A stretch of DNA of 60,352 nucleotides, counting the filler, from Sphacelaria rigidula (taxonomy: Eukaryota): assembly GCA_964200075.2 (NCBI GenBank). It is 9 parts of 9 records of this genome, joined end to end, with 100 filler letters (N's around TTAATTAATTAA, not from the genome) between each part and the next. Parts side by side here need not be neighbours in the genome. Positions count along the whole stretch, not along the records: positions 1 to 6,618 come from CAXNAA020019029.1; 8 more parts are not named here. One strand, written 5' to 3'. Every line of letters starts with the position of its first letter. Within the stretch, counting starts at the first letter, position 1. Under the pieces are notes generated by a model. That model worked only from the letters and a program-made list of their open reading frames with translations. It ran no database searches and had not been told where the DNA came from. Shown here one piece after another: positions 1 through 60,352 of this stretch. A program made the position numbers and the translations under genes.

Positions 1-59
1 ATGCGTGGTCAATGGTCAAACGACTAAGGCAAGCAACAAATGAGTACGCCCCCCCCCCC
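1..59 (+). mobile_element. 5'-truncated LINE 3' end with poly(C) tail
   Basis: ATGCGTGGTCAATGGTCAAACGACTAAGGCAAGCAACAAATGAGTACG-C11 matches the ORF2 C-terminus and 3' end of the LINE fragment at 51240-52545. Confidence 0.85.
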
Positions 60-88
60 GTACGATCCGCGTGTTCGTGCGTGTGCAG

Positions 89-3000
89 GTGGTACTGAAC
101 GATTTTTACGAGTGGCGATTCCAACCGTTGCTGGTCCCGCCGCCGACGCTGCAAGAGGACATGCGGCGACTCGTGAACAACCGCGAGCTCAGCGACGTGA
201 AGTTCATCGTAGATGGCTTCCCTGTCTACGCAAGGTCAGTGCTGGTCGTTTTCCATCCTTGCAACCTTTGTTCTCTACCATCGGTTCGCTCATGATTGGT
301 TTTACGAACTCTTTGATAAGATGTAACAGTGAGCGCGGTTCCCCCCCCCCCCCCCCCGAATGTTCCTTGAACTTTCGTGATGAAACACATGTGTTTTGTG
401 AACCGAGAGTGGCTTCAACTCGAACCCCATCCCAAGACAAGACCGAGAACCATCGGAAAAGAGGGTCCCGGTGATACCAGAGTCGGATTGTGCGATAGTA
501 TATCCCAAATGGGCACCATCGGGCGTCGATTTGAGTGAAAACGGTCGCAGCTCATGCTGGCGAGTCCTTGGGAATGGCTGGGCTTGCTTCGTCGTTTCAT
601 TCTGTTCCCGACTTCCCTTGCGAGACTTGTGCCGCCACCGGGCTCACCACATTATAAGACGGAAGGGAAATGCTTGTTGGGTTTTCCCTCGTGGCGCTCC
701 TTTTTTTTCGTCTCGCCATTTATTCATTCACTTCTGCTCGGGCCTTGGATGATCCAGTGCTGTGCCTCGATTGTCTCCCATCTTTTTGTGTGCTTTTGTT
801 CCCCCCGCCCCTGGTGACGCACCCATGAGGCAGTGTATAGGCCGTGGCTGTCTCTGGAAGCGGCGATACCAGAAAATAAAGCAACTCATTGTAGGCTGTC
901 ATCCAAATGCAAGATGATCAGTAGCTGAACAATCTTGGCAGGATGCAGCTCACTCTTCATGCGACTCGCCGAGCACGTCACGGCGCTTCGCGCTTGGTGG
1001 TTTGAGTGCGAGCCTGATCCGGCGAAAACCCGGCGTGCTCCNNNNNNNNNCTATGGCACACATGATCATAAGCACCCCCCCCCCCTCCACCCCCATCCCC
1101 CCAACACGTTCACATGCGACCGTGATCATCATCAGCCGGATACACCTCGCACTTCGATCGGAGCATTTCCGCGCGATGCTGTTCGGGGGAATGCGGGAGA
1201 GTGAAGCGGGCACGGAGATCGAGATAAAGGTTTGTCCGTACATGCACGTGTATGAGGCCGAACTACGTGGCCTCTCAGGTTCCACGCCATGCACCATTGT
1301 GCACACCTGCCTGCTGTACTTTCTGGCTGAAACGAGAAAGAAAATCATGCATTGCCGATATCAAGCTGACCCCCCTCCTCATGGAGAGCACTACGCGCAA
1401 TTGTCTTTCACCATGGGCCGTAAACATTACTACACTGGCAAACGCCAAACGTGGAATCAAGAATACTCGGGAGGTTGGGTAATAATCGGAATTTTCGCTT
1501 CAAGAACTGCGCAACCCGACTTCGGCGCTCTGTTCTTTCACTTCGCATCTCTCTTCATATATGTTTTAGTTTATGTTTTTTTCAACGTTTTTCTTCCTCG
1601 TCATTTGTGTGTGTGTGCCCCCTCCCACCCCTTCCCCCTATTTTCCCTCCAAATTGTTCTTCCCTCTCCGCTGTTTGCTTGGAACGAGCGTTTCCACTTC
1701 AGCGCGCAGCGTGTTCGTAAGATGACTAATGCCTTCACCGATGGCGGAGCTTCATTTCTGCTCAATGACGAGGCGTACAAATCATTGTCGAAATATTCTC
1801 AACATTTTATGTTTCTTGTTGTATTCCGACACGAGCAGTGAAACATGTTCATTTCCAAATGTTTGCTCACGCTGGCCGGATGTTTGGCATTGTTCCGTAC
1901 TTGTTATTTCTTTGTTCCTTCCTTCAATAGATTCCACTTTATATGCCAATGGTTGCTCCGACTCGAGAGCGATGCGTGATCAATGGCTAAACGGCTGAGG
2001 CAGGCGACGAATGAGTACGCCCCCCACCCCCCCTCCCCTCCAAATGTTCTTGCAGGACGTATCGCACTCGGTATTCCTGAAGCTGCTGGAGTACCTCTAC
2101 ACCGACACCCTGTCGGAAGTCACGCCGGACCAAGCGTTACATCTCCTCGTCGCGTCCGAGCAGTAAGCTATTATTTGCTCTTTTTATTGTGAAGTTTTCT
2201 CCTTTTTTTTTTTTACCGCCGTGGAAGGACAGCTGAGTCGTCTTCATCACCTACAACGTGAATATCCAGTGTTGACCTTTTTTTCTTGTACTTGATTTTT
2301 TTTCATCATGAGGGCCATAACTGGGTCACTTGGCTATTTTCGCTGTGGTTGGAGGAGCCTCATCGTACCCCCCTCACTACAGGAGAAGGCGTAGGTACAA
2401 GCACAGTGAAACTAGCTAGGGTTCAAATCAATGTCTCGTGTGGGGCAGGGGTTGGTGGCGGCACGATAAAGTTTATGATGGAAGATGCCGTATCTATGTG
2501 TGAAAATTTCCTATGTTGTCTCGAATCGCAAGTGATTGTACAGCATGGGTTACGGCTTCCAGCGTGAGCTCTGCAGTCAGTGTTGGTATTGGTGACATTC
2601 CATACAGTTGTACGGAAGAACATCCCCTGCCCGCCCACACACAGAGAGACAATGTTTGATGCGCAGAAGATTTTCGGGGGGTGGGTCATGTCCTGTTCGA
2701 TGGTTTTGCCGACGTGTGGCGCGCCCGAGGCGTATAAGTGCGGAGATGTTACATGCCTTTGGGTCGTGTCTCATGACGACCATGCGTTACGCGGTTTCAT
2801 CGTATAGTACTTCGCTTTTCTTCTCCCGGGGCATACTATTTTTCAGTAATTTCCAATTACTTTTTCTTTTTTTCAGGCAAGGGGGGAGAGGCAAATTGTA
2901 CTTTTCTCTGTTCGTGGCGATAGAAGCTGCGAGATCTGAAATATTTTTCCTTCATCGTATCTCTTCCCGTGTTTTGTTGTAAACTATATAATTGTTTTGT

Positions 3001-3771
3001 CAATAATCCGTTCAGGTACCTGTTGGGGCGGTTAAAGACCCTGTGCGAGGAGGCCATCCGGAAGAGTATCACGTTGGAAACCGTCTGCACCATCTTCCTT
3101 TTGGCGCACAAGCACAACGCCGAAGGCCTCAAGGCGAGCTTTCCTGAATTACAGCTCGCTATTGTTGTCAGATCTTCACGCCGCGTCTGATGGTTTTTCT
3201 CAGAGATGCCACTAACTTTGCGGAGTGCTGTAGCTCCAACGCATCACCGAGCGGCTTCCGTTGCCACCACCCCGTTCGTTCAGTCGAGCGGGATTGTTTT
3301 GCAGTGATGCAGATACGGTTACTTCGCATAGCGTGTCCGTAGTACTCGCCTCCACTCATTTGTTGAAAGAAGCAGAAACCGCTCTGAATTTTGGGTGAAA
3401 CAGCGGTACGGGGCTCTGATCCCCCCTGCTTCAAATTTCCGAGCACTCACTTTGACAGTAACTCACTCACGCTGACCATCGCGTTGTTTGTGACGAATAG
3501 AATGAGTTCTACGCTGTTCACAGTTCGCACAAGTCTTCCTAATGAGCGTAATTCTAAGTATTATGATGGAAGACATGCAACACGTTTTCATGATACACTC
3601 GCCTCTTGGACTCTCTCTTCACCTGAACTTGGTATAAAAATAAAAATGCAGGAAATCGCGTTGGATTTTGTACTGGACAACATGGAGGGGGTGAAGGGCA
3701 CGCCGGGTTTTTTGGAGTTGAAGCAAGAGCCGGATCTTTTGATGGAGATAATCTTCCGCCAGGCGTCGTGA
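89..3771 (+). CDS. Kelch/BTB-BACK (LZTR1-like) protein, 3' five exons; 5' part off-scaffold
   Basis: Exons 89-234, 1136-1229, 2056-2162, 3016-3133, 3652-3771 splice in phase to VVLNDFYEWRFQPLLVPPPTLQEDMRRLVNNRELSDVKFIVDGFPVYASRIHLALRSEHFRAMLFGGMRESEAGTEIEIKDVSHSVFLKLLEYLYTDTLSEVTPDQALHLLVASEQYLLGRLKTLCEEAIRKSITLETVCTIFLLAHKHNAEGLKEIALDFVLDNMEGVKGTPGFLELKQEPDLLMEIIFRQAS*. Classic BTB motifs (SDV-F-V, L-RS-F-AM-GGM-ES, F-LLEYLYT) followed by BACK-like helices. LNDFYEWRF resembles the end of a Kelch repeat (inference). The last intron uses a GC donor. Confidence 0.9.
812..1102 (+). mobile_element. SINE-like non-autonomous retroelement (about 300 bp), full length, poly(C) tail
   Basis: Same 5' start (TGGTGA..CCCATGAGG) and body as the copies at 20153-20382 (-) and 46352-46683 (+). 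Its 3' end (GTGCTCC...CATGATCATRAGYAC-Cn) is homologous to the LINE 3' end. C-runs on both flanks; interrupted by a 10-N gap. Confidence 0.85.
1951..2041 (+). mobile_element. 5'-truncated LINE 3' end with poly(C) tail
   Basis: GGTTGCTCCGACTCGAGAGCGATGCGTGATCAATGGCTAAACGGCTGAGGCAGGCGACGAATGAGTACGCCCC, a diverged copy of the LINE terminus, about 13 nt before the acceptor AG at 2054-2055. Confidence 0.8.
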
Positions 3772-6618
3772 TTTGACGTGACCCAGGAGCCTCTGCTCTC
3801 TTTTTTTTTGTTTTTGTTTTACGTCGCCGAGCAACGCGTATTCTCTTCCAAAAAGTTCAGTAGTGATCATATCTTCCCGGTTCGGAAGTAAGATGCCTGG
3901 ATGGAGGATAACAGTTGATGGTATCTCTTCGTGATGTATTTCTTCCGCTCTAAGCGTGAGTGTGCCTCGAGAGGGCGTCACAGAAGATAGGCAGACACAA
4001 CCATCAATTTTGTATGCTCTTGGGTATGATGGATGGTGTGCTTTTTTCGGCGCGCGGACGTTTCTGCACACGGGCAGAACGAGGTTTGTAAAAAAAAAAT
4101 ATGTCACGTGATTAGCCTTCACATGCTAAACGTATTGTACCATATTTACGCTACGCTCTGGAAAAAACCTGGGATTTCGGTTTTACACGCAGAGTTTTTG
4201 CACTATAGAGTACTCAAACGAGGGGACTCGCGTGGTTGTCAACGGTATGCTTCCTGCAAATCGCGCTTCGAGTACTTGGTCCATGAATGCTCTGCGAAAT
4301 GGCCCTGTTCAAGTGCGTTCGCCTCATGGAATACTGGGGTTTGTGAGCTAGGTCGACAGTGCCTTGGGGTGACAGCACGCATCCAGCACAGCGTCTTGTC
4401 GAGTCTAGCCTTGTACATGTCAAAGGGGCAGCTTGAGTTTTTAGTTGTCATCTTCAATGTATGTGCTGTAGTTTTATTTCAGGATTTGTTTTTGTTCTCG
4501 TGGTGTATATCCGTGGCGGTCAAGTAGCTGGCAGTTCGTACGACTCAGTACGAGCGCGTTCTCTCTCCCGGGAACATCACTGTACTAGCACGATAAATGT
4601 GTGTGAGGAGGTTGTAATTTATGTTTCTCAGTAAGAGTGTGCTGTTTTTTTAATGCTGTTCTTGCCTCCCCTCCCCAATATTTCACGGTCGCACTTTTTG
4701 CTGTTGGTGTATGCATGTCGATTGTTCACGTTCTATCCGTTTCGCGCGTTTTAGCCAGCCCGTTGACGTCACGGTATATATCCCGCACATTTTTTTTTCC
4801 CTCCCGTCGTTTGTTGGCGCTGCTTTTGCCGGGTCGATGTCCATCCCTCGTTGATGGAAGATGGTGTGTCTATGGCATGCCATGTCTAGGGAGTATTGTA
4901 CACAGTATGTACCAAAATAGTAGATGAGTGTTGGACAACACATCGTGATATGCTGTTGCTTCTGGCGTTTCGACGCCGTAGGCCCACGTGCCTTCGATAG
5001 GTGATGGCCTCCAGTGTATAATCTGACGCACTTTTGGCCTTGCCTTAGTTGTCTTCTCACTTCGACCACGAGTGTGGTGAACCTCAAGCCTCGGTGTTCC
5101 TGCTTCTTGTCTTTTACTCTTGCGGGTCTCTCCAAGCGTGATGGCGCATATCCGCGCTTGTGTCCTGAATTCACCCGAAGAAGGTTGAGACTTGGAATTT
5201 TTGGGGAATGGGCGAACCGTCCTTTTTAATATGTGGAGACCAAACCTGGGGCTTGGGGGATTACCGTTTTCAGCGACTGTGGTCGCTGCAACTCAACCAA
5301 GGACAATTGGGACCCTGCGTGGTGGTATGTAAGTTTTTTTGATCTGGACATTGGTGAACGTCCTCGTGTCGAGTGCATTTTGTGTTGATTTGTTTATACT
5401 ACAGGGTTAAATGTACGTGGGTGGATAGGTCAATGGATGGGAGGGGCATGAAGGGGGCTGGTGGATGCATCTGCTTGGAAATGGGGGGCTGGCTGGACGA
5501 GGAAGAATTGTGGTGAGTGAGTGGGAAGTGGATTAGGTCGAGACGGTGGTGTCGAGAGGAATTGATCGGTATTGGTTGGTTGTGAGTTCGATCGAATTTA
5601 AAAATAGCATCACACATTGTCAAAATCTGTACTGCAAAAAGGGCGGTACCAACCGGGTACCGTACTTCTGGGTTCGCCGTGGAGGTTTTTGCTTTACTCT
5701 ATACGCGATCGACTGGTTGTCTATGGAGATACTGAATTGTGACCCCACATAAAGGATCGCTGTGGCATTCTCTGGCCATTTCCCTGAGCCCTCCATGAAA
5801 GTTGGCAACGCGTGATGCCGACGTTTGTACGAGTTTTGCACGCACAGTTGGCCGCTTATTTTTTATGCTCAGTTCGTGTTCACGTCTCCTTCGTGCGTGA
5901 AACAGCAGTAGCAGAGGATTGTACTCTGACTGCGGCCGTTTGCCCTTTCCCGAAATATGTCATTCCACCGCATGTATTATGCACCCATTCAACGCCAAAA
6001 TCGGGCCTCCTCTCCCACGTTGTGTGATTTTATTTGCGAAAAACTGTAGCAGTATGACGAATATTCGGGCAGCTCACGTCTGTGGTTCCAGATTTGATCC
6101 TCTTGGGAAAAGAATAATTGTAAACATCATCACCTACCTCGGTTTGGCCAAAAGAACAACTATATTCATCACCACCTGTTCCCATACCGTGATTTTTCCG
6201 AGAAATATCTCCACCCGCCCAAGTGGTGAATTATACTGGATAACGCGCATACTTTTTTTTTCCCAAGTGAATCTTGATGCCGACTCATTCAGCAAGTAGC
6301 CTACCCTCAACGCGATTTAAGGATTAAAGATCCGGATTTTGCTGTCCACACCAGAGTCGAGTCGGACCCCAAATCAACCATAGCACCCTCCAAAGTGGTA
6401 GACTATACTATACTGGTTATAATGGTCGGTGCGCGCATCTCCTCGACATTTCTGGTCTCGACTGAAACCTCGAGTGAGGAATCACCGGAGTAACTTTTGT
6501 TCTCGACATGTGTCGGACCAGCCGGCACTGTGAACTTTCGTTCAAGTTGTCCACGGATAGGACAAATCATCACGACTCAAAATCACCAAATCCACGATTT
6601 CTTCGGCCTGATTGCCCA

Positions 6619-6718
6619 NNNNNNNNNNNNNNNNNNNNNNNNNNNNNNNNNNNNNNNNNNNNTTAATTAATTAANNNNNNNNNNNNNNNNNNNNNNNNNN
6701 NNNNNNNNNNNNNNNNNN
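6619..6718. other. artificial scaffold linker (N44-TTAATTAATTAA-N44)
   Basis: Six-frame-stop 12-mer inside 88 N; the identical 100-nt unit recurs every about 6717 nt. Confidence 0.98.
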
Positions 6719-8058
6719 TCAGAGGAAAGCACAGTTTTAGGCTTGAGCCTCATCTCGAAGTTAAACCTCAATTCGCACAATTTGTTGTTTAATATCTGTT
6801 TCGGTAGATTCGTAGTAGCTGTCATATTCATGCAGAATAATCGTGAACTTGTTTTCTCTGCATGCACTCGAATTTTGGTATACTGGGATTGATTTGTGTG
6901 AAAGAGAAATATTCCGAAGAGTTTGACGCTGAGTTTCGATATTTTGGGAGTTTATTGGGCAGGGTGACGAACGAATTTTGCATTGAATGGTAGTAACTCG
7001 AGATGAATAGGACTGGCCAACCGCTTAATTTTGAGTACAACAGGTTTGAATGCTTACGGAGTTTGGTGCTATGTCTGGAAAAACTCCATGATAGTGTATA
7101 CGCGGTACATATTGCTGTAAAATGAGCGAATGTGCTGGGAGTTTGTTTTCCTCTGACTATTCTAGGGTATGTGAAGTGAACGAGATTTCGAGGATATGTT
7201 TTTTGCGTTATGACATAATAATTAGATTCAAGCTTGCAGGTGTCCACCGATGTCGACTATCTCAACTATTCTCGGCGGTTGATAGACGGTCGATATCAGG
7301 GGGGCAGATGATGTTGTGATGGTAAATGAGGGCCTGAAATAAAACTAGTTTCCTTGTGGATATGCAGATGGTCCCCAGAAATGACCAGCGGGTATGGAAG
7401 GATTCTAGTCGAATGTGTGTGTAAGGCAGGATTCGATCCCTGTATTATGGCCACAGCGGGTTGAAGTCAAAAGGATTGTACCCGATTAGCCGCGGGTACC
7501 TGCCGCCACTACAGCCTTGATTCCCTAAAAAGTATGGCGCGTCACGGTGATTTTCGTATTATGACGAGATTGTAAGCAGGGCAGACGGATGTATGGGCAG
7601 CTGGCCTACCCCCCTGTCCCACTCGAAAACCTTGACTACAGTCTTCAGGTCTAATTGGATATAAAGAAGAGCTTTGCTCATCAGCTACCTACCGATCTCC
7701 TGTCTTCAGTGTCGCGAGTCCACAGCCTTATTGACGTGAGTCTTAGCTGTGCTGTACTATCACCCTCATTCACTATTGTTACTTGTTTGCTGGCTGTGGG
7801 GCTGTTCCCACTTAGACAGCTGGACCTTCGTCTAGAGAGAGTGAAACAGCAGTTTGGATTAGCAAGTCGGAAACAGGACCGCCTGTCTACACCCCTCAGG
7901 GGCGTGGCTTACTTGCGTTCGGCGTGTACGGCACTACTGCTTGCGGTAATTGCTTATACTTCCACATCGCAGTTGGGGCTTCAGAGGTAGCTTGTGACCT
8001 CAAGCTGGACTGTTTTTCTCCCCGTGGGCTACCGTTGTAAGCGTTCCAGCCCACAACA
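6719..8058 (+). mobile_element. 3' end of an LTR retrotransposon (copia-like): internal 3' region, PPT and a 747-bp LTR
   Basis: LTR candidate 7312-8058 is bounded by the perfect inverted 7-mer TGTTGTG...CACAACA, is preceded by purine-rich AGGGGGGCAGATGA, and holds a TATA-like TATAAAG near 7660. Segment 6745-6789 recurs in reverse complement (1 mismatch in 45) at 60306-60350. No coding domain is visible, so the superfamily is a guess. Confidence 0.55.
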
Positions 8059-9899
8059 ACTTTTCGTTGGTTTGATTTTTTCAAGCCCTGTATTTTCGGT
8101 CTTTGATTTTTACTTGATATTTGTATACACGATTCAGCGGTGTAATACACCAAGGTAAAAAGGCAGCTTCTTGAACAGCTGTTGTTTTGTTTTACTCGAA
8201 GTTGGATATACATTCTGACACGAGTTCGCTGCAGGTCTTCGATGTGCCACACGGCGTTGGTTTCAGGCAGTGGCGGCCGAACCATGAGGCGCTTCAGGTA
8301 TGAACGCGCACGTCAGCCCTCTCTTGCTGCACAAGCATATCCCCCGCACCCTGCAGGTCATATCGACGGCACAAGCCAAGCGACTGTGGCAGCATTTTGC
8401 ACTGCACAGAGAACGCATAGCGTTTTCATGCACACTCGATCTGAAGTGCCGTGCCCGTTTTCACCCACGGGCGGTTCTTCGACAATTGAACCGCTCATAC
8501 GTTCCTTGTTTAGATAAGCCCCTCAAGGGTCCCTAGCTTTTTCACCACCCTACCGACCATCTACCCCCGCAAGCACCCCTGCTCACAGTCCGTCGATTCT
8601 GTATCAACTGAATCGACCGACATGTGTCCAAACACGCGCCGATTCATGCTTGCAGGTAAAGAGTTCGCGGGCTATTTCAATCGCCGCCCGCTGCACATAC
8701 GACTTTTCTTGCCCAAACACGGAACGTTGAGCCACCATGCGCGCCCCGAATTATATCGATGCGGCATGATGGACCAGGATAAGAATGTTGTTTGTACACG
8801 AGAATGATTGAACACGACGATGCGTGAGGCTCATGTTACTTGTACACAAGCGCTCGACCCTGTATTTTTGTTACTTTTGTACGGTACCAGTGTATACTAC
8901 AGTTTGATTGCCGCCCCACCAAACATGCACTATAGTACATACTTGGTCGTCCAGAAGGCGACTCACCTTTCCCGTTGAAATATTGTTCCGAATCGGAGTA
9001 CTGACCACAGTACAGCACCGTTTCAATTACAAATGGTCCCAGCGAGAAATATCTTGCGGACGGTGAGGTGCCGTACTGTAGCATGCGTTGGTACTGCTAC
9101 ACTATCTGAACGAAGTCATCTATATTGCATTGTAGATATGAACACGGCGCGGGCATAACGTTGTGTCGGATTTTTTTTCATGTGATGCGAACAAATTGAT
9201 ATCGTAATGCACTGTCGACCATGCCCGCTGGACCACGTGAAGATCATGTGTACTATACGATGGCACACAGCATTTCGTTGTCTGGTGCTTTGTACGCTGC
9301 CGTCTACACTGCACTACACATTTGTATTTCGGTTGTGCTTGTACATTTATCGACTGTCTACCTGTACGATGTACGTCACCAAGACTCCAACTCGGCTATT
9401 TTCAGTGAACTAGGCGATGAGTACCGCCAGCTGCGCTGATATTGCCTCTGGAGATACGATACGGCATCCGAAAATTGTGTTTTTTTCCTCTCAACCTCAA
9501 AATGTTCCCAAGACAGAACTGAGCGGTTTGACGTTGCGGTTCGCTGCGTCCCACACGTATATCCCTTTATGGCATGCACGTCGTCCAATGTGCTGTTGCG
9601 CTGATGACCGTCACTGTATGTGTTGATTGTGACAATTTTCGCTTTCTTGTCTCTTTGCTACTACACTTTGTCCACCAACGCACACACATACGGGTGGTTG
9701 TGTGCCTCCGACATATTTTGTTTTTCCCTTTCGTCTGCGCCTGATTGAAAAGGTAGACCTCATGGATTGTGCGGAGTGCGCAGAACTACATGTCAATCGA
9801 CTGTCGACAGTACCCTGCCACTCTATTCCTTTATTTTTGTTCACTCCGCTTCAGTCCTCAACAACTACGCTGTCTCCCACGACGAAACGTTCACTTTTT

Positions 9900-12800
9900 A
9901 CCCATGTCTGATATCAACCGCCCTCCGACTTCATCGGAGAACGATGTCACGAAGGACGGTGCGCTCCCTACATACAGTGGTAAAACAACTGTACGATCAC
10001 CCATGCGTAATGAGACGGTTGCCAACAACAATCCGGAACGTTTCGATGTCGATGATAGCGTTCTTGCAGGGCACATTTTCAGGGATGTGGCTAAAGATTT
10101 CGATGAGGACCGTAGTTCTCCTCCCCATGCTCACCCCCCATCCCTCAGTGAACATACCTCTACACCAACCAGCCACCCAAAACGCTGATGGTGTTCCCAC
10201 TTTTCATTCTTAGATGGCATCCCTCCAAGTGAGCCCTGATGCTACTAAAAACGTTCCTGACGATGACCTCTGCACCCAAACCGGTGCTGAACCCTGTAAT
10301 AGCCCCACTCTGGCTGTTGATGACCAGCCAAGCCAGAACAATCCCAGCCCACGCGTGACGAAGCATATTTCCAGCTCAAGCAAACTTTCCCAGCCCTCAT
10401 TCCCCCGCGTTGGTACAACTTTTCAGTAAATGAACGAAAAAAGTGCTGGGACCAGATCGATAACAGCAATCTAGCACAGCTTAAACATGCGTTGAGAGAG
10501 TTGGAATTTGCCCGCCTCCAGGCGGGTCAACATGAGGGTTTTTCAGGGGTACAAAAGCCCGCGCAAGTCCCCCGTGAGATGGATGTCCATCCCGAGAACA
10601 AGCCAACAGAAAAAAATACACTCGAGCGCGCGATACGCAAATCCACGAAGGCTCTGGAAATTGTGGAGCAAGAACATAAGCTGTTGACAAAAAGACACTC
10701 GGAAACTTCGCGTCATTTTGTCCTATGTTGGCAAGTCTGGCAATCACAACTGCGTTGTACGGTCGCCTGCTCCGCCCCTGAGGCGACAACTGATTCACCG
10801 CCTGACCCACCTGACCTGGCACACTTTCAACCAGATGCAACGGCCCACTCACAAAACGGTAGACCTTTACACATGAGTGGACCTAGTGCCGCGGCTGAAC
10901 CCCGCCAGGGCGGTACCCACACAACACTGATGCTCACCTCACAACTTGACAACCTTTTGGGAACGTTCTGCAAGTTGCGGAGATTCCAAATAGCATACAG
11001 TGGGGTAACCCAGGACGCGTTGCTTAGCCCAAAAGCTAAGCCCCGCCACCTGCCCGTTCATTTTATACTTCTGTTAGTCATTTCTCATTTAGTTGGTACA
11101 ACCCCACAATTAGAAATATGCAATGACCGGAAATTCACTGCAGAAGTACCCAACACTTTTATGTCAACAATGTTTTTTGCTCGGCGAGGTCACGCACATC
11201 GCACGCACGCATCAACGGTGGCCACCGCGGGTTCAACAATGTGGTGTGGGTTCCCTGGATATGCTGACTGTCTTGAAGGGTTCCAAGACAGTCGAAGCCC
11301 GTGCACCGTTGCATGGCTATCAATTGAGCAATGACCAAACCCAACGTTTTAATCCTGGATTTGATCACCCAGTTTTACATTCACCAGGTACTAATCATAT
11401 TCAATCGAATCCCCTCCCTTCACAAGAGAGGAAGTCATGTAGTGCAGTTTCTCACGCATGAGGAGCCGAAATATCTTCTGGTACGGTAAACACTGCTGCT
11501 CCGACCGTTCATCGGAGAACACAAAATTCGAAACCTCACACTCGAGCACTCCCCAACTGCTCAAGTGCCCGGCTAACCACCCTACCGAGTTCCGCAAAAC
11601 CTACGGTACCCGGTTTCCTTTAATTTCATGAGCGTAATTATTCCTTGAAGGGTCGGAACCGCAAAGAACCCATGCTTCCCGTCGCTCAGCGGATTGGAAT
11701 GGAACCTCAAGTGACAGCGACTCAGGTGGTGCGCCAAGAGCGTTACCTAGGTTCGACTGTCCAAGAACTCATTTTAATAGCTCCTGGAGCCGCCGACCCT
11801 TTCGTGCGCTACACGCGTCACCAGAGACGGGCTCCTCCAGATGATCATGTAGATAACCCTGATGTAGCAAGCGCACGTGAACTCCAAGGAGGTGATTGCG
11901 TGTGGGCTCAGACAGATGAAAACCTTAGAGTGGAACAGGCCGGTACTCCCCAGATTTCGAACAGATCGTTACTGCTCCCTGCTCACCCCGCGTGCACTAC
12001 GTTAGGACCCATTTCCGACGAAGCGTTGCCGTCTGTAGGGACAGAGACTTCGCCAACTCATGGACGTTCGCATCCTAGTCATGAAGGCACCTCAATCGTC
12101 TGTTCGTCACCAGGCAAACAAAGTGTTATGCAAGACGACTCGTCTCCTAACTCGCCCACATTGGCCCCAATAATAGACGCCGGGTTGACCAGTACAGCTT
12201 TAGCAACCCCGCGTCTTGACGAATCGTCTCCGAAACCTCCCATGTTGGCCCTAACTAGTGATGTTATTGAGTTGATTGGCGTATCAAACTCAACACCGCG
12301 CCCCGATGAATCGCCCCCTGTTCCGACCAAGCTGGATAATGTAATTGATCCCGCTTTGCACAATGACGATTCGTCCCCCTGTTGGCCAATGAGGGCGAAA
12401 CACCAAGCACAGACCAGTTGTCGGGTCCAACCACGACAACTGCCCTTCCCCGGCATCGCCCCTCCGTTGCAGTGTATGAGATTCAACCCTCGACGGATGA
12501 AACAAATATTCCAGGCACAAACACTGACACTCCCTGCACACACCATCCTTCCGACCAACAGCTTGTCCCACAGGATCATAAACGGGTGTATTTTAGCACC
12601 TTTGTTCAAAACGCGAAACAGGATGTGCCAGATGTCATACCCGAATTCGGGCCCGATCTCGTCAGTGGTACTGTAACTATGGATGATGCTTCTTTTACGA
12701 CCAAAATAGGTTTACATGGTGGAGCGCGTGCAAACTGTCATTTGATAGCTCTTGCACTACCAGACTCTGGTTCACCTCAAACGTTCATCACCGCCAGCTG

Positions 12801-12980
12801 CTGGCAACAGATGATCAACGCGGCGCGGCGGACGAGAATTGTCTGTCCAACGTGCATCCTCGTGTTTTTGGTGACTTTGGTTCCTCCACATCTCTTACGG
12901 TCAATCAATCGGTGAGACTAAGTGTACAATTTTACCAGGATACTACTCCCACTGTTCGGTTGTCCGTATGGGCTATACCC
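9900..12980 (+). mobile_element. decayed Ty3/gypsy-like gag-protease region
   Basis: Broken Pro/Ser/Thr-rich ORFs lead to ALPDSGSPQTFI (retropepsin D-S-G motif, Asp codon 12763-12765). After a frameshift near 12820 the protein continues as GAADENCLSNVHPRVFGDFGSSTSLTVNQSVRLSVQFYQDTTPTVRLSVW. The left boundary is approximate. Confidence 0.65.
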
Positions 12981-13334
12981 CGCCCAAGATTCCGTGTATG
13001 TAGACGGCGCCGTCGCCACCGTCGCAGTGGCGGAAGCGATACCAGACACGGATCCAGCCTGGCCGGTGGTTTGCGAGCTGTCCGCTCCAGCACCACCCAC
13101 CGAAGTACTACTCCCTGCTACATAAACTGCCCGCCCTGGAATGGACGGACCAGAAGAGCCTGAGGCAGGTTCTGAAGATGCAGCCGATGACATTGTAGTG
13201 GAGGATTCGCCATCCGTCGCCTCTCGATTGCTGCCGCGGCCACCGCGCCCGCGTCCACCATAACCTCTACCTCTTCCTCCATGACGACCGCCGCTGGATC
13301 CTGACTGATCTTGCGGACTATTTTGATTAGCGCC
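12980..13334 (-). mobile_element. RGG/Ser-Gly-rich open frame, probably the gag C-terminal region of a second retroelement
   Basis: Stop-free from the scaffold end: GANQNSPQDQSGSSGGRHGGRGRGYGGRGRGGRGSNREATDGESSTTMSSAASSEPASG...; abuts the protease remnant in opposite orientation. Confidence 0.4.
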
Positions 13335-13335
13335 C

Positions 13336-13435
13336 NNNNNNNNNNNNNNNNNNNNNNNNNNNNNNNNNNNNNNNNNNNNTTAATTAATTAANNNNNNNNN
13401 NNNNNNNNNNNNNNNNNNNNNNNNNNNNNNNNNNN
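13336..13435. other. artificial scaffold linker
   Basis: N44-TTAATTAATTAA-N44. Confidence 0.98.
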
Positions 13436-13664
13436 TTTGGACCATCTTTGAGAAAATAAGAAATTACGGATTCTGCATACTTCTGACGCTGACAACTGTA
13501 GTCGGTTACACATCTCGAGGACAGCAAACGGTGCAGCAAGATCCCGCCAAAAAGAAAACGGCAGATATACGTCATCTTCCTTCAGATCCTGCTGAGCCTC
13601 TGGGCGTCTGTTTAGACTCTTCGAGCTCATCTTAACATCATTCTTCGTTCATTCATGACGTTAG

Positions 13665-16600
13665 ATGGGGGCCGGCGCAAGCCTCGTATCAAACGATCGA
13701 CGGGATGCTATTCGCATTGCTGTCCACGAAGCGTTTCCCCTAAACCTGTATCCTCTGGAGGAGAGGCTCTTCTCCGAGGGATCTTTATATGGTGATGACG
13801 GCAACAGTCCCTTTGCCCATCAGCGCGCGCACATCCCCATCTTCGAGACTCTTGGCCTTCACGAATGGTCCGTATTGCAGCTTTGGCGCCATTTTCGCCA
13901 GGTGACCGATAAAACGAGCAGTTGAACTCTGTGAGTGGGGCACACTGCCAACACCGTTTGTGAACTGTTCGCAAGAGTGTAAACTCGACTGTAGGATGAT
14001 CCAGAACATCAGCGCAACAGAAATATCATTCTGAAAACCTTCCACCAACACGGCGTAGGCTGCGCAGTATACATATGCGTACAGCCATCCATTCGCTTCA
14101 TACGCATCTTCGAAGCGCTAAACAATACTGACCATACACATTGCATAAGCAGTCGACGCACGCGTGACATTTTAGAGTGTGTCTCATGCCGTGAAGTGCG
14201 TGCGCGTGCGCGTGAGCAGATGAGCGTGACCGATGGCGGCAGCGGAGTGACTTTGTGGGAGTTTCGAGAGTACTTTGATCTTCCGGATGACCGCTCTACC
14301 TCGCGTCTATTTCGGTGCTTCGATGAAGACCGCGACAATCGCATAGGGTTCTTGGAGCTTGTCGTTGGGCTGTGGACATACTGTTAGTACTTTACGTCGT
14401 ATGCATCCCCTTCACACTAAAAACTCAATGATCTCTTGTTCAGTTCGCTTCGAGTGGAGCTCCGTGCGGTGGTCGGCCGGGGTCATGAACGAACTCATTT
14501 GTCGGAGGTCACAGGACGTTACCTCCTGCCAACACACGGGATTCTACAAATTGAGGATGGATCAGTTTTTGAGGATTAGGACCCAGAGAAGTAAAACCTG
14601 AGTATCCACACCAAATCTTCGAAATGTAGCTCCAACCCTTCACATGCTGGGAGCTATTGACAACTACTACGCGCCATTAAAATTTGGATCCTGATAACCG
14701 ACATGTTGGGGTCCTAGGTGAAAAAATAATTTGGGGGGATTTAGATGATCCAATCAGATCACCGAAATTCCCCGGAAAAGACTTTCTACGATAGCCCCTC
14801 CCCAAAACCAGCTGAAAGTGTCACGAAAAAAATGGCCATACAGCGCCTGATGTTNNNNNNNNNNGCTGCATGACGCGCCTCATATTGGCGACATTGGCTA
14901 GAACGAACCCGAGGGTGGGAATTCCCAGCTTCTCGTTGTGCCGGCTTTTCCCATTTCGATTTACGTGGAGATTTTTCCTCCCAAAATCGTGCACTTTTGT
15001 CGGGGGGGCTATCGTAGAAAGTGTCGGAAATGGTTTTCCACCTAGGACCCACAAGATTTCGGTTATTGGGATCCAAATTTGTATGGCGTGTAGTGATTGT
15101 CAAAAGCTACCTGCAGGTGAAGGAGTGGAACCATGTTTCGAAGATTTGGTGTGGATACGAAGATTTTTAATTCTCCGGGTTTCTTATCCTCGATGAAAAT
15201 CAATCCCCAGTTTGTAAATCGCGTGTTTACCTCATTTATTTCTCCTCCGGGAGATCCTCACAGGAATTACGTAATAAGGACCGAGGTAAGAATTACATGT
15301 GAGGTGTTCAGACGTGGTTTCTGAAACCAGCTATATCTCCATTCTTCGGAATGAATTTCAATACCTGATTTCTGCAACCAGTTATATCTGCATCCTTCAA
15401 AACGAATTCAAGGTCTGCTTTCTTAATCCAATTATTTGCACTCTTCACAGTATATTCCAAGACCTAGTTTCTGAAACCACCCATCATCTCGATGCGCTCT
15501 ATACCATTTCTTCTTGACAGTTTTTGACCCCTTTGAGAAAGAAGCATCGTGGCGCCACTCAGGCCATGAACTAATCTTACCCCGATGCCCGCAGAAGGTG
15601 CCACGTTTATCGGGGGTGTGTTCACTTCTATTCTCGAGGGTTCCTGCATTTACTGCGGTATCGCTAGTTTAAACGCACCACTACGCAAGCAAACATGCCA
15701 CGGTGGTGAATCCGACTCACCGTTGTGTTCATACACCCCCCCCACAACCTTACTTGAAACAACGACAACGGCGATCAGGCTGCAACTGCAACGCTGCTTT
15801 GGTGTGTCTCTCCTTCGACCTATACGACACCGACCACAACGGTCAGATCTCCCTCAACGAGGCGGATTTTATGATCGAGGATGTATTCGGTCCAGAGTGG
15901 GAGTCCAACGATCTTGGGAGAGCGACCCACAAGTGGGTGCATGAACGCGAGGAAGCCGTTCTCGGAGCACCGGAGTTAGGCATTGACGATTGGTCGACTT
16001 TCATGTTGGCGAATCAGTTGGTCATGGCGGAGACTATCCGCAAACGACTGATCTTGCAAAAGAAGGTGCTAAGACAAAAACGTTCTCACTCTGTTTTGTT
16101 CACTGCTCTGTTTTTATCGTGTTCTGAGTGAGTCCCATGTGGGGAGCTTATTGTAGCGATAACAGGCAGGTGCAGAAGGTGTGAGAGGCACGCTACCTTT
16201 ATACATGGAGACCTCCAACGGCGTTCGTTGTAAACGAGGAAATTGAAGGAAACCACTTGTTCTTGAGAGTAGGTTTCGTGCGTGAGACCTGTCAACAAAG
16301 GCCTGGATTTGGCGAGAATATGTCTACCTTGCTGAAACTGCCATGCGCAGAAACCGATTGGATGAACGAATGTCAACCCCGGTTACGATGTTTCTTCATT
16401 TCTTCCGCCTAACAACTACTTCCCACACACTTAACGGCCGACCGAAAAAATGTAATTGACACGCCATTTTCAAGATGATCGGGGTGGATTTTTGGTCTCA
16501 CTGCACCGCCAAACGTGTCACCATCTATGCGGGACGCAGAGTTACAGTTGAGCAGTTGCTTGGCGCGCACATTTCTCAGAAAGTCCTAGACTTGCTAGCG

Positions 16601-18413
16601 AGCGACCGGAATCCATCGACGGACCACAACGATACCACTCAATTTACTCTGAAGGTAGGGGAATACCCACGTTTGGGTCTGATTAGTGTCCCCCTGCGCC
16701 GTAAAGCACGAGGTTGTGCCTTTAATTGCGATCAATGATTGCTCAAGTACGGACGATCGAAACAGCCGTACGTAAGCGTATCGAAGCGTCCTACTGTATG
16801 ATGGACGTTGCTTTTGTAAGAACGCAACCGACACATTATATAATTCTGCCTGCTACACAGTTGTATGGCTGATCCATGCACTGCTAAAATTTGAGGAGCC
16901 ATTAGCTCGACACCTGGGTCAGTTTGTCGCGCGTGGTTTCTCGTTTCGTCCTCTTCTCTTTGTCCATTTTCTCGACATTCCATTAGCAAGTATCCTCTAT
17001 CGGTGCGTCTGCCATGGGTACGTCTATTTTTCGACGGCGGTTGGAATCCTTGTTGGTCAATACGACTTGTATATGTACACAACGAAACCGATCGATCAAT
17101 CATTTGAGCAGTGACGGCTGCCGAATTTGGCTGGCTGGCTGGCAATATGCCCATCTCGAGCGAAATACAATTGTGGACCATAGACAGACGACCTGATGGG
17201 TTCCGGTGGCCTCAGGTTCTTCGACGTACCGGACCGTTTCCCCAGCGACGAAAATTCCGAGAGTTGAAGGCGAAAAAGATTGCTTTCAAGGCAAAGGACA
17301 AGTTCAAATATTTGACTGTGCGGGAAACGTTTGAGCGATTGACTGTGCCCCCAGGAGAAGATGCCAGTTGGGAGGAGCCCAAAGCACCCTCAGCACTTCA
17401 GGTATTGATTGTATCCCAGTGTTCTCAGTGATGATGCTTTCTCGACAAAAACACAAATTTTACTCCGTCATGAACCATAATTTCCACGGTGAAAGGATTG
17501 CAATGTCTCATGTCTATCCTTGAGGTGTCCTGGTAAATATACAACAACGAATTCTGAGGACACAATCGAGTTGACGGTGGACAATATCATAGTCGTGTGT
17601 TCACCTGCACCGGAATGCGAACACTGCCCGTAACCCCACGGCATCCTAGGCAGTCTTAACGCGTCGCAGCATGCACCACATGCACGTCTTGCATTGTTTG
17701 TTCGGCATGCAAACCCGGTAGCAACCCCATGTCCTGCCTGTACCTCTGCTAACGCCCGAACGGCCCATCGCTCTCTTCGCACGGAGTAGATTCTCATGGC
17801 GTCACTGCAAGAGCGCGGTCCAACAGATCGAGGAGGCGCGGCTGCCGTCACAGCAGAAAACGATTCGCGGGCGAGCGAACATAAAATGAAAGAAGCGATA
17901 GCAAAACTCTCCAAGCCTCCCTCATCCTCGCGTCCTGCGTCCACCGAGGGCGCAGTCCCCCGCCCTGAAGCGCTCGCCTTGCTTTCGGTGCGTCCAGGGC
18001 TCGACGACACAACTCCGGGCTCATCCGGGAGGTCAGCTGAAACCAGGGGATATGGCGACAGTAGGGGTGGTAATTGTGCTGGTGAGATAGATGACCCGAT
18101 TATCGCAAACGCATTCCACGGTCTGAAGCCGCTGTCATCTGCGCCCGTGACTCCGACGAGAAGATATAAATCCAGAGGCAAAAGCAAGCACCAGAGAGGG
18201 TTATCGAAAAACGGCGGGGGTGGAGGTAGTATGTGCACAGGACGAAGCAAGGAGACCTTATCCAGGACGGGAAAGGAGCTGCTTGGCGCCGGGGAGCTGA
18301 GGGTCGTTGGGGTCAGAGGGGTTGGTGATGGTGTGGGTGGTGAAGGGGGTCTCAGCGCACGAATACTCGTGGGTACACAGACTAGTGGTGGTAGCCGGAG
18401 TACAGGAAGGTGA
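13665..18413 (+). CDS. N-myristoylated EF-hand calcium-binding protein (calcineurin B/recoverin-like) with a long low-complexity C-terminus
   Basis: Exons 13665-13901, 14220-14382, 15779-16065, 16475-16654, 17216-17401, 17790-18413 join in phase with GT-AG introns. Starts MGAGAS (MGxxxS). Canonical EF loops DEDRDNRIGFLE and DTDHNGQISLNE. The structure of the last exon is less certain. Confidence 0.85.
14520..15240. mobile_element. foldback (long-TIR) non-autonomous element in intron 2 of the EF-hand gene
   Basis: About 200-bp imperfect inverted arms (14535-14725 vs 15033-15225, e.g. GTATCCACACCAAATCTTCGAAA / TTTCGAAGATTTGGTGTGGATAC). Uninterrupted paralog at 47165-47635. Confidence 0.8.
14779..15024. 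mobile_element. MITE (about 250 bp) nested in the foldback element, 6-bp TSD
   Basis: TIR A(G/C)ACTTTCTACGATAGCCCC...GGGGCTATCGTAGAAAGTGT flanked by CGGAAA (14773-14778 and 15025-15030); second copy at 50371-50622. Confidence 0.85.
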
Positions 18414-19959
18414 CCAAGAATCGTTGTTCTGCTGATTCGATCTAAGAAAGCTATGACCATGTGCTCTTGGGACGTAAGTGGGATACTAAGGTGGCTGGTA
18501 AGGGGGTCATTCGAGAATATATGAACCTGGGATTGAACAGCTAATCGTGACTGCAGGTGAAGTCAGATGGCGGATTTAGGGGGGAAAATAGAGAGCCAAT
18601 GCTTTCAGTTTTCAATTACCGTGGTCGTACTATACTGAAAACCTGAAAACCGTACGAGCTGGGCCAGCTGACAGTGATTTGCGAATGTATCGGGGCCGGG
18701 CGGCGGGGAATCCGAAGCGTTGGGCGCTAAAATTATGACACAACATTTTTATCTTCACTACGCACAACCTTCTCGGGGGTGCCGAGAGAAAAACAAACGG
18801 ACAGAAAGTTAGAGCGATTTGAAGTCTCTACAAAAACTAGGAAAATGCTATAACTCCGTGAAACTAAATAAATACGGGGGCATCACTAGTGTAGTTGTGC
18901 GTTTTTGTGTGGAAATCCTGGTGCAATTTCGGTCAAAAATTCCAGATACTTGGCGCAGCATCCAACTTTTTGTGTGGAACGGCTGCGCTGCTGCAATCGA
19001 AGTGATGCAGTTGACTCTAGTTATGGAGGTCACGAGTTCGAATCCCGACGGATTCCTTTTTTTCGTTCCGTCGATTAGGTGATACAAAAATGTAGTATAT
19101 TTTTCAGTTTTTTTTCGTTCAGCGGCGGTGTCGTGCCTTACCACGTTGGTCTGCAGGTCACACCGATATACTCGAGTCCGGCTGATTTAGTGAACTTGAT
19201 AAGTCATTGTGTGACATGCAAACGCGGGATTTACTGCTGGTTCAGCTCCCACCAAAAATCCACGCGGCGAGAGTTTCGCAAGCATAACGGGGTGCTCTCC
19301 TGGCTGCTTGCCATCGAAGTCCTCGTCTGGCACCGGTGTGGTCCCTTCGATTTAGAACCGACGAGAACAATCGCTCCGTTATCAACGTCAAAAAGTGCCC
19401 CTCCCGCTTTTACCAGAAGGCGCCATCTCTCAAGTGAAGCTTAAAAAACAGGGTATACTTGTACCGACGAAGACCATTGCTGATTTGCGGAAAGTTCTGT
19501 CAATCGGTTGTAAATGTGTGTGCCCATCTTCCAAGGAAAGCGACCTCACGAGTCTCCGTCTAAAACTCTGCCTACTCAAACGCCAGCTTGGCTGGATACT
19601 TGACGATCCAGGCATTTACTCACTGCTGTTATGCTGTTGTGTTCACTCCAATTTAGTCTTCATGGCAAAACGATTTGACGCTGAAGGCGTCCGATAAACG
19701 ACGCAAGGCATCACAACACCGCACGCCAGTGCAACTCTCACACGACTCGCGCGCTGCTTGAAAGTCCTCGTCACCTGACAATCGAAAAACAAGCGCTGAC
19801 TGGCTCATGATCTTACTCGGCTGCACCAGTACTTACATTGCGCAAGGGCCCGCACAAAAGCACCCCGTCATGCTACATACATGTTCATTCTGACGCGACT
19901 CTGTTGCCCCTTGTTACCATTTTATACTAGTCGCATTATCTCTCCTATCCCCCCCCCCT

Positions 19960-19997
19960 GGCGTGCATGATCATGAGTACACCCCCCCCCGTCCCCC
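19960..19997 (+). mobile_element. extreme 3' tail of the SINE-like family between two C-runs
   Basis: C10-TGGCGTGCATGATCATGAGTACA-C9. Confidence 0.7.
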
Positions 19998-20052
19998 TCG
20001 AGCGGTCTACCGTCGGAGATCATTACTGTGGAAACAACAGACCATGCTTTAG

Positions 20053-20152
20053 NNNNNNNNNNNNNNNNNNNNNNNNNNNNNNNNNNNNNNNNNNNNTTAA
20101 TTAATTAANNNNNNNNNNNNNNNNNNNNNNNNNNNNNNNNNNNNNNNNNNNN
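20053..20152. other. artificial scaffold linker
   Basis: N44-TTAATTAATTAA-N44. Confidence 0.98.
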
Positions 20153-20478
20153 GCACGCCGGCTTTTCGCCGGACCAGGCTCGCACTCAATCACCAAGCGC
20201 CAAGCGCTGTGGTGTGTTCGGCGAATCGCGTGAAGGGTGAGCTGCATCCTGCTAAGATTGTTCGGCCCGAAGCTTATTTTTTTGCATTTGGATGACAGCC
20301 TACAATGAGTTGCTTTGTTGTCTGGTATTGCCACTTCCAGAGACAGCCACGGTTTCCACACTGCCTCATGGGTGTCTCACCAGCGGGGGAGAGTAGTCAT
20401 GATCATACATGCCGTAGTGATGTGGCCATTGACCTCGCATCCCTACAAGGCGGGGACGGAGTACGTCGGGTTTTTGCA
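20153..20478 (-). mobile_element. two stacked SINE-like copies (head-containing copy 20153-20382 directly behind the C-tail of truncated copy 20385-20478)
   Basis: Reverse-complement similarity to 812-1102 and 46352-46683. Confidence 0.85.
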
Positions 20479-20732
20479 AGCCCCAACATCATTGTGCACA
20501 AGTTCACCGAGATATTTCGATCCAATCTGCCTTATTGACAGGAACTCACGCCTTCATGGCATCACTCAACGCCCGGATAGCCCAGCCCGCATTTGGGAAC
20601 TGTCAGCGCGCCGAAGATCCGAACATAATATAATTGCCCCAACTACGCAAGAGGATACATTTTCCCCGTGAACAGAGCTTGGGCGACGGGTTCGCACAAA
20701 GCTCCGTTTTTCACACATAGCCAGACACGTAC

Positions 20733-22540
20733 CGCCTTCATGGTCACGATCACTGTTGCGGTGGCCATGAGCAGTGTCGTGATGATCCCCACCCCCGATC
20801 CGGATGGTCCCGAAACTATGTTTCCGCTCGCGTTTTGGTTCAGGTCCGAGTACCTGTATCGGTGCAAGTGCGTGTGTTTGAAACAACAGAAATGCGCATA
20901 AGGTCAGTAGATTCTCCATCGGCAAAAAAAAAGCAGAGAAAACAATCGTGCGTCAGGCCGCTCCTCATCAACAGACAAAAATAAAGATATGCAAAAGTGC
21001 CTTTTTGAAGCTTCCACGTCATTTTACGCTCCCAAAAGAGAGCTAGGCGGAGTTTGCCACGTTGGAATGACGTGCTCTACTAGTTGAGGCGGTTTCAGGA
21101 CATATTTTACCGTTTCCCGGTGGCCGCAGTTTGAATTTGGCCTAACAAGATTTTTGTCCAAGAACGGTCAGAAACAGTCACGTCCAGAGAAGATGGCCAC
21201 TTTTCTCTGGACTTGACTGTTTTTTACCGTTCTTGAACAAAAAATCTTGTTCGGCCAAAATAAAACTGCGGCCACCGGGAAACGGTAAAAGATGTCCTGA
21301 AACCGCCTCAACTAGTAGAGCAAGTCATTCCAACGTGGCAAACTCCGCCGAGCTCTCTTTTGGTGTCCAGTTGAATTTTTTTTCATCAGAGTCCATCCTC
21401 GAAACCTCGGAGCCAAGCGAATCGAAAAAGGGCTACTCTCCTCAGTGAGGCGACGTAAAGCGTCCGAGACACGCGATGGTGATATTTCATATTTCCTGTT
21501 TGGGGGCCAACAAACTCTATCGAATGTCTCAAAAGTGAAGGAAAAAAAACGTGAGGAACTGTTTGAGGAGAACGGAATATGACACGTGGTCCGTGTGGAT
21601 AAAGACACAAGAGCGTGGGCCCGTCCAAGAGATTGAGGAAAAACGGGAATGACCAGGTAGTGCAAAAGAATAACAAGTGAAAGGTGCGCTTTGGCATACA
21701 CCAAAAAAAAAGTGATCCTATTGGTTGCTCATCAAGGAATTCTCCAGCAAAACCGAAAATTGTTGTGATGTCTGAGCACATATACGTACAGTGCCACAAC
21801 TCGAACGCAACACGTACTTGCAAATATCCTTTTTCGGGACATTCGATTCGTCTTTCGTATCGCCATCACGCACTCAACGATTGCGTGTGGGTACCTCATC
21901 AGGCCTACTAAACCGAGCATATACCCCATGTTCATATCCATGATCTTGAGGAGAGACGTATGCCCCCCAGCTGCGGTGTGCGAGTCGAGGCGGGCGATGC
22001 TCATCTTCACGGGTAGACACCAAATGTGCAGCTCTATCCCAGCGTCATGAAGGGGGGGAGGAGGGGGGGGAAAATGTACCCATGATCCTAAATGCCGTAG
22101 TCACCATTGACCTCATTCCTAAAAATCCGGGACGAAGCACGCTGGGTTTTTGCCGGACCAGGCAGGGTAGGGCCCCACGATACTACAGTTGTGTCGGGTT
22201 GGCGACGCTACAGCCACTTTTGCTCATCCGTATATCTGTCGATACGCCAGTATGGTACCAGAAATGACCGAAGAGTCGTCACTCAGAGATGGTTTTGGGG
22301 GAGGGGTGGTAAACTACGTGATATGGACCGAACTCCACGGCAGGAAAACGCACACGAAGTGTTCTCACCCGAAATCAAGAAGTGCCGTGAATCCGTACAA
22401 CCAGAATAGCAAGTGTGCCATGACGAGGTTGAATACCCAGCCCCCGTTGTTCTTGACGAAGCTCACCGCCCTGGGACCGATCCCGGTTACCCTCATGGCT
22501 TCCCGCTCCGACTGAGTCAGTGTCGCGTCCATGATGCTGC
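20733..22540 (-). CDS. candidate exons of an unknown multi-pass membrane protein
   Basis: Exon-like blocks with good splice sites: 22540-22369 (GSIMDATLTQSEREAMRVTGIGPRAVSFVKNNGGWVFNLVMAHLLFWLYGFTALLDFG), a block ending at 21895 (LLKIMDMNMGYMLGLVGLMR, acceptor uncertain) and 20853-20733 (YSDLNQNASGNIVSGPSGSGVGIITTLLMATATVIVTMKA). The phase between the first two blocks is unresolved; no family recognised. Confidence 0.45.
21032..21363. repeat. near-perfect 332-bp palindrome/foldback
   Basis: Arms CCAAAAGAGAGCT.GGCGGAGTTTGCCACGTTGGAATGAC... and ...GTCATTCCAACGTGGCAAACTCCGCC.AGCTCTCTTTTGG, centred on TGGCCA near 21197 with almost no loop. Confidence 0.95.
22051..22165 (-). mobile_element. 5'-truncated SINE-like copy with poly(C) tail
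   Basis: Reverse complement reads GCCTGGTCCGGCAAAAACCCAGCGTGCTTCGTCCCGG...CATGGGTACATTTT-C-rich. Confidence 0.8.
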
Positions 22541-22593
22541 CTGCTGAGGTCGATGCATGCAATTTTTATTCATGATTCGAGAAAGAAAAGAGA

Positions 22594-22643
22594 GGGAAGG
22601 GAAGGGAAGGGAAGGGAAGGGAAGGGAAGGGAAGGGAAGGGAA
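22594..22643. repeat. (GGGAA)n microsatellite
   Basis: About 10 perfect units; on the minus strand it is a pyrimidine tract upstream of the candidate acceptor at 22541. Confidence 0.95.
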
Positions 22644-23389
22644 GCTTTTTGAACATCTGTACCACGATTTTCAAATCAGTACAAAAGCACAAAAAATCAC
22701 GAATGTAGTGTGGTGTACCTAATGCACTACTAAAATGTAATGCACTGTACGAGTATCGTGATCTACGGATGCAGGAAATCTTCCACTCCCATGTACTCCC
22801 AAACTTGACTGCATACGCATTGCGTCATGATCCGAAACATGAAACTCCACACACCACTCCTTCCTTTCTTGGGTTGCCGCTGCGTCTACATACAATGGAC
22901 ACGGAGACATTTACAACAATACTTTCTGCTGTTGTCCGTTCGATGGTCGCTTCAATGCTCTGCGTTTTTTTTTTTTCCCCCATTGATTCCTTCTCTGTAT
23001 TGATTTTGGATGTTTTGTACGATTGCTTCAGCACTTCTGAAACCCACGACTCCGAACACTGACAGGCAAAAGTGAAGAAAAAAAAGAAGGTCGCACACAT
23101 CGGACCAATCGAAGAGGACCTCTCAGACCCCCTTGTTCAAAAACGCAAAACTCGTGACAGCGAGTGTTTTCATCGTGAGTACTGTAGGACTCACTTATTC
23201 TGAATCTTGCTATCTGACTTCCTCAAGCCGTATATCGAGTCACCTTGTCTTCGTGCGACCATCCCTAAGCTTCACCTCCAATAGCGAAGATACAAATACA
23301 TACAGCTGGTTGTTGGACATTTCAAGGTACACGGGAGCATGCCCTGGAATATTCAACGCTTGGGTGCGAGAGTCGACACGCGGTCGCTT

Positions 23390-23415
23390 GGGGGGGGTGC
23401 TCATGATCTTGCATA
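23390..23415 (-). mobile_element. SINE-like 3' tail remnant
   Basis: Reverse complement TGCAAGATCATGAGCACCCCCCCC. Confidence 0.6.
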
Positions 23416-25032
23416 TCGCTCGTGCGTGTGGGTGTGGGGGGGATAGCGTGACCACTTAGATCATGCGTACACCCCCCACGCGCGAGCTTTCTGTCGGTAC
23501 GCACTAGTGCACGTACGCCGACTAGTGATCAGCATTGTGCGAGTCATGAGGGCACGAAAACAGTTGTGACATCTGGAGTATGGAACATAGCCATCTCCGG
23601 GTCATCAAACGCATTTGGTGAGAGGCTCAAACAGTGGGAGAGGGGAGAGAGTGGTGATTGTGGTGGAAGCGACTTCGTTTGCAGAGAGGACAGAGGAGAG
23701 CGGAAGCAATCGGGTACGGTACGAGTGGATTTTTTACATCGAGGATGGATTTTGCTTCGACGATGAGCGAGGTCACGCACGACGGTAGACGGGATCAGGT
23801 ACGGCGGGTACAATCCAATGTACGCAGTGGACACAGGACAGCGGGCATGGTAGATTGTAGCAAGCACGATAGTATGTTGAGGGGATGGTAGCCTCAGGAC
23901 CCATCAAGGAATTGGTGAAGTTTTAAATCGTCACAACAGATTATACGTGGCGGTTAATCAAGTGGACTGGCACGCGTGACCAGCATATTCTTCCGCAAAA
24001 AACAGACCGAGTTTTGTACTCGGTTTTCGAATTTGTGCCTCTCCCAGCGTGTTAAATGACAATCGTTTCGAAGTTCGGAATCAGATATACACACGTCCCG
24101 GACCCTCATCCGTTCTGTTCCTGTTCGGTGCTCGTCATTACACATGTATCATGATTCATGTGTGATTCAATTGAATGAAATGATGCGATTGGAATTTCTT
24201 TCGCTCATACAAAACACGCATTCCCTTGATTAGGAATACTTCGCATTAGAGGTGTCATCCCCCCTCCACACCTCGATTCCGCTACTCAGAAAATGATCGT
24301 ACGGTACGGTTATCAATCATCGCGGCATCACAGCTATACGCGGTACCTGTAAAGCGCGGTATGGTACCGGTTGCTTCGTAGTATGTTATCTTGGCATGAC
24401 CTGGCACGACGGACTGTGGTGTTCTCAAAGCACGGTACAATAGACCCGCCGCGCCGCGGTGGTAATAATCGTCCGACTGTCACCATTAGGGTGGAGGGAT
24501 AATGGGTTTAATTCCTACCAAATGCGTTGGATCGTTAATTCAAAATACCTGATTTACACCGTCGAAAGCGGGTGTACGTGACTAGACAAGAAATAATTGA
24601 CTGAGTTTGTCAAAACGGAGTTGACGCGGTGCGGAAGTGCTGACCCAATCCGCGAGATCAAAACGCAAGGAGTGTACCGGCCAGAGATGGGTTGATCCCT
24701 CGAGACTATTATTGGACCACGGACTTGGCCCGAGGAGGTGAGGGGTGAATCGACGTCGAAATGATGCCGATTTACAAAATGCGCCCACCCGCGGTTAGTC
24801 CACTCAGGTCCCGGAAGGGTTAATAGTCGGAAACCTCGGTATGACCTTATCGAACTTGGGCCAATTCTTATGGGAGCGTTTGAAATTATATTGTGCAACA
24901 ATTTCAGAGGAGTTTTTTCTTTGTCATCACGGTGAACGGGCACAAACTACACAACTACGGCAAAGGAAAAAAAAATCGTTTAAAATTATCGCAAAATAAG
25001 ATTCTAAACGTTTTCATAAGAGTTGGCCTTAT

Positions 25033-25492
25033 GCCGCTTCTCATAGACTAAATTTTTCTTGTCTTGAGAACTGCTCTTTAGTACCTTTCATCACGGATTA
25101 TTGGCGGATTTGGCCTAGGAAAGATTTTCTACATGTTCCACGGGGATTCTGCCGCACTTTTCCGATTGTTTGTACGCGCAGTTTTACTTTTGACCGGATC
25201 CTGACTTTTTTCAGTCGCTGCGAAAATCGTCCAGTTGTCGGGAAAAATACGTACTTTTCCCGATAACTCGGAGTTTGTTGGGTGGACTGGAAAAAATCAG
25301 GATTCGGTCGAAGTAAAACTGGGCGTACAAACAGTCGGAAAAGTGCGCGATTATAGAATCCTCGTGAAAGATACAGCAAATCTTTCGGAAGATGCCAAAT
25401 TCGCCAAGGCCCATATTCCGCCAATAATCCGTGATGAAAGTTTCAAAAGGGCAGTTCTCAGACAGATTTTGTTTCAGTCTACAACAAGCGGC
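25033..25492. repeat. imperfect 460-bp foldback element
   Basis: Inverted arms (e.g. CTTTCATCACGGATTATTGGCGGA / TCCGCCAATAATCCGTGATGAAAG) centred on GGGAAAAATACGTACTTTTCCC near 25250. Confidence 0.85.
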
Positions 25493-25629
25493 CTTACCGC
25501 GGAAAATCGCTGTCGATAATGCCCCCTCTTTCGCGTCAGATTCGAACACCAAGCAGTACAGCTGGTGTCCGAGCGCCCCGGTTGAGGTGTTGGGCTACAT
25601 TTTATCCATAAATTACCACATTTTATAAC

Positions 25630-25800
25630 CATTATTAACCCTAACCCTATCTCAGGATATACAGAGATCCCTCGGGAAAGGGAGATACATCGGATTCCCT
25701 GGGCCAAGGGCGGCATTGGTACACCTCAGATCTGGCGCCGATTTCGACCAAAGCGCGTTCTGCACACGTCAGGAGCACACGGGACTGTCAAGTCCTATCA
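25630..25800 (+). repeat. dispersed repeat beginning with telomere-like CCCTAA units
   Basis: Shares AACCCTAACCC, CCCTGGGC.AAG and GGCGCCG blocks with 38670-38830 and 50870-51060. Confidence 0.55.
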
Positions 25801-26698
25801 AGAACTCGATCATGGTTGCTTAGACTCAAATCAACGAACATCAACTACGAGAAGATTGTAGCCCAACTCCGATTAACTCCACTGAGCGGTGTTTCATAGA
25901 TTCTATTCAAAAGGAAGTCGCCATTTCACGATACAGTGCGGAATAGTAACGGCCATGATCCATGAATTTGCGGCAGGAGCTGTGCGTGTGTTGTCATCAT
26001 CTTTTCTGGACGCCAGTCTACACCTTTCGGTATATGTGGGCGCATCAGCCGGGGCCACACAGGAGGAAGGTCAACACAGGAGCCTTTTCTTTTTATTTTA
26101 GCACTCCACCTTTCTTTTGCGGTGCTTGCCTTGTTTTTTCTTCATGGCGGGGAAGGGTTTAGCGTTCCCGTTCCCCCGTAGACGGTTAAGTCCACTCTAG
26201 TGTACCTACGAGATCGTCGCTTTCTACTGTTGGGCAGGCATTGTGCGAGAAAAAATCCCAGACGGTGTGACTGCCCCGAGCTCCGAACCCACGACCTAAC
26301 CGTCCGAAGGTTTCGAGGTTACCAACTGAGCCACCGGCTGCACTCACGGTAAATGGCAGGCACGAATTCACGATAAAGCGTAGAAAAAATTGGCAAAAAT
26401 TGTGCGGCACAAGTGGATTCACAGTTGAGTGTGGTAGATAGATAACGGTACAGGGTAGGGTATATGGGGGAGGGGGAACGTAGCCATCCTGGGTACCTTG
26501 GAATGCACGCTACTTCAAAATACCCTGGAAATTCAGGATATCCCGGGGTGCGTACCCTACCGTAACAGGGTATAACCTCCCCCACCCTTCGTGGACGCTT
26601 CGCGTTACACCCACGGATAGGAAGAAGTCTAGACCACTTTTCCGATTCGCGTGGCTCGGAGTTTTCGAGAATGGCTTCTGATAAAAAAATCTAACTGG

Positions 26699-26769
26699 GA
26701 GTGATGCTACGGTAGGGGTGCAGAAATATTTCCTGAGGTTAGGATTGTTAGGAGCCCTTTTTCTCATGC
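26699..26769 (+). mobile_element. left end of a Sola-like MITE (cut by the scaffold end)
   Basis: GAGTGATGCTACGGTAGGGGTGCAGAAATATTTCCTGAGG matches the left end of 32971-33226. Confidence 0.8.
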
Positions 26770-26869
26770 NNNNNNNNNNNNNNNNNNNNNNNNNNNNNNN
26801 NNNNNNNNNNNNNTTAATTAATTAANNNNNNNNNNNNNNNNNNNNNNNNNNNNNNNNNNNNNNNNNNNN
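26770..26869. other. artificial scaffold linker
   Basis: N44-TTAATTAATTAA-N44. Confidence 0.98.
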
Positions 26870-28915
26870 TGGTGTGCCTGTGCACTCGACTGTTTATTTT
26901 CACATGAACGATCGCTGAAGATTGGTGCACAACTAGGGGCATGACATCTACTCTCACCACTATCCCGACCGTTAGAGTTGAGTGTCGTGCCAGATTTCAA
27001 CTCCAAGGCCCTACTAGCACCTGCCTGCAATAATGGCCTGCAGACTGGTTGACACCTCGATCCATACAGAGGTGTGGACCGCTGCTAAAAACCAAGACCA
27101 AGCTTTTGTCTTCTTGTACTTACTTGTATAAAAAGAGCTTTCATCACAAGGAAGAAATGCAGCAGCGCACACCTACAAAGAACAATACAAGAGTCGGTAG
27201 AGAGGCGCCAACGCCCAAACGACACACATGAATCGTCTGGACAAGGTCTTCCTGATCTACTGACGTCAACAAGGCTCCGAAACACCTATTTCGTTTGGAT
27301 CTATTTTTTTTGCCTGACGAGAGGGGGGGGGGGTGAGTGTGGGTCCAGGAATATTTTTGTGCCCTCCTGGGGCGGTCGATATTTTTATTATTACGCTCGA
27401 AACACTGACAAAAACCGAAAAGTGTGGTGGGCCCTGTGGGGTTGTATATCTGCTTCTGCACCTTCCCCGCTCTGTGCCGATGACCTCAGATGCCGGAGGG
27501 CATTTTTTTCACTTTGTATGATTGCTAGAACCTTTTTCGTGATTTTTCCTGGAGAAATCGATCAACAAACCCTGCCAAAATTCGCAAAGTCTGGGGGGTT
27601 TTGCGGGGTTCACATGTTTCCTGCTAATTATCGCCCGCTCTCTTTCGATGGCCTCATACCCCATGCCAATGACGTTTGTTCACCGCACCTCACCACATCC
27701 GCCAACGCTTCGGCGCTCAGGGAGGGGACGGGCGGCTGGGTGTTCCTGCCCCCTCCCCCCTTATCCACCCCCATCAGGAACTGAAATTTCGATGTTGGGG
27801 CCCACATGTGTATTTTTCTTTCTTAACGCTGCCCCTTGGGCCTCATGAAAAATATCACGCGTCCGTTTGCGTTATGTTTGGTGGGTTACCGGAATATTGC
27901 TGTCAAGGGAGGAGTGAATATTACTACCCGTTCCTGAAAACAAGAAATATCACATCAGATGACGTTTTCTGGTTGGTGCTGTATTCATTCTCCACACCGA
28001 ATTCGAAATTTCAAGACTCCGCTTAAACGTTAGACGGGGGCCACTGTGAAACAGTGACGGTCGACATCACGAAACGAGAGTGACTACACACCTTGCTGCC
28101 GAAGGGTTTGTGGTGTTTTCATTTGTGGAGTGGGATCTTGCCAGGGAATGACGACAAGAAATTAATGGTGACACTGATAGATTTCTGTCACTCAATTTGG
28201 CACTGGTTTGCCAACATTTTGTACATTTAATACCATACTGTCACGAGGTCACGTGAACGTATTCGGCACAACCGAAAAAAGAAGGCGCACTTTTTTTCGA
28301 CGTGCCTTTGCCATTCTCCATGCTACATCGCGACTCACGGCGGGAAGAATGGACCTCCCCCCTATGATGACGTTCAACAACGCGTATTACTGTCGCAGAC
28401 TCCAGGACCTGAAGCTTAAAAAACAAATAAAGAAATGAAGGCGCACTTTTCGTGTTTTCAATATGCCTTTGCGGTTCTCCATCCTAAATTCCAAGACACA
28501 GTTATAACAATTGACCTGGTGCAATGATAACAGGCAGCACAACTCACCACTCCTTCTCCAAACTCCCCTTTGAAACGAGAAAAAAATGGAAACAAAAAAT
28601 TGATGGCGTTCCGTCATACTCGCACGTGCATATGAAGTAAACATGGGTTAAATAGACACGCAAAAATCGTGTGCGACCTCCCAATTCTGGCATGTTTGTA
28701 CTGTCGGTCGCACGGTACTCGCAGTCCAAATTGTTTCGCGATCACTTTGCCTCCGCTCTGTGGTTCGTCGGAATGACCTTCAGGCTGGCGACAACCAAAG
28801 CCCGAACGACTCAGGCGATTTTCTGTGGATACGACCTCGGACGGTGCCATACAGCACGATCGACGCAAGGGGCTCGTGATTCCGCGGATCCGGGTGCAAA
28901 TGCATTCAAACTCAC

Positions 28916-31826
28916 CGGCAGGATACAGTGCATCCACTCGGTCATGCACAGCTTCGTACCGTTGCCTGATGTACTTGATCGCTGTGGGGTCGACTCTCTT
29001 CAGTTCGAACGGCGGGGCTTGTTCGACAAGGGGAAGGCCACCTCGGAAGAGAACCCGAGGCTCACCCTCGTACACTCCCGCGGCGGTCTTGCCGGTGAAT
29101 GTCGGTGCGTGCATGGTCTCCTTCATGCCCACTGTCACCTGATTATCCCCAGCGGGCCTCAACTCGAACGCACGCGGGTGACTGATGCCTGTGATGGTGA
29201 TAACCCGGCCGCCACCGAGACAGGCGTCCTTGAAATTTCCCAGCCCGCGAAGCGTGGTGGTGTGAACTGGCAACTCCTTGTAGGCATCTCTGAAGGCGTC
29301 AGCTTGCTGTCGCCGCGTGAACAGATCGACCCCCTTGCAGTAGACAGACAGCCTGAATGCGCGGTATGTACGTGGATATGCATCATCCGACGCAAGAAGC
29401 GGGGCCGCCGATGGGTGGGAGGGCCAGTCATTCGCGGACGGTCAAACGCCGCAATAGCGCTGGGATTTCGGCGTCAGTCACGGCATCCATTCGCGAAGTT
29501 CCGGACGGCACCTGTTTTTGTTTCCTTCGGGCGGTGGACCGACGAATACTATGTAAATATTTTGTTTTGGACGCGTGGACCCCCAGAATGTCAGACCGAA
29601 AGGCCTCTCCGGGGGTCTGTTTTTGCTGTATCGCTGGAGGGGGGGGGTAGTCATGGTCATGCATGTCATACTCAAAAGACGATGGACCTCGCATTCCCAT
29701 AAAGCCGGGACGGAGCACGCCGGGTTTTCGCCGGACCAGGCTCGTTGAGGGGGGAGGTGTGGGGGGGAAGGGAGGGGGAATACGGCGAAGCACTGGATCA
29801 CTTCTGTTTTATCTCGTGTGTCCCAAGATACGCTGCTCGGTACACGTTTGTGGTTCTCTATACTAGGTTGCAAATGACATTTCTGAAAATTGAGCTGAAA
29901 ATTGAGATAACGCACAAGAGCAATTTTCATTAATCCTCAAAACTACACGACGAACACAATAAAATGAAGACAAGATGAAAAACAAAAGGATGAAAAAGGC
30001 GACTACTCTGGTCCGAGATCCAGGTGTGTAGCCTACAACGACTTGCTTCGTTTTCCGGTATCGCCACTCTGAGAGACAGCCACGACTGGAACTTTCATCC
30101 CCCTCGTGCGGACTTGAGATCTGCCCGCACCGCACATGATCTACCTCAACTACCGTTATGATTACGTCAACAACAGAATGCAAACTTGCCAAAACAAACG
30201 GTAACGTGGCGGCCGAGCGTACGCAGGGAGTGGCAAGTTCTACGGCATCATGGCCGACTGTCTCAAAGCCCATGAGGGGCACGGGGGAAGAGAGGGAGGC
30301 TGGGGGGGGGGGTCCTAATATGATGTTCACGCTTTCTACCAGGAGACAGGGCATACACTGCTGCTTTTGCGTGATAAACGTCCGCATGGGTTAGGCGGCG
30401 GCGGGTCGTTTGTTTCAAGGGGGCAAACCGCGGGGATTAATGTACCAACCCTGGTGGACGTGGACGTCCCGAGCGTTTGATCCCCGAAAAACCCTCCCGT
30501 GCAAACCTCCCGGATTCATGTCCATCGCGGGGATACAGGAGGCAAGCATACACTCAACAGGCTCGACACCAGCCCAACCGCGTGTTTCTCAAAGAATCGC
30601 GTGACAGTCGACAGCACCGCCAACATCGGCTTCACATGACGTACTTGCCTCGAGAACACCTGATCGATGAGGATGTGCGTGTGCCCCACCATCATAAAGT
30701 TGATCTCCACTCGACCCACTACGCCGCGCCCGACGAGCGAGCCCATGTACCCCAAGAGAATGTGATTCTTGTTCTCTCCAACGCAATTGTCGACTTGGAT
30801 GTACAGTTCGGAGATGTATGGGTCCTTTTCCTCTACGTGGCGCGTCTCGAACAGGCGAGGCAGTGCCCGATGAATGGCCGCACAGGTGAGGTTGCTACCT
30901 GCGTGCGCAAAACAACAAGAGCATTCAAGCATTACGAACGGCGAGGATATACGGGGATTCTCTTACAAGGATGTGATGTCATGGTCGCGGGGTTATGCTT
31001 CAACCATCTTCCTACCTGTAAGTCACGCGTCGTCCTTTCATATGATGACCTTCTTTTTTTGGTACCTTGGGGCGGGTAGTACAGCACGCTGTCACGGCGT
31101 CAGGGAATCGCTCATATACAGGGAACCAACTCATCTCACCTCCGCCCATAGTTTGTGGCGTAAGGAAGATCTCGACGAACTGCCCTTCAATCAGAACGGC
31201 CATCACCTTCCGGCGTTCGGAGAAGCCCCTGCGCAATGAGGTGACGAATAACGCAACGGTGGTCGTCAACCCCAAGGTTGATCACAGTTGGGGGAGGTGG
31301 CATGAGGTAGTTGGGGACACATCAGCACGGGAGGACATTATGTCCACCTGGAGAATCTCCGGCATGAGCCGTCGCGTTTAAGCCAATAGATGGCGCGACA
31401 GTGATCAACTGTGCACCCCATCCCCCGTCTGCCCCCCGACCCCATGCCCAACGCCATTATCATCTTGCATGCACGTCATGTACAGGGTTAGTGTTCACAT
31501 TACATTAATGCCCATCCCGGGCCCTACAAAGAAATGAAAATGCGCGGTGCAGCCCGCGTGAAAGCTATTGATCCGAATGCGGTGGGCTGCGACGAAGCCC
31601 TCGTAATCGCGAGACCCGAAGCAAGGCGATAGCGAGGCCTCTTGAATAGAAATTACTCTCACTTATCCGTTCCGTGCGTCACTGTCGAGCACATGGGTAG
31701 CGCGAACGCCGTTTGATTGGCCGCATCTGCTTGGAGCGACACGCAGTTCAGCGGGGTCAGCTCCGCCTTCGCCCGACGTGCCGCGCCAGCGATGTTGGCG
31801 AGATATTGTCGATCCCGATCGACTCT
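28916..31826 (-). CDS. intron-containing Sola2/DUF7869-type DDD transposase (or domesticated derivative), catalytic core
   Basis: Exons 31826-31663, 31228-31140, 30898-30649, 29352-28916 splice in phase to about 313 stop-free codons: ...CVSLQADAANQTAFALP...KVMAVLIEG...GGSNLTCAAIHRAL...LYIQVDNCVGENKNHILLGYMGSLVGRG...INFMMVGHTHILIDQVFSRLSVYCKGVDLFT.... These match the recalled family motifs IIDGMDQ, SNLT, LYxQxDNxxxENKN and FLxVGHTHEDIDQxFS. N-terminal and last exons not resolved. Confidence 0.85.
29636..29745 (-). mobile_element. 5'-truncated SINE-like copy in a transposase intron (sense orientation)
   Basis: Reverse complement CGAGCCTGGTCCGGCGAAAACCCGGCGTGCTCCGTCCCGGC...CATGACCATGACTA-C9; C-rich sequence on both flanks. 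Confidence 0.85.
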
Positions 31827-31914
31827 CTGAGAAGCGTTGGGGGGGATAAAGCGGGAGAGGATCGAGACGAGGTGAACGCGGCCATGTGTAGAAGGGGGTG
31901 CGGCGGCAGCGGGG

Positions 31915-33478
31915 CTTGAATACTCGACTCAGAATTTGAGTACAACAAGTGCGACCTCAAATTCTCCACGTAATTTCGAGTGGTCACTCTCAGTATTACC
32001 TGAGTATACAGTATCACTTCAGTATGACCTCGGTACTCGAAATATGAGTAGAACGAGTACGACCTCAAATACTCTACTCAAATCTTCAGTGAGCACTCAG
32101 TAATACTCAAGTGTCGAGTATCACTCGAGTATAACCTCAGTACTCTACCCAAACTTGGAGTGCGTCGAGTACGGCCTCAAATACTATAATCGAAAACGCC
32201 ATACTTTACGCACCCCAAATTAGAGTAAAGTAATGAGGCCATACTCCAGTGACGCTCTGTACTCACGTATTACTGAGAGTGCTTAAATATTCATCCTACG
32301 ATAGGGGGGGGTGTATTTTGGGCCACTTCTTGCACGAAATTCCAATATAAATCGCCGCTGAAATCAGCAACGGTTGCTCGAACGAGCTTGTTATATTAAC
32401 GCTCACCCATACGGATTGACACCGTTTTAAACCAAATACAAGCGCATCGCGAGTGTTGCAGGTCCTCTCACACGCTTATCGTCCTCTTTTTTCGTGCAAC
32501 CAAATACTCCCTCCCTATGGCAGGATGACTCACAACGAGTAGGACCTTAACTATACTCAAATTTTGGAGTAACCCGTCTCAGTAAGACTCGCGTGCAGAG
32601 TATCACTCGGGTATGACCTTAACACCCGACTCGAAATCGGAGTGCGTCAAGTGCGGCCTCAAATCTTATCCCCAAACGACGTACTTGACGCACCCCAAAT
32701 CCGGGTAGAGTGTTGAGGTCATACACGAGTGATACTCTATACTCGAGTACCACTGAGAATTCGACTTTTTGATATCGTACTTGATGTACTCTATATCTTC
32801 GTCAGGGAGTATTTGAGCCTGTACTCCACCCACTCAACATTTCAGTAGAGTGTTTAAGACCGTACACGACGCACTTTAAGTATGGGTACAGTATTGAGGT
32901 CATACTCGAAGTGATACTCTACACGCAAGTATTACTGACAGTGCTTACTCAAAATTTGAGTAGAACGAGTGAGGGATGCTACGGTAGGGGTACACAAATA
33001 TATTCTGAGGATAGATTTGTTAGACCCCCTTTATCTCATCCAAAACACGACTTATGACAATATGCGAGACACGCCAGGATGGCTATTCCACTGTGCTGGG
33101 GATATCCCGACTTCATCTGCACACGGGGATGCCCTGATCCATATTGTTGCCCGTCTGGAATCGTGAGGAGCCTCTGAACCAGACAAAATTTCGCGAAAAA
33201 CGTGCGCCCCCACCGTAGCATTGCTCGAGTACGACCTCAAATCCCCGCTTAAATATTGAGTCAGCATTGTCATTAATACTTGAAGGTTAGAGTATGACTT
33301 GAGTATGACCTCAACTTTGCACTCATATTTGGTGGGCGTCGAGTACGGTCTCGAACACTCTGCTGAACTTTTGGTGTAGGTAGAGTACAGTCTTCAATAC
33401 TCTACTCAAACTTCGACAACCAAACGTATGACTCTTCGACCACTGAGTATTGAGTGCACTCGACTCGACCTACCCTTG
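31915..33478. mobile_element. long repeat-filled non-autonomous DNA element with GAGTA/TACTC hairpin modules; right TIR shared with the MITE at 47666-47870
   Basis: Repeated GAGTATCACTCGAGTATGACCTCAA-type units in both orientations (hairpin modules near 32095-32280 and 32577-32757). Ends ...CTCGACCTACCCTTG at 33478. Left TIR not found. Confidence 0.7.
32971..33226. mobile_element. 256-bp Sola-like MITE, GAG...CTC termini, 4-bp TSD GAGT
   Basis: TIR GAGGGATGCTACGGTAGGGG / CCCCCACCGTAGCATTGCTC; GAGT at 32967-32970 and 33227-33230. The empty site GAGTAGAACGAGTACGACCTCAAAT is visible at 32046-32070. Confidence 0.85.
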
Positions 33479-33486
33479 AAAGAGAT

Positions 33487-33586
33487 NNNNNNNNNNNNNN
33501 NNNNNNNNNNNNNNNNNNNNNNNNNNNNNNTTAATTAATTAANNNNNNNNNNNNNNNNNNNNNNNNNNNNNNNNNNNNNNNNNNNN
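33487..33586. other. artificial scaffold linker
   Basis: N44-TTAATTAATTAA-N44. Confidence 0.98.
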
Positions 33587-33594
33587 GGTAATAG

Positions 33595-33745
33595 AGTCCG
33601 AGCCTGGTCCGGCGAAAACCCAGCGTGCTCCGTCCCGGCTTTGTACAGATGGGAGGCCAATAGTCTGATGACTACGGCATGCATGATCATGAGTGCACCC
33701 CCCGCCTCCCCCCCACGCACGCCCTCCTCCTCTCCTCCCTTCCCC
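33595..33745 (+). mobile_element. SINE-like 3' part whose C-rich tail is the polypyrimidine tract of the NDUFA5 last intron
   Basis: CGAGCCTGGTCCGGCGAAAACCCAGCGTGCTCCGTCCCGG...GCATGATCATGAGTGCACCCCCC, running into a C-rich tract that ends about 15 nt before the AG at 33759-33760. Confidence 0.85.
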
Positions 33746-33760
33746 GCAACGACCGTTCAG

Positions 33761-33979
33761 GAGGAAGTAATCGAGAAAACGATAGCGCTGGGACAGCTGG
33801 AGGAGATGATAGAGCAGGGCAAGCTTGAGCTCAAGCTGATCGACAAATATCACGAGGCCAGGATGTGGGAGGTGGTTGACGAGATGAACGAAGGCAGGAC
33901 AGACCTCGAGGAGCTGGACGACTACATGGACCCCATTAACCCCGTTGAATCGGGCGAGAGCGAGAAGGCATCTTCGTGA
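33761..33979 (+). CDS. NDUFA5: NADH:ubiquinone oxidoreductase subunit A5 (B13), last exon
   Basis: After TTCAG: EEVIEKTIALGQLEEMIEQGKLELKLIDKYHEARMWEVVDEMNEGRTDLEELDDYMDPINPVESGESEKASS*; fits the NDUFA5 signature IE-I-GQ-EE-I-Q---EL-L---M---K-WE. Confidence 0.85.
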   Translation, partial: EEVIEKTIALGQLEEMIEQGKLELKLIDKYHEARMWEVVDEMNEGRTDLEELDDYMDPINPVESGESEKASS

Positions 33980-36900
33980 TACTCGGAGTAAACCAAACGT
34001 ACCAACTGGGGTGTTCTCTTGTACTCAATGGACGCTTCACTTAGAAGTTATTCTCCTCTTTATAGAGCGTCATTGTCCAACTCCGTGTCCTTCTTTTTAT
34101 CGATGGCGAAAGCGAAGACAGGGGCGACCATGAGAACTCATATCCTTGTTGTCCAAGTAAAATGCCAGAAATACAAACGCAGCAGGACGGGGTGGAGTCG
34201 AGGGGGGGGGGGGAGTACACTCGTAGTCTTTTTCCATTTGCTCGATTGCAGGGTATGATGCAGGAGCTCCTCCGCGAGAATCACGCTGTGTTTTCTTCAT
34301 GGTGATTCCTCTCCCTTGTTCCGGCTCGATCGACAGACGCGTCTAAACGGTGACCATTATGTGGGAAATGTTTCAGTCGACAGGCGCGAAGTCTTGGAAA
34401 TGTTGTTGTGCCGGAAGATATTTTTTTTTCTGCCACGTCGCCAGTGTTGCAGCCAATCGATTCGAAGTGAGAGAGTAGAAGTGGTCTTGGAGTGGAGGAT
34501 GGATGATGGGCAGGAGTAACGAAGCAGAAGAGTCGAGTTGAATCCTTCGCACAGTTCTGTAAGGGGGAATGGATGATCATTTCCAAGCGCGAAACGAACT
34601 GATATTTTTGTTGTTCCATATGCTGGTCTCATTGTATGATGCGTCAGGTCAAAACATGATGATCGCGTAGTTTTGCAAGCGATGTACGACGCGATCTTGA
34701 GGCTGCATCCGTGTCGTTTTTTTGGACGCGAGGTTCAGTCCGCAAGCTTACTGCTTCGCGGCACCTTGACAAGTCGGAAGGCGTCAAGGCAATCGTTGCA
34801 AGGTGTTGTGTCCACATGAGTGCGGACGATGTGAAATCACGACTTCGAGTCTCGTTTTTCGGGTGGAGGCTGACCATGACTTACAAAGCACGTGATTTTG
34901 GGATACGTTGGGGTGGGTCTAAACCATGGGCAAAGGAACACAGTTCGTCACAACTGCCCCGCGTGCTGTACGAGCGAGCTGATTGATTTCGAGACGGACA
35001 GCGCCGTCATCATGCTCTTGCTACAGATAGACAAAAATAGTAGTGGTGATGGCGTTTCCAGCGTTCGTTGCCTTAAGCCTGTAGTATTTCCATGGTAATC
35101 TCGCCTGCAAAATATCAGACAAAGTGTTTTCGCTGTCAACAAAATGGTTTCGAAAGTCACTGCTTTTTCAAAAGTTCGTCAAAAAAAAAAATGACCCTGT
35201 GGCCGCCAGGTTAGGTCACTTGGGTCAAATATCGACTTTTCAAGTGAAGATGGCGCCAATTTGACGAGTGACCCAAAGCCTGGCTGTCAAGGGAGCAACT
35301 CAACCGAGTTCGCACCCCCCCCATTCCGAAGGAGCACGAGGCACCCTTTATCCCTGAGTTTTCTCGTGCTTGTAGATTGATACCTGATTCTGATATTCAT
35401 TTTGCTCAGCCAGGTGCCCATCCATCTGTGTTAAATCTGCGAGTGCTCGAAGAAGCCCTCTAAATGGCGGGACGTTGTACGTTGTGTATGCCAAAAACAA
35501 TCGTCTGGTATTTTCCCGCGCACCCATCATAGTCGACTCACCTTTGCCGAGGAAAAGGTGATTTTCATTTGCTTGTTTTTTTGCGTAAGAGACGCGGGCA
35601 TTTGGGGCAGCGTTTGAACCTTGCACCCCCGCCAGTTTTGATGGTCGCTTGATCCCTTTCCATACATGCGGCGCGTACCACATACATTTTCTATGTTGTA
35701 CCGAGAACTCCGCAACATGCATTTAGTATGGTGATCTGAGGGCCAGGGCCGGTTTGTTATGCATACAAGAGGGTGCAGACAAACGTAGTCCTCACCCGCT
35801 CTGTATAATCAGCCTGATAGCAAGCACATGAAGATGATGAAGCGGCAAGCTTGCTCCGAATGTCGCGTGCTGTGCGCGATCGAGTCTACTTCAGGGCGAA
35901 TTAGGAACGGGGCGGATAGCCAAACAGACTATCGTCGGATATGAGATTGAATATTGAAATGAGTTTCAACCCCAAAATAATGCTTTTCCTGACCCAAAGC
36001 TCATGAAAAGGGGCTTTCAGACGGAAGACCTCATGTCCCCCGACCTCCCTGAAACTAGCTCTGGGGGTGGTTTTTTCATGTTCCGTTCCCCCGAAGGTTG
36101 TGTTCGAAAGCGCCATTTCAAGAGAACATTCCTTTTTCACCACGAAATCGAGGCAAAAATATGCTTCCACATTTACATGTACCCTTTGGGCGAACGAACG
36201 GCAGACGGGAAATCCCCCCAAGAGTAGTTTCAGGAAGGTTGAGGGGTATGAGGTCGTCCACATGAAAGTCATTTGGCATGACTTTAGATCCAAGGGAAAA
36301 CACGGTTTGGAAGATGATGAAGCTAATTTTTTCAACCTCATTCTCGAAGATGAATCTCTTGTCACGTTTGATGTTTGCGGGACAAACGGGGCAATTCGGA
36401 GCAACGTAGAAGAACGAGAACATGCTCGACCAGCGGAAGTTGAGCGGACGAAAAAGAGCAGGTGACTCTCGAAAAAACACTTGGTTCCAATATACTTCCT
36501 TCTAATAGAACGTTCGATTTTCGGCTGCCTAGATGCCAGATGCCAAGGCGGAACAAATTCATCACAATTCACCTCACATCTCCAGGCTCGTCGCCACCGC
36601 TCCGCACACCTCGACACAGTTCAACAAGAATATCACCACCAACAGCTACGGCAACAGCAACAGCGTCAACAACCTGAATGCCTACTGCTGCACTGCAGAG
36701 ACTTGGTTTAGTTCTACTGACTTCTACGTGTAACCTTTCCGCATCGCGTGCCGCGTCGAGATCATCTCACTGCTACTCCTGTGTAGGCCCTTCAACTGCC
36801 GCATTTGTCACAACCGCTGCTGGGGTTTTTCGGACAAGATACTCTGTGGTAGCAGCTGCTTTCCATCCTGACGTACCCGGGTCTTGCCCTACCACTGCGT

Positions 36901-37217
36901 CTCAGTCTACTGCATCTCTGACGACGACTACCATGGCTGCTGCGAATTTCACAAGCAGATCGATTGATCAGGTAAGGCAACAGGACAGACAGTGGAGTCA
37001 GTCTAGAGCACAACAGGCAATAGTGTAATCATTGAGAAGGGGGTACTGCTCGTATCACGGACGTCGAAGCTTATCTCAAGACGCACTACTGAGGTCTAGA
37101 GGGCGGCCTCGAGGGGACGGAGGAAGGTCTTGCGGAGATGTATTTGTTCTTGCACAAATGTCGCGTCGGCAGTTGTGTTAGTTGACCTGTCGGTCAATAC
37201 TTCCGGAGACATAATTG

Positions 37218-37357
37218 CAAGGTCGTGTTCTGTAGGGTACGGTTTTCTGTATACCCGGGGTATTTTGCCGGGTATTTACCGTACCCGACAGTTCTGTAAA
37301 CTCTGTAGGAATCCATACCCTACAGAACGTACCCGTACCTTACGGAACACAACTTTG
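37218..37357. mobile_element. 140-bp MITE with CAAGG-type termini (P-like)
   Basis: CAAGGTCGTGTTCTGTAGGG...CCTTACGGAACACAACTTTG. Flanks CATAATTG / CATATTTT are a possible decayed 8-bp TSD. Confidence 0.65.
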
Positions 37358-37465
37358 CATATTTTAGCGGGGAAACGCGGTGGTGCGATAAAGTTGAGGT
37401 GTTTTCGGCATGTACAGACGACAGTTCGAGTAGCGCCAAAACGGCCTGATTTTGAGGTCCATCGA

Positions 37466-37466
<1 letters not shown>

Positions 37467-37503
<37 letters not shown>

Positions 37504-37504
37504 C
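37467..37504. repeat. (GTT)n microsatellite
   Basis: About 12 perfect units. Confidence 0.95.
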
Positions 37505-38669
37505 TTCACCTTAAAAGCCGTTCCGATATCTGCGCGGTANNNNNNNNNNTAAAATAAAATAGATCCAGAGTGAAAAACTCACAAAACGCGATACAAGCAA
37601 ACAGAAATAAAGAAGAAAGAAAATCGAATGATTTGAGATATTAGGTTTGCTGGCTCAGCACAGCCAGAAGATTACCGTGTCGACTGGCGCCATGAACCTG
37701 ACTCCCATCAACACTGCATCCATAACAGGGGTCCGATCTTGAAACCGACTTACGCCGACAGCGTAGGCCCGCGTGACCCCTAATTTTCGGTTACAAAAGT
37801 CATTTCTTGCCTCAAATTCGGGATCCTCGCTGGTTTGCCAAGGATAACGAACCAAAACATCATTATGGTGTACAACAACGTCAAATTTCAACTCGACGTT
37901 CGTTAAACCTCAAGCCTAAACGCAGTCTCATCAGGCGCAAACTTGAGAAATATGCTTTCGGCTGGCCTACTGATTTTTTGTGAGAGGCAAAGTCGCTGTT
38001 TGGGTTGCAACTAGCTTGATTCTCGCAGCCAGAAAAACAACATATATAACATGTACAGTAAGCCTCTCATTGACGAGGTGGGAAATATCAACATCTGGTA
38101 ATGCCGTAGGACGCATGATGGCTGAAACATTCGAGTACTGAAGGGGTCAACAAGAAGAAAATTGCAACATGCACACTGTCTGTCTGTCATTGCGATGTTT
38201 TCGGTTTCGCCGTGTTTCGCTGCTGCTCACACGGTAGGTGGTGCTTTCCAAAGCACAAGCAGAGGGTCAGGGAGCTCTAGTACACAGAAGCATCGGGGGC
38301 ATGCGCCTGAGAAGCTTCGATCCATTCCTGATGCTTGACGAGTTCGATGTGGATCCTTCCGCTGGGTTCCCCGACCATCCACACAGGTGAGCAAATATTT
38401 TCCTCCGCACGCACGACAGGACAAAACACAAACAAGAGAATACATGACACAGTAAATCAAATCAACTATACCGGCGTGAGTGTGTCCTTCTAGAGCGCGT
38501 TCTAGATCACGTGCTGGAACATGTGATATATTACATGCCAGGACGACCTGTGCTTGTTTTGTTCGTGTGATTTGGCTCCGGTATCTCGAGGACGGGTGGT
38601 CTGGTCGCGAGGCGACCTAAAGTTTTGGTTGTATATCTATGGTTGATATTTTCTAACAAACTAACAATA

Positions 38670-38830
38670 ACGCTAATCCCAACCCTAATCCCGACCCAAG
38701 GCGTACGGGACCCCCGGGCAAGAGGGGTGCAATGGTAGCCCTAGGCAACGCGTTCGTCGGCAGACCTGAAATCGACGCCGCAGGCGCCGATTTCGACAAA
38801 TACACGTTCTGGATCAGCTGGGTCCACTGC
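38670..38830 (+). repeat. CCCTAA-containing dispersed repeat copy
   Basis: CTAATCCCAACCCTAATCCC...CCCCGGGCAAG...GGCGCCGATTTCGACAAA, similar to 25630-25800. Confidence 0.55.
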
Positions 38831-38964
38831 TCACCTGCCCCAAACCATGAATTTTCTCATAAGTTTCTCGAGTCTAAATCAAGCAGTCATGTCAACAAAA
38901 GATATACGACCAACGATTTAGTACTACTGCTGGACGCTGCCTTGCTTGATTCTGCCAGGAACCG

Positions 38965-38965
<1 letters not shown>

Positions 38966-39000
<35 letters not shown>
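38966..39000. repeat. (GT)n microsatellite
   Basis: About 17 units. Confidence 0.95.
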
Positions 39001-39001
<1 letters not shown>

Positions 39002-40203
39002 GTGGGATTTCACAGCGAAGGTGTGCACATGTCGTGTAGGACGTGCAAAGAAACACGCAAAAAATAATTAAATTAGTACACCATCGAATTTGGTATGTGG
39101 CGAGACTAAAATGGTGACTTGAATATATCTTGAAATTTGTCGTCACCCCGTTCCTTTTTTCCGTGAATCCAATTGATGTACTGTACAACTCTTGCAATTC
39201 AGTGTATCAGGTCATGAGTTTTGATACCACGACCACATGCATCCCGATGCGAATGGTTTCGATCCGGTTCGGAATGTACACATGCTCGTCTCATGCAGTG
39301 AAGATCCATTTTTTCGCATATTCGTGGAACTGGTCGCAGTAAATGAATACATAGTAACGCCTGGACATGCACCTTTTACTCGTCCTGCCGGCAAAATGTT
39401 GCTTCGATTCTGCGTATAATGATTACGCAGGGGATTCGAAACGGTTACCTACATGCTCAAGGGGACCATGGAACACGAAGATTTTTGCGGACACAGGTGA
39501 CAAAGCTGAACTTTTGTGAGTTTTTAAACTCTCTGTTGCTGTCGTCGTCCGGGGAAGCGTCTGACAAGACTTCGTGAACAGAAATCAACCTTCTCTTTTT
39601 TCAAGCTTTGACTGCGATAGCGGTCCATTTGAGTCCGTGTAAACCAATGCACCACTACTGTTCTGTACGGTTACACGCACAGAAAAAAACCCCGAATCTT
39701 CGGTGGTGAAAACGGTTGACACTTTGTACACGACGTGTTAAAAAGCAGTGGCATCAGCACTTTACACTAAAACCCCCTTTTTTTTGCCCCCCCGTCCCCC
39801 CCGTCCCCCTATTTTTTCATCCGGTCTTCACTCTCCCTCGGGGTCATTCATTTTTTTTTTATTCGCCGGGCGTAGAGGCAAGATTGGTCCTGGCAGCCTG
39901 CAATGGATGACGGCGGTGAGTGCTACTGTACGCACTTTGAAAATGTTTTTGTGGTTCCTCGGTGTACGGGAAAGCTTGCCATTTGGTCATACTCCTGGTT
40001 CTTCTGTGAGAAGATTGAGTCAGCCGGGTTCCTCTTTCCGAACTTTGCGTGCAAAAAAGAGGGGGGTGCTCCTGCTTCCTCTCGTTAGAGAGAGAGGGAG
40101 GGAGAGAGAGAGTATTGCATCAAGTTGTACCCTCCCGAAACGCGGAACCCCCCCCCCCCCCCCCACCCCACACCAACCACGCGGAGGGCCGCAGGCGAAG
40201 AGG

Positions 40204-40303
40204 NNNNNNNNNNNNNNNNNNNNNNNNNNNNNNNNNNNNNNNNNNNNTTAATTAATTAANNNNNNNNNNNNNNNNNNNNNNNNNNNNNNNNNNNNNNNNN
40301 NNN
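40204..40303. other. artificial scaffold linker
   Basis: N44-TTAATTAATTAA-N44. Confidence 0.98.
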
Positions 40304-40437
40304 ATTTTTCCCCCCCCCCGCCCCTTTTTTTTTGTCTCCGATGTCTTCTGGCCGACGTTTTACGAAAACTCTCCAACAATACTCGGGAAAAAAAAACACG
40401 AAAACGAAAATAAAAAACAGAGGATGGTGCTGCTAAC

Positions 40438-41676
40438 GGAAGAGCTGGAGCTGGAGCTAAAGCTAGAGCACTCCAGGTATTCGTCGGCCCAGTTAAGAAA
40501 GGATTTTTTGTGGATCATGACGATCTCAACGTGTCTCGGAGGCGGGGGGCTGCGGAGACAACAACCACGAGGGAGGAGGGAGTTACGGGAGGAAACTTGC
40601 ATTTTTTGGGAGCCTTCTCATCTTCGGTTGTGTTGCCGAATCTTAACGCGGTAAACGGCGTGGTTCACGGGATCTCAAGTATCATGACCCACCCAGGTTA
40701 CAAGAGGCCGCCACCCAAACCCTCCGGCGGATAACTGATGGGATGATGAAGACGAATAGCTCTGTGTTGGTGTCCCGAAGAAGATTGATCGATCGAGTGC
40801 TCTCTTCATGAATGATATCTGCTATATGTGCGACAAATCCAGTGGCAGTCATCGGGGAGAGATGAGTTGATCCCTTGAGAGCACGGACTCGTTTGGAGGA
40901 AGGGGACGGGTTCAACGTGCGACAAACAAATATTGAAACAAATATTGATGTGCTCTGTCTCCCATAATTCTGGTCTTGAGTTGGACAAAAGTACGGTGTA
41001 GCTTAGGCCGCCGCCGCGTCTTTTTTTTTGTCTAGATTCCCGCTCCGCGATATTTCTGTGTTTTGCGAGGTGAAGCGGTTGGGGTGGGACCCTCAGAGGA
41101 GGAGCTGACAAATACTTACGATACAGTATGCAGACATGGGGGTGCAGTATTCTCGTGCGACTACAGTCAGCTGCTGGGGATTTAGTTCAACGCGCTCAAT
41201 TGAGTGATGCGTGCCGTGTGTACTGCGTCTTACTCTGGGGCTTTGCGAGCGTAGGCGGTTGGTTGCTCTTCCTGTGTCAGAAGTGAAAGCGGCGTATGCT
41301 TGTGCTTGGTGTACACGTGCGGTCGTGTCCGCGTATGTGTATGTTACCATGTGCGTTTGTGTATATACGATATGTTGAATTTCTACCATGGAAGCATCGG
41401 TGAAGTGGGTGCTTTTTTTGTGGTCTAGTTAGTAACTTGATTTGAAGGGCCGCTGGCTATGGTACTGGCATCTGCGAGTAGCAATGTGATTGGCGAGGAG
41501 AAAAAAGAACGAAGGGAAACTCGACTACTGATGAATACAGGGGTGATATCGCGCCTAACAGTGAGGAAGAAGGTGCTCTTTGGATGCGCCACGCGACAGT
41601 GCTCCCCTCTCCTGCCTCCGCGAGTAACGTCCGGTCCTTGACAATGAAGGTGTTCCGCGACGAGAAAAGCCCCTCT
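40438..41676 (-). CDS. candidate exons of a divergent LURP-one-related (Tubby C2/scramblase-like) protein
   Basis: Exon-like pieces EGLFSSRNTFIVKD...VAWRIQRAPSSSL (from 41676), DHKKSTHFTDASM (near 41387-41424), QLTVVAREYCTPMSAYCI (41173-41120, donor GTAAGT) and PPPPRHVEIVMIHKKSFLNWADEY (40549-40438) are collinear with recalled LOR motifs (KLFS--DDFTIKD, ATISKKWFSWGDTY). Not all phases close. Confidence 0.3.
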
Positions 41677-42620
41677 CTTGTTGGTTGGAAACGTCGATTG
41701 ATTGATTGATTGGTGTATTGATTGATTCATTGGTTTGATTGCCGCACATTACCTGATTGATCATCTACAAATACACTCGTGGCCATTAGATAGACATGCC
41801 CACGGTGGAAACACGGCACCACGCTCGCTAGAGGAGGAACCTCAAGAAAGGGGAGATGGATGGGGAAGGAAGACAGAACAGGGGCGATTGGAAACGGGAA
41901 AAGACAATAATCAAGAGGAAAGGAAAGGAGAGAAGAGGCAAGGAAAAGAGAAGGGAAAAACAGATCGAGAAAACGCAAGGCAAAGATGAACGATACCGAT
42001 CCCGAGAAAAGATGGAAAAAAACTGCAGACATCAACGAGTAGCACATGGTTACAGATGAAAGAGAAGGCCGTGCAACGAAGCAACAAAACAACAAAACAA
42101 CTAACATCTGTGGTGTGAAAACCGTCTTTTTCGTTCGAACGGACATATCTTCGAGCGTGCCCAGTTCCTGCGACCGAAATACCCCGTGGTTATTGGCGGA
42201 GTTTTACGACGCCGTCCTGCTCATCGCAATGCCGCATAGAGTCAAAGTTAACCGTTAGACAGCGAGGGTACTCCACCTGGATCATCCATACTATTTTTCG
42301 GGTCAACTTGATGCCGATTCAACAGATGATCTACTCTCGCCGTCACTGATGATGATTTTTCCAGGTCGGTATCCAAGCATGGAAAATGGAACAAGCCAAA
42401 CCAGCGAGCCGAACTGGTGGGATCGGACGGCCAGTTGCCATTCATGTACTGTGAGAAGGCTCGATCATGTCCCCGTAACGGTCTCGACAGCAGACAGAAA
42501 ACATACCGCTCGCTCCCCAGGAGAAAACCACGCTCGACACGCAAAATCGCGTACAAAATCAATCCCCCTTGGTTGCTCCTCCGAAAAATCGCCATTGCGG
42601 CTCAAAAGAGTAATTGAAGG

Positions 42621-42952
42621 TCAAAGACGAGCCGGTGGAATGGCAGCATCGCTAGGCCTGGTATGCCTCGTGAATGTGGTTGGCTCCACCATATGCTCTC
42701 TAATATTAGCATAACTATCCGTTTCTCCGTTATGGCTTCGATTCAACGTAGCATCTGCTCGTCCTGGATTCCGATCTGGCACTAGTGGTTGTTGTCGTCG
42801 TCGTCGATGTACTGACATCGTCCTGAACAGTGACGGAGCCACTTTCATGACGAGGAACATGTCACCGGTGACTTTCAGGCGGCCCGACATGAAGGCAGCG
42901 TTCGGCTTGAGCTTGCCCGCGCAGAGCAGCGCGAATGCTTCGTGTGGCATCT
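42621..42952 (-). CDS. SCP2 sterol-binding domain protein, last exon, ending in PTS1-like ARL
   Basis: After CTAG acceptor: MPHEAFALLCAGKLKPNAAFMSGRLKVTGDMFLVMKV (SCP2 signature F--L--GKL-P--AFMSG-LK--G-M---MK), then about 70 aa of extension and ...PPARL*. Confidence 0.85.
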
Positions 42953-43201
42953 CTAGCGTTGCGTCGACCTGTTGTGTTGTTACGGTACGTACGGGCGGTG
43001 TTCAGTAGAGATGTGTGGAGGTCGACATACTGTATGTGCCATATCACATGTAAACCGGAGATGAGGCAGTTGCAGGAGTCCAACCCGTGGACAGTTCGAC
43101 AGGCCCGAAAGTTCTCAAGTCTATACAGCCGAATTTCCGGGACCCTAGACAACGGTACAAAAGCTCAACATAACAAGAGCCACCGTTGAGCCCTTGTGTG
43201 T

Positions 43202-43231
43202 CACAACACAACACAACACAACACAACACAA
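43202..43231. repeat. (CACAA)n microsatellite
   Basis: 6 units. Confidence 0.9.
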
Positions 43232-43736
43232 CCTTGAATTATCCTGTACCCGGTTTAAGTTGATTCCAACAGCCTAATACCCAGGCTCCGGTCAATCCTT
43301 GCCCCAAATAATAAGAAAGAAAATAATCGTCTCGCCTGATGGTTGACACCGTTCACAGATGAGGAGATAATACGCATAAACAATGCGGTCTGTGCTATCT
43401 TTAAATGGGGACGATGATGCGGGGTATTTTCCAATCAAAAATCGGTCAATTATGTGCCGTCACCGTCAGAGAATCTCTGACGGGTCAAAGAATGGAAACA
43501 TATGCATGTGGGTGAAGGAGTTAGTCATCATCTACTGTTGGATGGCAACTGTGGAGGAACCGCCGAGAGTCTATGAGCGCTCAGAATGCTCTCGCCGGCT
43601 GGCGAAGTACCAGACATGACGGCGTTTCCCAAGTTTAATGCGCCAGGGAACTTTATTGTGCACACAAAGCTTTTCTAGATCCATGGATTGAAGAGTCGAG
43701 TACAAGACCCGTTGTGTAGAAAGTATAGCAGGGTTT

Positions 43737-45380
43737 CACGGTTCGGACGAATCAGAGGTCATACGGGTTGACTCCCCACGAATGTTGAATGTGAATCATG
43801 TACCAAAGAGTTATCCGGTATGAATCGCGGATGGTAAAGTTGTACGTTCAAGGTCGTACCGCACGAATCACGGACTGGAAACGTGTACACTGCAAGTAGT
43901 AACAGACGAATCAGGAATAATGCAAGATATGTACGAATCACACATCTTGTATGAATCTTGGGCGGGAAATATGTACACTTGATTTATGTCGCATGCATCG
44001 GAGGTAGGGAAACATGTACGTACTGTTCATGCTGCATAAACGAAGATTGGGAACCCTGTACGCTTGATTCACCTCGTATGGATGGAAGGCGGAGAACATG
44101 TACGTATGATTCATGCTGCATGAACGGAAATTGGGAAACATGTAGGTGCGATACACCCGTTTGAATGGAAGGTGCAGAACGCGTGCCAGTGATCCATGCT
44201 ACATGGATGGAAGGGGAGATACATGTACACTTGATTCACCTCGTATGAATGGAAGGTGAAGAACATGTATCTATGATTCATGCTCACGAACGCAAGGTGG
44301 AAAACATGTACGTACATGAATCACGTGATTGATGCTGTATGAATAATAGGGAAATAAACAGCTACAAGAATCACTCTAGGCGCGCAGATGCGTGCTGTGC
44401 CATACTGTACCGTACTGCCCGGGGACTGCAGAGTATGCTGTCGGAGTTTTCAGAAAAAATCCCGCGAGCATGCGAGGACAACTCGTGCTGGGGCTGTGTT
44501 CTCCGCAAGTGTTCGTGGTATTGTATACAGTATGTTCAGGTCAACTGTGCCACAGGATACAGCAAGGAACCACAAAGGTTGTCAATAGCATAGCTCGGTG
44601 GGGGGGAAATGGCTAGAAAAACCGCTCTGGGCACGCAGACGCGTGTGTTGTACTACCACAGTTGATGTGTTACGTGTGAGAACAAGTTTGAAATTGAGTA
44701 CGAGTATATTGCGGATTTGGCTCTTGAGGGGTTCGCGACCTGTACGCTCTTATCTACCGAACCCACTTCCAACAGGGCCGCGCCACCGAACAGTCGCGCC
44801 CCATGAAATGATAGGTGAGAAACAACATGTTCGCGATATTTATATCATATTACCAGAAGGTGGAGAACATGTACGCATGATTCGCGCTGCATAAATGAAA
44901 AGTGGAAAACATGTACGCTTGGTTCACCTCGAATGAATGGAAGGTGGGGAACATGTACGTATGATGCATGCGCATGAATGGAAATTGGGAAACATGTACG
45001 CTTGATTCGCCTCGAACGAATGAAGGTGGGGAACACGTACGTATGGTTCATGCTGCATGAACGGGAATTGGAAATTGTGTACGCTCGATTCACCTCGTGT
45101 AAATGGGAGGTGGAGAACGTGTGCTCATGATTCGTGCTGAACGAATAGAAATTGGGAAACATGTACTTATGATTCACGGTACACGAATGGAGGGTAGGAA
45201 ACGTGTACCTTCGACGGTGTACCGCACGAATCACGAACTGGAAATGTGTACACTTGAAGCGGTGTCGTACGAATCACGAACCCAAACATGTACACACCAC
45301 AACTTGTGTACGAATCGTATGATTGATTTGTCCAAATGTTGAACATGATTCGAATCACGATTTCATTCGTCCGAATCGTG
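43737..45380. mobile_element. 1.64-kb non-autonomous TIR element (hAT- or P-like) carrying minisatellite arrays
   Basis: 16-bp TIR CACGGTTCGGACGAAT / ATTCGTCCGAATCGTG; flanks CAGGGTTT (43729-43736) and TAGGGTTT (45381-45388) form an 8-bp TSD with 1 mismatch. Internal 40/80-bp tandem units (GGAAACATGTACG.TTGATTCAC...) at 43950-44330 and 44850-45250. Confidence 0.8.
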
Positions 45381-46121
45381 TAGGGTTTCCTCGGCCAGCA
45401 TCTATGCCAGTCGAGTGGTGGCAGGAAAAGACCACTAACCCATTCTTACGCCAAGATAAGATAAAACAACAATACATGTAAATGCCCGCACTTGGCCGGC
45501 ATACAAGAATCGTTACACTTTTTGGCAGCAACTTCGCTTGGGGATTGCTCCACCGCCGGTGAAGTATCCGCCGCGAAACTTGGCGCACACCACCCGGACA
45601 CAAAAGAAGGCAAAATAAAGCATAAATCGGCGGCGCGTTCAGACCGTGCTCAAAACCGAACACAGCTTCGAGCAATTTTGGGGTCATACCACCCTCAAAG
45701 CGGCTGTCCTGCAGCTCAAGCTTCGTGCACCGTGAGTGAATGCATATCTGCACAAGCTGGTGCACTGACTTCTACATCACGAAGCGGCTGGGCGACTCTT
45801 GCGCTGGCAAACAACATCGTTATGTACTGGGATACCCTGTGGATAATGACAATCTACCCAAAAGTCATTTACTTATCGCCTGTAGAGGTGCTCAGTTTGG
45901 GAGGCACTGCAACGCGCCAAAAACTTCGGCGACATGTCATGTAAGCCACAGTCAACGAGCCCACCTCGTTGGCTTTACGGTTGCGCGTCAGAGCAGTGCC
46001 CAACGGGGTAAAAAGAGGTAATATGTTGTTCCAAAGGAAAATTTCATGTAGGAACCAGCACATAGATGGGAAAAAATAAAAATTCCCACAAGTGTCTGTT
46101 GAGGAAGCACCTTTTCTCATT

Positions 46122-46191
46122 GGCGACACCCTGAGATAAGTCGTACGCTTTATGACCAGAAGGTCTCGGGTTCGAATCCCGGCTCCCACCA
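46122..46191 (+). pseudogene. degenerate tRNA-derived sequence
   Basis: T-arm/B-box CGGGTTCGAATCCCG followed by CCCACCA; acceptor, D and anticodon stems do not pair. Confidence 0.5.
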
Positions 46192-46351
46192 AAAGAGCGG
46201 CTTAAAGTTACGTTGGCACAAAATAGTAGTGAAGAAGGTCGGGGATAACACAACTGGTGGAAGAGTTCGAAGTAGAGGTTAGACCACATTGTGCGGAGCA
46301 GAAGAAGCTAAACTGCGCGCAAAGGGGATGATCGCAGCAAGCAGCGCTAAA

Positions 46352-46683
46352 TGGTGAGACCCCCATGAGGCCGTGTAACACGTCGCTGTCTCTAGAAGTG
46401 GCGATAAAAGAGAATCAAGCAAGTCATTGTAAGCTGCCATCCGAATGCAACATAATCACTACGCTTCGCGTCGAAAAACCTCTACGGGATGAAGGTCATC
46501 CCTCATGCGACACGCCGAACACATCACGGTGCTTCGCGCTTGGTTATAGACTGCGAGCCTGGTCGGGCGAAAACTCGGCGCGCTCGGTCCCGGTCTTGTA
46601 AAGATGCGAGGTCAACCTTCTCATAATTACGGCATGCAAGATCATGGGTATACCCGCCACCCCCCCCCCCCGGCCTCCCCCCT
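46352..46683 (+). mobile_element. full-length SINE-like copy (diverged)
   Basis: Collinear with 812-1102 from TGGTGAGACCCCCATGAGG to GATCATGGGTATACCCGCCA-Cn. Confidence 0.85.
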
Positions 46684-46689
46684 ACTTCC

Positions 46690-46775
46690 TCTCCATCTCG
46701 AAGGGGATGCGTGGCAACTGGCCAAATGACTAAGGCAAGCAACAAATGAGCACGCCCCCCCCCCCTCCCCCTCCA
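46690..46775 (+). mobile_element. LINE 3' end directly behind the SINE C-tail
   Basis: CTCCATCTCGAAGGGGATGCGTGGCAACTGGCCAAATGACTAAGGCAAGCAACAAATGAGCACG-C11. Confidence 0.85.
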
Positions 46776-46920
46776 TCATGATCATACGCTCGTAATCATT
46801 TTTTTAGAACAAAACGCTCAATCTCTAACACATCAAAACGGCATTGAACAGTGGATCCTAGAAAATGAGGTTCATACAAAATATGGGGTTGAAGTAGCAT
46901 TTCTCTTTTGCAGGGAAGAC

Positions 46921-47020
46921 NNNNNNNNNNNNNNNNNNNNNNNNNNNNNNNNNNNNNNNNNNNNTTAATTAATTAANNNNNNNNNNNNNNNNNNNNNNNN
47001 NNNNNNNNNNNNNNNNNNNN
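46921..47020. other. artificial scaffold linker
   Basis: N44-TTAATTAATTAA-N44. Confidence 0.98.
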
Positions 47021-47164
47021 GCGGATTGACAAACCGCACCGTGATAATCCGCACCGCGGAGCGGATTGTCCTCCGTACACATCCCTGGAAATTTTGCGCA
47101 TAGGTGCTCTGAGATTCAGAAAGGATGTATAAACGGGGTCTTCCGGAGGAGGGCTCCGGATTAA

Positions 47165-47635
47165 TAGCCGATCATCAAAATTGAGGATGGAGCTTTTCAT
47201 CATTGAGGATGATAACCCGGAATATTCAAACATTCGTATCCACTCCGAACCTTCGAAATATGGTTGCATTCTTTCACCTCCTGGTAGCTTTTGAAAACTA
47301 ATACGCGCCACGAAAAATTGGATCCCGACAACAACAGAAATGTTGGGGTTCCGACAACAACAGAAATGTTGGGGTCCTAGGTACGAAAAACTGTTCTGCG
47401 GAATTAAGGTGATCAGAACGGGCCGCCCGATTTCCTCAGAATCGTTCGCTCACCTAGGACCCCAACCATTTTGGTTATCGAAATCCTAATTTGTAGGGCG
47501 TGTAGTAGTTTTCAACAGCTACCAGGAGGTGAAGGAAGCATGTTTCGAATAATTGTTGTGGACACGAAGGCTTTACTTTTTCCGTGTTATCATCCTCAAA
47601 GAAAAGCTCCATCCTCGGCTTAATGATCGGCTGTG
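47165..47635. mobile_element. foldback element, paralog of 14520-15240 without the nested MITE
   Basis: Inverted arms AGCCGATCAT..GAGGATGGAGCTTTTC / GAAAAGCTCCATCCTC..ATGATCGGCT; includes a 26-bp tandem duplication at 47325-47375. Confidence 0.8.
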
Positions 47636-47665
47636 GGATGTCCAGCGAAAAAAATCGAAAGACTC

Positions 47666-47870
47666 CAAGGGCAGGTCGAGTAGAGTATACTCAATTGCGG
47701 GGTATTTTGAAAGACGTACTTGGGGTACTCAAGTTAGGGTAGAGTATTGGGGGTCGTACCCAAAAAATGGATGGGAAGCGATTCCTGAAACCCTACCCCC
47801 AATTTGTGGACGTTAAGCACGACTTTCAAAATACCCCGCAATTGAGTATGCTCTACTCGACCTACCCTTG
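47666..47870. mobile_element. 205-bp MITE, CAAGGG...CCCTTG termini, perfect 8-bp TSD (P-like)
   Basis: About 50-bp TIRs; AAAGACTC at 47658-47665 and 47871-47878; right-half copy near 50050-50169. Confidence 0.92.
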
Positions 47871-48217
47871 AAAGACTCCTATCACTGACACCGCCTCCTG
47901 AGCCCCCGGAAATCAGGCGAAAAAAATCGGAAGATTCCATTCGTTCACCATTTCAAAATAGTATCTCAGATAACCCGTGTGCAAAAAATCAGGGTGACTA
48001 AAAAAAAATGACGTGAAGGATCGCTGAGGAGTAAATTCCGGCCGTTCGCCCTGAACCAGTCTGTACCCTAATAATACCCCTACCCTACATGTACCCTCTA
48101 GATAATATATATATACGATGTCTCCATATGACGCGTTGTAGTCATGTTTTTCGGAGGGATATACAAAATAATAGAACAAAATAAAGTATCGTTTTATACA
48201 ATGTACCATAGCCATAA

Positions 48218-48430
48218 TAGAGGTAAGTCAGACTCGGCTCCCGGTATCCTGGCTTATTCGCTTTGGCTCTGAGCTGTGTACTTTTTTTTCAAGTGAAAGT
48301 GATCGCGATTCATAGGAGGACCTGACCTGGCGGTGAAAGGATCTCATCATCTGATGAATCGCCATCACTTTCACTTGAAAAAATAGAACAAAACAAACCA
48401 GGATAGCGAGCCGAGTTTGGGATACCTCTA
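48218..48430. mobile_element. MITE-like inverted repeat (TAGAGGTA...TACCTCTA)
   Basis: Nested inverted blocks ACTCGGCTC/GAGCCGAGT, TATCCTGG/CCAGGATA and TTTTTTCAAGTGAAAGTGAT/ATCACTTTCACTTGAAAAAA; no TSD seen. Confidence 0.7.
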
Positions 48431-49349
48431 AAAAGGTAAAACGAGATGAAAAAAACGTTCATGTGGACCCAGAGAAATCACACAGACGCGACAGAAAGAA
48501 GAATTAATAATACTGAAACGCTACAAGCCCCATAAGAAGCGGTGCCGCAGGCGACCATTCGGCCTTCTGAAGACAGCCCGACTTTCCCACTCGACACGCG
48601 AAGCCGAACAGATATACAACACCCGATGTGACGCCTGACGCCCACACACGAGGGAGCGCACAAGGAAAGGTCTGTACCTTCTGATGTTTCATGTCGTGTG
48701 GTTTTGACCCTTGACGAGCGAGACATCCGCGACTTCGATCCAGGCTACAGACGAGCCTCAGCAGCAGTCGCCTTTGACAGCGACCATGTGAAAAATCCGT
48801 ATTTGGATCGAAAACTATCGTGAGGAATCCATATTTCGCTCAACAATAACGAGCGCGCGCGCGGGGGGGGGGTGGGGAATTGGCTCCGGGAAGAAATCGT
48901 CCCCGTTGTGGGATTCGGGACTCTGAGGAGAGGAGGGCATCCACCATTCAAAGGCCGAGCCTAGTTAGGCTTTGTTTTCAACGACGAGTATTTAGGTTCA
49001 TCTTGACAAACGGGGTCAAGTGAAGGCGACACATCAATTCCTACTCCTGCACAACGAAGTAGAACACAGCACAATTTAGCACCTCCATGATTAATCCTTG
49101 GCCCAAAATAATTATCTCTATTCTGTGAGGTGTACGTAGGGAAAAGGAAAAGAGCCGCGGTTGCTCACGTGGTTCACCCCGATGGATGATACATGTATAG
49201 CCCTTTGATTGCCGAGCTATTGAGGAGGGGTTTTGACTGCAGGAAAAACGTTCGGGCATTAAAATGACGTTGCAGCCAACCAAGTCGACGGTGCCCATAG
49301 ACTGAGATCTCGGACACCCAGGTACTCAACGCCCATCCCTCGCTCCCCT

Positions 49350-49905
49350 TCCCTTCATCCGACTCACCGAACACACCACGGCGCTTCGCACTTGGTGATT
49401 GCGAGCCTAGTCCAGCGAAGACCCGGCGTGCCACGTCCCAAATTGTTACGGGTGCGAGATTAAGGGTCCTACGACTACAGTTGCGACCCGCAAATCAGAA
49501 AGAAATACTTCAGAAAATCAGTCTGGGCCTTTCACGGAAAATAAAGAAAATGGACTAAGAAACACAACTCAAACTGGGCGACAAGATAAGAAACATGAAA
49601 ATAAGAAACAGCGCGAATACATACCTAAAATAGGCATAAGAAAAAAGAAACTAGGTGACTGGGGAGCCCCTTCCTAACTAAGAAACATCGAGGATATAAG
49701 AAAACGACAATATAAGAAAATCAACAGGATCCGGTCGGCCAGAAATATAAGAAAACTCAATATACGCAAAAACACAACTTATGCTGGTGTTTGCGCCCGA
49801 AGTAAGACTCTGAGCGTCAACCCCAAATTGACGTTTCTTATCTCCGGGCCGCAACGGTACGGCATGCAAAATCATGGGTACACCCCCCTCCAGTCCTCCC
49901 CCACG
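49350..49905 (+). mobile_element. SINE-like copy split by a Tc1/mariner-type MITE
   Basis: SINE body 49350-49477 resumes at 49858 (TACGGCATGCAAAATCATGGGTACACCCCCC). Confidence 0.8.
49478..49857. mobile_element. 380-bp Tc1/mariner(pogo)-type MITE with TA TSD
   Basis: TA|CAGTTGCGACCCG...CGGGCCGCAACGG|TA; internal TAAGAAA motif repeated many times; duplicates the TA of the SINE consensus GACTACGGC. Confidence 0.85.
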
Positions 49906-50370
49906 CATCCCTCGCAGGGGAAACATACAGCTATTGGACACTCAGAAGTCGAACGCCTTGAGGAGTCCACCAGCCGGTTTCTCAATTGAGGTATATGCTC
50001 CACACGTGTCTTTGAGCAGAACCGTACACCCTCTGTTTCCCTGTCGTGACACTCGTACCCAAAAAATAACTGGCAAGCGATCCCTAAAACGCTACCCCCG
50101 ATTTGTGTACTTCAAGTACGACTTTCAAAATACCCCGCAATTGAGTATACTCTACTCGACCTGCCCTTGCAAGTTTGCTTGTAATTGAGCACTTTAGATA
50201 TCTGACCCCCGGAGGCGTAATTTCAACTTTTCCGGACGAAAAAAAACAACAACGAGAAAACGACACGAGGAGGATCTAGCGTAGCGTAGCGTGGTCTGCG
50301 GTCTGCGGATTAGGAATAAATCGTACAGTGCGCATCGGGTCGAGAATCGAACTATCAACCGCAATCGTCA

Positions 50371-50622
50371 ACACTTTCTACGATAGCCCCCCCCCAAAAA
50401 AGTGCCCGATTTGGGGAGGCAACGTTTTCACCTAAACCGAAATGGGAAAAAGCCGAGCACAACGAGAAGCTGGGAATTCCCACGCTTGGGTTCGTTCCCG
50501 CCAATATTGCCGATATGAGGCGCTTCATGCAGCCTGAACCCGAACATCAGGCGTTGTATGGCCATTTTTTTCGTGACACTTTTAGCTGGGTTTTTTTTTG
50601 GGGGGGGTATCGTAGAAAGTGT
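50371..50622. mobile_element. MITE, same family as 14779-15024 (opposite orientation)
   Basis: ACACTTTCTACGATAGCCCC...GGGGTATCGTAGAAAGTGT; flanks TCGTCA / CCGTTA (4 of 6 match). Confidence 0.85.
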
Positions 50623-50869
50623 CCGTTACTTTGTGCAGCGTTCACGCACAGGTCGTGAATCAGAGCTCCTACCCAATTATTCCCATCCCCGAATACAGCT
50701 GATCCACCAGGCACGCGAGAGGCCGTCTTTCTCGTCGTGCTGCTGACGAGGATACTCAATGCACCCGCCTCGTCTTCCAACGGTGCAGCTACGACGCCGG
50801 CTTTACGCGAACCCGACGACCGTAATGCATGGTTAACTAAACAATCCTTATTCTTGTCAAACCCAAAGC

Positions 50870-51060
50870 TTTACCCCATCCCTAACCCCAACCGCAACAC
50901 CACGCAAACCGAGTGTCTTCGAACAAAGAGGATGTACATAGTTTCCTGGGCAAAGTGCGCGCTGTTTTGACCTCAAATCGGCGCCGGGTGGTTATGATCC
51001 CGCCTTGGAGCCAAAACACTAGTTTCGCACGCTGGGCGCGGCATACGGGACTGTGAGCCC
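50870..51060 (+). repeat. CCCTAA-containing dispersed repeat copy
   Basis: CCCTAACCCCAACC...TTCCTGGGCAAAG...ACCTCAAATCGGCGCCG...ACGGGACTGT, similar to 25630-25800. Confidence 0.55.
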
Positions 51061-51239
51061 TCTATAATCCGAATATGATTGTCCACACTATGCGAGTAGC
51101 CAGGTTTTCTCCAACCATGGAGTTTCGTCGCCGACTTTGCGTAAAATCTCTTCTAGTAGCCTCCGGCGGTGAACAGACAAGTTCGTACACCCCCATCTCC
51201 ATAAGCTAGAGGCTTGGGGCAGGGGGCAGGGGAGTGTGT

Positions 51240-52545
51240 GGGGCGTACTCATTTTTTCCTCGCCTTGGTCATTTGGCCATTGACCACGCATCCCTTAGGA
51301 GACGGAGCACCGTTCCCACTCCAAATAGGTACGTCCAACATTCCAGCGCTCACCATGTTTCTTCCATACAATACACCAAAATAATAGACGTATCTTATCC
51401 CGTTCTTGTTTCGCCGTCCATGGCCACCATTCATCTCCTGGTATAGCGGTCATTTTCTTGCTATTTAATACACCAAACGAGTTCATGCCAACTTCATTTA
51501 CTTCACGCACTTTCCCCTCCAACACGTCCTGTTCCCCTTTGTATATTTCACATTCTCCCATGGCATGAGTTCTGCTCCCTATTGATTCGCCACAAGCGAA
51601 ATTCTGGTCACCTACCTCCTCCTCCACCCGACTACTGGTATACCTATTTCCTCTATCTGGCAGGTCCAGGTACCCCACCCGAAATCGCGCTTTCAACTTT
51701 TTCGCGCAGTCCATTGGGCCGTGCAGGTACGTTTTCACTCCTATCCCTTCTCTCAACCCCCCGGATATCTTCAAGTGCTCTTTCTCGTCCATTTTCCGTC
51801 CTGGCGCTTGCTTTCTCCTTATTGGTATTGTAATGTCTCCTACTTTCCTCTTGCACCCTCACATTCACCTTTGATGGGCATTATGTCATCTTCTTGGTTC
51901 CCCGATATATTATTCCATTATCTCTCTTGACATATCACCTTCTCCCAGCCTGTCCTTTCATTAGTTTATTCCATACAGCTCTATCAACCAACCATGGCTG
52001 GCAATCTCGTCCTTGGCATATACCCCTTGCATTATATTGCGCTGTCAGTTCAAGATTCTCGTGTCCATATTTATTTCAAGTGGGTACATTCCCAATGAAA
52101 TTCTGCTCTCAGTACGTGTTACTCGTCGCTTCTCGGCATCCAACAACGTGTGCATGAGATTGAGAGTAGCGGATACGATTAAGAGTGAAAATCGGTCAAT
52201 TAGTGAATGAATGGTTTCAGTTCCAAAATGCCCTTCCACGAAGCCCGATATGCTTCCTGTCGTAGGTCGCCACTGAGGCCCTTGATATCCATGAGTAGGA
52301 TATCGACGTGTAGCTGTAAGCACACGCCAGGGATGGAGGCAAAGAAAAGCACACACGCAATGGGAAATTGGCCAAGGTAGAACGAATGACCAAAGCCACT
52401 CTCAATCAGCCTTCTACTCTCAATTTCACAAAAACGTCGTTATCCATGTATTTAATTTCTAACCTGCTGATATCTGTGCTGTTCCCAGTTGCTTCGCCAA
52501 CTTTGCGTTCCTTTCCCAAAGTTCTACTGCATATTCCACCTTCGG
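51240..52545 (-). mobile_element. decayed LINE ORF2 C-terminal region and 3' end (RTEX-like)
   Basis: Broken frames EYAVELWERNAKLAKQL (52470-52540), LGMYPLEIN, then KTYLHGPMDCAKKLKARFRVGYLDLPDRGNRY...FACGESIGSRTHAMGEC (decayed CCHC knuckle), ending GNGAPSPKGCVVNGQMTKARKK* followed by GTACG and a C-rich tract. Interrupted near 52150-52450. The clade call is inference. Confidence 0.85.
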
Positions 52546-52608
52546 TACAGTCATATCCATCATAATTGATTTGATTGATTGATCGGTTGTCGCACTTTAA
52601 CTGACCCC

Positions 52609-52686
52609 TGTTAAGATACCGGTTGACTGCCAAGCTAGTCAGTCAGCGCTGACTGACTAGCTTAGCAGTCAACCGGTATCTTAACA
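52609..52686. repeat. 78-bp loopless palindrome (1 mismatch)
   Basis: TGTTAAGATACCGGTTGACTGCCAAGCTAGTCAGTCAGC|GCTGACTGACTAGCTTAGCAGTCAACCGGTATCTTAACA, inside GACCCCTG...CAGGGGTC (about 52603-52712). Confidence 0.95.
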
Positions 52687-53390
52687 AAAGCTAAGTTTTT
52701 GCCCCAGGGGTCCAGCGTGGTCACACGACAGACGTACCCAAAAACAAACAAATCATTAGGTATCTTGATCCTGTGAGGGGAGTATCCAGCTATGTGCTGA
52801 AGAATAACTCAAGACTCGCAGGAAGGAGGCACAGCATTCGCCTGATGTTACCACCCCTCCCCAGAAAAAAAAACACCAAATTTCAACTTTCGGGGCCTTC
52901 GCGTGTTGATTTCAATTTACGGGAGCCCTCGATCAAGCATGAGAAAATGACGTTTTGAGGTGGGAGAGAGCTGGGTTGATCCCTCGAGACCACAGATTCG
53001 TCCCGAAGAGGAGGAGAGTTGGTAGTGAGAACAAACAAACAAGCAAGCAGATGTGCGGATGCTCCTCCAGTAACGTGACAGAAATTCGTGTGTTCTCTGA
53101 TCACGCACAGCACACACCGAAGGAACAACGTCGAAGACTCAGCATGCACAAAAAATGACAACGGCCGGAATTTGCGCGCACAACAAGGAGGGCATCGACG
53201 ATGAGATTTTACGAAGGGGTAATTAATTTGTGCATCCCGAGAGTAAGCGTCAGTCAAACCGAAGAGAGACGAACCTCTTCATTTGCAGGCTTATAAGCAA
53301 GAGTACATTTCATCTCACACTACAGTATCGGTCGATATACAATGCATTGCATCGAACATCGAAAGATCGGAGAGATAGTTCGAGCGATAG

Positions 53391-53391
<1 letters not shown>

Positions 53392-53428
<37 letters not shown>
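53392..53428. repeat. (GT)n microsatellite
   Basis: About 18 units. Confidence 0.95.
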
Positions 53429-53430
<2 letters not shown>

Positions 53431-53431
<1 letters not shown>

Positions 53432-53636
53432 GGGGGGCGAGGGGTACTCATGATCTTTCATGCCGTAGTCATGTGACCATTGACCCCGCATCCCAACAAA
53501 GCAGGGACGGAGCACGCCGGTTTTCTCCGGACCAGGTTCGATAGTTGGGGGGGGAGGCGTACTCATTTGTTGCTTGCCTCAGTCGTTTGATCATTGACCA
53601 CGCATCCCTTTCGAGACGGAGCATAGTTGGGGAGGG
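53431..53636 (-). mobile_element. SINE-like tail (53431-53540) adjacent to a LINE tail (53558-53622) with TSD
   Basis: The LINE tail is flanked by ATAGTT-G8-AGG (53541-53557) and ATAGTT-G4-AGG (53623-53635). Confidence 0.88.
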
Positions 53637-53736
53637 NNNNNNNNNNNNNNNNNNNNNNNNNNNNNNNNNNNNNNNNNNNNTTAATTAATTAANNNNNNNN
53701 NNNNNNNNNNNNNNNNNNNNNNNNNNNNNNNNNNNN
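53637..53736. other. artificial scaffold linker
   Basis: N44-TTAATTAATTAA-N44. Confidence 0.98.
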
Positions 53737-55076
53737 GATCTCCTCCCCCCCCCGGGGGTGGTCACCGTCACCCACTCTCACGCTACAGTATCTACTCGCC
53801 GTCAAAGTCTTCGGATCGCGGGGAGAGCTACGACAGTGCGACAACGAAACGCCGACCACTCTTTCCCGCAGACTATTCAAATTAATACGACATACTGTAC
53901 ACGCAAACACACTTGCAAACAAACTGCCAACACAGATATTATTTCAATTACCGGGTCCACCACTCTCCAACATTGCTTGTGAGTCGAACAGTTGGGCCAA
54001 CCAATCTATACACCACCATACATACCGCCACCGTTGTCGCCGTGGCGGGAATATCACACGGTAAGAGTGCGGCGAATGCGGCGAACACGCCTCGCACTTC
54101 AAACAGCGCACAATTGACCAAAACCAAGAAGCGACTTTTCGGCACAGATGCAGTGTCATCCGAGATGATCATACCGCAGTGTATATCGAAGTCCTGAATG
54201 TTCGGGCTCCCTTTATCCCGGCCGAGTGGACACCCCATGTGCTCGCAACATTCATGGCCATAGCATGCGGACTCCCCCGGCATCACTTCGCCGCCTACAG
54301 AAACAGATCCGGGCCCATCACCATAGTTCGCCGCCAGTGCACCCGCGGCTTTCATGAAATGGCGACGATCCGGGCGACGCCCCCCCCCCCCCCCCCCCCC
54401 CCCCCCGCGCACACGGGGGGGCCGGGGGGCGGGGCTGACGGGCGCAGCAACGTTGAATGAAAAAAACAGGAGNNNNNNNNNNCCGGGCCCCTCCCCAAAG
54501 TTCGCCCCCCGTGCCCCCGCGGCTTTCATGAAATGGCGACGATCCGGGCGACGCCCCCCCCCCCCCCCCGTCTCTCCAGGAACATTCCGGGGGATCGGAG
54601 AAGTTGGCCTAATCGCCAAATCCGTGATACATAACAGTAACGCCTGACTCTGCGTTTCCTGACTCTGTGTTTCGTGTTCTATAGTGTCCGACTTTCCGCC
54701 GCCCCCCCTTCACCACCTGCGGCGTCGGGCGGCGTCTCTGGCATACACAACACACGTGAACAGATAGCACCCTGTGGAGGGGGTTTACAGGGTTCACGTA
54801 CCCTGCGCAGTGTTTCTGGCGGGAATTTCACTGTACAGTGTTTTCCAGCGTAGGACTGCTGCCGAGATAGCACCCCCCCGAACCGGCCCAAGAAGTGCAC
54901 GGAGGCGATGATCATGAATGGCGTTAGAGCTAATTTTGGACTGCTACGCGCCCCTCATGTAGGCAAAATTTCTGCAAACGAGCCTAATAGTAGAATTGCA
55001 GCCGGTTTGTCGGACGGTCTCCGGTGCACTTTTAATGGGGGGGCTATCTCGGCATTAGTCGTAGCACAGGACGCCC

Positions 55077-55178
55077 CACAGGGTTTCTCTACAGTGGTCA
55101 TGAATAGTGTACATCACAGGGTTCCTCTCCACAGGATTTCTCTACAGTGGTCATGAATAGTGTGTATCACAGGGTTCC
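55077..55178 (+). repeat. 53-bp tandem duplication
   Basis: CACAGG.TTTCTCTACAGTGGTCATGAATAGTGT..ATCACAGGGTTCC twice (starts 55077 and 55130). Confidence 0.9.
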
Positions 55179-55296
55179 GTTGCCCCGTGAAGAGTTCATC
55201 GCTGCTGGCAATGCTGTGCAGTGTGTTTACGCACAAACATTACCCTCCACATGCAGCTGCGGGCGCACGGTACTGGCGGAACAAAGAATAGATAAA

Positions 55297-55369
55297 GGTT
55301 GGACGGGGAGTCGAACCCGCGATTTTATCGTCATACAGTCAACCGATGACATACTGAGCTACACATGCT
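55297..55369 (-). pseudogene. degenerate tRNA-derived sequence (A-box plus B-box)
   Basis: Reverse complement AGCATGTGTAGCTCAGTATG...CGGGTTCGACTCCCCG; box spacing is tRNA-like but the acceptor stem does not pair. Confidence 0.5.
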
Positions 55370-57025
55370 AGCCGATGTTAATTCATTGTATTATTTGTAC
55401 TTCTATATTTTGGGACTCTCGAAGGTCCCTGTCAAAAACACTGAAATCCCCCGCAGTGTTTTTAGAGGCACAAGTGCAATGGAAATCTGGAATTTAGACA
55501 GCCTCTGCTGTTCGAAATAAATCCTAATTCCAAACTTGGAATAGCGCAAAAAGGATTCATTTCGGAGAGCTTAAGCTGTACAGATAATCCCACATACTCT
55601 ATGTATAGCAGATGGAATTTGTACACCGCCAATACCTGAAATTGGGTGGAGAAAGAACTTGCTCGCGAGCAGCTTCAGCTGTTCAAGCCCCGCATACTGC
55701 ACGCAAGCTTTTGTTGCAGCTGACGTCATGATAACGGAATGCAATTTACCTCGGTTATGAATACATTTACCTGATGAAAAATCCGTAGTCCGGTCTCGAC
55801 CAAACTAAAACAATATACAGGGAACAATGAAACATCTCATTGCGCGGTTGATACTGCGTACTCGGGATATATATTCACAACAATAAACTGTACTGGACTG
55901 TACAATACCATTGTATGCGGGCAGTTCGCTAAACCGTGCTTATACGTGCTGCGCCATGTGCTGCAGATGGCTGGCTATAGACTATATACAATGTAGGTGC
56001 CTGCAGCTCATTTTGATATATGGGGGTGTTATATACCGTCACGAACTACACGCGCGCGTCCCGCACGGCACATGCGCACAGCTGCTGCAGCACAGTAAGT
56101 AGGGCGTGAAAGGGAAGGGGAAAAGTACAGTACAGACAGCGCAGGACAATGTATATATATATATATATATGTTCTCTACCTACAGTGCGACGTGAAAAGG
56201 ACTTGAACAACGTGCAGTATATCGTACGGCCTGCTGTATGCTGCACTATGTTTCCGGTGTGCGTCCAGCATGCATATATGCGGTGAGTGTGTATGCATAT
56301 TAGGCGGCTGGTTAATTGTTCCTCGCACCCACCTACATCCCACGTATGTCGTCGCCGAGCGATGTCGCAGCCATGAAAGAAGATGCTCAAGTTTCCACCA
56401 ATAAGAAATACATCATATCCACCCATCACAGTGTGTATGTGTCTATATCACTGTGCCCAACCCATGTTCTTTGCTGCAGGCGGGTTGTGGTGATGGTATA
56501 GCCGGTCGGTGATATATACAGAGTAGATATCTTGGGGTGATGGTTTATATAAGATTGATTAAGTGACTTTTTCTCAACATTGTTCGTGTTGGTAGACCAA
56601 GGAATACGGGGTTTTTGTGAGGTATGTGGATTGATTGGCGTGGTTAACCCCGTTCATCCAGCATATATCACGCCTGCTAGGTGGTTCGCTTGAATCACAG
56701 GCGTGGACCAACACACGTATCCAACGTGTAAGACCTCTATTCAGCGACAGCTGTTGAGAGTTATTCATCCTTTAGCCCATGTACATCTTTAATAGGGGGC
56801 AGAAGGATGAATGTCTTTCAACAACTTTTTCTGTGTGTCGGATCCCATGCGCTGGTAACGGTGCAGTATGCGGGATTTGCCCAGCTGACGCTGCTCGCAA
56901 TGCATCTCTTTTCCCCCAATCTCCGGATGAAATGGAGGGCAAAGTGAAGATTTATTTCGAGCTTCCTATGCTGTTCAAATTCAAAATCTGCCAGTGTGCA
57001 TGGGATTTGCGCAGCAGCAGAAGAT

Positions 57026-57207
57026 GCTGTTCGAAATAGATCCTTTTTGCGCTCATGTCGAAAATGGGCGAAAAAAGGATATATTTTGAACAGCTTCTTC
57101 TGCTGTTCGAAAGGAATCCTTTTTCTCGCCGGAATAAATTGGGCGAAAAAAGGATCTTTTTTGAATAGCTTGTCCTGCTGTCTAAAATAAATTCCTTTTT
57201 GCCCCAT
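57026..57207. repeat. tandem array of about 76-bp self-complementary units
   Basis: GCTGTTCGAAA..ATCCTTTTT..GC / GCGAAAAAAGGAT..TTTTGAA.AGC units start at 57026, 57102 and 57177; related unit at 55507-55570. Confidence 0.85.
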
Positions 57208-57347
57208 TCATATCGGGTGAAGAGGAATTTACCTCGGATAGAAGGACAAGCTATTGAAAATATATGAATTCACAGATTTTGTACCAAAATATTTCGAATT
57301 TTCAAAAACAAAATGACCGGAAGTTTTTTACCAAAACACTACCACAT

Positions 57348-57504
57348 GACTGTGCAGGGCTTTGCCGACGAGCCTACACAGGGCTGCAAATTCAACCCTG
57401 GGGAAAACCCTATCAAAACGCTACGAGGGGTACAGGTTTGGATTTTCACTATCAGGGTTTTTTTACATAGACTGTGGAGGACCCTGTACGGACCCTGCAC
57501 AGTG
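57348..57504. mobile_element. short TIR element with CACTG-like ends
   Basis: GACTGTGCAGGG...CCCTGCACAGTG; related end CCCTGCGCAGTG near 54801-54812; no TSD. Confidence 0.5.
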
Positions 57505-57519
57505 CGCCCGACAGGGTGT

Positions 57520-60300
57520 TACCTGTCCACGGGTGAAGGCGGGTGAGGCGACAATCGCCGACGCTGTGAGGGATTGTGCCAGTGTGATCGAAGCGGACGG
57601 TCCTGCAACCTCCCACCGCGGCCGTTGAACGGCACCACCGCCGTCAGCGCTCGCTGCGTCGGGTTCTCCGAAGGTTGGCGACGAATCCTGTGTTGCGCCA
57701 CCGGCAGGAGGGAGTGAGGAGCACGACGACGTGGCGGCGCCGGATGAGCCCCCCACCACACCAAGCTCATCGCACGCATTATCCGGCATCATGGTTTCTT
57801 CTCCGCCCGAACCGGAAGCATCCCCTGCCTGCACTCTGGCAGTCCCTCGCGCTTCGCCTTGACCCTGTAACATACGGGAGGCAGATGGCGCCACAGTTGT
57901 CGGCGACCCGATCGTTCCTGTGTTCGTCGTTGACTCGAATAGCCCCCCAAACTGTCTTCGCGACGATTGAGGGTTATCTCCGCCACGAGCCACCACGGGA
58001 CCACCGTCGGGGCCTGCTGCACCCTTCCGCTTCTCCTTTTCCGGACTCTGTTGTCGACGAGCTCTGCGGGCGGCGATGTTACACGGTAGGGCCTCTGAAT
58101 GAACGTCCTCGTCACTGGGGGGGGTGTTTATCCCAAGTATCGTCCGGTCAAGCATGCGTCGATCTTTTGTTTTTATGTCGCAACCGACCGGCAGTGGGAG
58201 CGCATGAGCGTTATATGCGGGGATCGCGCACCCGTGAGCGTCGCGGGCTGCTCGCAGGTTACGCATATCCCCGCTGATCTGGCCGATGTGTGCCTGGACT
58301 GCATGGATGTCAACGTCGTCGGACGCGACCCGCTGCAGAGCAATCGCGAATGTCAGTACTGTATCGTACATTACTGCATTTGGATGATCGACGGCGTAAT
58401 GGCGAATGTCCTATCGAAAAGGTGATGATTTCGATAAAATTGCAGGGTATTCTTGTGTCTTCCACCCACCATATGCCCTGATGACTCGTGCAGGAATTCC
58501 AGGGCTCCACACGACAGTGTCCTCCACCGCGAATGTTCCGGGAAGGAGTGCCTACAATCCGGAAGGGAGGACCGTACATTGAGTCAAGGCTAATGGCTTT
58601 CAGGTGCTTCTCTTGCTTGTGTGAAGTCATTGGGGGCCCTAAACGTGGTGTTATCGGCGGGGGATCGGGTTTTCGGCGAGAAATGAGGTCGGGAGTCGCG
58701 TGTCGGCGAGTGCATATCGGTGCAGTGGTCTAGTGCAGGGCGATGTTGTTTTCTCGCAGCCGGAACGGATGTTTGTCGTGCTATCGGCCGGGTTGTGTGC
58801 GTGGTGAAGTTTTACGGCGGGGTGGGGGGAAGAGGGGGCCCGGGGGGACGCGGGGGGCGCAAGGTTGTGGCGAACAGATGAGGTAGACCGCACAGAATAT
58901 GGGGGTTGTGAAATCCCGTTATACTGTTTGGTCTGGTTATCGTGCATTCTGAGGAGCGTAACAATGTAGAAAGGAAAGGTTGTGTGCCGAGATCCCTAAG
59001 GATAGTTCAGCTGGGGGTGTCGGCGCGAGGCTGACGTGTGATTACCGCCGCGGCGCGCGGTATTTAGGGTTTGGGGCTCCCGCGTGGGTCTGTTCGGCCG
59101 TCGTCATACGCGTGTCGGCCACTCGTTGTACCCGCGTTTGCTGTTTGCGGGTCGCAACCGTCGATGTTGTGTGTGCGGGGATGTGCGGACGGTTGTGGTC
59201 GCCGGCGCCGTAAGGGCGGGTGCAGCGACGGAATGTGCGCGAGTGTGGACGGCTGTGTGTGGCGTAAATAATGGCCATTTTCTACAGAGGGGTGTTTCCT
59301 ACCGTGATGATATGGTGTTACAGTATGCAAGTACAGTCCAGTTGGATGCGGCACGCCTCAGCGGCGAGGTGGTGGATATGGAGTGAAGGTAAGGAGCGAA
59401 AGGCCAATCTGGGTCGTCGTGGTAGTGTTTCCCCTCGTATGCGATACATCCTAGTGCACGAGGCTACCGGCACTGTGCCACATGTTGGCGCAACAGGCGT
59501 GGAACGTGACCAGCCAGTACAGACGGTCATCCCGCGGAAGATTCATGGGGATTTTGTAGGCGACGGCCGCTGTTGGTCTGCACGACCGATGGGGTGGACA
59601 GTTGATAGGAAGGGTCGAACATAAAGCCTGCTGCATGTCTCTGATATAGACCTGCTTAACTCTAGGTTATGCTGGGGTGGTATGCCTTTCAGCACGCCCA
59701 TGACCTGGGCATCTGGCCAACGATTTTAACCTCACAGTGGACGATGGTCGCCCACAACCCGTCCGAAATGCGGACTCTGTACACAGTATTATTTGCTTCC
59801 AAATGCCCAGTCCCGTTGCGCAACTATCACAAGTCTTTGTTCAGCCGGCGTTCGCCGCCGAGGGTGTAGCCCCGAAAACGTAGCCATGCCGGCGAGCAGA
59901 GAAGCACATAGCTAGTTGGGGTGGTTCTTACCTAAAACATCCCGCCGCTTGTCTGAGGCAGATCGCTCGACCCGGTATGCGCCCGGATCTCGTCTCGCCA
60001 GCCGCCGTGGACGCGATTTCACTGGTTCTTTTTTCATGTTCCGCTGACCCCATACACTGTACCACAAAATACCGGCAACTGCACCTTCGGGCACGCCTGC
60101 ACGGTGGCGCACGTGCCTCCTGAATTCGTACCTCGCAAATAGAGCCAGCTGCCCTCGTGGGACCCCCTGGCAGCGGTAGCGTGACGGCTCCGTTTTCGCC
60201 CCCTGCCCCCGATGTTTATTTCCCTCGTTTGTGAGCGTCAAGCCTCCGTTTGCCAATCCGTAACTGCATTTATCTAGCAATGGTTCCTCTTGAGCATATG
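57520..60300 (-). pseudogene. decayed tyrosine-recombinase gene (Crypton/DIRS-like) with low-complexity C-terminus
   Basis: Across frameshifts at 58430-58640: PMTSHKQEKHLKAI...IVGTPSR / TFAVE...GIPARVIRAYGGWKT / NTLQFY, matching the YR pattern GTHSxR...GxWxS..T..Y with the His codon decayed. Followed by the 302-codon frame 57463-58371. The upstream extent (LTLTNEGNKHRGQG...CPK near 60080-60240) is tentative. Confidence 0.5.
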
Positions 60301-60305
60301 TAAGT

Positions 60306-60350
60306 AACAACAAATTGTGAGAATTGAGGTTTAACTTCGAGATGAGGCTC
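60306..60350 (-). repeat. fragment of the same element as 6745-6789
   Basis: 45-nt reverse-complement match with one mismatch, running into the scaffold end. Confidence 0.85.
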
Positions 60351-60352
60351 GA

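Follow-up and report, generated by a model that had tools for sequence, protein, structure and literature searches.

The stretch of DNA analysed here (the window, 60,352 nt) consists of nine 6617-nt pieces of one eukaryotic genome, unlinked and joined by N44-TTAATTAATTAA-N44 linkers. Piece 1 carries part of a BTB gene on the plus strand, and another piece carries the NDUFA5 exon that runs to the stop codon (33761..33976, +). The two genes need not be neighbours, because the window joins separate pieces.

Three consecutive BTB introns end with a C-tailed repeat

The BTB gene model rests on reading frame, profile matches and aligned RNA contigs; RNA and DNA contigs were aligned to piece 1. Splicing was read from spliced RNA contigs, one per run, in two runs (X6 and X7) of a single study; neither run is catalogued as RNA, and both yielded spliced contigs. 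The exon at 89..234 (+) is defined by its reading frame and by a contig piece aligned at 86-232 with a 2-nt ambiguity, and the start of this match at 86 fits an acceptor at 88/89 (AG at 87-88). It is followed by a GT..AG intron at 235..1135 (+; joint 232 to 1134, cut +2, in X6 and X7), an exon at 1136..1229 (+), a second GT..AG intron at 1230..2055 (+; joint 1227 to 2054, cut +2, in X6 and X7) and an exon at 2056..2162 (+). The last two exons, both bounded by RNA joints, match successive segments of the Pfam BTB profile (positions 28-56, E 0.14, and 58-88, E 0.0039). Downstream lie two plus-strand introns that hold no element: a GT..AG intron at 2163..3015 (joint 2162 to 3016), in whose last 90 nt C runs do not exceed CCC, and a GC..AG intron at 3134..3651 (joint 3131 to 3650, with a 3-nt ambiguity), whose last 25 nt are A-rich.

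An earlier note on this DNA had reported sense repeat copies in three consecutive BTB introns, with C tails about 28, 33 and 13 nt before the acceptor AG. The observation of C-tailed copies before acceptors is confirmed: a sense copy stands at the end of three consecutive introns (three of the five BTB introns overall), and from the tail ends at 59, 1102 and 2041 it is 29, 33 and 14 nt to the final intron base. Counted from tail to AG, the spacing is 12-31 nt, the shortest being the 12 nt between the intron 3 tail (2041) and its AG, and the spacer sequences differ between copies. The element-bearing introns are removed exactly in the spliced RNA contigs, with two acceptors confirmed exactly and the third fitting.

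Apart from these copies the two complete element-bearing introns are single copy. In DNA run X3 the bin 443-663 of intron 235-1135 has a depth of 11.7, against 11-14 elsewhere, and the bin 1327-1768 of intron 1230-2055 a depth of 13-14; the 5' 575-725 nt of both complete element-bearing introns hold no element. The BTB introns contain 13 C runs of at least 5 nt against 2 G runs. No empty site was seen, because a strain diverged by about 0.9% carries the same two insertions.

The copies belong to a high-copy, non-coding repeat family

The copies belong to one non-coding repeat family with at least 14 copies in the 60-kb window. Subfamily A is 77 nt long and subfamily B about 330 nt and frequently 5'-truncated. 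Common to both is a 3' module of about 75 nt that terminates in ...ATGAGTAC(G/A), followed by 10-35 nt that are mostly C. The motif AATGAGTACGCCCCC (at most 2 mismatches) occurs 6 times in the window against 0.07 expected, and for C9 runs there are 78 matches where 0.37 are expected. Self-BLAST of the window returned 80 pairs for the family. An nhmmer profile of the 3' module found 12 places in the window at E<1e-3, of which 7 were its own seeds and 5 were new, and BLAST added a copy at 22051-22163 and the B body at 805-1040. With their common 3' end, variable C-rich tails and 5' truncation (starts on the B reference at 1, 1, 1, 117, 148, 165, 203, 203, 277 and 280, three copies having the identical 5' start), the elements look like retroposons.

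Copy number is high. In DNA run X3, 43,337 of 4.33 million contig records fall on the 6.6-kb piece 1, and in DNA run X4 73,026 of 5.46 million do, in both cases piled on the repeat bins. The repeat is present in roughly ten thousand copies or more.

On piece 1, an A-type 3' module at 1..59 (+; C11 tail, nhmmer E 2e-17) is cut by the window start and is 95% identical by BLAST to 53605-53547. BTB intron 2 (235-1135) holds a full-length B at 812..1102 (+), which aligns to B reference 1-234 and sits behind a T/C-rich tract terminating in CCCCCCGCCCC; its C-rich tail spans 1075-1102, and an assembly gap at 1042-1050 interrupts the element, the loose contig ends past 1041 carrying on as B module. 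The A element of intron 3, at 1954..2041 (+; C-rich tail 2016-2041, nhmmer E 6.9e-19 as a profile seed, A reference 1-68), is the most diverged A copy (76-83% identity by BLAST).

Further copies lie on the other pieces. A 28-nt 5'-truncated B end at 19956..19997 (+; nhmmer E 2.3e-4, B reference 280-307) lies directly behind a C10 run. At 20153..20519 (-) a partial tandem comprises a truncated B that runs from reference 165 into its tail (20519-20382) and, immediately after it, the head of a full-length B (20382-20153), which the piece edge cuts off. Further 5'-truncated copies are found at 22051..22247 (-; C-rich tail 22051-22075, BLAST to 33714-33602 with E 1.9e-16), near a putative acceptor, and at 29636..29744 (-; truncated at reference 203, nhmmer E 2.9e-10), behind a C-rich stretch. 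The plus-strand arrangement at 46352..46765 joins a full-length B (46352-46671) to an A element (46690-46765) inserted 18 nt past the B tail. A truncated B body lies at 49350..49497 (+), and apart from it a tailed B end of 31 nt at 49847..49902 (+), the tail being 15 nt before a putative acceptor; a homology search of the longer proteins found nothing for the ORF at 49832-50185. An A element with a mixed C-rich tail lies at 51217..51309 (-; nhmmer E 3.9e-21, profile seed). Finally, at 53432..53623 (-) an A element (53623-53547) is separated by 6 nt from the next copy, a B whose truncation lies at reference 203 (53540-53432) and whose tail continues into (CA)19; these are two insertions at one site, each flanked by AACTA / CAACTAT.

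RNAalifold predicted no pairs for the repeat, and single folds gave z-scores of -1.5 to +0.6, that is, no significant RNA structure. A small hairpin at the start of the module is common to the single folds. A 24-base B pattern had 0 matches in the genomic-contig and viral-contig collections. A 15-base module pattern matched 119 metagenome loci; we regard these as chance matches because, when they were searched with a profile, one marginal match and no real copy came up.

NDUFA5 and other acceptors

The NDUFA5 exon matches NDUFA5 chains of solved complex I structures in the PDB (best 8iuf_A5, E 3.3e-5). As the earlier note had described, the last NDUFA5 intron shows the same arrangement as the BTB introns: a sense B copy at 33587..33715 (+; nhmmer E 4.1e-19, profile seed), cut by the piece edge, stops 45 nt before the exon, and a CT-rich tract leads on to the AG (33759-33760). 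The note had also listed two minus-strand cases as weaker, each at what is a putative acceptor: the copy at 22051 is a true 5'-truncated B, and the one at 23390 is only a fragment of about 40 nt with an nhmmer E of 0.09.

A sense tail lies within 50 nt of four out of six verified acceptors, four of the six having been chosen for showing the pattern. With these six acceptors, four of them pre-chosen, 565 of 10^6 random placements gave at least two such tails and none gave at least three, and the analytic probability is 2e-8. Sense orientation relative to a gene is established for the copies at these four acceptors, alongside which the window holds about 10 others.

At three element-free acceptors, those at 3015, at 3651 and of the SCP2 exon, C runs in the last 60-90 nt do not exceed CCC (n=3), so native C-rich tracts are not shown to be the rule. 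A C8 run at 15736, before a putative EF-hand exon, was also considered as a candidate and set aside: it is not a recognisable element copy, and 44 and 18 of 500 shuffles scored equally.

C runs precede part of the copies

The earlier note read the arrangement as elements that target C-rich pyrimidine tracts and renew them with their own tails, and this reading is partly supported. In its favour, 6 of the 15 element 5' junctions come directly after a C run, compared with a 2.9% share of all window positions (binomial 2e-6), and tail-to-head tandems recur. Those of the window are at 20519-20153, 46352-46765 and 53623-53432. Genome-wide, contig joints lead from tail positions 52-59 to B head positions 808-822 (1-16 contigs for each joint in a run). 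Elsewhere in the genome a tail frequently has a B 5' head 0-18 nt behind it (joints 55-59 to 812-820). Against it, 9 of the 15 junctions, the intron 3 A copy included, have no C run of at least 5 nt within 25 nt.

Of 12 copies, 2 show clear target-site duplications and another 2 have duplications made up entirely of C runs; in the remaining 8 they are absent or loose. Exact flank matches of at least 7 nt occur in 4 of the 12 copies, compared with 15% of pairs when flanks are swapped; in two of these four the match is nothing but a C run. The intron 3 A copy is flanked at most by a loose CCAATGGT / CCAAATGTT duplication.

Class of the element

The earlier note had called the elements a LINE/SINE pair, which is not supported: no LINE or other autonomous partner was found in the window. 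None of the 447/467 ORFs of at least 60 aa scanned in the window has a reverse-transcriptase, endonuclease or GIY-YIG domain, and the Pfam matches among them were BTB, EF-hand, SCP2, DUF7869 and a few weak, doubtful ones. The elements are short and non-coding, as SINEs are, and ORFs overlying them contain no Pfam domain. Known SINE heads were not detected. ARAGORN found 0 tRNA genes in the window, and Rfam gave no match at gathering scores, hammerhead included, hence no 5S- or 7SL-like head; in a relaxed Rfam scan of 46250-46850 the sole match was to 5.8S (E 0.49). Of the Penelope-like traits, the partial tandem (pseudo-LTR) arrangement and the bias towards a simple-repeat target, the C run, are present, and a hammerhead ribozyme and a reverse transcriptase with GIY-YIG are absent from the window, outside which a partner may lie. 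Nor does an element make up a whole intron with both splice sites, as an introner would.

Discussion

The copies, tails, truncations and tandems that we observe, their position and orientation at four acceptors and the accurate splicing could be accounted for by a single process, to which we give an even chance: high-copy C-tailed retroposons reach acceptors through insertion of the tail at C runs and renew the pyrimidine tract there. Some reverse transcriptase would copy the elements at a nick, where the C tail (a CA-repeat tail in one copy) would pair with the nicked DNA end, so that new copies would land in or just behind C runs, older tails included. Orientation would be set by whichever strand bears the C run. 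Intron sense strands here are pyrimidine-rich and pyrimidines cluster about 15-60 nt before the acceptor, and therefore genic copies would come to lie in sense just before acceptors. There the tail would lengthen or substitute the pyrimidine tract, with the intron still excised exactly. Target-primed reverse transcription and tail-to-target pairing are what we infer from these features. At the acceptors that were hit, a C run would already have been present before insertion, and insertion so close to an acceptor would be nearly neutral.

A stronger version seems doubtful, namely that something more than C-run matching guides the family to the zone of branch point and pyrimidine tract, as a mobile and cost-free 3' splice-site module that settles 12-45 nt from acceptors in an intragenic safe harbour and brings a pyrimidine tract and perhaps a branch point. 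It is suggested by the one acceptor-proximal copy whose target has no C run. The same intron 3 copy also fits random insertion followed by selective retention, in which copies land anywhere and those persist, and stay recognisable, whose tails strengthen or replace a weak pyrimidine tract or branch region; this would be exaptation and not targeting. With 12 nt between its tail and the AG, usual branch-point distances would put both the branch point and the pyrimidine tract inside the element or at its edge. The element-free BTB acceptors have a poor, A/T-rich last 25 nt. Yet selective retention leaves unexplained the excess of C runs at 5' junctions and the genome-wide tail-to-head tandems, and the intron 3 copy is the most diverged A and not the best preserved. 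On balance we consider it unlikely. Chance clustering in a small sample, chosen post hoc from a repeat-filled genome, has to be weighed given six verified acceptors, a gene picked for the pattern and about 15 copies in 60 kb. It appears very unlikely, however, since the probability of at least four acceptors is 5e-4 even assuming 60 of them, and if two copies were dropped at random into the complete BTB introns, of which there are four, the probability that both fall in sense within 35 nt of an acceptor is 5e-4.

Two further explanations concern the nature of the elements. They could be non-autonomous derivatives of a Penelope-like or other element that combines an endonuclease with a reverse transcriptase and has a simple-repeat target bias, a possibility that we hold tentatively and think somewhat improbable. 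The C-run bias, the tandems and the truncation are all observed here, but there is no hammerhead or Rfam match, and no reverse transcriptase or GIY-YIG in the window. Some Penelope clades also have no ribozymes, and the ribozyme's absence is therefore weak evidence either way. Since such non-LINE machinery concerns who moves the elements, it can be combined with either explanation of their location. That element insertion created these introns or acceptors is extremely unlikely. Non-LTR-derived introners exist, as passages of PMC12130899 report, and an element stands at the end of three of five BTB introns; however, in the two complete introns, 826 and 901 nt long, the elements account for only 88 and 291 nt, what is left of each is single copy, and the 12-31 nt sequences from tail to AG differ between copies.

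In the best-studied genomes, passages of PMC3088655 and PMC3219598 indicate, transposable elements are depleted next to exons and insertions into acceptor tracts break splicing. Here a high-copy repeat occupies that very zone in the sense orientation without loss of precise intron removal. Should the bias hold genome-wide, the chemistry of the tail (C, a pyrimidine) would make the most dangerous part of an intron the safest landing place, the family would offer a natural system for studying how flexible the recognition of branch points and pyrimidine tracts is, and the C-run target would join the list of simple-repeat-directed retroelements. The literature searched contained no description of C-tailed retroposons at acceptors.

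Comparison with known systems

Retroelements that target simple repeats include Penelope-like Naiad and Chlamys and the microsatellite-specific LINEs. Like L1 and Alu, which move by target-primed reverse transcription with pairing of tail and target, the elements described here have a homopolymer 3' tail, 5' truncation and, in some copies, short and variable flank duplications and a position in or behind a run that matches the tail; unlike L1 and Alu, their tail is C and not A, and no partner LINE lies in the window. In NF1, Alu elements hit acceptor pyrimidine tracts, and passages of PMC3219598 place 3 of 4 splice-site Alu insertions in the polypyrimidine tract, which explains exon skipping. 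In mammals, transposable elements are depleted within about 100 bp of exons according to passages of PMC3088655. In contrast to the NF1 Alu insertions, the copies here lie 14-45 nt from acceptors and are spliced out cleanly.

The Penelope-like elements Naiad and Chlamys, which passages of PMC8557442 credit with up to tens of thousands of copies, share with our family a bias towards simple-sequence targets, partial tandems and heavy truncation. Our elements differ in their mononucleotide C-run target and in being non-coding and 77-330 nt long, with ribozyme and reverse transcriptase not found here; a splice-acceptor link is not described for Naiad or Chlamys in the passages of PMC8557442 drawn on here. 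Introners resemble the family in that a high-copy mobile sequence inside introns is removed exactly by splicing (passages of PMC12130899). Unlike introners, the elements here make up only the last 10-32% of an intron whose remainder is single copy, and carry neither splice site.

Antisense Alu elements supply a poly-U tract and a cryptic acceptor and so create new exons. They are mentioned as sources of poly-U tracts and cryptic acceptors in passages of PMC3088655. In both systems the tail of a short retroposon would serve as a polypyrimidine tract; unlike antisense Alu, no exonisation is seen in the contigs of our family, whose tail is pyrimidine in the sense orientation and would serve an acceptor that already exists.

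Sense C-tailed copies lie just upstream of four splice acceptors

The 60,352-base window is made of nine 6,617-nt pieces separated by N44-TTAATTAATTAA-N44 linkers at 6619, 13336, 20053, 26770, 33487, 40204, 46921 and 53637 (6619-6718, then every 6717 nt). Because it is a concatenation, distances between pieces are meaningless and features of different pieces are not neighbours; no linkage is implied between the BTB gene in piece 1 and the NDUFA5 exon in piece 6. The source DNA is that of a eukaryote; spliced contigs show introns of the GT..AG and GC..AG types.

These contigs come from two runs, X6 and X7, that were taken as RNA by guess and, belonging to the same study, count as one independent source. 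One contig in each joins 86-232, 1134-1227, 2054-2162, 3016-3131 and 3650-3789, which places the BTB introns, within the ambiguities of the joints, at 235-1135, 1230-2055, 2163-3015 (GT..AG) and 3134-3651 (GC..AG). The match to the window starts at 86, compatible with an acceptor at 88/89. The reading frame passes through the BTB domain, exons 2 and 3 matching Pfam BTB positions 28-56 and 58-88 (individually weak, consecutive). The exon at 33761-33976 matches NDUFA5 chains in solved structures of complex I (best E 3.3e-5). Elsewhere in the BTB gene, the GC..AG intron, spliced in contigs of two runs, is A-rich over its last 25 nt and has a pyrimidine-rich stretch 28-50 nt upstream of its AG. 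An unspliced, high-depth 2.2-kb RNA contig lies 3' of the stop codon (3830-6005 in X6, 3830-5340 in X7); no Pfam domain was found in 3830-6005, which may represent either an extended 3' UTR or an independent transcript.

The earlier note reported a sense C-tailed copy just before the acceptors of three BTB introns and of NDUFA5, and this observation is confirmed. The tails end at 59, 1102, 2041 and 33715, respectively 29, 33, 14 and 45 nt upstream of the last intron base, all four in sense. The BTB acceptors at 3015 and 3651 have no copy of this repeat, the A/B family, within 900 nt. When 15 tails were placed randomly on either strand relative to six acceptors (10^6 trials), at least two matching acceptors occurred in 565 trials and at least three in 0, against four observed; the analytic P for four acceptors with a sense tail is 2e-8. 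Since these acceptors had been picked by the earlier note, the calculation was repeated for an assumed total of 60 acceptors in the window (P = 5e-4). For two copies positioned at random within the four complete BTB introns, the chance that both are in sense and at most 35 nt from an acceptor is 5e-4. The association of tails with acceptors is thus real within this sample.

A short and very abundant repeat family

The end motif of these elements occurs six times in the window (0.07 expected), C9 runs give 78 matches (0.37 expected) and self-BLAST returns 80 repeat pairs. A profile of the 3' module, built from seven copies, finds 12 places at E<1e-3, five of them outside the seed (1-59, 20457-20386, 29711-29639, 49858-49890 and 19960-19989). 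BLAST added a copy at 22051-22163 and the body of the intron 2 copy (805-1040), where a 9-N assembly gap hides part of the module; loose contig ends behind 1041 carry on as the 3' module. The window has about 15 copies in 60 kb, with eight tails on the plus and seven on the minus strand.

Subfamilies A and B have their last ~75 nt in common. Subfamily A measures 77 nt, with an identical start base in four copies, and subfamily B about 330 nt, with one 5' start common to three; copies begin at 1, 1, 1, 117, 148, 165, 203, 203, 277 and 280 of the B reference, and one more is truncated by a piece edge. All terminate in 10-35 nt that are mostly C, and one C tail continues into (CA)19. At a likeness of at least 90%, piece 1 matches 43,337 of 4.33 million contig records in the DNA run X3 and 73,026 of 5.46 million in X4, from a strain about 0.9% different. 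Repeat bins 1-221 and 664-1105 reach a summed depth four to five orders of magnitude above unique bins (11-14, X3), showing that the family is very abundant, summed depth on piece 1 not being equal to copy number. A junction of 871 with 1007, skipping 872-1006, occurs in contigs of X4, X6 and X7 and points to a B subfamily elsewhere in the genome that lacks these 135 internal nt.

Both subfamilies are short and non-autonomous. No reverse transcriptase or endonuclease Pfam domain was found in the 447 ORFs scanned, out of 467 window ORFs of at least 60 aa, and the A/B elements have no tRNA-like head, no Rfam match (hammerheads included) and no consensus RNA structure. Folds of single copies are not better than shuffles, except for a small hairpin that they have in common where the module begins. 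The existence of a LINE partner in the proposed LINE/SINE pair is therefore not shown.

Other repeats are present. At the end of piece 1, 6410-6618 is another very high-copy repeat (summed depth about 1.8e5, against 11 for unique DNA, X3). Pieces 2 and 9 share a 45-nt inverted match (6745-6789 and 60350-60306, 98%). A different family (14781-15024 and 50620-50371, also 54873 and 55037; 83% identity over about 250 nt) has a C7-C9 run in its interior and an A run after that, so the genome's C runs are not A/B tails alone. The two copies of an 87-nt direct repeat (54309-54395 and 54483-54569, 93% identity) flank a 10-N assembly gap and terminate in long C runs of 27 and 16; the repeat may have arisen by duplication at a homopolymer during assembly. 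A degenerate tandem array of about 1.5 kb with a 42/84-nt unit spans 43768-45316, and a minus-strand ORF at 30519-30962, strongly matching DUF7869 (E 1.1e-23), may belong to another mobile element.

Proposed insertion into C-rich tracts

The interpretation in the earlier note, that the elements target the pyrimidine tracts of acceptors, is partly supported. A run of at least five C lies within 25 nt upstream of 6/15 element 5' junctions, against 2.9% of window positions (binomial 2e-6), and four of these six runs are tails of older copies. Three head-to-tail tandems occur in the window (20519-20153, 46352-46765 and 53623-53432); at 53432-53623 one site was used by two insertions, each flanked by AACTA / CAACTAT. 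In DNA and RNA runs, contigs join a tail (52-59) to a B head (808-822) across 0-18 C-rich letters (1-16 contigs per joint), compared with 469 loose ends behind 59 in X3 and 876 in X4 that continue into unlike sequence. Copies have thus often landed behind a C tail across the genome. In intron 2, a T/C-rich stretch ending CCCCCCGCCCC precedes the full-length B copy, and it looks like this pyrimidine tract was its insertion target; the tail in the NDUFA5 intron is still followed by a CT-rich tract. The BTB introns contain 13 runs of at least five C and two of G, so that an element seeking C runs would land in sense.

On the other side, nine of the 15 junctions have no C run, including that of the intron 3 A copy, whose flanks suggest no more than a loose CCAATGGT / CCAAATGTT duplication. 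Exact flank matches of at least 7 nt occur in 4/12 copies, compared with 15% when flank pairs were swapped; in two of these four the match consists of a C run alone. At the three placeable element-free acceptors (3015, 3651 and that of the minus-strand SCP2 exon in piece 7), C runs do not exceed CCC over the last 60-90 nt, so native C runs are not established as usual at acceptors; these introns may have had no target to offer. A C8 run at 15736-15743, 44 nt upstream of the inferred acceptor of a putative EF-hand exon and not a recognisable A/B copy, may be a native target. No empty site was seen in X4, whose contigs span both junctions of the intron 2 and intron 3 copies.

A-tailed LINEs and SINEs are known to insert by target-primed reverse transcription in which the tail pairs with target DNA. 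The C-run junctions, tandems, flank duplications, tracts beside the intron 2 and NDUFA5 copies and strand bias fit such a mechanism, in which the C tail would pair with its target. A Penelope-like mover, which we hold to be doubtful, is compatible with the partial tandems, and LINE-type insertion proceeds without such tandems according to the authors in excerpts of PMC8557442. No supporting ribozyme or enzyme was found in Rfam and Pfam scans of the window. Selective retention or exaptation could also underlie the association with acceptors: with only 12 nt between tail and AG in intron 3, the branch point or tract has to sit within the element or at its edge. We consider this explanation rather unlikely. 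Introner-type intron gain was rejected, as the element makes up 88/826 nt and 291/901 nt of two introns whose remainder is single copy.

Comparison with known systems

Excerpts of earlier studies describe TEs as rarer within about 100 bp of exons in mammals (PMC3088655), exon skipping in NF1 from Alu insertions in acceptor pyrimidine tracts (PMC3219598) and introners of retroposon origin (PMC12130899). Penelope-like elements are known to target simple repeats and to form tandem copies, as excerpted from PMC8557442. A literature search, with Repbase and Dfam outside its scope, found no description of a C-tailed retroposon linked to acceptors. We interpret the A/B family as retroposons that seek simple repeats matching their own tail, and that can live in the acceptor zone because this tail is a pyrimidine.
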